Position numbers and translations under genes: made by a program. From an uncultured Chloroflexia bacterium (GTDB lineage: Bacteria > Chloroflexota > Chloroflexia > QHBQ01 > JADMIH01), in assembly GCA_963797095.1 (NCBI GenBank), contig CAWCNY010000006.1, positions 576,001 to 640,000 of the forward strand: DNA of 64,000 nucleotides. Reading direction: 5' to 3'. Below are positions 1 through 64,000 of the stretch, piece by piece; positions within the stretch are counted from its first letter, which is position 1, and each line of letters begins with the position of its first letter. A model generated the notes under the pieces. It did not search any database. It had not been told where the DNA came from and saw nothing but the letters and a program-made list of their open reading frames with translations.

Positions 1-364
1 TGACCACCTTGCCGGGGTTGCGCGTATCCGTAAAGTCGCCTTTAGCGCTGATCTCGATATCGTTCCAGGCAAATCCCTGCCTTATCCACGTAAACCCCGC
101 ATCGCGGGCCATATCGAGCGTCTGCACAACCTTCTCAGGCTCGACCTCCTTCTCCAGAAAGAGATTGACCCCCATCGGATTCACATCGGCCAGGGGCACT
201 GGTGGAGTGTCGTGCCCCCAGGTAACGCCTCCGTTCACATAGTTGTCGGTGAACGAAGCCAGCGCCAGCCCGCCCACCGACGCCGCGAGCAGCAGGCAGG
301 CGAATATGACCCTTGCTATCGGGTTGTTGGAGATATCGGAGATGAGGGTGCGAACGTGGCGCAT
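1..364 (-). CDS. Membrane-anchored glycoside hydrolase (GH5/GH39-like TIM barrel), partial, runs off the left edge; paralog of the next gene
   Basis: Not in the ORF track. Manual translation from ATG at 364 (overlaps the upstream TGA): MRHVRTLISDISNNPIARVIFACLLLAASVGGLALASFTD...PLADVNPMGVNLFLEKEVEPEKVVQTLDMARDAGFTWIRQGFAWNDIE. This matches PLAEVQPYGVNTFLHKEVE...GVGWIKQQFPWAEIE of the upstream gene. Confidence 0.8.
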   Translation of the reverse strand, partial: MRHVRTLISDISNNPIARVIFACLLLAASVGGLALASFTDNYVNGGVTWGHDTPPVPLADVNPMGVNLFLEKEVEPEKVVQTLDMARDAGFTWIRQGFAWNDIEISAKGDFTDTRNPGKVV

Positions 365-2598
365 CACCGCCCGGCAGCCGCCGTTTCCGGCGCAGGAGGC
401 GGCTTACGCAGGGACCTGATGAGATAGACGCACCCGGCCAGCAACACCAGCGTCAGCAAACCAAAAACGATATAAGAGCGATTGGCTTGGACCGTGAGGA
501 TGCCTATGCCCGGCAGGTCGGGACGCTGGACGACCGGCGCGTAAGTGCGCCCGCTTATCACATCCTGCTCGCCTGCCGGGTTTGCTGCCACCTTGATCGT
601 GAGAGTGTGCTGGCCTGTGTGTAGCTCCGAGTTAAGCCCCCGCGCCAGCACCACATCGGTCGGTTTGCCCACCGAAGGCACGTCTATATAAGCTGCCCCT
701 ATAGCATCGCGGGGCAATTCCGAAGACACCATGCGAGACGACCCATCTATGGTGATATAGTATCGCGCTGCCACCAACTGTGTATCGGTTATCGTGCCCG
801 AAGCACCGGGCGGCACAAGTTGCAGCTTTACGTCCGTACCTGTGAATTGCATACTGAGCGATATTCCGAGGGCGGATGGCGTCAGGTACATACCGCCTTG
901 CACGTCGCTGCTCAATCCGATGCGCCAGCGGGCGTCGGCGCTGACGGGCGCGGACAGCGGCCCCCACGTGCCGGGCATCGCCACGCGGTCCTCTGTAGTG
1001 GCCGACGCCTGTATCTTCAAGTAAGCGGGCTGGCGAACGAAATCGGGGTCCACCAGCATGAAATAATAGTCGCTCTGAGTGTTCGGGATATCGCCCACCT
1101 GCCTCAGATACCAAATAGTGAATACGCCCGCCCAGGGCCAGTTTTGGCGCGCGTATTCAATGCCCCGCACCGTGTAATCGCCCTGCTGTTCGGGCGTTAC
1201 GCTCCCCCATGGCTGGTTCGTTATCTCAGAGGGCGATGCGTTCCACCCGTATTCATTGAACCACACCGACTTGTTCTCGTCACCGTTCTTCACCATCACA
1301 TCATGCAACAATTCAACGCGCCGGAAGTTCAGCGTGTCGCGTGAAGGCGGGTCTTCAGGTGGTTCGCTCTTGCCGTAAGCGTTGGCCGACATTGCATCGA
1401 AGTATTGCCCTGCGCCCGCGTCATACATCCCTTGCAAATAATCTAGCTCATTCAGATTGCCCGCGTAGTCCAGATTCTCCTTGTTGGTAGCGAGAGGAGA
1501 GGCGAGCACTATGATATCGGGGTTGGCATTCTTGGCTGCTTCGTATGCTACCTTCAGCAAATTGGTGTACTCTGCCGGGTTGACCGCCTTGCCTGTGGCC
1601 CACTCCGCCCTCAAGTTAGGCTCGTTCCACACCTGGATAGCAGCCACCGTACCCCGGTAGCGCTTCACGAACGTATCGATGAAATTGGCGAAGTCGGCCA
1701 TGTGGTCGGCGGATGGCGGGGCCTTGGGGTCCGCATTATCGGGGTGCGACCACAGGGGCGCGCTGTCAATGCGTGCGATAATGCGCAGGTTATGGGCCTG
1801 CGCCCGCGCCACGATATCATCGAACTTGGCCCATGCGTTCTGGTTGTTCTTCACGTCCCAGTAGGGGCGCTGCGGGTCGGTCCTGTACTCGATTTCGGCC
1901 CAGGGGAACTGCTGCTTGATCCACCCGACGCCCAGGTCCTGCGCTTCTTGCAGGGTGCGCTCCTTTTTGAAGCTCTCTACCTCCTTATGCAGGAATGTAT
2001 TCACCCCGTAAGGCTGCACCTCGGCAAGCGGGATGGGGCTGATGGCGCGGGGTGTGGCGTTTGCCGGGCCGTCGGTGAAAGGCGATAGCCAGGCGGTCTC
2101 GGCCACAAGCAAGACCAGCAGCAGAAATATCGCCAGCCTCAGCAACCTACGGCGACGCGTGGTGCGCTGCTGTATATACTCGCCGGTGCTGGGAAGGGCA
2201 GGGGCAATCGGGAGGCCCGCCACGCTGAGTAGAGCCGGGTCCTCCGCCATGATAATAGGGTATTCGTCATGCTGCGCGCCGTTAGGGCTGCCTGTTGGGG
2301 CCTTCTGTGGTGAGTTGGGCGCAGCGACGGATGATGCGGGGCGGTTCGAGGAGGTGCGAGAAGGGGAGGTGTTATCAGGCTGGGGCGAGTTACCACCCTC
2401 CCCACGCGTGCCTACGCGGCTTGTGCCGCGATCGACCGATCCGCTCCGCCGAGCGGTCCCTTTTGTCAAGTTAGATGTTCCTCCTGGCCTGGTGCCCTTG
2501 CCACTGCTTACCGGCGCGCTGCTGACACCTCGAAACGTTATTCGCGTTATATTTCGAGGTGCCTTTGATTCGCGGACCGGTACGTGCTTAAAGCACAT
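364..2598 (-). CDS. Glycoside hydrolase (cellulase GH5/GH39-like) with N- and C-terminal membrane anchors
   Basis: WNEPN acid/base motif and VWFNEYGW nucleophile motif; TM helices RLAIFLLLVLLVA and YIVFGLLTLVLLAGCVYLI. The start is uncertain (2250, 2598 or 2607). The ORF-track start at 2859 overlaps the divergent gene. Confidence 0.8.
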   Translation of the reverse strand: MCFKHVPVRESKAPRNITRITFRGVSSAPVSSGKGTRPGGTSNLTKGTARRSGSVDRGTSRVGTRGEGGNSPQPDNTSPSRTSSNRPASSVAAPNSPQKAPTGSPNGAQHDEYPIIMAEDPALLSVAGLPIAPALPSTGEYIQQRTTRRRRLLRLAIFLLLVLLVAETAWLSPFTDGPANATPRAISPIPLAEVQPYGVNTFLHKEVESFKKERTLQEAQDLGVGWIKQQFPWAEIEYRTDPQRPYWDVKNNQNAWAKFDDIVARAQAHNLRIIARIDSAPLWSHPDNADPKAPPSADHMADFANFIDTFVKRYRGTVAAIQVWNEPNLRAEWATGKAVNPAEYTNLLKVAYEAAKNANPDIIVLASPLATNKENLDYAGNLNELDYLQGMYDAGAGQYFDAMSANAYGKSEPPEDPPSRDTLNFRRVELLHDVMVKNGDENKSVWFNEYGWNASPSEITNQPWGSVTPEQQGDYTVRGIEYARQNWPWAGVFTIWYLRQVGDIPNTQSDYYFMLVDPDFVRQPAYLKIQASATTEDRVAMPGTWGPLSAPVSADARWRIGLSSDVQGGMYLTPSALGISLSMQFTGTDVKLQLVPPGASGTITDTQLVAARYYITIDGSSRMVSSELPRDAIGAAYIDVPSVGKPTDVVLARGLNSELHTGQHTLTIKVAANPAGEQDVISGRTYAPVVQRPDLPGIGILTVQANRSYIVFGLLTLVLLAGCVYLIRSLRKPPPAPETAAAGR

Positions 2599-2831
2599 TA
2601 TACACATAGATTTCAATGCGGGCAACCAAAACGAGGATTGTTGTGTTATAATACGCTGGCTAATTCGGGCGGCTCTGCGTGGCAAGTGTGGTGTTCGTGC
2701 ATAACCTGCACCGGTGGCGCATCCCCATGATAAGACGTTCACCGAGTATAAAGGTTCCAAAACCGGAGACTGCCGCGCTCGCGGATGCCGCGTAAGTCCG
2801 GCGCTTGAGATAGGCCCCAGGATCAACACCG

Positions 2832-4418
2832 ATGCAAGCCCACGAGTATCAGCCGGCAACCGACAATCCCGCCGGGCATGAAATGGCGGAAAAGAGCGAA
2901 AGAGTAGAGAGCATAGGCGGTGGCAGGCACCTTACCCTGCTCGGCACAGCCGATGAGCGAGCCAGCAGGGCGCGCAGGGTGCGCTATGCCCTGATCACAG
3001 CCAGGGTTTGCGCCGACGGCGCGCTCCTCGTCGCAGCCTTCATAATCGCCTACTGGCTGCGCTATGGCCTTGAGCTTGGCAACGATGTCGCCCCAGAATC
3101 GTTCCGCCCCCTGTCATCCTTCAGTATCTATATCCTATCGTTTGTCGCGATCACCCTCCTGACATTTCAGATGCGCGGCCTTTATGCCCTGCCACGGGGC
3201 GCGTCCTGGTTGGACCACCTTCGCATCATTACCAGCGGCTCTATCATCGGCGTATCTGCGTTGACGCTTGGCGCTCTCCTTTTCAACCCGGTACTGCCCA
3301 GCCGCATGCTTTTCATATTCCTGGGCATCTCCGCCCTGGCCCTCTTCGCCCTGGAGCGTGCCGGTTACCGTTCATTCAGGATGTGGCTCTGGCGGCACGG
3401 GATCAACGTCAGGCGCACCATTGTAGTGGGCGCAGGGGCGGCGGGCCAGCGCATCATGAAGGATATCGTCGAGCGTCCTGAGCTTGGCTACAAACTGTCG
3501 GGCTACGTGGCCGACCAGACCGACGCGCCTGCACGTGAGTGGCGTATTCCCATCAGGCCGCGAAACGGCGAGCTAAAGAAGCTTGGCGGTATCAAAGATG
3601 TGCGCCGCATACTTGAGAATCAGGCTCCGCACGAGGTGATTGTGGCGCTGCCTGCCACCCACCACTCGCAGATACTGGCGATAATAGATAATTGCCGCGA
3701 GTACGGGGTCGATTTCAAGCTCGTGCCTGACCTCTTCGAGATGCGCATCAATGAAGTGAGGATCGACGCCCTCAATGGCGTGCCTTTGATCGGCGTGAAG
3801 GATGTGGCCCTGCGCGGCTTCAACCTCCTTGTGAAGCGCGTCATTGATCTGGCGCTGGCTTTGGTGGGATTGGTACTGGCCGTCCTGCCGATGCTGGTGA
3901 TTGCGCTGCTGGTGAAGCTAACCTCGCGTGGCCCGGTCCTTTTCAAGCAGTTGCGCGTGGGTAAAGGCGGCAACCTCTTCGTCTGCTACAAGTTCCGCTC
4001 CATGTACGAGGATGCCGAAGAGAAGAAGGCCGACCTTCTGCCCCACAACGAGGTGGACGGTCCAATGTTCAAAATCAGGAACGACCCTCGCCGCACCCCC
4101 TTCGGCAGGGTCTTGCGCCGTAGCTCCCTCGATGAGCTACCTCAGCTATTCAACATCCTGAAAGGCGAAATGAGCCTGGTAGGTCCGCGCCCGCCCACCC
4201 CCGACGAAGCCGCCAAGTACGACGATTGGCACCGCAAGCGCCTCGACGTAACCCCCGGCCTCACCGGCCTCTGGCAGGTAAGCGGTCGCTCCGACCTCTC
4301 CTTCGACGAGATGGTCAAACTCGACCTCTACTACGCCGAGAACTGGTCCCCCGCCATGGACCTCCGCATCATCCTCAAAACAATCCCATCCTGGGTCAAA
4401 GGCGAAGGTGCCTATTAG
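2832..4418 (+). CDS. Undecaprenyl-phosphate glycosylphosphotransferase (WcaJ/CpsE-like priming sugar transferase)
   Basis: N-terminal TMs, IVVGAG Rossmann-like domain, KRVIDL, YKFRSM, SLDELPQLFNILKGEMSLVGPRP, PGLTGLWQVSGRS motifs. Confidence 0.93.
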   Translation: MQAHEYQPATDNPAGHEMAEKSERVESIGGGRHLTLLGTADERASRARRVRYALITARVCADGALLVAAFIIAYWLRYGLELGNDVAPESFRPLSSFSIYILSFVAITLLTFQMRGLYALPRGASWLDHLRIITSGSIIGVSALTLGALLFNPVLPSRMLFIFLGISALALFALERAGYRSFRMWLWRHGINVRRTIVVGAGAAGQRIMKDIVERPELGYKLSGYVADQTDAPAREWRIPIRPRNGELKKLGGIKDVRRILENQAPHEVIVALPATHHSQILAIIDNCREYGVDFKLVPDLFEMRINEVRIDALNGVPLIGVKDVALRGFNLLVKRVIDLALALVGLVLAVLPMLVIALLVKLTSRGPVLFKQLRVGKGGNLFVCYKFRSMYEDAEEKKADLLPHNEVDGPMFKIRNDPRRTPFGRVLRRSSLDELPQLFNILKGEMSLVGPRPPTPDEAAKYDDWHRKRLDVTPGLTGLWQVSGRSDLSFDEMVKLDLYYAENWSPAMDLRIILKTIPSWVKGEGAY

Positions 4419-4474
4419 CTTCGCTGACGAACGACGAAGATAGTACTCAGTAAGCAATACAGAATAGTCGCCCC

Positions 4475-4837
4475 TCACTCCCCAAACGGCACCACAGGAT
4501 CGGGGTTGATATAAATCTCCCCGTTCTCCACCTTCACCTCGTACTTCCCTGCATTCCCCGTCGCGGGCAGCGATACCGCCTCTCCCGTCGTCACGTCGAA
4601 CTGCGACCCGTGTAGTGGGCACTCCACCACCCACCCCCGCATATCCTCGTAAAACTCCCCCTCTGAAAGGGAAGTCTCCGCGTGCGTGCAAACATCCCCG
4701 ATAGCGTAAAACTGCCCATCTATATTGAAAATATCTATATCCAGCCCCTCCACCGCCACCAACATACAACTGCCCGGCTCAATATCGTCCGCATCGGCAA
4801 CTTTCACCCACCGGGCCTCTTTAGTACTGCTCATCAT
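4475..4837 (-). CDS. Rieske [2Fe-2S] ferredoxin (oxygenase ferredoxin subunit-like)
   Basis: CTH...CPLHGSQFD Rieske motifs, 120 aa. Confidence 0.92.
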   Translation of the reverse strand: MMSSTKEARWVKVADADDIEPGSCMLVAVEGLDIDIFNIDGQFYAIGDVCTHAETSLSEGEFYEDMRGWVVECPLHGSQFDVTTGEAVSLPATGNAGKYEVKVENGEIYINPDPVVPFGE

Positions 4838-5055
4838 TCCCTCGCTCTTGTATTAGGTATCATCCTTCAATTATACCATCTCCCCAACTCCACCTTAAAA
4901 CTACCCGAAAGTACACCCCAAAACCTGTCCCGTTTCCACCCACCAATGTCATTAATTAATATGGGAGGAGTCTAACTCCTTCCACCCGAATCGCCTCCAG
5001 GATCCCACAAAAAAGATCAAAACATACTCAGCTGGGTACGTTTTCCTCATAAACA

Positions 5056-5087
5056 AAGGAGGCAGACGCTTTCACGCCTACCTCCTC
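5056..5087. terminator. Probable hairpin terminator
   Basis: aggaggcag-acgctttcacgc-ctacctcct imperfect stem in the intergenic region. Confidence 0.4.
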
Positions 5088-5488
5088 TGCGCTTCGGGAA
5101 AGTGCTATCTCAAGGCTCTGCGCCGCAGCAGAAACGCGCCGGTGAGCATCGCAACAATTGCAAAGATATGTATCGAAATTCAAAGCATACAGTTACCCGC
5201 TCAAGGGTATACGACCGATACCCGGCTGTCGCAGGCAAACCGCTCCCATTTTGGTACATGGATTTTAACGCAAGATAAACAAAAACATCATAGCTGTTAA
5301 CAACCGTTAAGCTGGCACCCTATCTGGAACATTCGCCCGCACTGCCCGCCAACAAGGATCAACATCCGGCACGCGCCCTGAAGCTACCCGGTTACGAACC
5401 AATCAAAGCAAACAACTGTATCAGTTAATGGATATAAAAAGGAGAAGCACCCTGAAATCTAATCCGCGAAAAGTGTCGCATACCATCA

Positions 5489-7969
5489 ATGCACCCCGTC
5501 CCCAGGCCCTCATTCTCTGACCCTTCCGTGCAGCCACCAGCCCCGGAAGACAACTCACGCACGCTCCCGGCACCTCTTACCTTGCTCGTAGGAAGAGAGG
5601 CTGAAGCGCGTACCGCCTGCACCCTGCTGCTGGGGTCCGATACCCGCCTGCTCACTGTGACCGGTCCGCCCGGCATCGGCAAGACTCAACTCGCCTTGCG
5701 CATCGCCCAACTAATGGAAGGCCGCTTCCCCGACGGCGTTTACTACGTCCCGCTCGCGAACATTGCCGAGCCTGAGATGGTAGTCCCCTGCATAGCGCGC
5801 GCTCTTGGATTGGACGACATGGACGAGCGCACCGGCTTCGCCAGGCTGAAGGAACACTTGCAGGGTATGCAGTCACTCCTGGTGTTGGACAATTTCGAGC
5901 AGGTGGACAAAGCAGCGGCGGCGGTGGCCGGCCTGATGGAGGGCGCGCCGGGGGTGCGTGTGCTGGCGACCAGCCGTACCCTGCTCGATATCTATGGCGA
6001 GCGGACGCTGCCCGTGTCCGCGCTCTCTTTACCACGACCAGGCGACGAGGGCGACCTCCTGAAACTGGCTCAGTACGAATCGGTAGCGCTCTTCGTTGCG
6101 CGGGCCGTGGCAGCGCGACCCGACTTCACACTGAGCGAAACGAACGCTAGCGCTGTGGCCGAAATATGCAGGTTGCTGGAGGGTGTGCCGCTGGCTTTAG
6201 AGCTTGCGGCGGCTCGTATACGTGCTTCCACTTCCCATGCAGTCCTGGAGAGATTGCGGTCTCAGCCTCTCCATTTCCTGAAGGGTGGAGCGCATAACGC
6301 CCCTCTGCGCCAGCAGACCCTGCGCGAAGCGATAGGTTGGAGCTACAATCTGCTAAACGCCGGTGAACAGCAGGCGCTGCGGCGGCTCGCCGTATTCGTG
6401 GGTGGCTGCACACTCGAAGGAGCCACCGCCATCCTGGGTGACGAATCGATCTCCCATCCACAGACCTCGAACTCGGAGATCGTGCTTGAGTTGCTGGAGT
6501 CGCTGGTGGCTAAGAGCCTGTTGTCGGTGGAAGATGTGGGAGCTGAGACGCGCTTCAATATGCTGCATACCATCCGCGAATACGCGCTGGAGAGGTTGGA
6601 GCACGAGAACGCGGGCGAAGCGGAGGCAGTACGGCTGGCGCATGTTGCCTATTTTGTGGCGATGGCCGAAAGCGCCAAACACGGCCTGTACAGCGCCGAG
6701 CAAGCACACTGGCTTGATCTCCTGGAGCTTGAGCATGACAACATTCGGGCGGCCTTGAGATGGTTGCTGCTTCAAGGAAGCAATGATTCCGAGGAAGCGC
6801 GGCGTTCCGCAATCGAGATGGGGCTGCGAATAGCTCAATCGTTGTGGCTCTTCTGGGAGATTAGAGGGTACTTGAGCGAGGGGTATAGATGGCTTCTGCC
6901 CTTGCTGGAGAACGAGGCGTCGAAGGATTACCCTGCCTTGCGGGCGAAGGCTCTGGTAGTAGCCGGGCGGTTGGCGCTTATCATGGGTGATCTAATGGCT
7001 GCCCGGCGCTTGTATGCAGAGAGCCTGGAACTGAGCCGCTCATGCTCCGATCCTATAAGTGCAAGTTTCGCACTGACCGCGATGGGCCACCTGGCCGTAT
7101 TTGTGGGTGATATTGAAGAAGCAGAGCCTCTATACAGGGAAAGCCTGGCTGTGCGTCGTAAGTTGGGTGAGACCCGCTGGGTGATCCATTCGCTCGTCAG
7201 CCTGGGCGACCTGTGCAGCTTTACCGGAAGGTATGAGGAAGCGGTGCGCCTGTTTAGCGAAAGCCTGTCGTTGGCGGAGGAGAGAGGCGACAAGAACGCG
7301 GTCGGTCGCTTGTGCATCGCCAGGGGCCACCTGCTGAGCCGCCAGGGCAATCACGCAGCAGCCGAAGCGCTTTACCGTGAGGGCATCGCCCGGTTCTCGG
7401 AGTTGAAGAGCAGGCAAGGGAAAGCGGAGTGTGTGGCCGGTCTGGCGGAAATTGCATACAGGCGTAGAAGCTTGGAAGAGGCCGCTATCTTATTGGGATG
7501 GGTCTATTCTGTGTTTCATTCCGTAGGATTGCGCTGGGATCTGACCTTCCATAACGAATGCGAGGCTATTGTGGCCGATCTGAAGATGATATTGGGAGCC
7601 GACGAATTCGCCCGCCTGGAGGCGCAAGGGGTTGCTATGGATGACGACAATATTGTGTCCATTTACGACGGCGATGGCGCAGGTCCTCAGACCGCTGGGG
7701 TTGCGGTAGAGGTGCCTGCCCGGCCGGAAGAAAGGATGCCTATCCCGATCACGCTGGCCCAGCAGAGGGCCAACCCCTGGGGTCTGACGCTACGGGAGAT
7801 GGAGGTGCTCAGGCTGGTGGCCGCGGGCATGACCAACGCCGAAGCTGCCGAGCGTCTGATAGTCAGCCCGCACACAGTCAACATGCACCTCCGCTCGATC
7901 TATATCAAGCTGGGCGTGTCCAACCGCAGCGCCGCTACGCGGTACGCCGTGGAGAGGAATATTGTGTGA
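5489..7969 (+). CDS. STAND (NB-ARC-type) ATPase-TPR-LuxR HTH transcriptional regulator
   Basis: GPPGIGKT Walker A, LLVLDNFEQ Walker B, GVPLALELAAAR, TPR helices, C-terminal LTLREMEVLRLVAAGMTNAEAAERLIVSPHTV LuxR HTH. Confidence 0.93.
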   Translation: MHPVPRPSFSDPSVQPPAPEDNSRTLPAPLTLLVGREAEARTACTLLLGSDTRLLTVTGPPGIGKTQLALRIAQLMEGRFPDGVYYVPLANIAEPEMVVPCIARALGLDDMDERTGFARLKEHLQGMQSLLVLDNFEQVDKAAAAVAGLMEGAPGVRVLATSRTLLDIYGERTLPVSALSLPRPGDEGDLLKLAQYESVALFVARAVAARPDFTLSETNASAVAEICRLLEGVPLALELAAARIRASTSHAVLERLRSQPLHFLKGGAHNAPLRQQTLREAIGWSYNLLNAGEQQALRRLAVFVGGCTLEGATAILGDESISHPQTSNSEIVLELLESLVAKSLLSVEDVGAETRFNMLHTIREYALERLEHENAGEAEAVRLAHVAYFVAMAESAKHGLYSAEQAHWLDLLELEHDNIRAALRWLLLQGSNDSEEARRSAIEMGLRIAQSLWLFWEIRGYLSEGYRWLLPLLENEASKDYPALRAKALVVAGRLALIMGDLMAARRLYAESLELSRSCSDPISASFALTAMGHLAVFVGDIEEAEPLYRESLAVRRKLGETRWVIHSLVSLGDLCSFTGRYEEAVRLFSESLSLAEERGDKNAVGRLCIARGHLLSRQGNHAAAEALYREGIARFSELKSRQGKAECVAGLAEIAYRRRSLEEAAILLGWVYSVFHSVGLRWDLTFHNECEAIVADLKMILGADEFARLEAQGVAMDDDNIVSIYDGDGAGPQTAGVAVEVPARPEERMPIPITLAQQRANPWGLTLREMEVLRLVAAGMTNAEAAERLIVSPHTVNMHLRSIYIKLGVSNRSAATRYAVERNIV

Positions 7970-8052
7970 CCTGTAGTCGGTATCCGGTAGTCGGTAGTCG
8001 GAGGGCAATGGCTCATAGACGATGGACGACAGCAGGAACTAGGAACCAGGAA

Positions 8053-9645
8053 CTAGGAACTTGGCCCTTGGAACTTCAAGCTTCCGTCCTTCGTCGCCCA
8101 GGGGAATTGTAGCAGATCGTGCACGTTGCCTTGAACGGCGCTGTGGAAGAAGCGGCGATCCTGGGTGCGGAGGGTTACCGGGAGACCGTCCTTGGGGAAG
8201 GCGAGGATAGTGCCACCTCGGTCTATTTTGTGGCGATAAGGGACTTCCAGCCTCCAGCGCTGGACGATTATGGCTATAGCCAACTTCATTTCCAGCAGGG
8301 CGAAAGTTGCGCCCAGGCAGCGCCGAGCGCCTCCACCAAAGGGGATGTATTCGTAGGTGCCGGGCTGGATCGTCTCCCAGCGGCGTGGATTGAACACCTT
8401 CGGGTCGGGGAAGATGTCGGGGCGGTAGTGGGTGACTGTAGGGCTGAAGATCAGCTGAGTATTGGCCGGTAGAGAGTATTCGCCCAACTCGAAGGGTTTG
8501 ACAGCTGTGCGAAGTATCCACATACCGGGCGGGAACATGCGCAAGCCCTCGTTGACCACGTTTTCGAGCATCGGGAGCGCCCTAAGCTGTTCGAGATTGG
8601 GGGCTTCGCCGTGCAGGGTGCCGTCCAACTCGTCTAGCAAGTCGTTCATTATCTGTGGATGCTGCGACAGAAGGAAGAGGGTCCAGGTAAGGGCGGAGGC
8701 GGTGGTTTCGTGCCCGGCGGTGAAGAGGGTGGAGAGATGCCCCAGGAGGTCGGACTGTGCGAGGCCGCTGCCATCGTCGTGGCGGGCTTCGAGCAGTAAG
8801 GTGAGCGCGTCACCGTCGACTTTGGCCGAAGATGATTCGGCTATAGATTGCCCACCTTCCAACTTTGCGCGCTTGCGCTTGATCACCTGTAGAAGCTCGG
8901 CTTCCAGCTTTTCCGAGAGGACCTTGAAGCTGTGGTAAGGTGAGCCTGGGACATCGTAGGGGAGGAGGGCGACCTGTGGGGTGAGGCCGTGGCGGCTCCA
9001 TTGGTCGAGGAGGCCACGCACGCGCCTGCCTTCGTGTTGGGGATCGAGTCCAAGGAGGCCTACTATAGCGACGGAAAGGGTGAGGTCGAGCATCTCCCGT
9101 GAGAGAATGCGGCGCTCGCCCGGTCGCCAGTTGGCGATGTGGGACTCGACAGATCCTACCATTGCGTCGCGGAGAGCGTCGATGTGCTTTCTGTGGAAGG
9201 CGGGCATCAGGAGGCGGCGGTGCTCTGTATGCTCGTCGTCGTTCATCGAGGCGATGCCTGAAAGAAGGCGGGCTGCGGATGTGCCCTGTGGCATCTTGAT
9301 AAGAGCCTTACCACTGTTGACGTCGAGGCTGTGAAAGATGTCGTTGTTGGTGAGTATATAGCGGTTTAGGTCAGGTGAGAATACCATGATAGGCGCGGAC
9401 TTTTGGGGTCCAAGCGAGACGATATCTCCGTAGGTGCGCCAGAGGCGGATCATGTTGAGAGCGGGGTCGCGGAGCATAGGTAGTACGATGGACCACCATC
9501 CGACGACCGGCATTGATGGCGGTCCCGGTATGTCGCGTTTGTCGTTGGAAGCGAGGGCGGATCGCGTATTGTTGCGGGTTGGGCGTATGAATACGCTCAT
9601 AACCCGCGAGAGAGACAGTTTGCTAGTTGGACATGTGTCCGACAT
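8053..9645 (-). CDS. Cytochrome P450
   Basis: I-helix AGHETT, EGLR (ExxR), heme-binding PFGGGARRCLG. Confidence 0.96.
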   Translation of the reverse strand: MSDTCPTSKLSLSRVMSVFIRPTRNNTRSALASNDKRDIPGPPSMPVVGWWSIVLPMLRDPALNMIRLWRTYGDIVSLGPQKSAPIMVFSPDLNRYILTNNDIFHSLDVNSGKALIKMPQGTSAARLLSGIASMNDDEHTEHRRLLMPAFHRKHIDALRDAMVGSVESHIANWRPGERRILSREMLDLTLSVAIVGLLGLDPQHEGRRVRGLLDQWSRHGLTPQVALLPYDVPGSPYHSFKVLSEKLEAELLQVIKRKRAKLEGGQSIAESSSAKVDGDALTLLLEARHDDGSGLAQSDLLGHLSTLFTAGHETTASALTWTLFLLSQHPQIMNDLLDELDGTLHGEAPNLEQLRALPMLENVVNEGLRMFPPGMWILRTAVKPFELGEYSLPANTQLIFSPTVTHYRPDIFPDPKVFNPRRWETIQPGTYEYIPFGGGARRCLGATFALLEMKLAIAIIVQRWRLEVPYRHKIDRGGTILAFPKDGLPVTLRTQDRRFFHSAVQGNVHDLLQFPWATKDGSLKFQGPSS

Positions 9646-9894
9646 GGCTGATCCCCTCCCCGATTAAGCGGATGTCATTATCTTGGCGAGATTATACACC
9701 AATGTACGTTTGTTGTGCGAGAAAGGTGACACGAATACCGTAGGATTTTGCAAGACGACGATACGAAGGCTGCCGGCATTGCGGAAAGCGTGCTGTCTAT
9801 TTCGTATTGCGTACTGCGTAACATGCTTATTGGTTTGGTAAAGTGCTAAACACGTTGTGCTTAAGGACGCCGGTTTCGTCTTTATGTTCTCTGC

Positions 9895-9988
9895 CTAGTA
9901 CCATTCCAACAAAATAGCAATAGCTTTATAGCAACAGCTTTGCCAAGTAGCGTTTGCGCTTGGAAAGTGCAGCCAAAACTCTCGATAC
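9895..9988. repeat. Left arm of a ~80-bp inverted repeat flanking the DUF1772-like gene
   Basis: Reverse complement of 10686-10765, with ~5 mismatches and a 14-nt internal duplication (tagctttatagcaa). Confidence 0.9.
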
Positions 9989-10032
9989 AAGATTGCAGGG
10001 CTGGGTTGTATATCACGATCTCAGGATAGAGG

Positions 10033-10104
10033 CCAGTACAACCAGTACAACCAGTACAACCAGTACAACCAGTACAACCAGTACAACCAGTGCAACCAGT
10101 ATAA
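10033..10104. repeat. Tandem 9-bp repeat (CCAGTACAA) x8 (6 perfect, 2 variant)
   Basis: Read directly; it ends at the AAGGAGA RBS of the downstream gene. Confidence 0.95.
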
Positions 10105-10115
10105 AGGAGAGTGTC

Positions 10116-10670
10116 ATGAGTGCGGCAAGTATTACACGCGCAAAGGGTCTGGCAGGTGCGAGCATGGTAATGGACGTTGCTCGCGTCGTGGGAGTTGGGG
10201 CCGCGGTAGTCGGAGTGGGGATGTTGCTCGGAGCGAGCAGCTACGAATCGGTGGTTATGGCGCCAAACTACAGCGCCAACATCCCCAACTCGCTGGAGAC
10301 GGCCCGGCAGTTCTTCAGCATCAATAACCCCGGTGTATTCTTCCGGGTGCTCGCTCCGGCTACCGAGGTGCTGGCACTCGTCTCCACAGTGCTGTGCTGG
10401 CGCACGAAGGGCGCGAGGTGGTGGATGCTGGCCGCGTTCGGCGCAATAATCGCAGCAGATGTTATCACCTTCACCTTTCACTATCCACGCAATGACCTGC
10501 TGTTCACTAATCCCCTGAGTGTACCGAAGGACCAGCTCATGCAGGCGGCAAATGAATGGGCTGTGGGCAATTATGCCCGCATAGCTCTGCTGGTAGTGGC
10601 TTTAGCCTTGGGCATGGTAGCCTTCAGCCGCTCCGTGCTGCACTTTGCCCGTGCGACCGACAAGGACTAA
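10116..10670 (+). CDS. DUF1772/anthrone oxygenase-like membrane protein
   Basis: AAGGAG RBS before ATG 10116; four hydrophobic helices, TFTFHYPRN and W..GNYAR pattern typical of DUF1772. Confidence 0.72.
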   Translation: MSAASITRAKGLAGASMVMDVARVVGVGAAVVGVGMLLGASSYESVVMAPNYSANIPNSLETARQFFSINNPGVFFRVLAPATEVLALVSTVLCWRTKGARWWMLAAFGAIIAADVITFTFHYPRNDLLFTNPLSVPKDQLMQAANEWAVGNYARIALLVVALALGMVAFSRSVLHFARATDKD

Positions 10671-10685
10671 TGCCTTATCGACTAA

Positions 10686-10765
10686 GTATTGAGAGTTTTG
10701 GCTGCACTTTCCAAGCGCAAACGCTACTCGGCAAAGCTGTTGCTATTTTGTTGGTAAGGTACCAG
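10686..10765. repeat. Right arm of the inverted repeat flanking the DUF1772-like gene
   Basis: gtattgagagttttggctgcactttccaagcgcaaacgctactcggcaaagctgttgctattttgttggtaaggtaccag is the reverse complement of the left arm. Confidence 0.9.
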
Positions 10766-10953
10766 TGTTGGTGGGCGTGCGCGTGGTTCTGTATTGATCT
10801 TAGCACAGGAGTTCTGTTATTTCAAGTACCTGAATGGCTACATTTTGTGAGCTCATGATGATGAAATAAAGTGCGACGGTGTCAGCCAGGGCAAAAGGAT
10901 AAGGGATAGGTTTGTGGCCCATCCCTTCGTTGAATATCGGTTATATTAGCGGA

Positions 10954-13383
10954 TTACCAGCGGTTGCCGCCTCGGTCGCGATTGCCGTCGCCGCCGCCCT
11001 CGCGTGGGGGACCACCGGGGACGCGGTCACCGCCGCTACCGCCATAGCCGCCCCCGCCACCGGGTCTGCCACCACCGCCACCGTAGCCGCCCCGATTGCC
11101 ATAGCCTCCGCCGCCCCCGCCACCGGGGCCGGGGCCGCGATTGCCGTAGCCACCGCCACCGCCGCCTTCACGACGACCGTAGCCACCACCGCCGCCCTCG
11201 CGAGGGCCGCGATCACGCCCGCCGAAGCCAGTGCGCTCGCGCTCGGCGCGGGGGGCTGGCATTTCGCCGGTGAGAACGGCCTTGCGGGAGAGGCTGACCT
11301 TACCCTGGCGGTCGACTTCGATCACCATTACGTTGATCTCGTCGCCCAGGCTGACCACGTCTTCTACGTTCTCAACGCGGTAGTCGGCAAGCTCGGAGAT
11401 ATGGACGAGGCCATCTTTGCCGGGGAGAATCTCGACGAACGCGCCGTAAGGCAAGATGCGCACCACTTTACCCAGGTAGATCTCGCCGACCTCGGCCTCT
11501 TTGGTGAGACCCTCGATCATGCGGATGGCCTGCTTGGCGCTCTCGCCATCGGTGGAGGCTACCAGTACGGTGCCATCGTCCTCAACGTCGATCTTGGTGC
11601 CGGTCTTTTCGGTGATGCCCCGAATGTTCTTGCCGCCGGGGCCGATGAGGGCGCCGATCTTCTCGGGGTTGATCTTGATACGCAGAATGCGCGGTGCATA
11701 GGGCGAAAGCTGGTGGTTCGGCTCAGGCAGAACCTCTTGCATCTTGTCGAGGATAAAGAGGCGGGCTTCGCGAGCCTGGGCGAAGGCTTCTTCCATGATC
11801 TCGAAGGCAAGACCTGCGGTCTTGAGGTCAAGCTGTAGGCCGGTGACGCCCTCGGAAGTGCCTGCGACCTTGAAATCCATATCGCCAAGCGCGTCTTCAA
11901 TACCCTGGATATCGGTCAGCACTTTATGCTGCGAGCCGTCCTTGCTCTCGACAAGGCCCATAGCGATACCGGCCACCGGGGCCTTGATCGGCACGCCCGC
12001 ATCCATGAGAGAGAGGGTGCTGCCGCACACAGAGGCCATAGAGGAGGAACCGTTAGAGGAAAGCACCTCGCTGACCACCCGGATCACGTAGGGGAAATCG
12101 GCCTCGGAGGGGAGGACGGGGATGAGGGAGCGCTCGGCCAACGCGCCATGCCCGATGTCGCGGCGTGAGGGGCCGCGTCCACGTCGGGTCTCGCCGGTGG
12201 AGAACGATGGGAAGTTGTAGTGGTGGATGTAGCGCTTGGTGTCCTCGATGCCGAGGCCATCAAGCATCTGCTCGTCGTCGCCTGTGCCGAGGGTGGCTAC
12301 GGAGAGGACCTGGGTCTGGCCGCGTGTGAAGAGGGCTGAGCCGTGGGTGCGGGGGAGGACGCCGGTCTCGATTGAGATGGGTCTGATGTCCTTCGGGCCG
12401 CGACCGTCTGGGCGCTCGCCGCGCTCCAGTATGGCGCTTCGCACCTGCTCCTTGAGGAGGGCCTCGAAGGCCTTGTTGACCTCGGAGGTCATCTTGGCCT
12501 TATCGGCATCGGGAAGCTCGGCGGCCTCAACGAAGTGGTTGAGGGCCTCGGTGCGCAGGGCCTCGGTCTGGGTCTCGCGCACCGTCTTGTCGGCGTTGCG
12601 GGTCTCCTCGTCAAGGCGGGAGCCTAGCCAGGCCGTAACCTGGTCAACGACGGAAGTGTCGGAGACAGGAGGGGCCCAATCGCGCTTCTTGGGCTGGATC
12701 TCTTCGATCATCTGCTTCTGGATGGCGACTGTGGGCTTGATTCCCTGCTCCCAACCGAATCGAACGCCTTCGAGCATGATGTCTTCGGGTAGTTCGTGGG
12801 CGCTGGCCTCGACCATCGAGACTGCGTCTTCGGTGCCTGCTATGGTCAGTTCCAGGTCTGATTCGAGTAGCTGCTGGGCGGTGGGATTAAGTATAAACTC
12901 GCCGTTGATATAGCCAACCTTGGCCGCGCCGACCGGCCCCGCGAAGGGTATGTCGGAGAGGGACATGGCGGCTGAGGCTCCAATGATCGAGAGGATCTCA
13001 GGCTCTGTCTCCTGGTCGGTGGAAAGAGTGGTGATAGTCATCTGGATCTCGGCGCGCCACTGCTTGGGCAGAAGCGGCCGGATGGGGCGGTCGGTGAGGC
13101 GAGCGGTGAGGGTGGCGGCCTCGGAGGGACGCCCCTCGCGCTTGATGAAGCCTCCAGGGATCTTGCCTGCTGCGTACATCTTCTCCTCATAGTCTACGGT
13201 GAGGGGAAGGAAATCAGCGCCTTCGCGTGGCTCTTTGGCAGCTACCACGGCCGCCAGGATCATGGTGTCGCCGTAGCGCACTGTGCAAGCGCCTGAAGCT
13301 TGCTCGGCTACCCTACCGACCTCGATTGTTATCTCGCGACCCGCGATGGTTGTGCTGAATTGCTTGGGTTCTTCTAGTTTCAC
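10954..13383 (-). CDS. pnp: Polyribonucleotide nucleotidyltransferase (PNPase)
   Basis: RLTDRPIRP, SNGSSSMASVCG, GDMDFKVAGT, KH (IGPGGKNI) and S1 domains; lies downstream of rpsO. Confidence 0.99.
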   Translation of the reverse strand: MKLEEPKQFSTTIAGREITIEVGRVAEQASGACTVRYGDTMILAAVVAAKEPREGADFLPLTVDYEEKMYAAGKIPGGFIKREGRPSEAATLTARLTDRPIRPLLPKQWRAEIQMTITTLSTDQETEPEILSIIGASAAMSLSDIPFAGPVGAAKVGYINGEFILNPTAQQLLESDLELTIAGTEDAVSMVEASAHELPEDIMLEGVRFGWEQGIKPTVAIQKQMIEEIQPKKRDWAPPVSDTSVVDQVTAWLGSRLDEETRNADKTVRETQTEALRTEALNHFVEAAELPDADKAKMTSEVNKAFEALLKEQVRSAILERGERPDGRGPKDIRPISIETGVLPRTHGSALFTRGQTQVLSVATLGTGDDEQMLDGLGIEDTKRYIHHYNFPSFSTGETRRGRGPSRRDIGHGALAERSLIPVLPSEADFPYVIRVVSEVLSSNGSSSMASVCGSTLSLMDAGVPIKAPVAGIAMGLVESKDGSQHKVLTDIQGIEDALGDMDFKVAGTSEGVTGLQLDLKTAGLAFEIMEEAFAQAREARLFILDKMQEVLPEPNHQLSPYAPRILRIKINPEKIGALIGPGGKNIRGITEKTGTKIDVEDDGTVLVASTDGESAKQAIRMIEGLTKEAEVGEIYLGKVVRILPYGAFVEILPGKDGLVHISELADYRVENVEDVVSLGDEINVMVIEVDRQGKVSLSRKAVLTGEMPAPRAERERTGFGGRDRGPREGGGGGYGRREGGGGGGYGNRGPGPGGGGGGGYGNRGGYGGGGGRPGGGGGYGGSGGDRVPGGPPREGGGDGNRDRGGNRW

Positions 13384-13401
13384 ATTGTTCTCCTAAAAAT
13401 C

Positions 13402-13480
13402 TTTCGATTTTGGATCTCGGATCCTAGATTTCAAATTGCCCGAAACTAAATCCGAAATCTGCAATCTAAGATCCGAAATC
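13402..13480. repeat. Degenerate heptamer repeats in inverted arrangement between rpsO and pnp
   Basis: tttcgat/tttggat/ctcggat units facing aatccga/aatctgc/aatctaa/gatccga units. Confidence 0.6.
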
Positions 13481-13545
13481 GGGCCATATGCCCGTGGGCC
13501 GTCGGCTCCTTGCCGACAGCCAATAAATAAGCCCCGATGCGCTCG

Positions 13546-13836
13546 CTACGCGCCGGGGCGATTGAGTATGTCGCGGATGTTGAGACGAGTGATCAACTCA
13601 CGGTAGCGGTTAATGTCCTTTTTGGCAAGGTAGGCGAGAAGACGACGCCTCCTGCCGACCATCTTGAGAAGTCCACGCCGCGAGTGGTGGTCGTGCTTGT
13701 GGGTTTTGAAATGAGAAATAAGATCGTTAATGCGTGTCGTAAGGATGGCAACCTGTACCTCAGGCGACCCTGTGTCTGAGCCATGCGTTTTGTATTGTCC
13801 TATCAATTCCTGCTTGCGCTCGGTCTGCAATCCCAA
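13546..13836 (-). CDS. rpsO: 30S ribosomal protein S15
   Basis: [38 protein letters not shown]; TTG start after AGGAGG RBS. Confidence 0.98.
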
Positions 13837-14009
13837 GATGAAACCTCCTGTGGGCACTCTTTATGCCCCGTAGCCCGTCCTTGTGGGCGTTATCCGTGAC
13901 TCTTCCTTGGGAGGGGGTTCCTTGTGTTCTTTTTTTGGTCCCTCTTTAGGCTATACCCGCCAATTATATCATATATAGGTAGGCTGCCGCAAGCGCGATT
14001 CTCCGGCGA

Positions 14010-14038
14010 TTGACGTTCGCGTAACCTTATGCTACATT
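14010..14038 (+). promoter_or_regulatory. Putative sigma70 promoter
   Basis: TTGACG-17 bp-TACATT upstream of the membrane protein gene. Confidence 0.5.
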
Positions 14039-14082
14039 TGAGTCCTTCATTAGAAACCCCCATTCAACGACTGGAGGGTCAT

Positions 14083-14880
14083 ATGCTTGTCTCATTTCGC
14101 TACAGCCTATTTGTTGTTGCCGGTTTGATGTTAGTGCTTACAATTGGATTCTTCTGGCAGATGCCATGGGCAACCGGTCTGTGGCCCTGGCCGGAGTCCA
14201 GGCTATCGTATATCTTTCTTGCCTCCATCACCGCCTCGATTGCCGCTTCGAGCTTATGGACAGCCGTGTCACAGGAATACGGAGCTTTGCGCAGCCAGGC
14301 GATCAATACCGTTGTGGCAACAGCTGGAGTGGCAATAACTGCTTTCTCATTTCTTGCTTCGGACGGTTCTACTGGGACTTTGGTGCTTGGCATAGTTGCC
14401 GTGCTCTTGTTCTTGCTCGGTATAGGCACATACCTGTTGTTCCGGCAATATCCAATCAAAGACCCACGACCGCTGCCCGGTGCGGTGCGCATCTCCTTCG
14501 CGTTCTTCGCTATAGTACTGATCCTCGTGGGCGGGGCGATGGTCCTGGGCGCTCAAGTCTTCCCCTGGCCGCTCCAGGCCGGCTCGCGTGCCGCGTATGG
14601 GTGCGTTTTTCTTGGCGCGGCTACTTATTTCTTCTACCCAGTCCTACGGCCAAGTTGGCATAACGCCCGTGCACAGCTTTGGGGCTTTCTTGCTTATGAT
14701 ATTGTGCTGATCGTGCCCTTCGTGGGGCACTTCGAGCGTGTGACCCCGGAGTTGTTGCCCAACCTGATCGTTTATGTCGCGGTGCTCATCTACAGCGGAG
14801 CGCTGGCGATCTACTACCTCTTCATCAATCCCATCACGAGGCCGGCATCGTCGCGGCAAACACAAGCCCAATCTGCGTAA
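14083..14880 (+). CDS. Hypothetical multi-pass membrane protein with two internal repeats
   Basis: GGAGG RBS; ~8 TM helices; LWPWP and VFPWP repeated motifs. Confidence 0.75.
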   Translation: MLVSFRYSLFVVAGLMLVLTIGFFWQMPWATGLWPWPESRLSYIFLASITASIAASSLWTAVSQEYGALRSQAINTVVATAGVAITAFSFLASDGSTGTLVLGIVAVLLFLLGIGTYLLFRQYPIKDPRPLPGAVRISFAFFAIVLILVGGAMVLGAQVFPWPLQAGSRAAYGCVFLGAATYFFYPVLRPSWHNARAQLWGFLAYDIVLIVPFVGHFERVTPELLPNLIVYVAVLIYSGALAIYYLFINPITRPASSRQTQAQSA

Positions 14881-14890
14881 GGAGGCAACC

Positions 14891-16270
14891 TCAGGTCTGG
14901 GTAGGGGCGAGGGCTTTCGCTCCTGATGAGGCCGGTGATATGACGCGCAACATCAAGCCCGGCTTAAAAAGAGTGATCGGGGACCTGAGGAGATGGATCG
15001 CTTCAAGCATTGCCTGGCAGACCTGTTTATCAGTGGTGGCTCGTGCCATCACACGGGTAATATAGCCCTGTGTAAGGCGTGTCGCGAGGTCCGGCTTGCC
15101 CCCCTCTGTGATCGGACAGCGGAAATCCTCGCCGGTGGCAAGAAGCCAGGGCGTCTTGTTATTGCGGGCCAGCCTCTTCTGGAAGCGTTCGGCGAGACCC
15201 GTGAGGTCGCCGGGGTGGTCGCGTGTGTGCTCGGCCAGTACCTTACCGAGCGTGACAGCGCCCAGTGCGCTCGTAGTCATCCCCTGCCCGTAGACAGGGT
15301 TGAAGGCGCACACTGCATCACCCAATGCTACAAAGTTCTCAGGATACCTGGGGAGACGCTCATAATGCCGCAGGAGATTTTCCGTCCTACGGTAGCCAGC
15401 TATGTCGGTTAGAGGTTTGGCTTGCTTGATGGCCTCGTACAGGTGGGGGCTGCGCAACGAGCGAGCGAATTCGAGGAAACCTTCCTCATCCGTAGGAGGA
15501 TACTCCTTGCCCATACCTCCCAATGTGACGACCCAGCGATTCCCCTCCACTGACAGGAGCGCGCCTCCCCGCAGACGTTTGGGGGCAGCGGTGTGGATGA
15601 TAAGCATCTTCCAACTGGCTTTGAAGGCGGGAAGTGGCTCGTAGAAGCGGCTGGCATAGCCGAGGAACGAGTTGACGATAGTCTCCTCTGGGGCTGAATA
15701 CCCGAGCGATTCCAACCACTGAGGGGCTTTGGAGCTTCGCCCACTGGCGTCTACCACCAGATCGGCGCTCATGCTCTCCTCGCCTTCGCCGCCATCGCGG
15801 TGGCGGAAGCGCACCCCCGTAACCTGGCCTCGGCCTTCTCCTCCATTATGCAGAAGGCCGATCACATCGGCGCTCTCGACCTGGCTTACTTTCGGATTGG
15901 CGCGAACGCGGCCCCGGATGGTCGATTCTAAGAGGTCTCTGCTACAGGTTCGGCCTTCGATTGAGGAGTGGAAGGTTTGCTTCCAACCGGCGGGTAGGAA
16001 CCATGCAAGCTCTGCACCGACGTTGACCCATGGCCCGCCCGCGCGGCCAAGCTCATCTTGCAGCCCGGGAAAAAGCTTCTCCAGAGCCTCCCTGCCGCTG
16101 GCCAGGAGCACATGGATATGGCGAGCCTGCGGCACGCCCTTGCGCGAGCCGACACTCTTGGGGAAAGTGTCGCGGTCGAGAATTGTAACCCGGTCAAAGT
16201 GGGCGGATAAAGCCTGCGCAGCTGTGAGGCCAGCTATGCTGCCGCCGATAACAATCGCATGTGTAGACAT
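14891..16270 (-). CDS. FAD-dependent monooxygenase/oxidoreductase (UbiH-like)
   Basis: IVIGGSIAG, VDASGRSS, GDAVCAFNPVYGQGM motifs. Confidence 0.9.
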   Translation of the reverse strand: MSTHAIVIGGSIAGLTAAQALSAHFDRVTILDRDTFPKSVGSRKGVPQARHIHVLLASGREALEKLFPGLQDELGRAGGPWVNVGAELAWFLPAGWKQTFHSSIEGRTCSRDLLESTIRGRVRANPKVSQVESADVIGLLHNGGEGRGQVTGVRFRHRDGGEGEESMSADLVVDASGRSSKAPQWLESLGYSAPEETIVNSFLGYASRFYEPLPAFKASWKMLIIHTAAPKRLRGGALLSVEGNRWVVTLGGMGKEYPPTDEEGFLEFARSLRSPHLYEAIKQAKPLTDIAGYRRTENLLRHYERLPRYPENFVALGDAVCAFNPVYGQGMTTSALGAVTLGKVLAEHTRDHPGDLTGLAERFQKRLARNNKTPWLLATGEDFRCPITEGGKPDLATRLTQGYITRVMARATTDKQVCQAMLEAIHLLRSPITLFKPGLMLRVISPASSGAKALAPTQT

Positions 16271-16384
16271 AGATGTAGGTTCCTGAATCGATCCTCCCCC
16301 TGGAGCATAGACTTTGATCTATCCAGGATACACTATAGTTTGCCTGGATGTTAAGCCCCTTCGGGCGTGCTGGAAATAACAGCC

Positions 16385-17765
16385 CTACACGGGGCAGCCT
16401 AGCTCGGTATCGGGGAGGGGAATGGCGACCACACCGCCGTTCTTTAGCCGCAGCTCCAGCACGCCCGATAATGGCTCTCCGCATGTGAGCTTGACAGGGG
16501 ATGGGTCTACGCCCGGTTTGATGAATTCTACGCGGGTTTGGTCGGCTGCACCGGGTTGGGAAGTGACGCCGAGAAGCTCAGGTGTGAACGTCACGATGAG
16601 TTCGCCGCTCGGACGTCGTATTGCCAGCTTATTATCGGGGTTATCGAAGTCGCAGGCATCGACCGAGTCGTTGAATTGCAGGACAAGGTCGGTGTGTAGT
16701 GGAGGCTTGTCGGCTCCAGGGCCGGGGGTGTGGTCCTCCCACACTTCGTATTCAATGCCGGTAGGGAGGATTCCGGGTGTGGAAGGTTGCCCTCCCAGGC
16801 CGTTGTATATCGTGGAGCCTGCCAGGCTGACCTGCACGCGGTTCTGCTGGTCGTTGGTGGGGTTGTAGGTGATGATCATGCGCTCCAAGACCTGCACGCA
16901 TACGGGCTTCAGTTCGCCCTTTATCCTCGCCATCACCCAGATCGCCGGGCCGATAGGCATGCCAATGTTCTCTACCGGTCTCGAGTTCGAAGAGGTTGGT
17001 GAGACCATCCGATATGGCTGTGGGGATGCGGTGGCCTGTCGTGCTGTCGGGTTGGCCCAGAGGCAGTGATACCATGCCCTTAGCAGGGTCGATAGGTGAT
17101 GTGGTGCCATCCGGGTGCAGCCATTGGTCCGCCGCCTTCGCGTCGGCGTCGAGCGCCTTTGAGTTGTCGGTGGTTAGGAGGTTGCTCATGGTGGCGAAGC
17201 TGACGGTGTCTTCGCCTTCTTCCCCTACGATGGCAAGTTGAGGAAGGGCCTGTCTTGTTGCCGGGGGCAGGTCGATATACTCCCTCTCATCGATCTGGAC
17301 CCTGCCTTCGGAGATCACGTGGGACAGCAGTTGACGGGCGGGTTGACCGCCGAGCAAAGTAAAGGCGGTACGCTCGTAGAAGGCGACCTCTACAAATTTG
17401 CCGTTGGAGGCTTGCAAGAAGGCAGAGCCGAGAGGCAATCCCAGGTTGCTTTCCCTGGCTATGTGGTACTGCTCCCAATCGCGCTTTGCCTGCGCCTCTA
17501 TTGCTGCTTGAAAACCGGAGGATATCTGCCCGCTCAGGTAGACGTTGCTGCCGGGGAATGACTTGGTTGCACCCTCGGGTTTGTCGACGTAGGTTGGTGT
17601 ATCGTCCAGGGCCGGGGATGGGAACAAGTTTGGATTGGTAATTGCGTTGTGTAAGGTAGTGGCGCGAGCAGATGCGCTAAAATGCAGAGCGCCGAGGATT
17701 ATGGTGATTATTACCATCCACCTTGTCACCGGTGCAGATCTGGCTATTTGAGGATATAGTTTCAT
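16385..17765 (-). pseudogene. Frameshifted secreted/surface protein gene (two overlapping ORFs)
   Basis: ORF 16752-17765 has a signal peptide and runs to TTGHRIP...NLFEL. The homologous sequence continues in another frame (ENIGMPIGPAIWVMARIKG...VQVLERMIITYNPTN), matching GLPISDAYWSKVKIQG...IQAFERRVLTYVPTN of the intact neighbour. Confidence 0.72.
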
Positions 17766-18089
17766 GGTTGTTCTCTAGATAAGCCTATTATATCTGGACT
17801 CTTACATACCCGTGTCGATAGTGTAGGGGTAGCAAAAATCTGCGTAAAATGACGTACTCATGATACGACGGGTGCAAGTGGAAAACCGGATGGCGTTTCT
17901 GGAGTGGGTGATATACTCGCGCTAACGTGGGTATGGAGGTTCGGAGACCTGGCAAACCTGCGCAACCTGTGCATGGCAGACTCGTTATGGTTATTGGACG
18001 GACAGTTCAATTGCGGATTTTAGATTTCGCGTCGCTCAGTCCGCAATCAAAAATGAGCACGGTTCGTATGAGAATTAGGAGGATGAATC

Positions 18090-20198
18090 ATGAAGTTCAA
18101 GATTAGCAGGGGCGCGAAAACAGGAGGTACCCTTGCCACGATTCTGCTCGCGGCTGTGACCGTGCTGAATGCTGTGCCTGCGGCTGCCGTTGATTTCGCT
18201 CACTCCGCGTTCAGGCGGGTCTGGGACCGCACCGACTCGCTGGTAGCTTCGGGCCAGGTGAGCCGCACGTGGTTCTGGGGGCCTGAGCCGAGGGCCGCTG
18301 CCCAGGAACAGTATGTTGATGCGCCGGGCGGCACACAGACCCGTCTCGTGCAGTATTTCGATAAGAGCAGGATGGAGATCAACGACCCCAACGCCGACCC
18401 CAACGCCACCTTCTTTGTGACTAACGGCCTGCTGACTATCGAATTGATCTCCGGGCAGATGCAGATAGGCGATAACGCCTTTGTGGACAGGTATTCGGCG
18501 GAGATACCGATCTCCGGCGATTCGGACGACACTCAAGCGCCCACCTATGCGTCCTTCCTGGCGGTATCGAACACCCGCAAGGGCGATCACCCGCAGCCTA
18601 ACCGTGTCGGACAGTTTGCTACCAGCACGATCAATAAAGCAGGGCAGGTGGGCGACGATCCCACGAAGGCCGACGTGCCGGGCACCAAGATCGCCTACTT
18701 TGAGCCGACCACCCAGCACAACATCCCTGACCGCTTCTGGGGATTCCTGAACGCATCAGGTCCTGTGAGCGAGACCGGGCAGATCGTCAATAAGCGCCTG
18801 ATCGACCCGTGGTTCTACGCTTCCGGACTGCCTATCTCCGATGCGTATTGGAGCAAGGTCAAGATTCAGGGCGTGCTCACCGATGTGATGATCCAGGCTT
18901 TTGAGCGCAGGGTGCTGACCTATGTGCCGACCAACCCGCCCGGGTTTGAGGTAGAGATGGGCAACATAGGCCTGCACTATTACGACTGGCGCTACAAAGA
19001 TGCGGGCAAACCCACAGGCACGCCAAGCGTGGAAGTCACGACCACAGTAACCGGCACGCTCACCGTTGCACCTACTACCACGCCTCCAAATGCGGGCACG
19101 GACACTCCAACGGTGACGGGCACGCCACCGACCGCTACTCCTACCGGCACGCTGCCGACCGGCACTCCAACGGTGACGGGCACACCTCCCACCAACACAC
19201 CGACGGTGACGCCGACTATCAACGTTGTAACCCAGGGCGCGGTAGTGTTTGAGTCTGATAGGTCGGGCAACAAGGAGATATGGCGGATCAGGGGCGACGG
19301 TACGCTTCCAACGCAACTGACCAATAACTCGGCGGACGACGATTGGCCCGTATACTCGCCCGACTATACGAAGATCGCATTCGTGTCGAAACGCGATGGC
19401 AACGAAGAGATTTACGTGATGAACTCCGATGGATCGGGCGCGACCAGGCTTACCAATGACCCGGCCTCGGATACGCAGCCAACATGGTCGCCCGACGGCA
19501 CGAAGATAGCCTTCGTGTCTACGAGAGGGAATATCGCAGAGGATATCTTTGTGATGAACTCGAACGGTACAGGCGTAACCAACATCACGCAGGTCGCGGG
19601 CAGGGATACAGAGCCGTCCTGGGGGGCCAATAACCGAATAGCCTTTACATCCAACAGGTCGGGTGCTAACCAGATTTACACGGTGAACCCTGATGGTAGC
19701 GGCTTGTTTGGACCTTTGACCACATCTGGTCAAAACTACGCGCCCAAGTGGAATACACTGGGCAACAGGCTCGTGTTCATATCGGATCGTGATGGGAACC
19801 CTGAGATATACACCATGCGCCCTGGGGGCGAGGAGCAGTTCAGGCTGACCAATGATCCGGGCATCGATACATCTCCTGCCTACGCGCCGAACAACAGCAA
19901 GATCGTCTTCTCGTCCAACCGGCTTTCCTCCGATAACTACGAGTTGTATACGATGAATGTGGACGGCACCTCGCAGGAGAGAATCACGATCCAGGCTGGG
20001 GTTGATGATCACCCGGACTGGGGCGTGCTGCTGATAGGGTCTCAACCCCCGGGAGAGCCGACGTCTACTTCAACCCCAACTGCCACAATTACGCCGTCCC
20101 CGACGGAAACGCCTCCACAGCAAGGAGTGCCCGGATTTAAATCAAGATCCGGATTCGCGGACGTACGATCTGGTTCTAAAACAAAATTGGCGGCTTAG
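18090..20198 (+). CDS. Secreted protein: conserved N-terminal surface domain, PT-rich linker, TolB-like PD40 beta-propeller
   Basis: Signal peptide; LVQYFDKSRMEI domain; (TPTVTGTP)n linker; repeated WSPDGTKIAFVS..GN..IYVM blades. Confidence 0.88.
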   Translation: MKFKISRGAKTGGTLATILLAAVTVLNAVPAAAVDFAHSAFRRVWDRTDSLVASGQVSRTWFWGPEPRAAAQEQYVDAPGGTQTRLVQYFDKSRMEINDPNADPNATFFVTNGLLTIELISGQMQIGDNAFVDRYSAEIPISGDSDDTQAPTYASFLAVSNTRKGDHPQPNRVGQFATSTINKAGQVGDDPTKADVPGTKIAYFEPTTQHNIPDRFWGFLNASGPVSETGQIVNKRLIDPWFYASGLPISDAYWSKVKIQGVLTDVMIQAFERRVLTYVPTNPPGFEVEMGNIGLHYYDWRYKDAGKPTGTPSVEVTTTVTGTLTVAPTTTPPNAGTDTPTVTGTPPTATPTGTLPTGTPTVTGTPPTNTPTVTPTINVVTQGAVVFESDRSGNKEIWRIRGDGTLPTQLTNNSADDDWPVYSPDYTKIAFVSKRDGNEEIYVMNSDGSGATRLTNDPASDTQPTWSPDGTKIAFVSTRGNIAEDIFVMNSNGTGVTNITQVAGRDTEPSWGANNRIAFTSNRSGANQIYTVNPDGSGLFGPLTTSGQNYAPKWNTLGNRLVFISDRDGNPEIYTMRPGGEEQFRLTNDPGIDTSPAYAPNNSKIVFSSNRLSSDNYELYTMNVDGTSQERITIQAGVDDHPDWGVLLIGSQPPGEPTSTSTPTATITPSPTETPPQQGVPGFKSRSGFADVRSGSKTKLAA

Positions 20199-20219
20199 CC
20201 GCCAATTTTGTTTTAGAAC
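20173..20219. terminator. Perfect 23-bp-arm palindrome overlapping the stop codon; probable terminator
   Basis: gttctaaaacaaaattggcggct-t-agccgccaattttgttttagaac. Confidence 0.75.
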
Positions 20220-20370
20220 TCTCCTCCTCCAAACTTGCATGTAAATGTGCAATATTACTCCTAAAGCCGCATCCTTTGGGCGTCGCCAGCGTATAAACTG
20301 TAGCTATGGAAATCACTGCGCGCCTTGAGGCTGCCGGGCGTGGCGACTCGGTAGGGAGGTTATCGGAAGC

Positions 20371-21753
20371 ATGATTCAAGACCTGGAAGAAGTGCAGGTA
20401 GAGCATGGTCTTGCGCCTGCGGAAGCGATCGTCACGGCTGAGGCAGGGGGCGCAGAGAAGCGGGTCACATTTATTGACGTGCTACGGGCCGCGGATTTCC
20501 GCAACCTGTGGCTGGGGCAGATCGTATCGCAGGTGGGCGATTATTTCGCGTTCCTGGCAATGACAGTCGTGGTTAGTGGGCTTTCCCAGGATGCGCAGGC
20601 TACCACCCTCGCCGTATCGGGGATGATGCTTTCGTTCACTTTGCCACGGCTGCTTCTTGGAATGCTGGCCGGGGTGTTCGTGGATAGGTGGGACCGCAGG
20701 CGCACGATGCTGGTGTCGGATATATCTAGGGCAGGGATTACATTGCTGCTGATCCCTGCTTTTATTAGCGGGAACCTGTGGTTCATATACGGGCTTGCTT
20801 TCATAATGTCGTCGATGGGGACGTTATTCAATCCCGCCAAGGGTGCGCTGATCCCCAGGTTGGTGCCGGACGAGCAGCTATTGGCCGCCAACTCGCTATC
20901 CCAGACCTCCCAGATGCTTGCTGTTCTGGGTGGGCCTGCGCTGGCAGGCTTAACGCTGAAGGTAGCGGGCACGGGGAACGAGTGGGTAGCGTTCATAGTG
21001 GACTCGGCGTCGTTTGTGATTTCGGCGTTCACGATATGGCTCATACGCACAAGTGGCCGTCCCACAGAAGTAGCACAACGTGCGCACAGCGGGCTTGAGC
21101 CTTTGCACTCTCAAGGCCCCGCGCTGGGGCAGGTGTGGCGGGAGTTGAAGGAGGGTTTGAGGACGCTGGTGGTAAGCAGGGTAATGGCCTCGCTGTCGAC
21201 TGTGTTCGCGATCACGATGCTTGGCGTAGGGGCGATCAATGTACTGTGGGTGGTGTTTCTGAAGACGCATTTTGGATTTGATGGGCCGGAGCTGGCCTGG
21301 CGGTTAAGCCTGCTAGATATTGCATTCGCGGCGGGGATGATAGTGTCCAGCGTGATCGCGGGCAACTTCTTCTCCAGCACATCGCCCAAGTGGTATATAG
21401 TGGTGAGCTTGATCGGGGCCGGGGTGCCGATAGTGATATTTGGATATGTGCCCAACTACTGGCTGGCTTTCATATTATCGGCGCTGATGGGGTTTTTTGT
21501 TGCTCCGATCGATACGGGGGTGACCACGTTTATGCAGATCGTAGTGCCAAACCGGCTGCTTGGGCGTGTTGGAGGTGGATTCACGACCGTGTCAGACACG
21601 GCAAGTGTGGCCTCTATGAGCCTGGCGGGGGTGGCGGGTGCTCTCCTGGGGATCCCCACTGTATTTGCCCTGGCCGGGGTACTGTGTATCGCTATGGGCA
21701 CCGCATCGTGGATGCTTTTGCCCGCTCTTACACTGAAAGATAAGGTGGAGTAA
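20371..21753 (+). CDS. MFS transporter (DHA3/MefA-like efflux family)
   Basis: FRNLWLGQIVSQVGD, GVFVDRWDRRRTM motif A, 12 TMs. Confidence 0.93.
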   Translation: MIQDLEEVQVEHGLAPAEAIVTAEAGGAEKRVTFIDVLRAADFRNLWLGQIVSQVGDYFAFLAMTVVVSGLSQDAQATTLAVSGMMLSFTLPRLLLGMLAGVFVDRWDRRRTMLVSDISRAGITLLLIPAFISGNLWFIYGLAFIMSSMGTLFNPAKGALIPRLVPDEQLLAANSLSQTSQMLAVLGGPALAGLTLKVAGTGNEWVAFIVDSASFVISAFTIWLIRTSGRPTEVAQRAHSGLEPLHSQGPALGQVWRELKEGLRTLVVSRVMASLSTVFAITMLGVGAINVLWVVFLKTHFGFDGPELAWRLSLLDIAFAAGMIVSSVIAGNFFSSTSPKWYIVVSLIGAGVPIVIFGYVPNYWLAFILSALMGFFVAPIDTGVTTFMQIVVPNRLLGRVGGGFTTVSDTASVASMSLAGVAGALLGIPTVFALAGVLCIAMGTASWMLLPALTLKDKVE

Positions 21754-21764
21754 GCTTCTCTGTC

Positions 21765-23195
21765 TCAGGGGGTGAGGCGTTTCAGGCTCTCAGTGAAGAG
21801 GGTGTCGCTGGGGTTAAGGGATGCGGCTTTTTGGAGGTCGGCAAGGGCCTCGGCATCGTGGTTGCCGGAGAGATAGTAAGCCCAGCCTTGCAGGAAATAG
21901 GCAGGAGCCAGGTCAGGCTCGGCTTCTAGCGCTAGAGTGGTGGTGCTGGTGATATAGGAAACGAGAGAGTCTGCGTTGCCTTCGGCGGGAGTGCCCTTGA
22001 TCAGGGGAGATTGATCGGAGCGGGACATAACCTGGTCAATAGGGAATGGGCGAAGCACGTTGACAGCAGCCGGATAATCACCGTAAAAGATGTTGGTCAG
22101 GAGTGGGTAGTTGCTTTCCCGCACATGCTCCCTGCGGGCGTCGGCATGCAGCTTGATCAACACGCGATTCCACTTGACGGTATTGTTGGTAGAGTCAAGC
22201 GCTGCTGCTTGTTCGATTTCGGTGAGCGCATCCTTCATCAGCTCATGCGTGAATAACTCAACGGCCCTGTTATTGAGCGTTTTCAGTTCGGTCGGAGTGT
22301 CCTCAGGTAGATCCTGGGCCTGAACCGAGGCCAACTCCTTTCCATCCCAGCGCAGCACGCTGAAATTGATCTTCCTGACCCCGCAGGCGTAGCAGAAGAC
22401 GTAATTGTCAGAGGCGTTCAGCACTACCTCACCTTTGCCGTCGCCGTCAAGGTCCTCGACAGTGCCCGCGCCAGGGCCGGAAGAGCAGCCCGATACTTCG
22501 TTGCTGAGGCGCTTACCGTCGAAGCTGATCAGGTCGAAGCAGCCACCGTGCGCGCCGATGCCGCTATCAACGGTGAGCCATGCGTGGGAAGGCTCTATAT
22601 CGGCCTGCATGATCGAGCTTGCGCTCATGTAGTCGGGGTTGTCAAGGGCGATACGGCTGACTTCCTCCCAGGTGTTGTTTTCGTGCTTGAAGGCTATCAC
22701 GAAATGTTGCTGGACGAGATTATCGAGCCTGCGGCTGCCGGTGCTGTATGCCAGCCAGTATTCGCCATTGATAGGCACACCGTGCAACCGTAATACGCTT
22801 ATGCCGTCTATACCGGCGAACGGGGATAGGCCATTGGCATCGGGTGTGGAGGTTGGATCGACGCCCGCGATGGCTGTGGCTTGCAGTTGCGCTACCATGG
22901 TGGCCGTGATAGCTTGGCCGGGGGGAACACTGGGGGTTGGTATCTTGATTGAACCTTGCACGGTCGCACTCGGCGTGGAAGGCGCAGAATCGACGGTGAG
23001 CGTGCTGGAAACCGGCTCACCGGAATTCCCGCCACCATCAGGGGGGCTGGTAATGGCAACCGGTGCAGGTGATGTAGCTGTGCTTTGCGGCAGAATAGGA
23101 GCGGGAGTAGGGCTAGGTGGCTGAACTGTGTTCGAATTGCACCCAGTAAGAGCGATAAATATAACGGCACAAAGCAACAGCCGAAGGTGTCTCAT
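21765..23195 (-). CDS. Lipoprotein with Cys-containing domain and C-terminal TPRs
   Basis: Lipobox LTGC, PT-rich linker, DLDGDG, CYAC, TPR-like helices. Confidence 0.75.
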   Translation of the reverse strand: MRHLRLLLCAVIFIALTGCNSNTVQPPSPTPAPILPQSTATSPAPVAITSPPDGGGNSGEPVSSTLTVDSAPSTPSATVQGSIKIPTPSVPPGQAITATMVAQLQATAIAGVDPTSTPDANGLSPFAGIDGISVLRLHGVPINGEYWLAYSTGSRRLDNLVQQHFVIAFKHENNTWEEVSRIALDNPDYMSASSIMQADIEPSHAWLTVDSGIGAHGGCFDLISFDGKRLSNEVSGCSSGPGAGTVEDLDGDGKGEVVLNASDNYVFCYACGVRKINFSVLRWDGKELASVQAQDLPEDTPTELKTLNNRAVELFTHELMKDALTEIEQAAALDSTNNTVKWNRVLIKLHADARREHVRESNYPLLTNIFYGDYPAAVNVLRPFPIDQVMSRSDQSPLIKGTPAEGNADSLVSYITSTTTLALEAEPDLAPAYFLQGWAYYLSGNHDAEALADLQKAASLNPSDTLFTESLKRLTP

Positions 23196-23355
23196 AAGGT
23201 AAATCTTCCTCTAGACGCACCTATAAGCAGGCGTAAATGGCAAGCGACACTGCAACTTGACTATTGTACACCAATTGTCCGCGTGCGGGTAGGGGAAAAT
23301 AGTCCCAACTGTGCTGAATCAGGCGCAAATACTCCCAATTCAGCAAGGAACCGGA

Positions 23356-24393
23356 TTACCGGCCAGGCAGGAAGGCAAGACCGTTGGGGCTGTTACCGAC
23401 CGGAATAGTACTTAACACCTTCTGAGATGTTGTGTCGATAACTGTCACCGTGTTGTCGTTGGTGTTGGTGACATAGAGCTTGCCGGACGGGGTCACTACG
23501 GTACCGTGGGTGCCCCGGCCCGCAGGGATGCGCGTAACGAGTGCCTTGGTATTGGGGTCGATGAGCCATATCTCAGCTGAGCCTGTGTTAGCTACCCACA
23601 ATTTACTAGTATCGCCGGAGCCATCTATTGAGAGCATAGCGGGCTGCTTACCGCTCCTGATATAGCCGGTCGTCTTGAAGGTGGTGAGATCAACAATGCC
23701 AATGGAATCGCCGAGGAAATTGCTGACGTAGGCTGTTTTGCTGTCGTTGCTGGCCACTACTTCGAAGGGATCCATGCCGGTCTTGATTGTGCTGGCGACC
23801 TGGAAATCGGGTTGCAAGGAGAAGACCGAGAGGGTGTTGTCGGCGGTGTTGGTGATCAGCAAGTAGGAGCCGTCCGGGGTGACGCGCACGCCGTGAGGGG
23901 TCTTACCGACGGGAACGGTGTTGAGCATCTTATGAGCTCCCACGTCTATGATTGCGACCGAATCGCTATTGCCGAGTGACACATAGAGGCGCTTGCCATC
24001 CGGGCTGAAGTTGAGATCGTCGTTGGGAGCCCCCACGTCTACTTTGGTCACTTCCTTGAGGGTGGTGGCGTCGAACACCTGGAGATAGCTCTCGCCGTAG
24101 AGAGTGACCCAGAACTCTTTGCCGTCGGGGGTGCCCTGCACATGATGAGGCTGCGAGTCGGTGCCGATTGCGGCGAAGGACTGGTCGGTGGCTACATCAA
24201 TGACACTGATGGTGTTAGCGGCCTGGTTGGCGATGAAGACGCGGCCCTGTGGCGAAGGTTGGGACTCGATGGCCGATTGGGCTGCTGAAGGCTCATCGTC
24301 GCCACAGGAAGCGAGAAGGATGGAGGAGATGATGAGAATAGCGATTATCAGGAGGTTGCGGGATTTTCTTTTCATAGGTTGTCCTTTGCTCAT
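23356..24393 (-). CDS. YncE/YVTN-family beta-propeller lipoprotein
   Basis: Lipobox LASC; YVSN/YVTN blades with IPVG..P motifs. Confidence 0.88.
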   Translation of the reverse strand: MSKGQPMKRKSRNLLIIAILIISSILLASCGDDEPSAAQSAIESQPSPQGRVFIANQAANTISVIDVATDQSFAAIGTDSQPHHVQGTPDGKEFWVTLYGESYLQVFDATTLKEVTKVDVGAPNDDLNFSPDGKRLYVSLGNSDSVAIIDVGAHKMLNTVPVGKTPHGVRVTPDGSYLLITNTADNTLSVFSLQPDFQVASTIKTGMDPFEVVASNDSKTAYVSNFLGDSIGIVDLTTFKTTGYIRSGKQPAMLSIDGSGDTSKLWVANTGSAEIWLIDPNTKALVTRIPAGRGTHGTVVTPSGKLYVTNTNDNTVTVIDTTSQKVLSTIPVGNSPNGLAFLPGR

Positions 24394-24402
24394 AATAATA
24401 GA

Positions 24403-25935
24403 TCAGGGTCCGCGCCATGCGAGGCCGCCGTGCGCTGTGCCGTCATGGACCCTGTTGGGCATCCCGACCGGATTACCGTTTGCATCTATCGAGAGAGTAT
24501 AGAGGCCGGTTGTGCCCATAAAAGCGATGGTAGAGTTGTCCATCCAGACGGGATAAGGTTGATCCTCGTCCATAGTTGTGAGGCGGGTGGGCTGGCCGCC
24601 TTCAGCAGAGACGAGGAAGAGGTCCCAGGGAAGACCGTGGCCAGAGGCTTGCCTGGGCGTGATGCCGAGCCATGAGAAGAGATCGAGATCGCCGCCGGGA
24701 TTGGGGTTGGGGGTAGGAGTATGGAAAGGTACAGTAGTAGGGAATGGGTCCTTGCCGATAGGCGGGACGTTGACGGCGGAGAACGCTACCCACTTACCGT
24801 TGGGCGAGGCGGCGGGCGCGTACATCAACTGGAACGTGTTTTCATCAACCAGCATGGTGCGGGTTTGGCCGTCTGCTTTGGCGCGCACCATGCGCTGCAA
24901 AGGAGCGATAAGCCCTTCAGAGTCGTCTGTGGAAGGCACGTATTCGAGAAAGACGGTATCTCCGGTTGTGCCCACCGAGGCAGGCATCTCTGACGAGGGC
25001 ATCCACTGCTCGCGCGCCCCGGTTGCCAATTCTACTCGTTGAATCTGCACGCTGGCGCCAAGAGACGCCGAGGTGGCGGTTATGGGCGCGGTGGCCGAGG
25101 TGTCCGAAGTGAAATAGAGGTACTTACCGTCGCCCGACCATGCGGGGTCGAGCAGCAACTCGCCGTTGGTGCTTCTGACCAGCGGCTGAGGTGTGCTGCC
25201 CGGAGTGATCGACCAGATTTCGGTAACGGGAAGTTCGCCATCGGCTGCGCGGGGCGAGTAGGTGAAGGCGATGCTGGAGCCGTCGGGCGACCACCTGGGC
25301 TTGTCGGCGTACTCGTAGAACTCGGGGAAGTAAGTGAGGCGGCGCTGGCGCGAGCCATCTGTAGAAAGGAGCCAGAGATTGGAGTCCACCGGGAAAACAT
25401 ATCCGCTCGTCAGGGGCGCTCCTGATTCGGGCACAGCTTCGAGAATAGGGTCGGGCAACTCTTTCGTTTCGTCGCGCTCCTTATTATAGAGGGCGGTTAT
25501 CTGCACGCGGGCGTGATACTTGCCGGGGTCGCTGGGAACCGAGCCTCGCCATTCCCACGCAGCTATATCGAAGGTCGGTTTCATAGCCAGAGGCTCCGAT
25601 TCGGTTGTGGACGTGCCGAATCGCGCCAGGGCGTTGTTCTCGTCCAGGATCTGGAGAGCCACGCCTGAGATGATTGTGTCCTGGGAGCCTGTGGACCAGG
25701 GGATGCGCACTGTTATCCGCAAAGGGGAGTTGACTACTCCCTTCGCTACACCATCCCCTCCCTCGGTGGAGTAAGAGATAGTGATGTTGTTAGGGTCGCC
25801 AGGTGGGTCGTCGGGCCATAGCCCGAGTGCGCGCGCTCCCAGGGTAAGCCCGATCAGGAGCACCAGCGCGGCGGCGATTATTATAGGTAATCGCCGTCGC
25901 CAGGGAGAAGGTTGAGGGGTATAGATGTGCGCCAT
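24403..25935 (-). CDS. Membrane-anchored TolB-like (PD40) beta-propeller protein
   Basis: N-terminal TM, WSPDGSSIAF, AWSGDGKYLYF, SPNGKWVAF; start taken at MAHIY (25935). Confidence 0.8.
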   Translation of the reverse strand: MAHIYTPQPSPWRRRLPIIIAAALVLLIGLTLGARALGLWPDDPPGDPNNITISYSTEGGDGVAKGVVNSPLRITVRIPWSTGSQDTIISGVALQILDENNALARFGTSTTESEPLAMKPTFDIAAWEWRGSVPSDPGKYHARVQITALYNKERDETKELPDPILEAVPESGAPLTSGYVFPVDSNLWLLSTDGSRQRRLTYFPEFYEYADKPRWSPDGSSIAFTYSPRAADGELPVTEIWSITPGSTPQPLVRSTNGELLLDPAWSGDGKYLYFTSDTSATAPITATSASLGASVQIQRVELATGAREQWMPSSEMPASVGTTGDTVFLEYVPSTDDSEGLIAPLQRMVRAKADGQTRTMLVDENTFQLMYAPAASPNGKWVAFSAVNVPPIGKDPFPTTVPFHTPTPNPNPGGDLDLFSWLGITPRQASGHGLPWDLFLVSAEGGQPTRLTTMDEDQPYPVWMDNSTIAFMGTTGLYTLSIDANGNPVGMPNRVHDGTAHGGLAWRGP

Positions 25936-25946
25936 ATTTTGGATAA

Positions 25947-26987
25947 TCAGGGTTTGCCTACCGCCAGGCCGTCGTATTGCTGTTGCGCCCAGGCAGCCAT
26001 GAACTTGTCCCACGGCACTTCGTATTCATACTGGCGGTTCCAGTTGGTGCTGGTGGGGCCGAGTACGTCACGGATGAGAGCGCCACGCCCGCTGTAGCCC
26101 ATCACAACGGCAGCGTGGTCGTTGCCCAGTACAGTTTCATACGTTTCGCCATCAGGCATGACCCACGTAACGGGTTTGCCCGGCTTGAAGTCGGCGGTGG
26201 TCTTGATCCAGACCAATTCACCGCGCCTGAGAGCGGCTTCGAGGTCTTCGCGAGTGTTGACCGCTGTCACATTCAGACCATAGTGCTCGAATATCTTGCG
26301 GATTACACGCCCTGTGGAGCGCGCCAGGAAGTTTTGTGTGTAATCGCCTGAGTAGTGGTTGAAAATATCACCGCCATAGACCACATAGCCGTCTGCCGTC
26401 TCCTCATAGGTAGGCTCCACGCTGGTGTCAAGGCCCACTATATCGATCTGGTCCTGGAGAGTGGCATCGATACCGTTGGTCTCGAGGACGACCCAGGCGG
26501 CATCGAACTCACATGTGTAGTGGTAGTATTGGTGCTCTTTGGTGGCAGCATCCACATATGCATCGTAGTATTTGCCGTTGACGGTTCGGCTGAAGTCCTG
26601 TTCCGGCTTTTGTGCTGCCTCGGCTGTGGGCGATGGAGGCTCTTCGGTAGGGGCAGGTGGCGGTACGGGAGTATCAGTTGGGGTTGGTATGGGGCCATCG
26701 GTAGGCGGGAGCGGGGTATCAGCCGGTGCTACTGGATCATCGGTTGGAAGCTCTTGCGTGGGAGGTGCGGAATCAGAAATCGGTGTTTCGGTGTCCGAGG
26801 CAACAGGTGCCAGCAACGCTTCGGCATTCACCGGTGTGGGTGAAGGGTCGCCGGCAAGGGAGGTTACTGCCTCTACCGGTTTGAGTATTTGCGCCAATGC
26901 GCTGCCGAAAAAGAGATAACCGAGGTAGATCCCTATCAGAACCAATATGGTCACGACGGCGAGTGCGAATCTTGGGTTGATAGCCAT
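25947..26987 (-). CDS. C39-like cysteine peptidase with N-terminal anchor and PT-rich linker
   Basis: Q...TCE catalytic Cys region, DHAAVVMGY His, IRD Asp. Confidence 0.8.
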   Translation of the reverse strand: MAINPRFALAVVTILVLIGIYLGYLFFGSALAQILKPVEAVTSLAGDPSPTPVNAEALLAPVASDTETPISDSAPPTQELPTDDPVAPADTPLPPTDGPIPTPTDTPVPPPAPTEEPPSPTAEAAQKPEQDFSRTVNGKYYDAYVDAATKEHQYYHYTCEFDAAWVVLETNGIDATLQDQIDIVGLDTSVEPTYEETADGYVVYGGDIFNHYSGDYTQNFLARSTGRVIRKIFEHYGLNVTAVNTREDLEAALRRGELVWIKTTADFKPGKPVTWVMPDGETYETVLGNDHAAVVMGYSGRGALIRDVLGPTSTNWNRQYEYEVPWDKFMAAWAQQQYDGLAVGKP

Positions 26988-27097
26988 ACTTAACTATACC
27001 GTAAATCGTGGGCAGGCGCGTAGTGGGGCGTGTTTAACTGCAAGTAGTGTCCGGCTGCCGGGCACTGATCTGTTCTCACAAAGGTTATAGGGGGCAA

Positions 27098-27129
27098 TAA
27101 ATAGGGGAGGGAAATGCCTCCTCTATTTT
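27098..27129 (-). terminator. Probable intrinsic terminator downstream of mobA
   Basis: taaataggggagg-gaaatg-cctcctctattt stem. Confidence 0.55.
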
Positions 27130-27155
27130 ACTCTATCCATTTAGCATCTATAAGG

Positions 27156-27812
27156 TTAATCTATCGGATTGGCCTGGTTCGATCCGGATCGGAAGTGTGC
27201 CCAGTCTTCCGGGGTGTTGATGTTGCGAAAGGAGAGGAGCATGGGGTCGCGCTTTCTTATTTCATTTTCCGAAAGGTAAAGGGTATTAAGAGCGCCGAGA
27301 AGATCGGACAGTTTGAACAGCCGTTCATTGATACGGCGCTCGATAGTGGGGATTGCTGTCTTTGAGTAAATGGTGTGCAAAGGCTCCACACGCTGCTCAC
27401 TGGAGGAATCGATCCATGCAGGGGTGAGAGCGTCATAGTCTGGAGGCAGGGAGGCCATGTAGGCCAGCAAAGAGGGGTTGAGGAAAGGCATATCGCAGGC
27501 TACTATCAGCACTCGGTCATACGGTGAGTGGCGCAGGGCGGTCAGAATGCCGCCAAGAGGCCCTGCGCCTGAGATGTCATCAGGGATCGCAGGGAGATCG
27601 AGGGTATTGTACGCATCGGGACTATTTGTAATGAGGAGAGGCGCGGCGAAGCCCGCTTTACCAAGTCGCGCAATTACGATCTCGATCAGCGTAGTGCTTT
27701 CTGGGCTGAGCCGTAGCAGGGCCTTGTTGTGACCTATACGCGCGCTTGCACCTCCTGCCAGGATAGCAGCGCATATTGACCACGAAGGACGAAGGAAACT
27801 CTGGATAGTCAT
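27156..27812 (-). CDS. mobA: Molybdenum cofactor guanylyltransferase
   Basis: ILAGGASARIG.NKALL, GPLGGI, ACDMPF, EPLH.IY, NINTPED. Confidence 0.92.
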   Translation of the reverse strand: MTIQSFLRPSWSICAAILAGGASARIGHNKALLRLSPESTTLIEIVIARLGKAGFAAPLLITNSPDAYNTLDLPAIPDDISGAGPLGGILTALRHSPYDRVLIVACDMPFLNPSLLAYMASLPPDYDALTPAWIDSSSEQRVEPLHTIYSKTAIPTIERRINERLFKLSDLLGALNTLYLSENEIRKRDPMLLSFRNINTPEDWAHFRSGSNQANPID

Positions 27813-27815
27813 CCC

Positions 27816-27863
27816 TCGTCCTTCGTCCTTCGTCTTTCGTCCTTCGTCTTTCGTCCTTCGTCC
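27816..27863. repeat. Heptamer tandem repeat (TCGTCCT/TCGTCTT)
   Basis: ~6 units, read directly. Confidence 0.8.
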
Positions 27864-27868
27864 ACCTA

Positions 27869-27897
27869 TTGACGCTCCTTCCCGTTGATTTTATAAT
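27869..27897 (+). promoter_or_regulatory. Sigma70 promoter for the FmdE-like/GNAT genes
   Basis: TTGACG-17 bp-TATAAT. Confidence 0.75.
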
Positions 27898-27915
27898 CCC
27901 GCAAGGGAGAGTGCA

Positions 27916-28530
27916 ATGGCTGATGTCGACGAGTTGGATGGAATAAGGGATTTGCTGAGGGCGACCGAGGCGTTGCACAACCATATTTGCCCGCGCCAGG
28001 TTATCGGGGTGCGAGTGGGGATGCTGGCTTCCCGGTTGTTTGGGATAGACTTGCCTCAGAAAGATAAGCGGTTGTTCGCATTCGTGGAGACAGACGGCTG
28101 CTTCACAGATGGGGTGGCAGTGGCGAGCGGGTGCAGGCTGGGCAGGCGCACAATGCGGTTGGTGGACTATGGGAAGGTGGCGGTCACGTTCGTTGATACG
28201 CGCAGTGGGAAAGCCGTGCGTGTGTGGCCCAACCCGTCAGCCAGAGAGCGGGCGTGGAAGTACGCACCGGACGCGCCCGATAGCTGGCATGCGCAACTGG
28301 AAGGGTATAAGCGAATGCCGACTTGCGAGTTGCTCCTTTTCGAGGAGGTACGCTTGCTGGTGCCAATAACTGAGGTCATCAGCCAACCGGGCCTGCGGGC
28401 TATATGCGCGGTGTGTGGCGAAGAGATACTGAACGGGAGGGAGGAAAGGAAGGAAGTCGAATACGGCGAAGGGCACGCGGGGCGGGTGCTGTGCAGGCAT
28501 TGTGCGCAGTTGGACAGATATTACGAGTAG
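27916..28530 (+). CDS. FmdE-family protein with C-terminal zinc finger
   Basis: H.HICP, ETDGCFTD, GCRLGRR, DYGK, CAVCGE...CRHC. Confidence 0.88.
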   Translation: MADVDELDGIRDLLRATEALHNHICPRQVIGVRVGMLASRLFGIDLPQKDKRLFAFVETDGCFTDGVAVASGCRLGRRTMRLVDYGKVAVTFVDTRSGKAVRVWPNPSARERAWKYAPDAPDSWHAQLEGYKRMPTCELLLFEEVRLLVPITEVISQPGLRAICAVCGEEILNGREERKEVEYGEGHAGRVLCRHCAQLDRYYE

Positions 28531-28533
28531 ACT

Positions 28534-29142
28534 TTGAGTAGTGACAGAGAATTGCTGGAGATAGGGGCATTCGAGGCGCACCATCTCGTGTCTGACAGGT
28601 GGGCTGACCTGGAGAACCTGTTTGGGAAGAGCGGCGCATATTCCGGCTGCTGGTGCATGTGGTGGCGATTTACTGGGCCAGACTGGAGTGCACACAGGGG
28701 CGAAGGGAACAAGGAGGCTTTTCACGAGGTAGTGAACTCAGGTGAGGTGCCGGGCATATTGGGATACCTGGATGGGGAGCCTGCCGGTTGGTGCGCCATC
28801 GCGCCGAGGAACGCGTATAAGAGACTGAGAGAGGAGAGGGTCAGGATATTCAAGAAGGTGGACGATCAATCTATGTGGACTATCACCTGTTTCTATATAG
28901 GGAGGTCTTACAGGCACAAAGGTCTGATGTTAAGTCTGTTGAACGCTGCGGTTGAATACGCGAAGTCGCAGGGGGCGAGTATTATCGAAGGGTACCCTTT
29001 GGATACGGAAGGCGAGAAGAAGGCGGCGGCTTCGGCATATACAGGACTGATGTCTACATTCGTGAAGGCGGGGTTCGTAGAGGTGATGAGGCGGCACGAA
29101 GGACGACCAATCATGCGGTATTTCGTGACGAGTGACGAGTGA
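28534..29142 (+). CDS. GNAT family N-acetyltransferase
   Basis: GCWCMWWR, GWCAIAPR, YRHKG, IEGYP motifs. Confidence 0.88.
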   Translation: MSSDRELLEIGAFEAHHLVSDRWADLENLFGKSGAYSGCWCMWWRFTGPDWSAHRGEGNKEAFHEVVNSGEVPGILGYLDGEPAGWCAIAPRNAYKRLREERVRIFKKVDDQSMWTITCFYIGRSYRHKGLMLSLLNAAVEYAKSQGASIIEGYPLDTEGEKKAAASAYTGLMSTFVKAGFVEVMRRHEGRPIMRYFVTSDE

Positions 29143-29299
29143 CATTACGTGTAGTAATCAGAACTCGATCTATCGGACAGCGCCGGAGGAACTAACACTC
29201 ATCTGACAGATGAGATCAAACAGGGAGCCAGGTCGAGTTCTTCCTCTTGCAGTTTACACGAGTTCGGTTGGCCCTCGATCTTGCACAGATGCAATCGAT

Positions 29300-32188
29300 C
29301 TATGCCTGCCGGTCTGTTGGCTGTATTATCGACGCCATAGCATACTCGACAGCTTGCTCCAGGCTCATAGCTCGCCCTTCCACCCAACCCGCCTGCCACG
29401 CTCTCTCATCCGCCTGCGAGCGGGCTGCGGCCAGGTCTCCGTCGTACTGAGTCCGGTCTGCGGGCGTCAGCGGCACCTTGATCCGCTCCAACAAGGCGTC
29501 CGCAGCCCCAAACAAGCGAGCCGCCCGGTCGATATGCCCTTCCGCTGTCATAACTCCCCCCAGAGCCGCCAGGCACTCAGCTATACCCTGCCTGTTGCCT
29601 TTTTCTTGGTGCATCTTTAGACCCTCGATGATGAGCGAGGACGCCTTCCCGTACTCACCTCTGAGGCGGGCTATCTGGCCCAACTTGTGCAATGCCGACG
29701 CTACGAGCAAAGGAGCGCCTACCTGCCGTGCCTCCATAAGGGAGTCCTCGTACATTTTCTGCGCATTTTCGTAGTTGCCCTCTGAGCGCATCAGGTCCCC
29801 TAATATCACTACCATCCGGGGAAGGACCTGTGCCGATGCGTGCAACTCTCGGAACTCCGCTATGCTCTGCTCCAGGAGATGACGTCCCATGGAATAATCG
29901 CCTGTATAATAGGCGACCATCCCCAGGTCCCCCACCAGCGATGGTGCGATCCCCCTGTCCCCCATCTCGCGGAACACCGAAAGCGACTCCTCGAAGAAAG
30001 CATGCGCCTCTTCGTAATCGAGCTGGTCGAGGAGTGCATGCCCCAGTATGTGGAGTGATTGCGCAAGGTTCAGTCTATCTCCGAACTGCCGCTCGATGGT
30101 TATGCTCTCCTCCAGCCATTTCTGCCCCATCTCGTTATCCGCCTGCCCCCAAGCTATCGTCCCCGCGCCCTGCAACACCTTACCTCGTGCCAGCAGCCAG
30201 GTTCGATCTTCCCTTGGAGTCCCGATGTCCTGGGCGGTGGGTCCGGGCAGTTCGATAGCCCTTTCGAGCCACTGCCTCCCTTCGTTCAAATACCCACGCC
30301 AGTACCAGAATTTCCCCAGCGCTCCGCTCAAATGCAACGCTTTCCCGGCAGCCTTCTCTTCCCCTCTGCTCAGCGACCATTCCAGCGCCGCCCGCAGATT
30401 GTCGTGCTCACCTTCAAGGCGATCCAGTCCGGCTTTTGCCTGAGAGCTGGTCACCTTCTGCTCAGTCTCCTGAGACAATCTCAGGAAGTAGTCCAGGTGG
30501 GTGTCCCGCACCGGCTCGGTTTCACCTGTTTCCATCAGCTTGACGCTCGCATACTGGCGCACCGTCTCCAGCAAGCGGTAACGCACTTTCTGGCCACCCT
30601 CCACCTCCTGCTCCACCACCACGAGCGACTTGTCAATCAGGCGAGAGAGCAGGTCGAGCACATCGAGGCCCTGGATCCCCTCAGTCGAGCATATCGCTTC
30701 GGCGGCCTCCAGGTCCCAGCCACCCATGAAGACCGACAGCCGCCGCAGTAGCGCCCGCTCGTCGTCGGAGAGGAGGTCATAGCTCCAATCCATAGCCGCT
30801 TGCAAGGTCTGTTGCCTCGGCATTGCCGTGCGGCTCCCACCCGTAAGCAGCCGGAAGCGGTCGTCAAGCCGCGCCGCAATCTGCTCCACCGACAGCACTC
30901 TCACCCGCGCTGCCGCCAGCTCGATAGCCAGTGGAATACCGTCCAGCCGCCTGCATATCTCCGTCACTGCATCGGCGTTCTGTTCGGTCAACGCAAAACT
31001 TGGCTCGGCCACGCGGGCGCGCTCGACAAAGAGCTTCACTCCCTCGTACTCAAGCAGCTTATCCAGGCCCGAAACCGTGCGCGGTTCAGGGAGCGACAGA
31101 GACGGCACTCGATATGGTACTTCGCCTCCGATACCCAGCGCCTCACGGCTCGAAGCCAGCATGGAGAGGTGTGGGCACGCGCTTATCAACAGCATGACCA
31201 GGCGAGCACACCTCTCTACCACGTGCTCGCAGTTGTCCAGGAGCAACAGCGTCCTCTTGGGGCGCAGCCGGTCGATGATCATTTCGGTTGGCGTGCCACC
31301 TGCTGACTCGCGGATGCCCAGGGCCGTCGCCACGGCCTGGGGCACAAGCTGGGCATCCGCTATGGGCGCAAGCTCTACAAGCCACACGCCGTCAGGGTAC
31401 ACGTCGAGCAGTTGAGCGGCCACCTGCAACATCAGCCTGGTCTTGCCGGTCCCGCCCGGACCTGTCAGCGTGAGCAAGCGGGTCCCTTCCTGGGGATGCG
31501 GGGCAGAACCGGCTCCCATCGCTTCCTGGCCTGACCCAGGCACGAGCAGGAGTTTCACCTCCTCGATCTCGCGCTCGCGCCCCACGAAAGTGGTCAACTG
31601 TATCGGTAGGTTGTTGGGCATGCTATCGAGCGACTTCAGCGGCGGAAACTCTGCGCGCAAGCCTGGGCCAACCACCTGGAATATGCGCTCCGGGCGTTGC
31701 AGATCCTTCAGGCGGTGCTCCCCCAGGTTGCGTAGCGTCACACCCTCCGGCAGGCTCTCGCTCACCAATTCCTGAGTGGCGTCGCTAGCCAGCGCCTGGC
31801 CTCCGTGCGCCACCGCTCGCAATCGCGCGCAGCGATTTACAGCGCTGCCGTAATAGTCGCCCTCCCGCAGGTCTGCCTCTCCGGTGTGAAGCGCTAACCT
31901 GACTTGCAAAGATATAGGCGTGGGCCACTGCTCAGACTGAAGGGCCTGTTGCATGGCGGCAGCAGCAGTTACTGCATTAGTAGCTCGTGAGAAGACAGCA
32001 AAGCGGCTGTCCCCCTCTCCACGAGGGCGCACGATGGTGCCTCCGTGCCGGCCAACTGTGTCTTCAATTATGTGGTCGTGACGGGCGAGGGCTGTGCGTG
32101 TCTGATCCGGGTAGCGCTCCCAAAGCTGAGTGCTCCCCTCTATATCGGTAAAGAGGAAGGTCACCGTCCCAGTTGGTAAGTTGGACAT
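29300..32188 (-). CDS. Class III adenylate/guanylate cyclase-NB-ARC ATPase-TPR protein
   Basis: TFLFTDIEGST, GDS, VNRCARL cyclase motifs; GPGGTGKT, LLDNCEH, GIPLAIELAAAR; TPRs. The start is uncertain (32188-32263). Confidence 0.92.
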   Translation of the reverse strand: MSNLPTGTVTFLFTDIEGSTQLWERYPDQTRTALARHDHIIEDTVGRHGGTIVRPRGEGDSRFAVFSRATNAVTAAAAMQQALQSEQWPTPISLQVRLALHTGEADLREGDYYGSAVNRCARLRAVAHGGQALASDATQELVSESLPEGVTLRNLGEHRLKDLQRPERIFQVVGPGLRAEFPPLKSLDSMPNNLPIQLTTFVGREREIEEVKLLLVPGSGQEAMGAGSAPHPQEGTRLLTLTGPGGTGKTRLMLQVAAQLLDVYPDGVWLVELAPIADAQLVPQAVATALGIRESAGGTPTEMIIDRLRPKRTLLLLDNCEHVVERCARLVMLLISACPHLSMLASSREALGIGGEVPYRVPSLSLPEPRTVSGLDKLLEYEGVKLFVERARVAEPSFALTEQNADAVTEICRRLDGIPLAIELAAARVRVLSVEQIAARLDDRFRLLTGGSRTAMPRQQTLQAAMDWSYDLLSDDERALLRRLSVFMGGWDLEAAEAICSTEGIQGLDVLDLLSRLIDKSLVVVEQEVEGGQKVRYRLLETVRQYASVKLMETGETEPVRDTHLDYFLRLSQETEQKVTSSQAKAGLDRLEGEHDNLRAALEWSLSRGEEKAAGKALHLSGALGKFWYWRGYLNEGRQWLERAIELPGPTAQDIGTPREDRTWLLARGKVLQGAGTIAWGQADNEMGQKWLEESITIERQFGDRLNLAQSLHILGHALLDQLDYEEAHAFFEESLSVFREMGDRGIAPSLVGDLGMVAYYTGDYSMGRHLLEQSIAEFRELHASAQVLPRMVVILGDLMRSEGNYENAQKMYEDSLMEARQVGAPLLVASALHKLGQIARLRGEYGKASSLIIEGLKMHQEKGNRQGIAECLAALGGVMTAEGHIDRAARLFGAADALLERIKVPLTPADRTQYDGDLAAARSQADERAWQAGWVEGRAMSLEQAVEYAMASIIQPTDRQA

Positions 32189-32377
32189 ATTCATAGCTAT
32201 TGCCATGATCACTTGCCAATAGAGAGCCCAACGCAGGCCCAGGAGGGGTGCGCATCGGGCCATGCGAATTTGACGCTATTATAACACGGAGAAGGAAAGC
32301 GCCGGAAACGAGCAGCGGCATCAACGACGTGTGAGCATAACGAGGGAGCAGACAATCACGGGCTGACAATCAAGACA

Positions 32378-32406
32378 TTGACAGAAGTCGCACACGGTCG
32401 TACAAT
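32378..32406 (+). promoter_or_regulatory. Near-consensus sigma70 promoter
   Basis: TTGACA-17 bp-TACAAT. Confidence 0.85.
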
Positions 32407-32408
32407 GT

Positions 32409-32430
32409 GATTGTGATCAGTTTCACAATC
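32409..32430. promoter_or_regulatory. Palindromic operator (Rex-like or CRP/FNR-family-like)
   Basis: GATTGTGA-TCAGTT-TCACAATC: one mismatch to Rex TTGTGAANNNNTTCACAA and an exact TGTGA-N6-TCACA; it overlaps the predicted transcription start. Confidence 0.75.
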
Positions 32431-32464
32431 GGTTGTATTGAGCAGCCGGGAGGAGTGCAGAGAG

Positions 32465-34525
32465 ATGGGTGAGTTATTGCAGCCTATCGGAATCGGGCTA
32501 GCTGCGCGCGGCGAGGTTGAGGATGTCGTTGGATGGGCGCAGGACGCTCAGCGGCGCGGGTTGGATTCCGTTTGGATACACGATTCTTACTTTGAGAGAG
32601 ACGCCGTCACCTATGCATCGGCTATCGCGGCGCAGGTGCCTGAGATCAGAGTGGCTATGGGAGCACTCAACCCGCTGACCAGGCACCCCGTAGTGTTAGC
32701 CATGACTGTGAGCGCGCTGGACGAGATGGCTCCCGGCAGGATTATTCTGGGGATGGGCACGGGGTTGCCGCTCAGGCTGGCGCAGATGGGGATACCCTAT
32801 ACTCCTGACGCGGGGGTGGATGTGGTGAGCAAAGCGATAGACACCGTGAGGGCGCTCTGGTCCGGGCAGCGCATCCCCTCGGCCACGCCGGGCCTACCCC
32901 CGGTGCAGCCGATGTTTGCCCCCGTACACCATGTGCCGATCTATATTGCGGCCTACAGAACACCCTTCTTAAAACTGGCAGGTGAGAAAGCCGATGGGTA
33001 TCTGGCACGACCCGCTGAGTCCGTAGCGAACTTCAAGAGAATGATACCGATCATCAGGAAGGCGTCGCTGGCAGCCGGAAGGCCCGAAAACGCCGTGAGC
33101 GTGGCAGGCTATCTGCTGGCTTTTATCGATAAGACTCGGCGCGAGGCGCTCAATCGGGCCAAGCGCGAGCCTTTCGTAATCTATATGATGAGCGTGTTAT
33201 CCGATTTCTCTTTGCAGCAGGTGGGCTTCGAGAAGGAATTGAGAGATTCGATCATGGCGGCCTGGCGGGCCGAGGACTACCATAAGGCAGCCGGGCTGAT
33301 CCCCGACGAGATGCTCGATGCGTTCATGCTGTGCGGCACGCAGGAGGATGTAGCGCTCAAGGTAGCCCAGTTCCGCGATGTAGGCATGAACCTGCCCCTC
33401 TTGCAGCCGGTCGTGCAGGACGACGAGCAGATGAAGGCGATCCTGGAGACGGCGGTGCTGTACGGCACCGGCGCGGTTGGAGCAAGAAGACGGACGACAG
33501 ACGGTGAACCGGTGGCGGTGGCGGCTTCAATCCAAAATCCGCAATCCGAAGCCCAGGATCGGGCGGGCGGACTGGCCGACGACCGAAGTTTGACGTTCGG
33601 CCAGAGAGTTTGGCGGCACGCTAAGGGGTGGTACGAGATCGCCCGGCCCTTCAGTTTCACCGCCTCATCGGCTCCGGTGGCGGCGGCTGGCGCTCTGGCC
33701 GCCCTGGATGGGCTGTTTGACTGGAAGCTCTTCCTGCTGGCGCTATTTGGGATTGTGTTCCTGCACATCGGCACGAATGTGACCAACGAGATATATGACG
33801 TGCGGCGTGGAGTTGATACGATCACATCACCAAGGGCCAGCCTGGCGCTGCTGAAAGGCCGTATAACCGAGCGTGAGGCATTCGTGATCGTGGGGTTGTC
33901 GTTCGCGCTGGCCACTGTGCTGGGTGTGTTGTTGATAATCGAGCGTGGGTGGCCGATCCTGGCTCTTGGGTTGCTTGGATTAATAGGTGGTTGGGGCTAC
34001 ACAGCCCCGCCGCTACAGTATAAGTACAAGGCTATAGGCATACCGCTCGTGTTCACCCTCTTTGGGCCGCTCTCCGTAGTGGGCGCTTATTACGCTATCA
34101 CCGGTACCTGGAGCTGGCAGGCGTTGGTCTTGAGCGTGCCCGTGGGTCTCCTCGTCGCGGCGATATTGCATGGCAACGAATGGCGCGACATCACGGACGA
34201 TGCACGCATGGGCACCGCCTCATTCTCGATAATGTTCGGGCGGCGGGCCGCCTATTACGCATACGTCTCGCTGGTAGTGGGTGCATACGTGACGCTTAGT
34301 ATCGGTGTGTTCCTGGGCTGGCTGCCGAGGGAGACCATACTTGCGATGTTGTCGCTCCCTCTGTTGGTGCGAGCTATCAGAGCCTCCGAACTGGGCGTAA
34401 GCGGTCAGCAAAGAGCGATTGCCATGATCGACCTGGAAACCGCGCAATTGCACGCGGCGTTCGGATATTTGCTCGTACTAGGGTTGGTGTTAGGCGTATT
34501 CTTGCCCGGGTTGCTGGGAACGTAA
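32465..34525 (+). CDS. Fusion: luciferase-like (LLM) flavin/F420-dependent oxidoreductase + MenA/UbiA-family prenyltransferase
   Basis: N-half: DSVWIHD, NPLTRHP, LDEMAPGRIILGMGTG, ADG. C-half: ARPFSF, NEIYDVRRGVD, YTAPPL.YKY..IG, NEWRDITDD, ~9 TMs. Confidence 0.87.
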   Translation: MGELLQPIGIGLAARGEVEDVVGWAQDAQRRGLDSVWIHDSYFERDAVTYASAIAAQVPEIRVAMGALNPLTRHPVVLAMTVSALDEMAPGRIILGMGTGLPLRLAQMGIPYTPDAGVDVVSKAIDTVRALWSGQRIPSATPGLPPVQPMFAPVHHVPIYIAAYRTPFLKLAGEKADGYLARPAESVANFKRMIPIIRKASLAAGRPENAVSVAGYLLAFIDKTRREALNRAKREPFVIYMMSVLSDFSLQQVGFEKELRDSIMAAWRAEDYHKAAGLIPDEMLDAFMLCGTQEDVALKVAQFRDVGMNLPLLQPVVQDDEQMKAILETAVLYGTGAVGARRRTTDGEPVAVAASIQNPQSEAQDRAGGLADDRSLTFGQRVWRHAKGWYEIARPFSFTASSAPVAAAGALAALDGLFDWKLFLLALFGIVFLHIGTNVTNEIYDVRRGVDTITSPRASLALLKGRITEREAFVIVGLSFALATVLGVLLIIERGWPILALGLLGLIGGWGYTAPPLQYKYKAIGIPLVFTLFGPLSVVGAYYAITGTWSWQALVLSVPVGLLVAAILHGNEWRDITDDARMGTASFSIMFGRRAAYYAYVSLVVGAYVTLSIGVFLGWLPRETILAMLSLPLLVRAIRASELGVSGQQRAIAMIDLETAQLHAAFGYLLVLGLVLGVFLPGLLGT

Positions 34526-34561
34526 ACCTCGTTTCTTCGTGTACCAAAAGAAAGTTAAGCG

Positions 34562-35203
34562 ATGAATAAGATCCTGAAGGATAAGGTACTGTTGGGTGGG
34601 TTGGCCGCGGCGTTTGGTGCGTTCGCGCTGACTTTTCGAGGGCCGCGCCCGCAATTCTGGAACAGGATGACCCTGACCGGATTGTCTCTGGGGAGTCTTT
34701 CTTTAGCTTCGCGACCTGAATTGCGCAAGACCAGGATCGGACCCAAAGATGTGGCGGCGGGCCTGGGGTCAGCGGCGGTACTTTACATAATATTTAGAGT
34801 AGGCGACAAACTGGCACGAGCGATCATGCCAAATGGCGCGGCTGAGATCGATGACATTTACAAACTTCAGAACCTTGGCTCGAAAAAAGGGCTGGCCGCT
34901 CGGCTGATCACAATCATAGGGCCTGCCGAGGAGCTTTTCTGGCGCGGCCTTGTGCAGGGTACGCTGGCGGAGGCCCTAGGCAAGCCCGCAGGGTGGGCGC
35001 TGGCTACGGCAGCATACGGCGGTGCGCACCTTGTAACAGGCAATGTCACCCTCATCGGTGCGGCCGCTGTGGCCGGTGGATACTGGGGCGGTCTCTATGC
35101 CGCAGGTGTGCCGATGGGCGCGCTGATCGTGAGCCACGCCGCATGGGATGTCTACATTTTCTTGATCGCTCCCACAGTGCTTGCAAAAGACGACCGACAA
35201 TAG
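34562..35203 (+). CDS. CPBP (CAAX/Abi) intramembrane metalloprotease
   Basis: AEELFWRG, YGGAH, SHAAWD motifs. Confidence 0.9.
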   Translation: MNKILKDKVLLGGLAAAFGAFALTFRGPRPQFWNRMTLTGLSLGSLSLASRPELRKTRIGPKDVAAGLGSAAVLYIIFRVGDKLARAIMPNGAAEIDDIYKLQNLGSKKGLAARLITIIGPAEELFWRGLVQGTLAEALGKPAGWALATAAYGGAHLVTGNVTLIGAAAVAGGYWGGLYAAGVPMGALIVSHAAWDVYIFLIAPTVLAKDDRQ

Positions 35204-35488
35204 ACGAAGGATCAAGTTTCCGTTGCCAATCGTCCTTCGTCGTTCGGCATTCGTCCTCCCGAATCGTATTGAGAACACCCGCAGGGACCAGCAGCATCAC
35301 CGTGGTATGACCAAATGCCTATGGTAGACCGCAGGCTTTTGCGCCTACAATATTAGGAGGAGTTTGCCTGCATAGCCTTGCCGATCAATGCGATACCGCA
35401 ACGGCTGCGGGCCTCAGGTTGGGCGCGGCATATTCACCAGGAGGAGATTGAGAAACGCAAAGGACGTTTCGCCAGGTCGAGAGCAGCA

Positions 35489-36442
35489 ATGAAAGTGACA
35501 CTCTACACGAAGTCCGATTCTTCGGAATCTCGCCGCGTTTGGGATCTGCTGGAGCAGTTGAGCGCGCAACACGAGTTCGATTTGCGCGAGGCACAGTCAC
35601 CTGATGGCGCACCTGCACCCTGTGTACGGTTTGATGCCCCAGGCTCACCCTTCCACAACGCCAACGGGCTTACACAAGAGCTCTTCCTGGAGTACCTGGA
35701 TGACGCCAGAAGGTCACTTACCCCTACCGTCGATGCTCGGAAGGATAAGCCAGGTCGTACAACGCCCAGGAGGAAAGCAGGGAGCCTCCCCACAGCTACT
35801 TATGAAGCAACCCATCCGATCCGCTCGTTTCTCTGGAGGCACCGGGTAGGAGGCATAATTGGTGCGCTTTCCGGCTTTGTGGGGCTGGCCTGGGTCGCTC
35901 CTCTTACTACCTCGTGGGGATGGGGTAATGGCTTCTACAATGCAGTTCACAGCGTCTATCGCCTGGTATGTGACCAGGTGCCGGAGCGTTCCGCACAACT
36001 GGGGGGCTTTCCTGTGTGCCTGTGCTGGCGTTGTACTGCCATTTATCTGGGCGCGCTCACTTTCGGCATCATTTACACTGTAGGTCGAGATCGCAAGATC
36101 GACTGGCTGAAGTGGCTTGTGCGTCCTGTGTCGCTGGGAGTTATGCTGCTGTATGGACTGCCTCTTATCCTTGATGGGGCCACTCACACCCTCGGGTTGA
36201 GGCCCGGCATCAACTATGCCAACTCACCCGACTTCTGGCTGTCTTGGGAAGCGCTCTCGGCAGACTGGTGGCTGCGCATTGTCACCGCCCTCATCGCTAC
36301 GATAGGTGCGGTGAAGTTCCTTTGCCCACGTCTGGACAAACTGGGTTACGCTTATGAGCGACTGTACAATCTTCGAAGGCTGGATAAAGGCCATACTCTG
36401 GATGGCTCAACATCTGCCATAAGCAGTATCGGGCCGTCATAG
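35489..36442 (+). CDS. DUF2085-type membrane protein with N-terminal glutaredoxin-like segment
   Basis: VCDQVPERS, CLCWRCTAIYLG, LDGATH; N-terminal MKVTLYTK. Confidence 0.75.
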   Translation: MKVTLYTKSDSSESRRVWDLLEQLSAQHEFDLREAQSPDGAPAPCVRFDAPGSPFHNANGLTQELFLEYLDDARRSLTPTVDARKDKPGRTTPRRKAGSLPTATYEATHPIRSFLWRHRVGGIIGALSGFVGLAWVAPLTTSWGWGNGFYNAVHSVYRLVCDQVPERSAQLGGFPVCLCWRCTAIYLGALTFGIIYTVGRDRKIDWLKWLVRPVSLGVMLLYGLPLILDGATHTLGLRPGINYANSPDFWLSWEALSADWWLRIVTALIATIGAVKFLCPRLDKLGYAYERLYNLRRLDKGHTLDGSTSAISSIGPS

Positions 36443-36465
36443 GTCGCTGAACCGAGGACCTGGCG

Positions 36466-37482
36466 TCACCCTCCAGGCTGAATCCTTTTCCCCGTTCGTG
36501 CTGCCTCTTTCAGTGCATCGATAACCTGCATGTTGTGCAGGCTACCCTCCAGCGTGTACGCCAGTGGATGATCGTTTAGCACCGCATCCGCGAAGTGCTC
36601 GATCATAAGATAGTTCTGGTAGGTTTCCGGCACCTCAATAATCTCTATATGCCCCGGATTGTCCCCACCATCCGCCTTATCAAGCTTAATCTCGGCAGGC
36701 CCGGCCCCCTTGCGGAATGGTTGGGCTACCGTGATAAGCCCCTCCGTGCCCGACACCGTGAGCCATTGTTGTTGTGTTACTCCTGTCCTGAAACTGCAAT
36801 CGACAGTTGCGAGCACATCGCCGGGAAACTCCAATGTGCCTACCACTGTTTCCTCAACTCCCGACGGTGCCCATACCGCGCTGGCAGTGACAGCCTGCGG
36901 CGGCACGCCCGCCACCATCAGCGAGACGTTGACGCAGTAGCACCCAACGTCCATAAGCGCGCCCCCGGCCAGGTCGGCGCTCCACCGGATGTCGTCCGGC
37001 CTGGTCAGCGCGAAGCCGAACGTGGCGCGGATCACCTTTATCTTGCCGATTGCGCCGCTGGAAAGCAGTTGCCACAACCGGCCCATCAAGGGGTGGAAGC
37101 GATACATAAAAGCTTCCATAGCTTTGACGCCGTTCGCTTCGGCTGCGGCCATTATCTTCCCCACGTCGGACGCGTTGCTTGCAAGCGGCTTCTCGCACAG
37201 CACGTGCTTGCCCTGTTCCATTGCCTTGATGCTCCACTCCTTATGCAAAGCATTGGGCAACGGGATGTACACCGCATCGATAACGTCCGAGGCGAGCATT
37301 TCCTCGTAGCTGCCGAAGGCGAACGGCACCTCACGCTGTTTTGCCCACGCCTGCGCTGTGCCGAGGTCGCGGCTCGCGATGGCCATAAGCTCGCTGTTGG
37401 AAGACATCTTTATAGCGCGCACCTGCGCATCGGCTATACGCGCCGTGCTGAGCACGCCCCAGCGAAGTCGAGAGGTTGGCAT
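36466..37482 (-). CDS. Gfo/Idh/MocA family oxidoreductase
   Basis: WGVLSTARIA, HVLCEKP, GGALMDVGCY. Confidence 0.93.
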   Translation of the reverse strand: MPTSRLRWGVLSTARIADAQVRAIKMSSNSELMAIASRDLGTAQAWAKQREVPFAFGSYEEMLASDVIDAVYIPLPNALHKEWSIKAMEQGKHVLCEKPLASNASDVGKIMAAAEANGVKAMEAFMYRFHPLMGRLWQLLSSGAIGKIKVIRATFGFALTRPDDIRWSADLAGGALMDVGCYCVNVSLMVAGVPPQAVTASAVWAPSGVEETVVGTLEFPGDVLATVDCSFRTGVTQQQWLTVSGTEGLITVAQPFRKGAGPAEIKLDKADGGDNPGHIEIIEVPETYQNYLMIEHFADAVLNDHPLAYTLEGSLHNMQVIDALKEAARTGKRIQPGG

Positions 37483-37546
37483 TCGTTACCTCCAGGTGCC
37501 TATCTTCGTACTTGTCAATAAAGAGTGTCCAGCTCCATAAAGAGAC

Positions 37547-37577
37547 ACGGAGAACCGGCCTTTTCCCGGTTCTCCGT
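37547..37577. terminator. Hairpin, probable terminator of the DUF4342 gene
   Basis: acggagaaccgg-ccttttc-ccggttctccgt, 12-bp stem. Confidence 0.65.
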
Positions 37578-37629
37578 AAATTAGCACCACTCGCAGGCTC
37601 TGTCAAGAAGCCTCGCCTGTAAAGGAATT

Positions 37630-37899
37630 TCAGTCCCTGCGCTCGACCACGATGGTCAGGTCAGCCGCAAGGGCCGCAATCGCACCGATAGCCGCCCACA
37701 TAGGGAGCAACAGCGCGCCGACCACTCCTGCGGTTAGCGGAAACTCAGCTATGGTCTGCCCTGTATCGTTCTTGATAACGATGCGGCGCACATTTCCCTC
37801 GTGCAGCAGTTCCTTGATCTTCGATAGGAGTTGCTCACCGCTAAGCTTAAACTCCTCGGTAGTGGTTTTCTCTTCTTTGGTAGTAGTTTCGTCAGCCAT
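37630..37899 (-). CDS. DUF4342 domain protein
   Basis: KIKELLHEGNVRRIVIK...EFPLTAGVVG...AAIGAIAAL; AGGAGG RBS. Confidence 0.85.
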   Translation of the reverse strand: MADETTTKEEKTTTEEFKLSGEQLLSKIKELLHEGNVRRIVIKNDTGQTIAEFPLTAGVVGALLLPMWAAIGAIAALAADLTIVVERRD

Positions 37900-38351
37900 G
37901 TCAAAACCTCCTGTTGTTGGGCGGCACTCTGGGCCGCCAATCACTCTTACCCATGCTTTTCGCTCAATATCCTCCGCTTAAGGGCGAGCGTGATGAGCCT
38001 GGTCAATTTACCTCATTATATACCCTCATTATATACGTGGTACATTTGTCTTGCGTTGCACCCTCCTATGAGACTATAGGTATCGAAGCGATCACGAGTT
38101 ACACTCTGAATAATGAGGTCAAATTCTCCTATCCTAATATCAGCAATCAGCGTTCGCGCGACCCAATTTGGAATGTTATTATGGCCTGGGGACGTGGATA
38201 CGCCCAATTTGTGTCCGCCGCATCTCGGCTACAGGCCGCACGATTGGGTACAATTTGCTTCGGCAAGCCATCTGATGCGTGGAGTAGATCATCCGGCACA
38301 CCCAAGAATAGCCGGGGATTGGCGCTATTAGACAGAGTGGAGAGCTAGTGC

Positions 38352-39716
38352 GTGGCGCGAAGAATAGTGTTGGCAGTTGTGGCTGCATATTTTATCCTAT
38401 CCACACTGTACAATCTTGCAGTGCCTGTAGGAGAAGCACCGGATGAGCCTGCGCACATCGACTATGTGCGCATAATCTTGCGCACAGGGCAATTTCCCAC
38501 GATCCCTCTTGGCTCGCCACGCTACTCTTACGAAGCTGAGCAACCTCCCCTCTATTATCTGTTGGGGGCGGGTTGGATGGGCTTGTTGTGGCCCAATTCC
38601 AATATCCTCCCTTCCCTATCAGACAATCCTGACTTCTCGTTCGCAAAAGAGACGCCTTATAACGCTTACTTACATACGTATCCCGCTCAGGAAGATGTTC
38701 CTGCTCATCTATTGCGCTTGCTATCAACATTGCTGGGATTGGGAACTCTTGCATTGATATGGTTGAGCGCGCAAGAGGCATGGTACACCCATCCAGGTGT
38801 TACAGACGAAGGCACCTCGATCGCTCCCCACTTTCCCACTGCCGCCTTAATCGCTACCGGGTTTGTAGCTCTTTTGCCTGGTTTTACCTTCACATCTGGT
38901 ACGGTCACTAATGATACCCTGGCTGCCCTTGCCGGTGCCTGCATAGTGTACCTGACTATAAGAATTATCAGGCGAGGCGCCACGTTGCCTCTTGCTGCTC
39001 TGGCAGGCATTACACTTGGCCTGGCACTCCTGAGCAAGTGGTCCTTAGCCGTGTTTGCCCCATTGCCGGTACTAGCCTGTCTACTTGCGCCTGGTACTGG
39101 CAATAGGTGGCGAGCAAAGGTTGTGCATATTGCCATGATTATGGTTATAGCACTTGTTATTGGCGGGTGGCCTTTCTTGAGCAATCTTTTGGAATATGGG
39201 GATCCTCTTGCGACTCAGGCACGGCTAGCAGTCAAATCGCCTATCGTATCACCGTTGGCGAATATGCCTTTCTTCTGGCTGAATCGAGGCTATGTTGGTG
39301 GGTTGTTCGATTCTCTGTGGGGCGTGTTTGGGCTGAGGAATTTGCAGCTACCCAGCGCGGTTTATGTTTTTTACTATCTAATGTTAGTGTTGGGACTTAC
39401 TCTTTCTCTCTATTCTTTGCGAAAGGCCGATAGCACCAATCGTAAGGTGTTAACTATCCTTGCTCTAACGCTGGCTTTGATCTATGCAGGCGTGGCTTAC
39501 CAGAATACGCAGTTCTGGGCGATACAGGGCCGCTTGCTCTTGCCTGGATTGGGAGCGCTTGCCCTTCTGATCGGATGGGGTACAACTCGCCTGTTCGAAA
39601 TGTTGCGGCTTCGCCCCCGTACCCTCGTAGCAGTCACATCTCTTCTTATGCTTGGACTGCTCATATTGAACTTTTACGCATTGATGGGCACACTCATAGT
39701 CGGGTATTATGGCTAA
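38352..39716 (+). CDS. GT-C fold membrane glycosyltransferase (PMT/DUF2142-like)
   Basis: PDEPAH, QPPLYY, VTND, QGR motifs, many TMs. Confidence 0.8.
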   Translation: MARRIVLAVVAAYFILSTLYNLAVPVGEAPDEPAHIDYVRIILRTGQFPTIPLGSPRYSYEAEQPPLYYLLGAGWMGLLWPNSNILPSLSDNPDFSFAKETPYNAYLHTYPAQEDVPAHLLRLLSTLLGLGTLALIWLSAQEAWYTHPGVTDEGTSIAPHFPTAALIATGFVALLPGFTFTSGTVTNDTLAALAGACIVYLTIRIIRRGATLPLAALAGITLGLALLSKWSLAVFAPLPVLACLLAPGTGNRWRAKVVHIAMIMVIALVIGGWPFLSNLLEYGDPLATQARLAVKSPIVSPLANMPFFWLNRGYVGGLFDSLWGVFGLRNLQLPSAVYVFYYLMLVLGLTLSLYSLRKADSTNRKVLTILALTLALIYAGVAYQNTQFWAIQGRLLLPGLGALALLIGWGTTRLFEMLRLRPRTLVAVTSLLMLGLLILNFYALMGTLIVGYYG

Positions 39717-39795
39717 ATGTTAACTAACGGTCTTATGTTATAATGCAAAGCAAGGTTTTTGCCTTGACTTTTGAAGACGAGGAAAAGAGAGGGTA

Positions 39796-40380
39796 ATGAA
39801 AGTAATTTTGACGCAGGCCGTGCCTGGCCTGGGAGAGGCGGGCGCTGTCAAAGAAGTGGCCGATGGGTATGCCCGCAACTATCTCTTGCCGCGGAAGCTC
39901 GCGGTCACCGCTACTCGCGGGTCGTTGAAGCAAGCCGAGGCACAGGCCGGCGTATTCGCACGCCGTGCACAGAAGGCTGTCAGCACCGCTCAAGGGGCGG
40001 CATCAGCAGTCGACGGCAAGAGCGTGAAGATTCGCGCCCGCGTCGGGTCGGAGAACCGCCTGTATGGCTCCGTTACAGCCGCTGACATCGCAGAGGCGTT
40101 GCTGACCCAGTACGGCGTAGAACTTGACCGCCGTAAGATCGCCATCGACGAGGTGATCCACAGGACGGGCACCTACTCCGCCATTGCTGACTTCGGCCAG
40201 GGTATCGTTGCCAAATTCAACGTCGAAGTCGCGCCTGAAGTGGCCGGAGCGCATGGCAAAGCCTCGCGTGGTGAAGAGAGCGCAGCCGCAACGGAGGCAT
40301 CTCCGGCAGAGCCTGCCGAGGCAATTGAGGCCGAAGGCGAGGCCGCCGCCGAGGAGACCGGTGAGCAGGCCGAGGGCTAA
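39796..40380 (+). CDS. rplI: 50S ribosomal protein L9 (acidic C-terminal extension)
   Basis: MKVIL, VADGYARNYLLP, LYGSVT. Confidence 0.97.
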   Translation: MKVILTQAVPGLGEAGAVKEVADGYARNYLLPRKLAVTATRGSLKQAEAQAGVFARRAQKAVSTAQGAASAVDGKSVKIRARVGSENRLYGSVTAADIAEALLTQYGVELDRRKIAIDEVIHRTGTYSAIADFGQGIVAKFNVEVAPEVAGAHGKASRGEESAAATEASPAEPAEAIEAEGEAAAEETGEQAEG

Positions 40381-40396
40381 GAAAGAGTCTGTATCG

Positions 40397-40425
40397 GTAT
40401 GGGCGACCCACCGGGTCGCCCATAC
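40397..40425. repeat. REP-like palindrome or terminator
   Basis: gtatgggcgaccc-acc-gggtcgcccatac, 13-bp arms. Confidence 0.65.
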
Positions 40426-40587
40426 GGGATGTAAGGCGGCGGTTGTGGAAATGTGTTAATCTACGCGTCGCCAGGGAAATGGGCATTACAATAGAATAAG
40501 AGCGCCGGTGCTACAGTCGAGGATGTAGCAGACCATGCGTTTTGAGTTATTAGCAGATTGAGTTAGTGTAAGCGCAGGTAGCACCGT

Positions 40588-43227
40588 ATGGACATGGACA
40601 CGCCCGGCGGGGTAGAGCGCCCCGTCCCGTATGATCTACAGGCAGAGGAGGCTGTTCTCGGCTCGCTCCTCCTCGACCGCGATGCCGTTATCAAGATAGC
40701 CCCGTTCCTGCGCCCCGAAGATTTCTATCGGGAGGCGCATGGTTGGGTCTATGGGGCGGTGCTCGACCTCTACGCGCGGCGCGAGCCGCCCGACCCCGTA
40801 ACCCTCTCCTCAGAGCTTGACAGGTCTGGTCGTCTTGAGCAGATTGGCGGCTACAGCTATCTCGTCAACCTGATCAACCGCACCCCCACGGCGGTGCACA
40901 TCGAGTATTACGCTCATATAGTCGAGCGCACGTCGGTGTTGCGCAGGCTTATTTCGGCGGGCGGTGAGATCGCGGCCCTCGGCTATTCGGAGGACAAAGA
41001 GACCGCCCAGGTGCTCGACAAGGCCGAGCAGATCCTCTTCTCAATTTCCCAGCGCACCACAACCAAAGACTTCGCTTCGATTGAGCAGGTACTCAACGAA
41101 TATTACGACCGCATCGAGGCAATCCAGCATTCGCCAGGCAGCGTAGTAGGAGTGCCATCCGGCTTCCATGATCTGGATGAGGCAACGGGTGGGCTGCAAA
41201 AAAGCGATCTGATCATCATGGCCGCGCGTCCTGGCGTGGGAAAAACCTCCCTCTCTCTAGGCATAGCCCACAACGCCGCCGCGCTTGGCACTCGAGTGGG
41301 TGTCTTCTCGCTCGAAATGAGCAGGGAGCAACTTGTACAACGACTGCTCGCCGTGGAGACGGGCGTGGACAGCCAGCGCCTGCGGCTCGGCTACCTTAAT
41401 GACGAGGAATGGCAGTTAATATCTGACGCGATTGGCCGTATGGCCCAGATGCCCATCTTTATCGACGATAGCGCGGGCCTCACCATACACGAGATCAGGT
41501 CGAAGTCGCGCAGGTTGGAGGCCGAAGTAGGCGTTGACCTTCTTGTGATCGATTATCTCCAGTTGATGCAGGGTAGTGCGCGCCGCGACTCCAACCGCGT
41601 TCAAGAGGTGTCCGAGATCAGCCGTGGCTTGAAGGTGCTTGCCCGCGAACTCAACATCCCCATTATCGCGTGCGCCCAGTTGTCCCGCGCTGTAGAGAGC
41701 CGCACCAACCACGTCCCCATGCTGTCAGACCTCCGCGAATCGGGCTGTCTTACGGGCGACTCCCCCATCTACTTGCCCGACGAAGGTATGTATCGACCTA
41801 TCAGCGAGTTGGCAGGCAAGCGTGGTTTCAAGGTGCTAGCTCTCAACGCGCACAACTGGCGCATGGAATCTGCTACTGTCACTAATGCTTTCCCCACGGG
41901 CCGCAAGCCTATCTTCAAGCTCACTACTCGCCTGGGCCGCACGATCCGCGCCACCGCCAACCATAAGTTCCTCACAATCCACGGCTGGCGTCGCCTGGAC
42001 GAGCTAGCTCTCGGCAGCAGGCTTGCCTTGCCCCGCCTGCTTCCTGGCCCTGCTCAGGCCACCATGAGCAACGACGAATTGGCTCTGCTCGGCCACCTCA
42101 TTGGCGATGGCTGTACCCTGGCGCATAGTCCCGTCCACTACACAACCAACGACATCACCCTAGCCGAAACTGTGGCTCAACTGGCAACGTCTGTATTCGG
42201 CTCTGCTGTCAATCCGCGCATCCAGCGTGAGCTTGATTGGTATCAAGTCTACCTCTCCGCTTCATATCACCTGACGCACGGCAAGCGTAATCCTGTGGCT
42301 ATGTGGCTCAATGACCTGGGCATCTTCGACCTTCGCTCCTACCAGAAGTTTGTGCCCGATAAAGTATTCGCTCAACCGCGTGAGAGTTTAGCCCACTTCT
42401 TGAAACATCTGTGGTCCACTGACGGCTGTATCCATATGACCAGGGGCAAGCGCCATTACCCCACAATCTACTATGCCACCAGTAGCCCGCGACTGGCCCG
42501 CAACGTGCAATCTCTACTGCTAAGGCTTGGTATAAATGCCACTCTCCGTCAGGTGTCGCAAGGCAGCAAGGATCGCGACCAGTATCACGTTGCCATAGAC
42601 GGCAAGCTCGACGTGGAGAGCTTCCTTTATGAAGTCGGTGCGCTCGGTCGAAGCAAGCAAGATCACAGGCTCGCCATTCTCGACTATCTGATCGAGAAAG
42701 CCGTCAACACGAACCGCGATGTGCTCCCGCGTGAAATCTGGCGCATGATCGCTGTTCCAGCCATGCAAACCGTTGGCCTCACATCAAGGCAGATGCAGGC
42801 CGCCCTCGGCAATGCCTACTCCGGCACCGGCCTCTATAAGCAAAATGTCAGCCGTCAGCGCGCCTACAGACTCGCAGTCGTGCTCAAATCCGAAGAGCTT
42901 CCCCAAGTCGCTTCCAGCGACGTCTATTGGGATGAAATAGCCTCGATCCAGCCTGATGGTGAGGAAGAAGTGTACGACCTCACCGTCGAAGGCCACCACA
43001 ACTTTGTAGCCGCCGATATCACTGTCCACAACTCCATAGAGCAAGATGCCGACATAGTGATGTTCATCCACCGCGAGGAGATGTACAACCCCGACACTGA
43101 GAAGAAGGGTATCGCCGAGCTACACATCGCCAAGCACCGCAACGGCCCCTTGACGACCATACCTCTGCGCTTCTTCAACCGCACAACCAAGTTCGCCGAC
43201 CTGGAAGTCTACCGCCAGGAAGAGTGA
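40588..43227 (+). CDS. dnaB: Replicative DNA helicase containing an intein
   Basis: AEEAVLG, ARPGVGKT, IDYLQL, QLSR, DLRESG/intein/SIEQDAD, AKHRNGP. Confidence 0.97.
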   Translation: MDMDTPGGVERPVPYDLQAEEAVLGSLLLDRDAVIKIAPFLRPEDFYREAHGWVYGAVLDLYARREPPDPVTLSSELDRSGRLEQIGGYSYLVNLINRTPTAVHIEYYAHIVERTSVLRRLISAGGEIAALGYSEDKETAQVLDKAEQILFSISQRTTTKDFASIEQVLNEYYDRIEAIQHSPGSVVGVPSGFHDLDEATGGLQKSDLIIMAARPGVGKTSLSLGIAHNAAALGTRVGVFSLEMSREQLVQRLLAVETGVDSQRLRLGYLNDEEWQLISDAIGRMAQMPIFIDDSAGLTIHEIRSKSRRLEAEVGVDLLVIDYLQLMQGSARRDSNRVQEVSEISRGLKVLARELNIPIIACAQLSRAVESRTNHVPMLSDLRESGCLTGDSPIYLPDEGMYRPISELAGKRGFKVLALNAHNWRMESATVTNAFPTGRKPIFKLTTRLGRTIRATANHKFLTIHGWRRLDELALGSRLALPRLLPGPAQATMSNDELALLGHLIGDGCTLAHSPVHYTTNDITLAETVAQLATSVFGSAVNPRIQRELDWYQVYLSASYHLTHGKRNPVAMWLNDLGIFDLRSYQKFVPDKVFAQPRESLAHFLKHLWSTDGCIHMTRGKRHYPTIYYATSSPRLARNVQSLLLRLGINATLRQVSQGSKDRDQYHVAIDGKLDVESFLYEVGALGRSKQDHRLAILDYLIEKAVNTNRDVLPREIWRMIAVPAMQTVGLTSRQMQAALGNAYSGTGLYKQNVSRQRAYRLAVVLKSEELPQVASSDVYWDEIASIQPDGEEEVYDLTVEGHHNFVAADITVHNSIEQDADIVMFIHREEMYNPDTEKKGIAELHIAKHRNGPLTTIPLRFFNRTTKFADLEVYRQEE
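41746..43032 (+). mobile_element. Intein (429 aa) with LAGLIDADG homing endonuclease
   Basis: Starts CLTGDS after LRESG and ends VYDLTVEGHHNFVAADITVHN before S; block B ATANHKF; LLGHLIGDG and FLKHLWSTDG endonuclease motifs. Confidence 0.95.
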
Positions 43228-43297
43228 CCAACCGAAAGTCGAACCAGAAACCAGAAACCGGGAACTAGGAACTGTAATCCGACTACCGACCACCGAA

Positions 43298-44167
43298 ATG
43301 ACCAAACCATTCACAGGCTTCTCCAGCGACAGACAAAAGACCATCCGCGTGCCGGAGGGGTTCTTCGAAGATCTCTTGCCTCAGATCACGTCCGTGCTGG
43401 AGATGAAAGTCACCCTCTACCTCTTCTGGCGGCTTGCCAGGGGCGGGGCTGGCAGCGCAGCGCCCCGGATGGTCAGCCTGAGCGAACTCGAAGGCGATGA
43501 CAAGCTCAAGACGGCTCTATCACAGGGCAAAGGGCTGCGTCGCTTTGAGGAGGCGCTACGCGAAGGACTTGAACTGGCGGTTGGGAGAGGCACCCTGCTG
43601 CAGTTGCGTATCTCGGTCGCTCATCAGACACTTGCACTGCAGAACGGTCACTCGGAGAAGGCCAACGGCAATGGCAACGGCAATGGCAAACATGTTGAAG
43701 ATCCGGACCTGATGGAATACTGGTTCCTCCTGAACACCCGCGACAACAAAACCTGGATAGAAACGCTGGCCAACGGCGAAGTAGACATAGTACAAACGCC
43801 TCTGATCAGCTCTTACATGGACCTGCAGGATCAATCCGAGATCCGAAATCTAAAATCCAAAATCCTCATTGAGCGGCCCAACATCTACGTGCTTTATGAG
43901 CAAAACATCGGCCTCCTAACGCCGATCATGGCCGAGAAACTTCAGGATGCTGAGGGCCGCTACCCGAGAGAGTGGATCGAGGCGGCGTTCGAGGAAGCAG
44001 TGCTGAACAACAAGCGCAACTGGCGATATATAGAGCGAATACTTGAAAGATGGACTGCGGAGGGAAGGCAGAGTGGAAAAGATAGGCGATCTGTTGAGCA
44101 ATCTCTCGATCCCGACAAATATACAAAGGGGAAGTACGCCTTCCTCTTCCGACCCGAAGGACGTTAG
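43298..44167 (+). CDS. DnaD domain protein
   Basis: YEQNIGLLTP...WIEAAFEEAV..NKRNWRYIERILERW (DnaB_2/DnaD motif). Confidence 0.88.
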   Translation: MTKPFTGFSSDRQKTIRVPEGFFEDLLPQITSVLEMKVTLYLFWRLARGGAGSAAPRMVSLSELEGDDKLKTALSQGKGLRRFEEALREGLELAVGRGTLLQLRISVAHQTLALQNGHSEKANGNGNGNGKHVEDPDLMEYWFLLNTRDNKTWIETLANGEVDIVQTPLISSYMDLQDQSEIRNLKSKILIERPNIYVLYEQNIGLLTPIMAEKLQDAEGRYPREWIEAAFEEAVLNNKRNWRYIERILERWTAEGRQSGKDRRSVEQSLDPDKYTKGKYAFLFRPEGR

Positions 44168-45104
44168 TGCTCCGAGCGCGCAACCTGCCGGCAGCGAAGG
44201 CGCTACTATAGAAGGTGTCGGCGACCAACGAGCAGCGGCCTCATCCGGAGCGAGCAATGCTCAAAACCCGAATCCGGTCGTGAGCAATATTCAGCATTCC
44301 GCCGCGTTCCAAGTGCCGCAACCTCCAGAGCCTTGTCCTTACTGCAAAGGTGCTGGCTGGCTCAGAATGAACGCGCCGGTGGGCGATCCCCGCTTTGGGA
44401 AGCTCTACCCCTGCGTATGCAGAACCCAGGCCACCGAAGAACGCAACCTCGAGGACCTCTATCGCCTGAGCAACCTCGATGCGTTCCAGACAAAGGTGTT
44501 CGCCAACTTCGACCCTGAGATCCCCGGCGCTACCGAGGCATATTACGCTGCCGCCGATTTCGCCACCCAACCCGAAGGTTGGCTCCTCCTGCTGGGCGGC
44601 TACGGCACCGGCAAAACCCACCTTGCCGCCTCCATCGCCAACTACGTGGTGCAGGACCATCACATGCAGGTCTATTTCGCGGTAGCGCCCGACCTCCTGC
44701 ACTATCTGCGCTCGGCCTATGCCCCCGACAGCGACACCACTTACGATGAGCGGTTCGAGCAGATACGCTCGGTCTATCTGCTGATCATTGACGACCTGGG
44801 AGCCGAGCAATCCACCCCCTGGGCGGTCGAAAAGCTCTACCAGATATTCAACTACAGGTATAACCTGCGCTTGCCCACCGTCGTCACGTCCAACTGCGAC
44901 CTCGACAGGTTGGACCCGCGCATCTGCTCGCGCCTGTGCGACCCCGATCTATGCAGGCACGTCTTCATGACCTCCAGCGACTACAGGATGCGCCGCATGG
45001 ACCCGCGCTTTGTAGGCAGAGGCCAGGCAGCATCGCCGGGTAGCCCGGAAGGGGCCAGAAATGCAAGAAAAACAGGATACAACAAAGGACCGGGCACTCG
45101 TTAG
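44073..45104 (+). CDS. DnaC/IstB-like AAA+ ATPase (helicase loader) with Zn-binding region
   Basis: CPYC...CVC, GGYGTGKTHL, LIIDDLGAE, VVTSN, SRL; GTG start assumed. Confidence 0.88.
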   Translation: MEKIGDLLSNLSIPTNIQRGSTPSSSDPKDVSAPSAQPAGSEGATIEGVGDQRAAASSGASNAQNPNPVVSNIQHSAAFQVPQPPEPCPYCKGAGWLRMNAPVGDPRFGKLYPCVCRTQATEERNLEDLYRLSNLDAFQTKVFANFDPEIPGATEAYYAAADFATQPEGWLLLLGGYGTGKTHLAASIANYVVQDHHMQVYFAVAPDLLHYLRSAYAPDSDTTYDERFEQIRSVYLLIIDDLGAEQSTPWAVEKLYQIFNYRYNLRLPTVVTSNCDLDRLDPRICSRLCDPDLCRHVFMTSSDYRMRRMDPRFVGRGQAASPGSPEGARNARKTGYNKGPGTR

Positions 45105-45131
45105 CGCCGGCCCTGTGTTATGATCCATCCT

Positions 45132-48100
45132 TTACTTCTTGCTGCGTGCTCCGCGCCCGCCTGCCACACCTGACACCGCTTTCTTGGCCTCGCTCTGCTT
45201 GGGTGGTGGGGGCGTGCCCAGCCCGCCTGAGTTGAGGCCGGCAGTTATACCGCCATCTTTCTCGCGGGCCATGCGCTCCATCTCACTCTTCATCACTGAG
45301 AGGCGGTCATTGTCAGGGTCGAGCCTGAGCAAACGCCCATAAAGGCGAGCGGCTTGCCCGTATTCTCCCAGGGCCGTCAGTTGCTTGGCGAGACTGTAGT
45401 GGCCGGGCACATCCTGGGGCGCTAGGGCCAGTAGCTGGTGCAGCGCGGCAATGGCCTCTTCGGTACGGCCTTCATGGATGAACAGTTCGGCCAACGAGCG
45501 CTCTCCCTCCACTGCCTCCTTGAGCATACCGCTTTGCACATACATATTGAGCAGGTGCTGGCGGGCGTCCACGTCGCGCGGGGCGATGCGCACTATTCGC
45601 TCGTAGATCCCTATAGCCTGGTCGTGCTGCCCCATTGTGTAGTGCAGGTCGGCGGCCTTGCGATAGGTTCTGATAGCGTCCTTAAGCAGCCCAGCCTTCA
45701 ACTGTAGCTCGGCCAGCGTATTAAGCTCTCGCAACCCGTATTCGGTCATACCTAGCTTGAGATACATATCGCTCAACTTGCGGCGCACAGCCACGTTGTT
45801 CGGGGCCAGCTTGGACATATGGCCCAGCGTTTCCAGCGTCCGCTCGTTGTCGTTGTTCTTCTGGAAGAGCACCAGCAGGTCGTTCAGTTCGGCCAGTGCC
45901 TGGTTTAGCTGCCCCTGCCTGAAGTAAATATCGGCCAGGCGGGTGTAAACTGAGTAGTCGTTGGGCATGATCTGCTTGAGAGCTTGCAAAGCGCCCATCG
46001 CGCCGTCCCAGTTGTTCTGCGAGGCATTGGCCTCGGCCAGCGAGTAGTAAAGCTGGATAGGCTCCGATACCTGCGCGAACGCATACTGCGGCCTCGGAGA
46101 TTGGATCGTGAGGTCGCCGCTCTTCTGCGCAACATCATCCAGCCCGCCGTGAGTCTTGAGAATCTCCAGCACCCGGTTGTAATGCAGCGCCGCCACAGCC
46201 CCGCCACCCAGGTCCTTGCCGGTGCTCTTTCCCATGAGAGCCAGGTCGCCACGATACTGGCGCATCAGGATCTCAAGCAGAAGCCACGTCTTGTCGATGT
46301 CGCGCGTCTCGGCTGTAGCCAGCAACACCAGGCCCTGGTCCAGCGCGTCGGCTGCTATCTCCATAAGATCAGAGCGCCCAGCCAGCACCGCCAATCCATA
46401 ATAGATCGCGGGGTGAGGTTTCCTGAACCCTTCCGGCTTGAGCGCCATATTCAACTCTTCGAGGAAGAGGCGGTTAGTGCTCTTACGCTTGCTTGCGCGC
46501 TCCAGGATGCTCTGGAGCGCATCCCATGACGTGATCTCGTTGACCCCGGCGAGCGTCACATAGAGGCGGGCCAGCGCCAGGTCGTTGCCTGGGTCAAGAT
46601 GCAGGGCGCGGCTTAGTTCCAGCAGGGCATCGCTCGACTTGCCAAGCACGCTCAGATATGTGCCCATAGCGAGGGCCACTTCCGACGAGTTGGGCAATTT
46701 GGCCTTAAGCCCCTCGGCCTCTTCCAGGGCGCGCTCGACGTTGCCGTTACTGTAGTGCTTCTCGGCCACTCCCAGCAGCGCTTTGGCGGCCTCGTCCACC
46801 TTGCCCGCATCCAGCAAAAGTACCCCCAGTCTGCTCAGGAGCATCGGATTACCGGGGTCGATTTGCAGCAGCCTGCGACAGACTTCCGCTGCGTTTTCAG
46901 GATCGTTGCGCGCCACATACGTATCCATCACCGTCGTATATTTGGTAATGGCCTCTTCGACGCGACCGAGTTGCAGGTAAATATCGCCCAACATGATGTG
47001 GACGGGGAGATAGCCGGGATCGGCGCTCAGTACCGCCATACAGGAGTTGATGGCGACATCCCACTTGCCCTCGGCCATGGCCTGCTCGCCTTCCGCAATC
47101 AGCCTCTGCGCTCCCAGGGCACCTGTGCCGCCTTCGGAGAGACCGCCCGAGGGCATAAGCTGGCTATCGAGTGGGCTGCGTGCCAGGTAGTGGGTGCCTG
47201 GTACCACTTTGCGAGAGCTATCCTTCTTTGCTTCCTCGGCGGGTAGTGCCACCGTACCGGGCACCACCAGTTGGGCTGTTCCGTCCTCAGCCGTTTCTTC
47301 CACATCGCCGTGCTTAATGGGGCCGCTGGCGTTCAACTGGTCGCTGTTGCCCGTGCCCGTTACCGATGCTGCGCGCAAATATTCGGTGATCGAGCGGAGA
47401 GCGCCACCTGCTGTTCTCATCAGCGAGGTCGGCTTATCCTCCCGCACGGCGGCCTGAAGTCCCTCCGTCCCTCCCTCGATTATGGATGTGCCGCCTTCCT
47501 CGCTCAGCGGCCCGCCATGCCCCAGGTCTAGACGTGTAGCATCTTCGCCTACAGGAGCCACATCTGTAATATCGGGCAGGTGGCTCGGATCGAGCCAGTT
47601 GCTGCCGCCCTTGCTGATACCCATCAGCTTGCTCTGAATACTCTTGTTGTACAGGTCCTGGGCGCGTCTCTCTAACTCAGGTATCTGTGGGTGGTTGAAT
47701 TTCCGTGCTTTGAACAGGCTTACCAGGTTGCTGTACAGAGATGATGCCCTTCCCGGGTTGTGGTCGGCGATATGCGCGTCGGCGGTAGCCATGTAAAGCT
47801 CTATTAGCTCATCGGCTTCCGCCCGACCGATCTGTTCGAAGTCGATCATTCCGAGGGCGCGCTCGAAAGCGGTGGCTGCTTTGGCATAGGCGCGCTGGGC
47901 AGAATAGCACTGGCCCAGTACGTAGTTAGCCGACATCGCGAACTCGGGGTCCTGAAGGGCGCGTTCCAGCATGGGGATGGCGAGGTCGGGCCTGCCCATC
48001 TGCTGGTGGAGCAGTCCGGCGCTGTAGAACACCGCTCCGCGCTTGGCTCCAGCGCGTACTGCCCCATCGTAGAATTCGAGGGCGGCTCGGAAATCGCCCC

Positions 48101-48839
48101 TGGTTTGGGCTTCTGTGGCCTGCTCAACCAGGGCTAACGCCTCAGGTGGGTCTTCCTGCGCCTGGATCAGCCCTGTGCCTGGGGCAACCGACTGGCGCTG
48201 ACCGCCAAAATCGCTGCCGTCGAGAGTGACAGTGCCTGCGTTCTCGGCTATCTTTCGTTTGAGGTTGTATGCCCAGCGCCTGATCTCGGCGTTTTCGGGG
48301 TCGAGAGCAGACGCCGCTTCGGAATAACCCTGGGCCTCGGCCAGGTGGCCTTCTTCGAGGGCGATCTGCGACAGGGCCAGGTGCTCTGCTGCCTGGGCTT
48401 GCTTGTCGCCCACCTCCTGTGTGAGGTCGAGCAAGCGCACCCGCAATTCTTTATCTCTGGGGGTGGCTCTTGCCAGGTCCCGCAAGGCGCGAATTGCTTC
48501 GTGAAACTGGTTCTTTTGGGTGTAGAGGTCGGCCAGCCGCATGTAGGTGGCCCTGGCCTGGTCTGTGTTCCCTGTCGCGAGGTGGATCTCGGCGAGACGA
48601 TTCACCCCGAAGAGGTCGCCCGGGTCTTCATCGACGAGAGCCTCGTAGGCTTCGAGAGCCTGGGCCCAACGACGGAGACGAAACAGGCACTGTGCCATGT
48701 TCCGGCGAGCCGTCATATCGTCGGAGAACTCGGCGAGGGCGCGCCCATACTCTTTCATGGCGCGCTCCCACTGGTTAGCCCAGGCGTACTCGTGGGCGCG
48801 CTTCATTGCGGTGTCGAAAATTGCCTTATTGCCCGCCAT
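45132..48839 (-). CDS. Large tetratricopeptide repeat protein
   Basis: Numerous TPR motifs across 1235 aa, interrupted by a low-complexity linker. Confidence 0.85.
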   Translation of the reverse strand: MAGNKAIFDTAMKRAHEYAWANQWERAMKEYGRALAEFSDDMTARRNMAQCLFRLRRWAQALEAYEALVDEDPGDLFGVNRLAEIHLATGNTDQARATYMRLADLYTQKNQFHEAIRALRDLARATPRDKELRVRLLDLTQEVGDKQAQAAEHLALSQIALEEGHLAEAQGYSEAASALDPENAEIRRWAYNLKRKIAENAGTVTLDGSDFGGQRQSVAPGTGLIQAQEDPPEALALVEQATEAQTRGDFRAALEFYDGAVRAGAKRGAVFYSAGLLHQQMGRPDLAIPMLERALQDPEFAMSANYVLGQCYSAQRAYAKAATAFERALGMIDFEQIGRAEADELIELYMATADAHIADHNPGRASSLYSNLVSLFKARKFNHPQIPELERRAQDLYNKSIQSKLMGISKGGSNWLDPSHLPDITDVAPVGEDATRLDLGHGGPLSEEGGTSIIEGGTEGLQAAVREDKPTSLMRTAGGALRSITEYLRAASVTGTGNSDQLNASGPIKHGDVEETAEDGTAQLVVPGTVALPAEEAKKDSSRKVVPGTHYLARSPLDSQLMPSGGLSEGGTGALGAQRLIAEGEQAMAEGKWDVAINSCMAVLSADPGYLPVHIMLGDIYLQLGRVEEAITKYTTVMDTYVARNDPENAAEVCRRLLQIDPGNPMLLSRLGVLLLDAGKVDEAAKALLGVAEKHYSNGNVERALEEAEGLKAKLPNSSEVALAMGTYLSVLGKSSDALLELSRALHLDPGNDLALARLYVTLAGVNEITSWDALQSILERASKRKSTNRLFLEELNMALKPEGFRKPHPAIYYGLAVLAGRSDLMEIAADALDQGLVLLATAETRDIDKTWLLLEILMRQYRGDLALMGKSTGKDLGGGAVAALHYNRVLEILKTHGGLDDVAQKSGDLTIQSPRPQYAFAQVSEPIQLYYSLAEANASQNNWDGAMGALQALKQIMPNDYSVYTRLADIYFRQGQLNQALAELNDLLVLFQKNNDNERTLETLGHMSKLAPNNVAVRRKLSDMYLKLGMTEYGLRELNTLAELQLKAGLLKDAIRTYRKAADLHYTMGQHDQAIGIYERIVRIAPRDVDARQHLLNMYVQSGMLKEAVEGERSLAELFIHEGRTEEAIAALHQLLALAPQDVPGHYSLAKQLTALGEYGQAARLYGRLLRLDPDNDRLSVMKSEMERMAREKDGGITAGLNSGGLGTPPPPKQSEAKKAVSGVAGGRGARSKK

Positions 48840-49234
48840 AATGTAACCTCTAGGTGGTGCGGATTGTCGATTGGGGTATGCCTAACACCCGCTTGATAAT
48901 TTTGTGGTTAGAAGACGATTGAAGAGTGATTGTAAAGTTGCAATGGGCCATTATTTGCAAAGTTGCTATTTGCGCTGGGTTGCTGTCGCTCGAATTCATA
49001 CATAAAGAGAGGCAGGGAATCGGGTCTGCCGTATCGTGAGTATAGCACATAAAAAGGTCATAACCCCCAAATATGGGACAAAGGGGAGTGCCTGGTGGGA
49101 GAGAAGTACTGCCTGCGCTTGCTGAATTGGGTGCGGGAGATTAGAATGGGGGCGATCGGGCGAAGGGCGTAAAGAACCACGAGTAAAGGGTGGGGAGTAA
49201 AGGTGCCCCAATTTGACGTTTGCGGAATGAATAG

Positions 49235-50047
49235 ATGTCGCAGATCCAATACATATTTAACCAGATAACGGTCTCCACAGTGCTGGATGTGCTGGCGGTG
49301 GCGCTGATTTTCTACTGGCTGCTGGCGGTTGTGCAAGGCACGCGGGCTGTACAACTGGTGCGGGGGATCATAATATTGTGGCTGGCGTCGGCGCTGGTTT
49401 CGACCCTGTTTCAGCTATCGACATTGACATGGCTGATACGCAATTCGGGGGTGGCGCTGCTGGTGGCGATCCCGATCATATTCCAGCCGGAGCTAAGGCG
49501 GGCGCTGGAGCAGTTGGGGAGGACGGGGAACTGGCTTGGGCGTGGGCAGTTGGGGTCGTGGGGCGGGCGGAAGGTGCTGGAACGTGCTATCGAGGAAGTG
49601 TCTGCGGCGGCGGGATTGCTTGCGCGGCAGCAGCATGGGGCGCTGATAGTGCTGGAGCGGCAGACGGGGTTGCAGGACTATGCGGATAAGGGTGTGCAGT
49701 TGGACGCGGAAATATCGCGGCAGGTGCTGGCGAATATCTTCTATCCAAACTCACCACTGCATGATGGGGCGGTCATCATACGGAATGGGCGGATCGCAGC
49801 AGCAGGGGCGGTGCTGCCCCTGTCGGATAATGTGACGGGGCCGCAAAATTACGGGACGCGGCACCGGGCGGCAATCGGCATCTCAGAGTTTTCCGACGCG
49901 ATAGCGGTGGTGGTGAGCGAGGAGCGGGGGACCATATCGGTAGCGGCAAACGGTAGGTTGGTGGGTAATCTATCGAGCGAGCGGTTGCGCAAGCTGCTGT
50001 ACGAGCTATTTCACCTGAGAGACCCCGAAGCAAAAGACGGAACTTAA
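49235..50047 (+). CDS. cdaA: Diadenylate cyclase CdaA
   Basis: Three N-terminal TMs, FQPELRRALE, PLHDGA and GTRHRAA catalytic motifs. Confidence 0.95.
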   Translation: MSQIQYIFNQITVSTVLDVLAVALIFYWLLAVVQGTRAVQLVRGIIILWLASALVSTLFQLSTLTWLIRNSGVALLVAIPIIFQPELRRALEQLGRTGNWLGRGQLGSWGGRKVLERAIEEVSAAAGLLARQQHGALIVLERQTGLQDYADKGVQLDAEISRQVLANIFYPNSPLHDGAVIIRNGRIAAAGAVLPLSDNVTGPQNYGTRHRAAIGISEFSDAIAVVVSEERGTISVAANGRLVGNLSSERLRKLLYELFHLRDPEAKDGT

Positions 50048-50119
50048 CAAAAAAACTACCCAAATGGCCCTAGCATTTGCAGAACTTATGTTCTATGATG
50101 GTGCTAGGAGGTAACCGAA

Positions 50120-50806
50120 TTGGGTGAGAAGATTGAACCAGAAAAGCCAGGTGATCTGGAGCTTGCCCTGGCAGCCCACGCAGGAGACGCCAACGCGCGA
50201 AACGCCCTCTACTTGAGGTACCGGTCGTTGATCGGCAAGCGCATCATACCCGCCAAGCGCCTGGCGCGAACCCTGGCAGAGCAAGGCTCACCAATTGGCC
50301 CCGATGATGTCGAGCAGGAGTCGTTCCTGATCTTCTGCCGCTTGCTTGAGGAGTGGAACCCTGAGACCGCGCCGTTCGCGCCCTTTCTCGCAGAGAAGAT
50401 TACGTACGCCGCTCACGATTATGTGCGTGAAGCGCAGCACCTGAGAAGCTCGCGCGTGCGATGGGCTCCTATAAAGGCCGACCCAGGCCTGCCCCTTAGC
50501 GTGAACTCGCACTGGGGTGCGCAGCACAAGGAAGGGGAAGCCACGGTATCTCCCCTGATAGGCAAACTCTATATGCTGGGGCCAGACGCCGCCGAAGTGG
50601 TCCTGAGCGCGGAGCAGTGGGAAGCCTTAGTCAGCCACTTGAGTGAGGACTGGGCGCGGCTCTTGCGCCTGCGCTTCTGGGAAGACAAGTCCAGCAAGCA
50701 GATCGCGCAAAGCGAAGGCTGCTCTCAGCGCACAGTAGACCGCACTATCAAGTCCGCGCTCGCCGATCTGCGCGAGATCGTCCAGGAAGAATGGGACATG
50801 CCCTGA
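50120..50806 (+). CDS. Alternative sigma-70 family sigma factor
   Basis: AHAGDANARNALY, DDVEQES..F...WNP...FAPF (region 2), LRLRFWEDKSSKQIA..EGCSQRTV (region 4); AGGAGG RBS. Confidence 0.8.
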   Translation: MGEKIEPEKPGDLELALAAHAGDANARNALYLRYRSLIGKRIIPAKRLARTLAEQGSPIGPDDVEQESFLIFCRLLEEWNPETAPFAPFLAEKITYAAHDYVREAQHLRSSRVRWAPIKADPGLPLSVNSHWGAQHKEGEATVSPLIGKLYMLGPDAAEVVLSAEQWEALVSHLSEDWARLLRLRFWEDKSSKQIAQSEGCSQRTVDRTIKSALADLREIVQEEWDMP

Positions 50807-50947
50807 CAATGATGTGATCTCTCAGATCACCGGTAGGGCGTGAGGCACCCCCTGGTGGGCAATGTTGTCGCGTGAAAATACCAGCATAGAAATACCAATA
50901 GTACGATGTACCCCCTGTAAGTACCCGATGGAATGCCACCCAAGCCA

Positions 50948-50999
50948 AGTCCCGAAGGGACGTAAGCCCAGGGCTACGCTCTTACGTCCCTTCGGGACT
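50948..50999. repeat. REP-like palindrome (GTCCCGAAGGGAC type)
   Basis: agtcccgaagggacgtaag-cccagggctacgct-cttacgtcccttcgggact, 19-bp arms, each arm itself a mini-hairpin. Confidence 0.75.
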
Positions 51000-51134
51000 A
51001 TGCTCGGAATGATGTACAAACAGGGCACCCGTTAGCAATGCCTGCGCTTGTGCCACGTTCGTGGGTTTATGCGACAACATTGGAGGCGCCCCTCGTCCTG
51101 AGGGGCCCGCTGACGACCTTCTGCAAAAACACAC

Positions 51135-51566
51135 TTACTCTGCAACGCGCAAAGCACATTCAGAAATGGAGGTGATAACATCCTGGGGCGTAGGCGGGTC
51201 GCCGGGCACACGAAAAGTGATCTCCGCATAATGGTTCAAGGGATAAGACGATAGCCCTGGCATCTCCAACTTGGCCCACTGTCCGCCGTTTATGGCAGCA
51301 TCACCGACGGCAATAATGGCGGACGGCTGTGGCAGCGAAGCCAGCTCCCGCAAGGTAGGATCGAGATTGCGTGCAAGCAGCAGTCCGGTCAGCAGGAGAA
51401 TATCAGCCTCCGCCGCCGACTGCACAAATCGCACGCCCATCTCACGCAGCCGCACCTCGAATCGAGGCGCAAGCAGCGAAGCGCACACCTCAGCATCCGC
51501 ATCCGGCCCGCCCATATGCAGATGGTACACAGCCACAGACTTCCGACGTGCCAAACCAGCAAACAT
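51135..51566 (-). CDS. NuoB/HycG-like small subunit lacking the Fe-S cysteines
   Basis: APRF....MGVRFV.S...ADILLLTG, AIIAVGD.A..GG, VPGDPPTP align with NuoB/HycG; the ligand Cys positions are replaced. Confidence 0.8.
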   Translation of the reverse strand: MFAGLARRKSVAVYHLHMGGPDADAEVCASLLAPRFEVRLREMGVRFVQSAAEADILLLTGLLLARNLDPTLRELASLPQPSAIIAVGDAAINGGQWAKLEMPGLSSYPLNHYAEITFRVPGDPPTPQDVITSISECALRVAE

Positions 51567-51577
51567 CTACGTCTCCT

Positions 51578-51609
51578 ACTCGTCACTCGTCACTCGTCAC
51601 TCGTCACTC
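51578..51609. repeat. Heptamer tandem repeat (ACTCGTC)x4
   Basis: Read directly. Confidence 0.85.
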
Positions 51610-53086
51610 ACGGCCCCGTCAGCCACGGCACCGCCGCCCACTGCAAGATTGGTTCCAGCCGAGATGCCGATACCAGGAACAGCGCGACCTGGGCCACTGC
51701 TAGCGCAAGCGTTAGCAGAAGCACCGGATCGGTAAGCCGTTCCGCCCAGTCGCTCTCTTCGACCATTGCATCATGCGACCATAGTCGGTCGCGGTTTGCC
51801 AGCCAGGAGGCCCCCACGAGTCCTGACCCCGCCAGCAGCATACCCAGCCACAGCCCTCCCGAATTGGCAGCGCTCTGGGCTATCAGCACCATACCCGCAA
51901 AGCCGCCAAACGGTGGAAGCCCCACCAGAGAAGCCACACCTATGATCACAGCCCATCTACCCCCTGCTACTAATAGGGGCACCGCCAGTGCGACGTTGCT
52001 CGCGACCAGGATAGCCCCCACCGCCCCGGTCTGCGAGCCGGAAAGGACCCCATACACCGCCCAGGACACCGCAACGGCTACAGTCATCGCCTTCAGGTTA
52101 GCGATCCTCGCATCCACCTCATCAGAAGCCCGCTTTGGCCGCTGGATAGTTCCCAGGGCGCGTAACCCCGCGAGTAGCGCGCCCATCGCGCCGAGCCACC
52201 CCGCAGCCGCGCCGCGTGCCAGGCTCCCCTCCACCGGGGCCAACAACAGCAGACCTGCTACCAGGGCCACCGGCGCGCACGCTCCAAGCGCGACGAGTGC
52301 TGCTGCGGGCGCAGACTTTATCAGGTCACCCCACGAGGCGGTGAAAGGCATACTACCTGCCCACACCAGCAACCCCACGGCGAGCAGACCTATACCGAAT
52401 TGCAGCAGCCCGCGATTCTCCAGGCTGAAACCGTAGCGCTCAATGAGAGCGGCACTAACAACCCAGATCGAAGCGGCGATAATAGCCAGAGCCAGGTGCT
52501 TGAAAGCCGCGGCGTACCCCCTGGCTTCCTGCCTGTTTTCAATACTATCTTCTCGGTCTTCTGCGGAATTCCCATCTTGCCTTGTTGCGCCTGTGGAACG
52601 CTCAGGCAGCGCCAACGCGGCTACTATTAGCGCCGGTCCAAAGAGAAGCAGTGGTGTGATAAAGGGATCGGCGGCCAACACGGCGCAGGTAAGGAGCGTT
52701 GCCGTACCGCCTAGGCCAACCGGTACCCAGGCCGCGCCTCTTTGCGATTCTACTTCCTCCGAGCTGGAAGGTATGATCCAGTAAAAGAGTGCAGCGCACA
52801 GCAGCGAAACATCGGCGGCAGTCAATATGTAGCGCGTTGGCGCTGACGTGGTAACAGCGATGCCGAAAAGATTGGCACCAACAGCCTCCGGTGTGAGGGC
52901 CAGGAATGTCGCTTCCAGGAGGAGTCCCGCGCACACAGCCAGCAAGCCACCGAGCCGCAGCCACGGACCGTAGTCGTCGGCAATCCTTTGCAGGCGCCGG
53001 GCCTCCATCAGCAGAGTACCAAGCGCACCCGCGATGAGGGGCACGATTATCGTCCAGAGGAGGGCCGGGCTATTCATCTTCGACAT
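51608..53086 (-). CDS. Divergent NuoN/HyfF-like antiporter-type membrane subunit
   Basis: AAFKHL, SMPFTASWGD....AP, SLVGLPPFGGF motifs; ~14 TMs. Confidence 0.7.
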   Translation of the reverse strand: MSKMNSPALLWTIIVPLIAGALGTLLMEARRLQRIADDYGPWLRLGGLLAVCAGLLLEATFLALTPEAVGANLFGIAVTTSAPTRYILTAADVSLLCAALFYWIIPSSSEEVESQRGAAWVPVGLGGTATLLTCAVLAADPFITPLLLFGPALIVAALALPERSTGATRQDGNSAEDREDSIENRQEARGYAAAFKHLALAIIAASIWVVSAALIERYGFSLENRGLLQFGIGLLAVGLLVWAGSMPFTASWGDLIKSAPAAALVALGACAPVALVAGLLLLAPVEGSLARGAAAGWLGAMGALLAGLRALGTIQRPKRASDEVDARIANLKAMTVAVAVSWAVYGVLSGSQTGAVGAILVASNVALAVPLLVAGGRWAVIIGVASLVGLPPFGGFAGMVLIAQSAANSGGLWLGMLLAGSGLVGASWLANRDRLWSHDAMVEESDWAERLTDPVLLLTLALAVAQVALFLVSASRLEPILQWAAVPWLTGP

Positions 53087-53882
53087 CCTCCGGTGCCGGC
53101 TCAGCCTCGAAGTCTGTCAGGTCAGCCTCCTCTGCAGCGGGTTGATCGACAGGTGCTACCACGACCAGTTCTGTTGAACGTGGAATTATCCCGTCGCGGG
53201 CATCGAAGATTGCGTTCAGGTTGAGCGTATCATATCGCTCGCCAACGGTGAGCCAGAGGTAGCTGGCAAGCGTACCGGCCCCAATCCTGGCGAGCGCGCC
53301 CAGTGCCAGCACCACACCGGGCGGCGTGCTGTTGCCCATCACGTACAAGAGGAGAAACGCCCCATTGAAAAGCGATAGGATACCAAGCCCCAATTTGACC
53401 GCCGATCTCCCCCCGTCAACAGTCAATACCAGCACAGCTGTGAGCACCACCCAGAAGAAAGCCAGCAAATCGCCTTCGTTGATGCCAAAGGGGTTAATCC
53501 GGGCGAGGCCATAACCCGCCACGCCTGCCAGTAATGCCAATCCCCACAGGAGAATCCAATCCTGTGGTTGGAATGTCCTCGAACGTCGTGTGCGCCTGCG
53601 TACAGCCGGGCGCGTGATACTGGCGGGTGGGTATGTTTGGTCGTCGGGCGATGCCGTCCGAAAGATAGTGAGCGCTATAACTACACAGGTCGAGAGGGCG
53701 GCTACAAACTCGACCAATGCAACCAGGCTGCCCGCGCCAGCCGATGGTGATATCCACACGAGCCAGCCTATCCCTGCCCACTGGAGAAAGAAAGCGCCCA
53801 AAGCGAGCCTCGTGTCCTTCTGGGTAAGTAGGAGGAACCCGCCGGTAGCGATAATAATGGTAGGTAGTAGATTTGGCATCAT
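53070..53882 (-). CDS. HyfE-like membrane subunit (divergent)
   Basis: ~7 TMs, R.A..AF.LQ pattern, located between two antiporter-like genes. Confidence 0.55.
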   Translation of the reverse strand: MMPNLLPTIIIATGGFLLLTQKDTRLALGAFFLQWAGIGWLVWISPSAGAGSLVALVEFVAALSTCVVIALTIFRTASPDDQTYPPASITRPAVRRRTRRSRTFQPQDWILLWGLALLAGVAGYGLARINPFGINEGDLLAFFWVVLTAVLVLTVDGGRSAVKLGLGILSLFNGAFLLLYVMGNSTPPGVVLALGALARIGAGTLASYLWLTVGERYDTLNLNAIFDARDGIIPRSTELVVVAPVDQPAAEEADLTDFEAEPAPEDVEDE

Positions 53883-55711
53883 CGTGTGATCGCCAGCAGC
53901 GTCAATAGCGCCAGCAGTACATCCAGGGGCAGAAAATATCGTCCTTCCAGGCGTTCCATAAGCCTGCCCAACGCTGCTCCCAGCCTGCCAAGGAGCGCCC
54001 CTGCGTCATAAATACCGCGCTCAAGCCAGGCTAGCGAAAGCCACCATACGAAGGCAGGCGGCGCGGGGCGCAAGGCTTGTGGGGTTTCCGAGGGCGCTTC
54101 TCTGGTCCTGGGTCGTCCTTCTTGCCCCGCCTTCAATAAACCCGCTGAACGATCCTGAAGCCTGTCAAGCGCCGTAGGGAGCAACGCACCTGCCTCTACG
54201 CGTGACGTGGCCGATGCTCGAATGAGCCAGCCCAGCAACGCAAGCAGAATCAACCCCGCACCCAGCATGGTGAGCGGCAGCATCACATCCCCTTCGACAA
54301 TGCCAGGCCAGGGCAGCCCCAGCGACTGACCTATGCCTGCGACATCTGCCATCCTCTCCACGTATGGCAGCCACAAACCCGGTAGGATGCCGCCCATGAC
54401 GACAATGCCTGCGAGCACGTAGCCTATCAGGTCCAGCACCACACGGTAACGTTGGTCCGCTGAAGCGTCAGACGTTGTCCGCTCTTGCGCCGTCGATTGG
54501 GCGAGATGCAAGGCTGTACCGCAGGCTGACAGGACGGCCGCCCCCAGCAGGATAATCGTGAGGGAGGGAGTGCGCGATTCCAGTAAGCTTGTGGACAGCA
54601 GCCACAAGCCAACGAAACCGGCGGTGATGGGCACACCCGCCAGTGATAAGCCCGCTACCGTGCGGGTCATCCAGGCATAGCCGGGCGCTCGGTCAGCCAT
54701 TTCCAGGGCGAGCATCCCAAGCCCGAAGGTGGCGAACAGGGCCAGCGCAGCCCATCGCCCGGCGGGACTATCCATTCCAAGCGCCCACACGACCAATCCC
54801 AGCCAGTACGCAGTTATGGCGGCCTGCCACCGCGAGGTGCCTGCCCACATGTAGACGCCTGCGCCGCCCACTACGGCAGTAATGCCTCCGAGCACCGCCA
54901 GGGTCGCCATCGTGCTTGCCCACTCGCCGGGCGTCGAGCCTGTGAGCGCCCCTTCGGTGATCAGCGCCTGCAACCGGAGTATAAGCAGCAACACGGGCGC
55001 GCCCAGGGCCAACCCCTGTACTGCCTGCATAGCCCCCTCTCCTGTGAGCGCGCTCCAGCCTGTGAATGGCACCAGCCCCACCCACAACACCACCCACCCC
55101 ACGACCAGCGCAAGGGGCCAGAGGGTAAGCGCGGATAGCGACAGTGTATCCAGGCTGTATTCGCCGCCGGTGGTCCGTCCTACCAGCAGAACAGCGCCCA
55201 ACAGGAGGACCGCGCCGGTTGCAATCGCCACCCTTTGCCGGGCGAACCAATCGGCTTTGACTTCGTCTGAAAGCGCCCACACAAGGAGCACAACCAGCAG
55301 AATCTGAGCGGCGAACGCACGCAAATCCAGCGTAAAAGCGAGGCTATAGAGCGCAGCGATCAGCCCCACGCTGGCGGCAATCTTGAGGGGTGGGTTCTGT
55401 TCGTCCGCTCCTGATCCCACCTTAAGTACGGCGAGCAGGCCAATTGCCAGCACCCACCCACCAAGCCCATTCGAGAGGGCATCGCTTCTGAAGACAGATG
55501 CCCCAAGCCAGGCCGCGATATTATCGCCGGCTACCGGTTTGCCCGCCCCATATGCGAATCCTTCAAGTATGAGGCTCGTTGTGAACGCGGCCGCTATTGC
55601 CAGGATGGCAACGATACGTGCGATCCAGTCGCGGCGCGTCCCGGCAGGCAACAGGCCGAGGGCAGCGCACACCAATGCCCCTATTATCAATGTCAGTAAA
55701 GCGTATACCAT
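53879..55711 (-). CDS. Divergent NuoL/HyfB-like antiporter-type membrane subunit
   Basis: FRSDALS, GLVPFTGW, SLAGVPITAGF, GILPG motifs; ~16 TMs. Confidence 0.7.
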   Translation of the reverse strand: MVYALLTLIIGALVCAALGLLPAGTRRDWIARIVAILAIAAAFTTSLILEGFAYGAGKPVAGDNIAAWLGASVFRSDALSNGLGGWVLAIGLLAVLKVGSGADEQNPPLKIAASVGLIAALYSLAFTLDLRAFAAQILLVVLLVWALSDEVKADWFARQRVAIATGAVLLLGAVLLVGRTTGGEYSLDTLSLSALTLWPLALVVGWVVLWVGLVPFTGWSALTGEGAMQAVQGLALGAPVLLLILRLQALITEGALTGSTPGEWASTMATLAVLGGITAVVGGAGVYMWAGTSRWQAAITAYWLGLVVWALGMDSPAGRWAALALFATFGLGMLALEMADRAPGYAWMTRTVAGLSLAGVPITAGFVGLWLLSTSLLESRTPSLTIILLGAAVLSACGTALHLAQSTAQERTTSDASADQRYRVVLDLIGYVLAGIVVMGGILPGLWLPYVERMADVAGIGQSLGLPWPGIVEGDVMLPLTMLGAGLILLALLGWLIRASATSRVEAGALLPTALDRLQDRSAGLLKAGQEGRPRTREAPSETPQALRPAPPAFVWWLSLAWLERGIYDAGALLGRLGAALGRLMERLEGRYFLPLDVLLALLTLLAITR

Positions 55712-55734
55712 CTACATTTCAGGCTTATCTGCCA

Positions 55735-56862
55735 TCATCGCTCGGTGCAAGGCAGACAAAGGTCAAGAGATAACAGCAAGAGCCTCAAGTCCTCCAAATG
55801 CGCGCCGCGTAGCAGGCCCGGCAAGATTGCCAGCGATGGATATGATCCGGCGCTCAGGTGGATGCCGCGCAACCCCTCCGGCGCGCCGTCCACCCAGCAA
55901 AATACCTCGCCGCGCGGCCCCTCCACTCTGCTTATCCCCTGCCCGGCGCGCAATTCAGCCGCTCCCCTTGTCCTTACAGGCCCGCCGGGCAGGTCGTCCA
56001 GCGCTTGCTCGACCACCCGGAAACTCTCCAGGCATTCCAGCAGGCGCACCGCCAGTCGCGAGAAGGCATCGCCGTTGCGCTGTACAATCATGGTCACTGC
56101 CTCGTCCTCATACGCGCCAGTGGGGAAAGCCGCCCGAAGGTCCAGCGCCACTCCGCTGGCACGCGCCACCGGTCCGCGCAGCCCGGCAGCTACAGCCTCC
56201 CTACCTCTAATCACCCCCAGGCCCACCAGCCGGTCGGCGATACCCTTGTTATTGATAATAGACACTATATGCGCGCGTAGGGGTCGTTCTACATGGCGCA
56301 TCGCCAGCGCCAGCGACCTGCTCGCGGTTTCGTCGCTATTGTGACTGAGGCCGCCGAAAGTTATTAGCCCAGGTTGCTGGCGCGCTCCCGCCCACTCGCT
56401 CAATGCGTGCACCACGCGCTCCCGCAGGTCGCGCAACGCTGCTTCGCGCTCAGGCAAGTTCAGTGCTTCCATTGTGTCGGCGGCGTTTCCCAGGTGCGCG
56501 ATGATCCGCTCGATCTCGGCCAGCACTAGCCGTAGGTAGGCGGCGCGTGGCGGCACCAGCAGGTGCGACATGCTTTCCACAGCCTGCACAAAACACAGCA
56601 AGTTGGCCTGCGAGCAAGGAGCGCACAGGCTCTCAACCACCGACAGGGCGCGTATCCAATCCAGCCCCCCATCGGCGACCCGCTCCTCAAGGCCAATGTG
56701 GTTGTACCCGTATTCCGCTTCGGCGACCTCTATCGTGGCCGAAGTCGTCAGCATATCGCTTGCGGCTTTGACTTCGAGCCTGATCTGCATGGGCCAGGGA
56801 AGCCAGGGGCTGTAGGGGCCGATCAATTGTGGTTTGTGTATTGCAGGTTGCGAATCGATCAT
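55735..56862 (-). CDS. NuoD/group-4 [NiFe]-hydrogenase large subunit-like protein
   Basis: IGP, GYNH.GLE, LCAPC, RA.YLR...AEIERI..HL, GPVARASG..DLR, EGPRGE, terminal SLDLCLPCTER. Confidence 0.85.
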   Translation of the reverse strand: MIDSQPAIHKPQLIGPYSPWLPWPMQIRLEVKAASDMLTTSATIEVAEAEYGYNHIGLEERVADGGLDWIRALSVVESLCAPCSQANLLCFVQAVESMSHLLVPPRAAYLRLVLAEIERIIAHLGNAADTMEALNLPEREAALRDLRERVVHALSEWAGARQQPGLITFGGLSHNSDETASRSLALAMRHVERPLRAHIVSIINNKGIADRLVGLGVIRGREAVAAGLRGPVARASGVALDLRAAFPTGAYEDEAVTMIVQRNGDAFSRLAVRLLECLESFRVVEQALDDLPGGPVRTRGAAELRAGQGISRVEGPRGEVFCWVDGAPEGLRGIHLSAGSYPSLAILPGLLRGAHLEDLRLLLLSLDLCLPCTER

Positions 56863-56898
56863 GCGTGAAAAGTAAGATGTGTTCCGTACTCAGGCCGC

Positions 56899-57453
56899 TT
56901 ACCGGAAAATCACCGACAGGCGCACTTGAAGCTCGCCTTCGGAAAGCCGGGCCGACGGGTAGATGCTTCCTATGGAATCCAGGATGCCGGTTGACGTGGT
57001 GATAATTATCGTATACACAATGGATTCGGTGGCGTAGAAGTAACGAACTACAGCCTCGCCCATCGAACGCGGTGGCGCATCCGGTGGCACACTGTCAGTC
57101 TTGCGTTTGCGCCTGCGGCGGCCAAGTGGTGGCATCTCCTCGACTGCGCTGCCCCGGCTTTCCGGAGTCGTGGCAAATGCTTGAGCGAGGCGCGCACGCT
57201 CGCCCGTCATGCTGATGAAGATCGCACCGGCACGCCGGAAAGCGCCGGCGATCTCGGCAGCATGCGCGTCGCGGAAATAGAGCCTGACCTCGCGGTCGTC
57301 CTCTTCGCGCACCACCGCGAAGGCCGCAAGCTCTCTACCCAGCGTCTCTTCAGCACCCTCAGGTTCGTCGTACCAGCCGTTTTCGCCCGGCTCATCCCAG
57401 CTTGGTAGATCATCACCGGGTATGTGGGACGCGCCGTTATTGTGTCCATCCAT
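56899..57453 (-). CDS. NuoC/EchD-like subunit (divergent)
   Basis: FISMTG, VRYFY, SIGSIYPSA.L.E.EL...L.V.F resembles the NuoC S....PAA.W.ERE..D.FGI.F motif. Confidence 0.62.
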   Translation of the reverse strand: MDGHNNGASHIPGDDLPSWDEPGENGWYDEPEGAEETLGRELAAFAVVREEDDREVRLYFRDAHAAEIAGAFRRAGAIFISMTGERARLAQAFATTPESRGSAVEEMPPLGRRRRKRKTDSVPPDAPPRSMGEAVVRYFYATESIVYTIIITTSTGILDSIGSIYPSARLSEGELQVRLSVIFR

Positions 57454-57639
57454 AGAATTATTACTCGGTAGATCGCCTTATTCATATAATTTTAGCTTTT
57501 GGGCGACAGGGGTTACTATAACAGCCGTTCGCGGGGAGCGTCAAGCGTGGTGGATACTGCGTATTGCGTATTCTCGGCCACTTCTATCGCTGTCGATCAT
57601 CAATCGCCGGGAGGTCATTGGTGCTATAATTAGTGAGCT

Positions 57640-58857
57640 ATGCACGTAGCGTTCAACGGATATTTCTGGGATCAACCTCGCACAGGGTCGGGCCAATATT
57701 CGAGGCATTTGTGGTCTGCTCTCGATGCGATAGCCCCTCCATCCGACTGTTTCACTCTATTACTGCCCCCAGGCATGCCCCCACTTGAGGTACCCGTAAG
57801 TGAGCGTGCTGTAGTTGCGGAAAGCGCGCCTATCCCTCTAGTTGGTGGCAGGCTGGGCAAACTGGACAAGATTACGTGGGAGAGTGCGGGAGTGGCCCGT
57901 GCCACGCACCGCACCCGCGCTGATATCCTCCACGCCCCATACCTGTCCGCTCCCCTGCCCGCGCTAAGGCTGCCCAGGATAGTTGTTACAGCGCACGATA
58001 TGATCCCGTGGGTCGTCCCCGGCTACGCAGGGCCTCTCTCCGTCCGCCTCTATCTGCGGCTTGCCACTGCCTGCGTGCGGAGGGCCGACCTGATCCTGGC
58101 CGATTCCAATGCCTCTCGCCGCGACGTAATAAAAGTGCTGAAAGTTCTCCCCGGCAAAGTGCACACCGTTCACCTGGGCATGGAGAGCCACCCAGACTAT
58201 ACTCCACAGCAAATAGCCGAAGTGAAAGCAAAGCATGGTCTGCCTGAGGACTATGTGTTCTATCTGGGCGGGTTCGACAGGCGGAAGAATGTGCCGTTGC
58301 TCTTACGTGCATGGCACTCCGCCCTCTCCCGAATGGATGGGCCAACTCCTGTGCTGGCGATAGGCGGGAGCGTGCCCAAACCAGGCGGCGTCTTCCCCGA
58401 TGTAAGAGGCGAGGCGCGGCAACTGGGATTCGGCCAGGAAGGCGGACCTGTACACTTCCTGGGCCGTGTGAGCGAGCAAGATAAGCCATTGCTTATGGCC
58501 GGGGCGCGTCTGTTTGCCTACCCTTCGGCCTACGAAGGTTTTGGTCTCGACCCACTTGAAGCCATGTCCGTGGGGTGTCCTGTAGTCTCTTCCTCAGGCG
58601 GTTCGCTGGAGGAAGTGGTCGGTACCGCCGGCCTCGTGGTCCCGCCCAACGACGAGGCGGCGCTGGCGAACGCTATTGTGTGCGCCTGGAACAACCCTGA
58701 CCTTCGTGCTGACCTATCCGGGAAAGGCCGCCTGCGGGCCATGAACTTCACGTGGCACAGAACCGCCGAGCAAACGCTTGCGCTGTATAGAAAGCTTCAA
58801 CTTCACACAAACCAGGAACTCGGAACTCGGAACTCGGAACTCGGAACTCGGCATTAG
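57640..58857 (+). CDS. Glycosyltransferase family 4
   Basis: TAHD, RKNV, PSAYEGFGLDPLEAM. Confidence 0.93.
   Translation: MHVAFNGYFWDQPRTGSGQYSRHLWSALDAIAPPSDCFTLLLPPGMPPLEVPVSERAVVAESAPIPLVGGRLGKLDKITWESAGVARATHRTRADILHAPYLSAPLPALRLPRIVVTAHDMIPWVVPGYAGPLSVRLYLRLATACVRRADLILADSNASRRDVIKVLKVLPGKVHTVHLGMESHPDYTPQQIAEVKAKHGLPEDYVFYLGGFDRRKNVPLLLRAWHSALSRMDGPTPVLAIGGSVPKPGGVFPDVRGEARQLGFGQEGGPVHFLGRVSEQDKPLLMAGARLFAYPSAYEGFGLDPLEAMSVGCPVVSSSGGSLEEVVGTAGLVVPPNDEAALANAIVCAWNNPDLRADLSGKGRLRAMNFTWHRTAEQTLALYRKLQLHTNQELGTRNSELGTRH
58815..58851. repeat. Heptamer tandem repeat (GGAACTC)x5 inside the 3' end of the GT4 gene
   Basis: Read directly; translated as ELGTRNSELGTR. Confidence 0.9.
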
Positions 58858-58877
58858 GAATCAACGGAGAAGAACGA

Positions 58878-60029
58878 GTGCGCGTAATGTGGATATGGCA
58901 CGCGGCGGTGGTAGCCGAATACAGGAAGCCTCTGTATCAACTGGCTAAACACCGCAATCTGGACCTGACGCTACTGATCCCAAAGAGATGGCCTGAGCGT
59001 GCGGGTCAGATGGTCCGTGCCGAGTCTGATTGCCTGGAGGGCGACGCGCCCAACTACCGTGTTATCAAGGCGCGCACACTGTTCACCGGTCTCTATTACA
59101 TGTATCTGTTCCCAAGTCTGCTGTACCAACTGCTCAAATATCGCCCGCAAATTATCTACTGCTATGAAGAGGCCCACACTCTCATGTCGGCGCTTGTGCT
59201 GTTAATACGGCGCATCTTCATGCCTGAGAGCAAGGTCTTGCTCTACGCGGCGCAGAATATCAAGAAGCGCTACCCGGTGCCGTTCAGGTGGTTCGAGCGC
59301 TATTGCTTCCGAAGGGCTGATGCCATCCTCGCGTGCGGCACCCAGGTAGTGCGCACGCTCCGTTCAAAGGGCTATCGGGGCGCTCTTCACGTAGTGGCCC
59401 TCCCAACCGATATGGATACGTTCGCCCCTGATCCCGTCAGGAGACAAGTTGGCCGTACTGCTCTTGGCCTCGCCGACAATGACCTGGCAATTGGCTACGC
59501 CGGTAAATTCGTAGAAGAAAAGGGCTTGCGGACGCTGTTGGATGCTTTCGAGATTGTGGCAGTGAAGCACCCGGATGCTCATCTGGTGCTTGCGGGTGGT
59601 GGCCCGTTGCGCCGTGAGTTGGAGGAGGCATCTCAACGCGCCGGGTTGGCGGGCCGGGTGCATATACCCGGCTTGCTGCATAATTCGGATCTGCCTCAAT
59701 TTATGAACGCCCTCGATCTCTTCGTGCTACCATCCGAGACACGTAGCAATTGGCGCGAACAATTCGGGCGGGTGGCGGTAGAAGCTATGGCGTGCGGCAC
59801 GCCTGTCGTGGGGTCCGATTCGGGGGAAATACCCGCTGTACTTGGCGACTCAGGCCTCACTTTTCATGAAGGCGATAAGGATGCCCTGGCTAACTGTCTC
59901 CACGAAGTCTTATCCAATCCTGATCTTCGCGCTCGTCTATCCAGGAAAGGGCGCGACCGAGCCGTCCGGCATTTCTCGCTTGAGCAGATCGCTCGCAAGC
60001 ACCTCGCCATCTATGAGGAGTTGGGGTGA
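58878..60029 (+). CDS. Glycosyltransferase family 4
   Basis: GKFVEEKG, LPS....WREQFGRVAVEAMACG. Confidence 0.93.
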   Translation: MRVMWIWHAAVVAEYRKPLYQLAKHRNLDLTLLIPKRWPERAGQMVRAESDCLEGDAPNYRVIKARTLFTGLYYMYLFPSLLYQLLKYRPQIIYCYEEAHTLMSALVLLIRRIFMPESKVLLYAAQNIKKRYPVPFRWFERYCFRRADAILACGTQVVRTLRSKGYRGALHVVALPTDMDTFAPDPVRRQVGRTALGLADNDLAIGYAGKFVEEKGLRTLLDAFEIVAVKHPDAHLVLAGGGPLRRELEEASQRAGLAGRVHIPGLLHNSDLPQFMNALDLFVLPSETRSNWREQFGRVAVEAMACGTPVVGSDSGEIPAVLGDSGLTFHEGDKDALANCLHEVLSNPDLRARLSRKGRDRAVRHFSLEQIARKHLAIYEELG

Positions 60030-61633
60030 GTGCCGGTGAACGCTCGGCGCTGCCTGTCCTCGGCAGATGGGCGCTGGTGGCGGCGCTCGCTTTCGCGTTC
60101 CTGACCGCCTGGATCAACAACCCCGGCGCTGATGGCTCATACGCGCTAGGCAGGGCCAATTCGCTCTTGCGAGATGGCTATTATTCACAGGCTGCTTCTC
60201 TCCTAGAAAACACCCTCAAGACTTACCAGGGGCCGCAGGTGCGCCTCTCCCTTTCATATGTCTACCTTGCCCGCCGTGACGCGGTGCGCGCCGAGCGGCA
60301 GGTGAGGATCGCCCTGCCCTCGGCCTCCCCCACTTTGCGACTTTTTCTGCTAGCTCAACTGGGGCGCGTATTACGCTTCGTCGGGCGTCCGGATGAGGCT
60401 CTTGCCGCTTGGCAGCAGGTCGAGAACGAGGCTTTGCCCTACCTGGACATGGCAGAGGTGCGTGCCGCCACGCGGTCCTCCCAGTGGAACATAGCTATGC
60501 TCCTGTGGGCGCGGGGTGATTGGGATGCCGCCAGAGCAGGGCTTGAATCGCTACTTGATGGTGATGATGTCTATTCGCTGTCCGCGCGTGTGAAACTGGC
60601 CCAGTTGCTGGCGTTTTCCGATAGCGACTCTTCTGCAAGGTTGGAAGACGAGGCGCGTAGCCATCTTCCCCTCGTAGGCGTAGGGGCCGCAATCCCTAAC
60701 CTGCGTGTGCCGGGCCTTGAAGAAGGTCTCGCGAACGGCGAAATAGAGAGCATCCTTGCCACGCTCGACAAGGCGCGAATCGAAGTTGCGGCGACGGCCC
60801 AAAGGGGTGTTGGCGATGCGGTTGTGCAGACGCTATGGGGTGGGGCATACCTGCAAATGGGCGAAAACCTCCTTGCCAAACTCTATCTGCAACAGGCAAT
60901 CTCCCTCCAACCCGATTATGCGCCAGCCCACGCACGCCTGGCACTGGCCCTATTTACATTAGGCGACGAACAAGCGGCTCTGGCTCAAGTGCAAACAGCA
61001 GTACAACTGGACGGCAACGATCCTCTCGCCAGGCACGTGCTGGCGCGTATCTACACGGCGACGGGCAATTGGGATCAGGCCGAGGAGCAACTTCAAGCCC
61101 TGAACCGGCTCCAGCCAGGCGGCCTGGAAACTCACCTTGAATGGGCCGAGTTTTACCGCTTGCAAGGTGAATATGATCAAGCCGAGAGCGAGTATATAGA
61201 GGCCGTAAACGCCCAGATCGTGGCAAGCGCTCTACCTGGCATAACGACCGATGGCGTAGAAGAGGACACCAACGCCGCCGTGATCCTTGCGCGCTTCTAC
61301 ACGGACGTGCGCGGTTTCGGCTGCGAGAAAGGGCTTCCCGCAGCCCGCGAAGCAGTATCCCTACGCCCCGATGACCCCGCCGGGCTGGATGCGATAGGTT
61401 GGGCGCTGGTGATCTGCGACCAGCCCCAGCAAGCCTTATCCTCCTTGAAGAACGCTATCGCTCGCTCGCCCAACGAGCCGCGCTACCACTTCCATCTTGC
61501 ACACGCCTACAGAGACCTCGGCATGTACGATGACGCCCGCGATCAATACAACAGAGTGATCGACCTCGACCCAGGCGGCTCCTGGGAGCACCTGGCGCTA
61601 ACCGAATTGGTCAACCTCTCGCAAGGGGAATGA
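60026..61633 (+). CDS. Membrane-anchored TPR protein
   Basis: N-terminal TM followed by TPR motifs; overlaps the GT4 stop (GTGA). Confidence 0.8.
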   Translation: MSAGERSALPVLGRWALVAALAFAFLTAWINNPGADGSYALGRANSLLRDGYYSQAASLLENTLKTYQGPQVRLSLSYVYLARRDAVRAERQVRIALPSASPTLRLFLLAQLGRVLRFVGRPDEALAAWQQVENEALPYLDMAEVRAATRSSQWNIAMLLWARGDWDAARAGLESLLDGDDVYSLSARVKLAQLLAFSDSDSSARLEDEARSHLPLVGVGAAIPNLRVPGLEEGLANGEIESILATLDKARIEVAATAQRGVGDAVVQTLWGGAYLQMGENLLAKLYLQQAISLQPDYAPAHARLALALFTLGDEQAALAQVQTAVQLDGNDPLARHVLARIYTATGNWDQAEEQLQALNRLQPGGLETHLEWAEFYRLQGEYDQAESEYIEAVNAQIVASALPGITTDGVEEDTNAAVILARFYTDVRGFGCEKGLPAAREAVSLRPDDPAGLDAIGWALVICDQPQQALSSLKNAIARSPNEPRYHFHLAHAYRDLGMYDDARDQYNRVIDLDPGGSWEHLALTELVNLSQGE

Positions 61634-61714
61634 AACGTGAGGACGATGGACTATCATAACGAGTGACGAGTGACAGAGTAAGTAGTGCGCAATAGTCACC
61701 TATCACGTCACGCA

Positions 61715-62464
61715 CTATCTCCCTTCCAGGTAAGCATCCACGCCCAACAAGTATGCTGCATTCACCAGCATGGTATCTCGATCATCTTCATTATCCAAAT
61801 TATATATATAGATGTTGGGAATGTTCGTGGAATCGAGGGTAGGTGAGGCGACTAAAGTGTAGCCATCAGGCAGAACCCTCATAAACGGCAGCCATTCGCG
61901 TGGGAGCTCTTTCGTGCTGAAAGGCTCATGCCCTTCGTCGAGCGCTTCCGCCGTGTTCCACGAGAGGGTGGCAGCCCATAACCTGTAATACCGTGTGCTC
62001 TCCGTGATATGCGAACTGAGGGCCAGCGCAAAGCGATTGTTCGGCGTGACAGTGATCCAGGTGCTCTTTACCTTGGTGTACTGGCCTGGGATCTGCAATT
62101 CGTTCCTGTCGGTGCGGGCCAGTGTGTTCCTCCCCTGCCACAACTCCAGGCCCGGAACATAATCGTCCATCAGGTAATTGAACCCTATCACATACACATC
62201 GTCCTTGCCCCGGCCCGTAGTTACAGCGAACAGGCCGGTCTTAAGTCTGCTCGATTCCCCGGTCGCGATGTCATACACGAAAACCTCATAGTCGTGCCTG
62301 AACCTCCTGTTGTCTGTGAAGATAAGGATGTGATTGCCGTCCCGTGTAAACTCTCCAAGCAGGTCAGTTTCAAAGCCGTCAGGCGTCGGATTAGGCAGTG
62401 TGGCAATATTCTGCGAGCGCGGTTCGTTTTACGTCCCTTCGGTTGTGATCTCTTCAACATCCAT
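61715..62464 (-). pseudogene. Hypothetical beta-propeller-like gene with an early in-frame stop (or 5'-truncated remnant)
   Basis: The frame is open from 62428 to 61715. ATG 62464 overlaps the upstream stop, but codon 12 (62431-62429) is TAA. Confidence 0.5.
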
Positions 62465-63291
62465 CAAATTGCTTTCGCCCGCCCCGCCATATCGAGAAAC
62501 AAAGCAAGTCCCTTCTGCTCGCCGTTGCCGAGGTTGTAAGTCTGCCGGGCGAATAACTCCTTCACGCGCTCCGGTTTCAGGTTCACGCAGGCCGTCGCCG
62601 CATCCACCACCGAGCTAGCCTGTTCCGCAGCCGCTCGTTGTGATAGCCTGATGGCGGCTTGCATCGCCGCACCAGCGCCCGGCTTGTGCTCCTCCAGGTC
62701 TCGTCTGCAGCACAGCACCTCCCATACCATCGGCAAACCCGTGAGTATCCACCACGCCAGCCCCAGGTCCTCCGCCACTCCTCCCTTCGCTTTGGTCTGT
62801 TCCCCCGCCTTCACAGCCTCATCACCGAACATGAGGCGCGCCGTTGCCTTCTCATATCCTTCGTCTTCTTGTGTGCACGTCTTCAGCGTAATCCCATAGT
62901 AAGGTGCCAGCAATGTCCGCAGCAAGTGGTCGGCTGTGGTGCCTTCTTCATCTGGCGCAATAGCCACATTCTCCCCCTCGATAAGATCGATGCGCTTTGG
63001 CGCGAGCAGCAGCGCCGTCTCGCACGCGCCCGCGCAGGCCAGCCCCCACCCTCCAAGCGGCGCGAGCTTGCTTCCCCATTTCTGTGCGGCAGCCGGTGGC
63101 ACGAACGCCGCATCGATCTCGCCCGACAGCACCTTTTCGGTAAAGGTCCTGTGCTCGTGGCTAGCCAATTGCAGACGCCACGGCGATTCAGGCCCGACCC
63201 ACCCCGCCTCAAGCGGATAAAGCAAAGGCGCGAAGTTGACCCTGCGATAGTATCCCATGCGCAATTCATGAAGGTCATTGGACGAGGCCAC
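62464..63291 (-). CDS. MqnA/MqnD-family periplasmic-binding-fold protein (chorismate dehydratase-like)
   Basis: RMGY...NFAPL, LSGEIDAAFVP, ARLMFGDEA, DLGLAWWILTGLPMVW; GTG start after AGGAG. Confidence 0.78.
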   Translation of the reverse strand: MASSNDLHELRMGYYRRVNFAPLLYPLEAGWVGPESPWRLQLASHEHRTFTEKVLSGEIDAAFVPPAAAQKWGSKLAPLGGWGLACAGACETALLLAPKRIDLIEGENVAIAPDEEGTTADHLLRTLLAPYYGITLKTCTQEDEGYEKATARLMFGDEAVKAGEQTKAKGGVAEDLGLAWWILTGLPMVWEVLCCRRDLEEHKPGAGAAMQAAIRLSQRAAAEQASSVVDAATACVNLKPERVKELFARQTYNLGNGEQKGLALFLDMAGRAKAI

Positions 63292-63395
63292 AGCAAACTC
63301 CTTTTGACGGTAAGTTGTCTCTCGATCTTGCCACAGCGCCGTGCCCTGCGCAAGCCACTTTACCAACTTGGATACTGGTGCTCACAGCGGTGCCC

Positions 63396-64000
63396 CTACT
63401 CGTTCAGCACTGGTAACACCTGTTCGACCAGCAGTTCCAGCGTCGTCAGGTCAGGGAACCCGCCACAATCCAGCATGAAATAATCCACACCCACCTCCAC
63501 AAAAGCGCGCATCTGCTCTATCACCTGCTCCGGTGTGCCTACAAATCCAAAATCATCCTCGTCATTCTGAGGGCTAAAAAGATCACGCGCAAACATTTCG
63601 GCTTGCTCCTCCGTGTATGCACAAGCGCACCCGCCTACCCACGTCCTCCTCACCGTAGTTGGATCGCGCCCTACTTCAGTGCAAGCCCTTTCAAGCTCCT
63701 CGACCAACCGTCCATAACGATTCGGCCCCACCGACGATACGTTCCACCAGTCAGCGTATCTGGCCGTCAAGCGCAGCATCTTCGGCCCGAATGCACCGAT
63801 CATTATTGGCGGAACAGGGTTGGGGCGCGGCTCGCAGCTCGCGCCCTTAACCCTGTAATGCATTCCCTCGAAGGTCGTCTCTTCTCGTTCCCACATCGCC
63901 TTGATGATCTGCAAAGTCTCATCTAACTGCTCCACCCGCATCCGGTCGGGCGGGAACTCGTAGCCGCATGCCCTGTACTCGTCTTTGTTCCAGCCCGCCC
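63396..64000 (-). CDS. LLM-class flavin/F420-dependent oxidoreductase, partial (5' end beyond window)
   Basis: FEGMHY, PPIMIGAFGPKMLRLTARYADWWN, GTPEQV. Confidence 0.9.
   Translation of the reverse strand, partial: AGWNKDEYRACGYEFPPDRMRVEQLDETLQIIKAMWEREETTFEGMHYRVKGASCEPRPNPVPPIMIGAFGPKMLRLTARYADWWNVSSVGPNRYGRLVEELERACTEVGRDPTTVRRTWVGGCACAYTEEQAEMFARDLFSPQNDEDDFGFVGTPEQVIEQMRAFVEVGVDYFMLDCGGFPDLTTLELLVEQVLPVLNE

Follow-up and report, generated by a model that had tools for sequence, protein, structure and literature searches.

The window, a 64,000-nucleotide stretch of an uncultured Chloroflexia genome (G000, the source genome), contains an operon of six genes on the minus strand: a NuoC-like protein, a large subunit, three divergent membrane proteins and, last, a small subunit. 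Two of the membrane proteins appear antiporter-like, an assignment that is weak (E values of 1.6e-4 and 2.3e-3), and one belongs to no recognised family. The features, in order of position, are as follows:

51135 to 51566, minus strand: NuoB/MbhJ/HycG-like small subunit, 143 aa, assigned by PF01058 and structural matches; without [4Fe-4S] ligands
51578 to 51609, no strand: heptamer tandem repeat ACTCGTC, 4.6 copies, inside the 41-nt spacer that separates the 492-aa gene from the small-subunit gene, shortly ahead of the ribosome-binding site
51608 to 53086, minus strand: membrane subunit, 492 aa, about 11 hydrophobic segments; distant MrpD/MbhH (antiporter-like) relative
53070 to 53882, minus strand: membrane subunit, 270 aa, about 7 hydrophobic segments, C-terminal tail acidic; no recognised family
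53879 to 55711, minus strand: membrane subunit, 610 aa, about 14 hydrophobic segments; probably paralogous to the 492-aa subunit and likewise antiporter-like, but very divergent
55735 to 56862, minus strand: NuoD/MbhL/HycE-like large subunit, 375 aa (PF00346, E = 9.6e-39)
56899 to 57453, minus strand: soluble protein, 184 aa, Cys-free; probably a truncated NuoC/MbhK-like protein with an inserted basic, disordered loop

The small-subunit reading frame begins with ATG and is preceded, 7 nt upstream, by AGGAG. Counting the heptamer array in the adjoining spacer, the genome has 67 arrays of this kind. The protein matches PF01058 (NuoB 20 kDa subunit) above the curated cutoff (E = 5.9e-9; 36.2 bits versus a cutoff of 27), and among solved structures it is closest to MbhJ (6cfw_J; E = 1e-10) and HycG (7z0s_G; E = 3.4e-8). 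An AlphaFold2 model (pLDDT 89.7) has the flavodoxin-like NuoB fold, superposes on MbhJ with a TM score of 0.83 and an rmsd of 1.7 Å, and retrieves 111 PDB matches with E ≤ 0.001 in Foldseek. Family match, solved relatives and model superposition all agree with the original prediction, which had called the gene a NuoB/HycG homolog.

NuoB and hydrogenase small subunits carry four Cys that hold the proximal or N2 [4Fe-4S] cluster. In pairwise and family-level alignments, the corresponding positions of the window small subunit read P21 (Cys1), D24 (Cys2), A90 (Cys3) and D123 (Cys4), although HMMER pairwise alignments instead place A23 or a one-residue gap at the Cys2 position. The claim that all four ligands had been replaced is therefore upheld, and the motifs on which it was based are present in the protein (GGPDADAE, GDAA, and PGDPP, together with APRF and ADILLLTG). 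That claim had also put Asp at or next to three of the ligand positions; the alignments place Asp at two of them (D24 and D123) and beside the two others (D22 and D89). The two remaining Cys do not take over the ligand positions: C28 lies four residues past the Cys2 position and is not conserved (Trp in 56 of 77 relatives, Cys in 19), nor is C137, which lies within the C-terminal helix (Ala in 56 of 76, Cys in 10). Across the small-subunit family, Cys is never found at ligand positions 1, 2, and 4 (0/77), and Cys is missing altogether from 36 of 80 proteins. The Cys3 position is still Cys in 25 of 80, indicating that ligand loss is complete in the window protein but was stepwise across the family.

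The nearest outgroup of the small subunit, at 36 to 38% identity, is found in the Chloroflexota family f13 (L026, L027, L030, and L048; P0210 and P0227), which is sister to the window family in the tree (SH-aLRT 92). These relatives resemble the window family in that their Cys4 position is Asp or Asn and their large subunit reads D-L-C, not D-P-C; they differ in keeping Cys1 to Cys3, the canonical CGTCGxSH motif and the Glu in the large subunit, and a NuoH-like gene adjoining the small-subunit gene. A path of stepwise cluster loss is thus visible, from nearest relatives that read CCCD to family members with a relic Cys3. Such intermediates raise the idea that non-canonical ligands still hold a cluster, for instance Asp or His together with the Cys90 of some members, by analogy with 3Cys+Asp [4Fe-4S] proteins. 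Asp ligation of [4Fe-4S] clusters is known in other proteins, and the nearest relatives (CCCD or CCCN) and the 25 members with Cys at position 3 are consistent with it. However, the window protein lacks Cys at every ligand position, more than a third of its relatives are Cys-free throughout, and we know of no [4Fe-4S] cluster held without any thiolate ligand. We regard retention of a cluster as highly improbable.

Loss of the cluster is not unique to this lineage: a quick phylogeny suggests at least five independent losses, and Cys-free small subunits appear to have arisen repeatedly, in Chloroflexota and beyond. Two further proteins (P0081 and P0082) were considered as a sister clade of the window family and rejected; their loci are Ehr-type operons with a Cys-free large subunit, and the tree places them with the Ehr-type sequences.

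The acidic residues in the old cluster pocket allow another reading, which goes back to the carboxylate site suggested in the original prediction and in which D22, D24, D89, and D123, perhaps with H15 and H17, form a putative carboxylate/histidine site for another metal or cation. Candidate ions would be Na+, Ca2+, Mg2+, or Fe/Mn, and the site might serve in, for example, ion coupling or as a non-cluster redox center. Besides the placement of Asp at or beside every ligand position, this reading draws on conservation in the family (D22 in 71/77, D24 in 68/77, D89 in 76/80, H15 in 68/71, and H17 in 69/71, with H15, H17, D22, and D89 at 92 to 97%). H17 stands where Cys-containing relatives have Asp or Asn; D123 (59/77) is otherwise replaced by Ser or Asn, which are still O-donors; and acidic or polar O-donors (D, E, N, and S) recur at the ligand positions of other Cys-free lineages (DADN, DEDS, and DTED). 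Yet D89 is ancestral, since Cys-containing relatives likewise read GDC, and D123 is inherited, being common to the nearest relatives with three Cys. No ligand position is invariant in the family: D123 varies (Ser in 10 and Asn in 6 of 77), and the D24 position is Ala in 7 of 77. The four-thiolate cluster is itself negative, and the acidic replacements may merely maintain local electrostatics. Taken together, we consider an ion site in the vacated pocket unlikely, though it deserves some weight.

The small subunit is under purifying selection. dN/dS was 0.138 between the window gene and that of L006 (dS 1.10) and 0.112 between L007 and L008 (dS 0.99), values at which the gene is not a pseudogene. 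It occurs in 20 of the 25 other genomes of the genus-level group g1, a soil Chloroflexia lineage, with intact, single-copy reading frames, and in 10 of the 11 g1 genomes that are at least 90% complete (source genome counted). It was found in none of the 14 genomes of the neighboring families f84 and f85 and in none of 400 genomes sampled from other Chloroflexota. Among 11 genome loci, 6 have the six genes in identical order, 4 end at contig breaks in a manner consistent with that order, and 1 (L014) is a lone small-subunit gene. The flanking genes (a glycosyltransferase, an ECF-like sigma factor, CdaA, and a TPR protein) are also syntenic across the lineage, which we take as conserved genome order and not as a functional link. 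That all classical catalytic residues are gone and most subunits fall below family cutoffs could be read as decay, with the gene a pseudogene or the operon in the course of being lost. The low dN/dS, the intact single-copy frames, the conserved gene order, and the compensating Cys swap in the large subunit described below all run counter to this reading, to which we give hardly any credence.

In contrast to the small subunit, the large subunit keeps its cysteines. It matches MbhL (6cfw_L; E = 5.4e-34) and HycE (7z0s_E; E = 6.5e-29), and its two CxxC pairs, C80/C83 and C369/C372, which are the paired motifs expected of a group 4 [NiFe] hydrogenase, align with the Ni-Fe ligands of both; the C terminus reads ...CTER. 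Four Cys are present in 89 of 91 family large subunits, distributed as CxxC+CxxC (63), CxCC+CxxS (20), and CxCC+CxxC (6); the remaining 2 lack one Cys, and CxxC+CxxS does not occur (0/91). By these comparisons, the four-Cys site is evidently under selection, with what appears to be a compensating Cys swap in 20 of the 91 proteins. The surroundings of the site have changed. The consensus flanking the CxxC pairs differs from that of hydrogenases, the L1 motif being without R, G, or H and DLC replacing DPC, and the L1 His has become Asn in 90 of 92 family large subunits. The Glu of HPxxxEP, the proton-relay Glu of hydrogenases and a residue expected of group 4 [NiFe] enzymes, is found in all 25 outgroup large subunits. 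Only 3 of 76 family members keep it, the other 73 having lost it; the window protein has Trp at this position, which corresponds to the His of NuoD. The Arg of GPRGE and the Asp preceding the C-terminal Cys pair, both hydrogenase active-site residues, are retained.

The complex could, then, still be a [NiFe] enzyme, its four Cys holding a Ni-Fe center at which H2 reacts with no Fe-S relay; such an enzyme might hand reducing equivalents straight to a membrane quinone in the adjacent cavity or serve as an H2 sensor. The alignment of both CxxC pairs with the Ni-Fe ligands of MbhL and HycE, the near-universal four Cys, the retained GPRGE Arg, and the presence of hypD and hypF in the source genome are in its favor. 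Set against these are the loss of the Glu and the L1 His and the 20 members with CxCC+CxxS, in which a ligand is shifted to a new backbone position, a change that would suit a simple tetrathiolate site better than a precise Ni-Fe geometry. The distribution of the Hyp maturation genes likewise does not follow that of the operon, as would be expected if they occurred wherever the enzyme does: HypD was found in 8 of the 25 related genomes, versus 20 of 25 for the small subunit. Five genomes were checked in which the small subunit occurs with a large subunit that has four Cys (G407, G408, G410, G411, and G413), and in all five HypD and full-length HypF were not found, an absence that comes from metagenome-assembled genomes 90 to 93% complete and is not proof. 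Given that the four-Cys site is held in five genomes without detected HypD or full-length HypF, the site is probably not [NiFe], and we judge a surviving [NiFe] enzyme very unlikely.

The membrane subunits are more divergent. The 492-aa subunit has no Pfam match; its NCBIfam match to MrpD is weak (3.5e-5), and a PDB profile search returned MrpD (6z16_D; 1.6e-4) and MbhH (6cfw_H; 1.8e-4). At the canonical Lys positions of TM7 and TM12 it has W/R/C and M/T in low-confidence alignments. The 610-aa subunit has no match in Pfam or in a PDB profile search with its family; a weak NCBIfam match to NuoM (9.7e-4), an ESM Atlas lead to Proton_antipo_M, and a family-to-family hhalign comparison with the 492-aa subunit (E = 0.0023; probability, 12.7%; 212 columns) point to an antiporter-like paralog. 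The 270-aa subunit, which is kept in six loci, matched nothing in Pfam, NCBIfam, or the PDB (profile search with its family), and its ESM Atlas lead to a NuoK/HyfE-like protein (Oxidored_q2) scored only 0.85. A NuoH-like subunit was not detected when the 610-aa and 270-aa families were compared by hhalign with six NuoH/HycD-like proteins (probability, 0.1%; weak alignments).

For the 184-aa protein, Pfam gave no match, the PDB profile search nothing usable, and AlphaFold2 a poor model (pLDDT 45.8); hhalign against NuoC-like domains gave a probability of 59.5% (E = 9e-5). A predicted complex of this protein with the large and small subunits scored 0.89, versus 0.00 for the best control. Of 80 solved complexes, 58 reached that mark, as did 2 of 110 mismatched pairs; at least 38% of contacts were shared between runs, with partner pLDDT of at least 65. 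This result may reflect resemblance to solved NuoC-NuoD pairs. The protein has no Cys, and no ferredoxin-type CxxCxxCxxxC motif occurs in any frame of positions 51000 to 57600. Neither part of the Fe-S relay of a group 4 [NiFe] hydrogenase, the proximal cluster or a NuoI-like subunit with two [4Fe-4S] clusters, was found in the operon.

Among solved complexes, the Mbh of Pyrococcus furiosus (PDB 6CFW) provides the best matches for the small (MbhJ), large (MbhL), and 492-aa (MbhH) subunits, and the window large subunit, like MbhL, ends at a C-terminal Arg. In Mbh, MbhJ holds a proximal [4Fe-4S] cluster, MbhN is ferredoxin-like with two clusters, and MbhM is NuoH-like; none of these was found in the window operon. 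Mbh also has a [NiFe] site, which in the window operon is doubtful. For both the small and the large subunit, the E. coli formate hydrogenlyase (PDB 7Z0S) ranks next among solved matches, with collinear motifs; however, HycG carries the four Cys (GGCNGC..., GAC, and PGCPP in the alignment), and HycE is a NuoC-D fusion. HycE also has a C-terminal extension that is cleaved. Complex I shares the fold and the small/large pairing of NuoB and NuoD, and a canonical copy is also present in the genome (C6:260-263 kb), but NuoB binds cluster N2, whereas the window small subunit has no cluster ligands. In NuoD, the Ni-Fe Cys are lost, and His and Tyr serve for quinone. The marks of complex I (an N2 cluster on NuoB, NuoH, and the quinone-site His on NuoD) were not found in the window operon.

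A close parallel is Ehr, a group of membrane-bound complexes derived from group 4 hydrogenases, with antiporter-like subunits, that are presumed not to metabolize H2. As in Ehr, group 4 large and small subunit homologs are joined by antiporter-like membrane subunits in one operon. The small subunit is Cys-free in every Ehr-type operon examined (genome loci L057 and L058; metagenome loci L067, L072, and L077), and the His-to-Asn change is common to both large subunits (..AAN and ..QAN). These Ehr-type operons, however, pair Cys-free small with Cys-free large subunits, and their NuoL-, NuoH-, and HyfE-like subunits accompany a large subunit of about 520 aa in which NuoC and NuoD parts are fused; in the window, the NuoC-like protein is separate, and a NuoH-like or HyfE-like subunit is not recognizable. 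In the tree, the window small-subunit family lies apart from the Ehr-type sequences, as sister to Cys-containing ones. Ehr has been defined by a large subunit without the Ni-Fe CxxC motifs (PMC6349859, PMC10432482, and PMC7304191), and by this definition the window operon, whose large subunit keeps both motifs, falls outside the group. Retention of the four-Cys site in the large subunit is the unusual feature of this operon relative to the others with a Cys-free small subunit. No description of the loss of small-subunit cluster ligands was found in the literature searched, although Marreiros et al. 2013 or Coppi 2005 may already describe Cys-free Ehr small subunits.

Because the small subunit lacks an iron-sulfur cluster, the usual electron transfer by such a complex is probably impossible, and the complex would have another role. 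We favor the explanation, which we think more likely than not, that the protein is a cofactor-free structural part of a membrane complex that descends from a hydrogenase and has lost the iron-sulfur electron wire in its entirety. In this model, the small subunit would still pair with the large subunit and help to dock the soluble cap onto the membrane part, with D22, D24, D89, and D123 filling the vacated cluster pocket and maintaining its negative charge. The complex would no longer couple ferredoxin to H2 or quinone chemistry. Its sole candidate cofactor would be the four-Cys metal site of the large subunit, most likely occupied by a single metal ion and not by [NiFe], and our best guess is that a change at this site is passed on to the divergent Mrp-like membrane subunits. 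Several points count against this explanation. A [NiFe] site is possible in the source genome, where hypD and hypF occur together with two further [NiFe] hydrogenases; the large subunit retains the GPRGE Arg and the Asp ahead of its C-terminal Cys pair; the genomes in which hyp genes were not found are incomplete; and the acidic residues and two His of the pocket are 77 to 97% conserved, which would seem to exceed the need of simple filling. An ion-moving role for the complex is weakly founded, given the apparent non-Lys TM7/TM12 positions in both antiporter-like subunits and the lack of a detected NuoH-like subunit, as read from very weak alignments.

A more far-reaching version of this scheme, which we offer as a long shot, is a coupling machine without an electron wire. 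Its only input would be the four-Cys metal center or a carboxylate-bound cation in the small subunit, and metal or gas binding, or a change in thiol redox state, at this input would be relayed conformationally to the two Mrp-type subunits. If true, a NuoB-NuoD "adaptor" could drive or gate membrane events without Fe-S redox chemistry.

Common to complex I, the membrane hydrogenases, and Ehr is a NuoB-NuoD module that converts redox chemistry into work at the membrane. A wider question is to what extent such a module can function without redox centers. The window family is a natural, strongly selected version of the module that lacks Fe-S clusters throughout yet has a four-Cys site with an apparently compensating ligand swap. 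In existing annotation, the proteins are called "Ni,Fe-hydrogenase III small/large subunit." With the large-subunit CxxC motifs alone as classifier, surveys of soil metagenomes would count the family as H2 metabolizing, which is probably wrong.

The original prediction read the following gene as a NuoB/HycG homolog in which all four ligands of the proximal [4Fe-4S] cluster (Cys1 to Cys4) are replaced:

51566 to 51135, minus strand: small-subunit ORF, 143 aa, ATG start, AGGAG 7 nt upstream

The encoded protein matched Pfam PF01058 (NuoB 20-kDa subunit; E 5.9e-9, 36.2 bits, cut-off 27), and its top match among 45 distinct solved chains at E ≤ 1 was MbhJ (6cfw_J; E 1e-10), from the membrane-bound hydrogenase of Pyrococcus, with HycG of E. 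coli formate hydrogenlyase also found (7z0s_G; E 3.4e-8). None of the curated NCBIfam NuoB cut-offs was reached, all lying far above its scores (e.g., 31.3 bits versus 116). An AlphaFold2 model (pLDDT 89.7; input of 27 relatives) superposed on MbhJ with a TM score of 0.83 and an rmsd of 1.7 Å; it had 111 PDB matches at E ≤ 0.001, and the 50 listed were complex I or hydrogenase small subunits only. The PF01058, MbhJ, and HycG matches and the structural similarity to MbhJ bear out the predicted homology. Every predicted motif (GGPDADAE, GDAA, PGDPP, APRF, and ADILLLTG) was present, and alignments placed P21, D24, A90, and D123 at Cys1 to Cys4, respectively, confirming replacement of all four ligands; D24 at Cys2 comes from family-level alignments, with A23 or a gap given instead by pairwise HMMER alignments. 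The two remaining cysteines lay off the ligand positions and were not conserved among close relatives (hereafter, the family): the C28 column held W in 56/77 and C in 19/77, and the C137 column held A in 56/76 and C in 10/76.

A search of 5.8 billion proteins yielded 210 candidates, of which 83 clusters reached E ≤ 1e-3; the close family consists of 80 of these 83 (E ≤ 8.4e-31). All members with an organism given by the source came from Chloroflexia or Chloroflexota MAGs, and the annotation "Ni,Fe-hydrogenase III small subunit" recurs in several sources.

Residues at the four ligand positions in the 80 family clusters
Cys1: P 68, A 7; Cys in 0/77
Cys2: D 68, A 7; Cys in 0/77
Cys3: A 31, C 25, N 10, S 8; Cys in 25/80
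Cys4: D 59, S 10, N 6; Cys in 0/77

Proteins were entirely free of Cys in 36/80 clusters. The small-subunit dN/dS was 0.138 between the window and related locus L006 (dS 1.10) and 0.112 between loci L007 and L008 (dS 0.99); large-subunit values were similar. These ratios mark a gene under selection, not one in decay, whose product is a small subunit lacking the cluster; the original observation of ligand loss is confirmed.

Asp occupies two ligand positions of the 143-aa protein and adjoins the other two, which had raised the idea of a carboxylate site for a different metal or ligand. Conservation within the family is compatible with such a site (H15, 68/71; H17, 69/71; D22, 71/77; D24, 68/77; D89, 76/80; D123, 59/77, the remainder S or N), and D, E, N, or S also occurs at ligand positions in other Cys-free lineages. 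However, none of the ligand positions is invariant in the family, D89 beside Cys3 predates the loss, being found in Cys-containing relatives, and D123 is inherited from 3-Cys relatives. Moreover, because a four-thiolate [4Fe-4S] cluster carries negative charge, we infer that the acidic replacements may merely preserve local charge. We consider a metal or cation site in the pocket unlikely.

The small subunit is encoded with five other proteins by closely packed genes on the minus strand (spacers of 36, 23, and 41 nt; overlaps of 4 and 17 nt), the products being, in order, 184, 375, 610, 270, 492, and 143 aa. The identical set and order occurred at 6/11 genome loci, and 4 further loci were truncated by contig ends yet compatible with it.

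Homology of three operon products
375-aa protein: NuoD/MbhL/HycE homolog (PF00346, 9.6e-39; 6cfw_L, 5.4e-34; 7z0s_E, 6.5e-29)
492-aa protein: distant relative of MrpD/MbhH (PDB profile E 1.6e-4 and 1.8e-4)
610-aa protein: paralog of the 492-aa protein, diverged even further (hhalign over 212 columns: E 0.0023, probability 12.7%)

The atlas lead for the 610-aa protein was Proton_antipo_M; the 270-aa protein had no match in Pfam, NCBIfam, or PDB profile searches, and its atlas lead, NuoK/HyfE, had a score of just 0.85. Charged residues were conserved in hydrophobic segments of the 492-aa (E58, D140, K196, and R377), 270-aa (E58, E136, and R199), and 610-aa (E50, R179, R246, and H402) proteins. 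The two key proton-path Lys of MbhH, in TM7 and TM12, correspond in weak alignments to W/R/C and M/T in the 492-aa family and, for TM7, to Leu in the 610-aa family.

No Pfam or PDB match was found for the 184-aa protein, which folded poorly when modeled alone (pLDDT 45.8). A profile alignment to NuoC-like domains scored E 9e-5 (probability 59.5%) and took in the C-terminal stretch S..P.A...E.E....F. When modeled with the large and small subunits, its predicted complex scored 0.89 (best control, 0.00), against a mark reached by 58/80 solved complexes and 2/110 mismatched pairs; runs had at least 38% of contacts in common, with partner pLDDT of at least 65. This modeled association supports a NuoC-like role, though the pass may reflect resemblance to solved NuoC-NuoD pairs. 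The gene (56899-57453) also encodes a strongly basic insert at residues about 95 to 130 (RRRRKRK in the window), predicted to be disordered and poorly conserved, which separates two halves of the conserved domain. Profile comparison found no NuoH/HycD-like subunit in the operon (probability 0.1%), and the ferredoxin-type motif CxxCxxCxxxC was absent from every frame of 51000-57600. The eleventh locus, L014 of a Chloroflexia MAG, has a solitary Cys-free small-subunit gene (8992-9468) flanked by gpsA and a GH18 glycosidase gene, with none of its five usual operon partners in the 9 kb upstream.

Both CxxC pairs of the window's large subunit are retained and align with the ligands of MbhL and HycE. 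In the sources consulted, by contrast, an Ehr complex is one whose large subunit lacks the Ni-Fe Cys (PMC6349859, PMC10432482, PMC7304191), and HydDB leaves out Ehr and Nuo as nonhydrogenases (PMC5037454). We surveyed the 91 of 95 large-subunit family clusters that span both motifs.

Large-subunit motif combinations (91 clusters)
CxxC + CxxC: 63
CxCC + CxxS: 20
CxCC + CxxC: 6
Second N-terminal Cys lost: 2
CxxC + CxxS: 0

The last Cys was missing only in large subunits with an extra Cys in the first motif, which argues from sequence that four thiolates are required. Because this four-Cys site is selected and kept, the complex falls outside this definition of Ehr. The surroundings of the site are not hydrogenase-like. 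In the N-terminal HPxxxEP motif, the Glu, which is the proton-relay residue of [NiFe] hydrogenases, was kept in 25/25 outgroups and in only 3/76 family members; it is W in the window's protein, at a position aligning with the quinone-site His region of NuoD from the same genome. The His following the first CxxC was Asn in 90/92 family large subunits.

HypD was detected in 8/25 related genomes and full-length HypF in 9/25. Five genomes (G407, G408, G410, G411, and G413; 90-93% complete, 1-2% contamination) all encoded the small subunit together with a large subunit of the four-Cys type (CxxC+CxxC in three, CxCC+CxxS in two), and neither HypD nor full-length HypF was found in any of them, making a Ni-Fe(CN)2CO centre unlikely there. 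Four Cys holding a single metal would be the simpler reading. For the window this argument is indirect, since its genome has hypD, hypF, and, elsewhere, two standard [NiFe] hydrogenases (C4:153-167 kb and C2:623-626 kb), one with hypF and hypD nearby. The same genome carries one canonical complex I locus (C6:260-263 kb).

Within the window's order, 20/25 other genomes of its genus-level clade carried the small subunit (17/22 leaving out G402-G404; the tallies include genomes flagged as unpublished), as did, counting the window's own, 10/11 that were at least 90% complete. The small subunit was found in 0/14 genomes from two other families of the order, and 400 other sampled Chloroflexota genomes (46 of the same class) gave no family-level match (next best score, 130 bits versus 230).

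Three genes neighboring the operon are syntenic with it in related MAGs, which we read as conserved genome order, and perfect heptamer tandem repeats lie in intergenic or gene-end positions:

50120-50806, plus strand: ECF-like sigma-70 factor, convergent to the end of the operon
49235-50047, plus strand: CdaA-type diadenylate cyclase, beyond the sigma factor
45132-48839, minus strand: 1235-aa TPR protein, beyond the sigma factor
51578-51609: ACTCGTC x4.6
58815-58851: GGAACTC x5.3
43833-43865: AATCCGA x4.7

The GAGTGAC/GTCACTC heptamer by itself forms 67 arrays of 3 to 11 copies over the genome's 8 contigs, an arrangement that resembles the STRR sequences (short tandemly repeated heptamers) known from filamentous cyanobacteria.

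When 1.84 billion representatives were searched with the profile, 4681 matched at E ≤ 1e-3, and among the best 150, which were aligned leaving out P0209 and P0216 (>400 aa), ligands were missing in many lineages; the few named ones were Chloroflexota or Dehalococcoidia MAGs. Our literature search found no description of small-subunit cluster-ligand loss. Genome context revealed three kinds of partner. Ehr-type operons (L057 and L058; metagenome loci L067, L072, and L077) combine NuoL-, NuoH-, HyfE-, and NuoM-like genes with a roughly 520-aa large subunit that has no Ni-Fe Cys and ends in ..NLSY[AS]G[NT]DL; their small subunits have D, A, D, and N at Cys1 to Cys4. Operons of G235 and G291 pair a canonical large subunit (ERICGAC..SH and ELCYSC.DR) with a roughly 295-aa small subunit, comprising a Cys-rich N terminus (11 Cys) and a NuoB part without ligands. 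At these loci (L059, G235:C119, about 7690-10203; L060, G291:C91, 6486-8998), the NuoB domain reads D, T or C, E, D beside fully canonical Ni-Fe motifs, seemingly a genuine hydrogenase without the standard proximal cluster. The third kind comprises the family's nearest relatives, from Chloroflexota family f13 (36-38% identity), which keep Cys1-3 and have Asp/Asn at Cys4, a possible 3Cys+Asp [4Fe-4S] site. These relatives (L055, L056, and L061; proteins P0210 and P0227) lie in a short operon of large subunit, 720- to 780-aa membrane protein, small subunit, and then a NuoH-like gene.

In a quick IQ-TREE analysis of 81 small subunits, chosen nonrandomly for group coverage and with ligand columns removed, the window's family was a clade (SH-aLRT 99), sister (92) to 3-4-Cys sequences of f13-type relatives. 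Parsimony gave 15 changes for the Cys-free state, at least 5 forced by well-supported branches, counts that are rough given 124 columns and many open forks. The pattern suggests stepwise ligand loss in the window's lineage: Cys4 was the first to go, changing to Asp while cluster binding was still feasible, Cys1 and Cys2 followed, and Cys3, retained in 25/80, is still decaying.

Cluster loss in the small subunit is thus recurrent and probably an ordinary trait of Ehr-type operons. Four of the five group 4 hydrogenase features tested were absent from the six-gene complex. As judged from its genes, the small subunit belongs to a lineage-restricted, hydrogenase-derived complex without an Fe-S relay, whose mode of working would be most like that of an Ehr complex.
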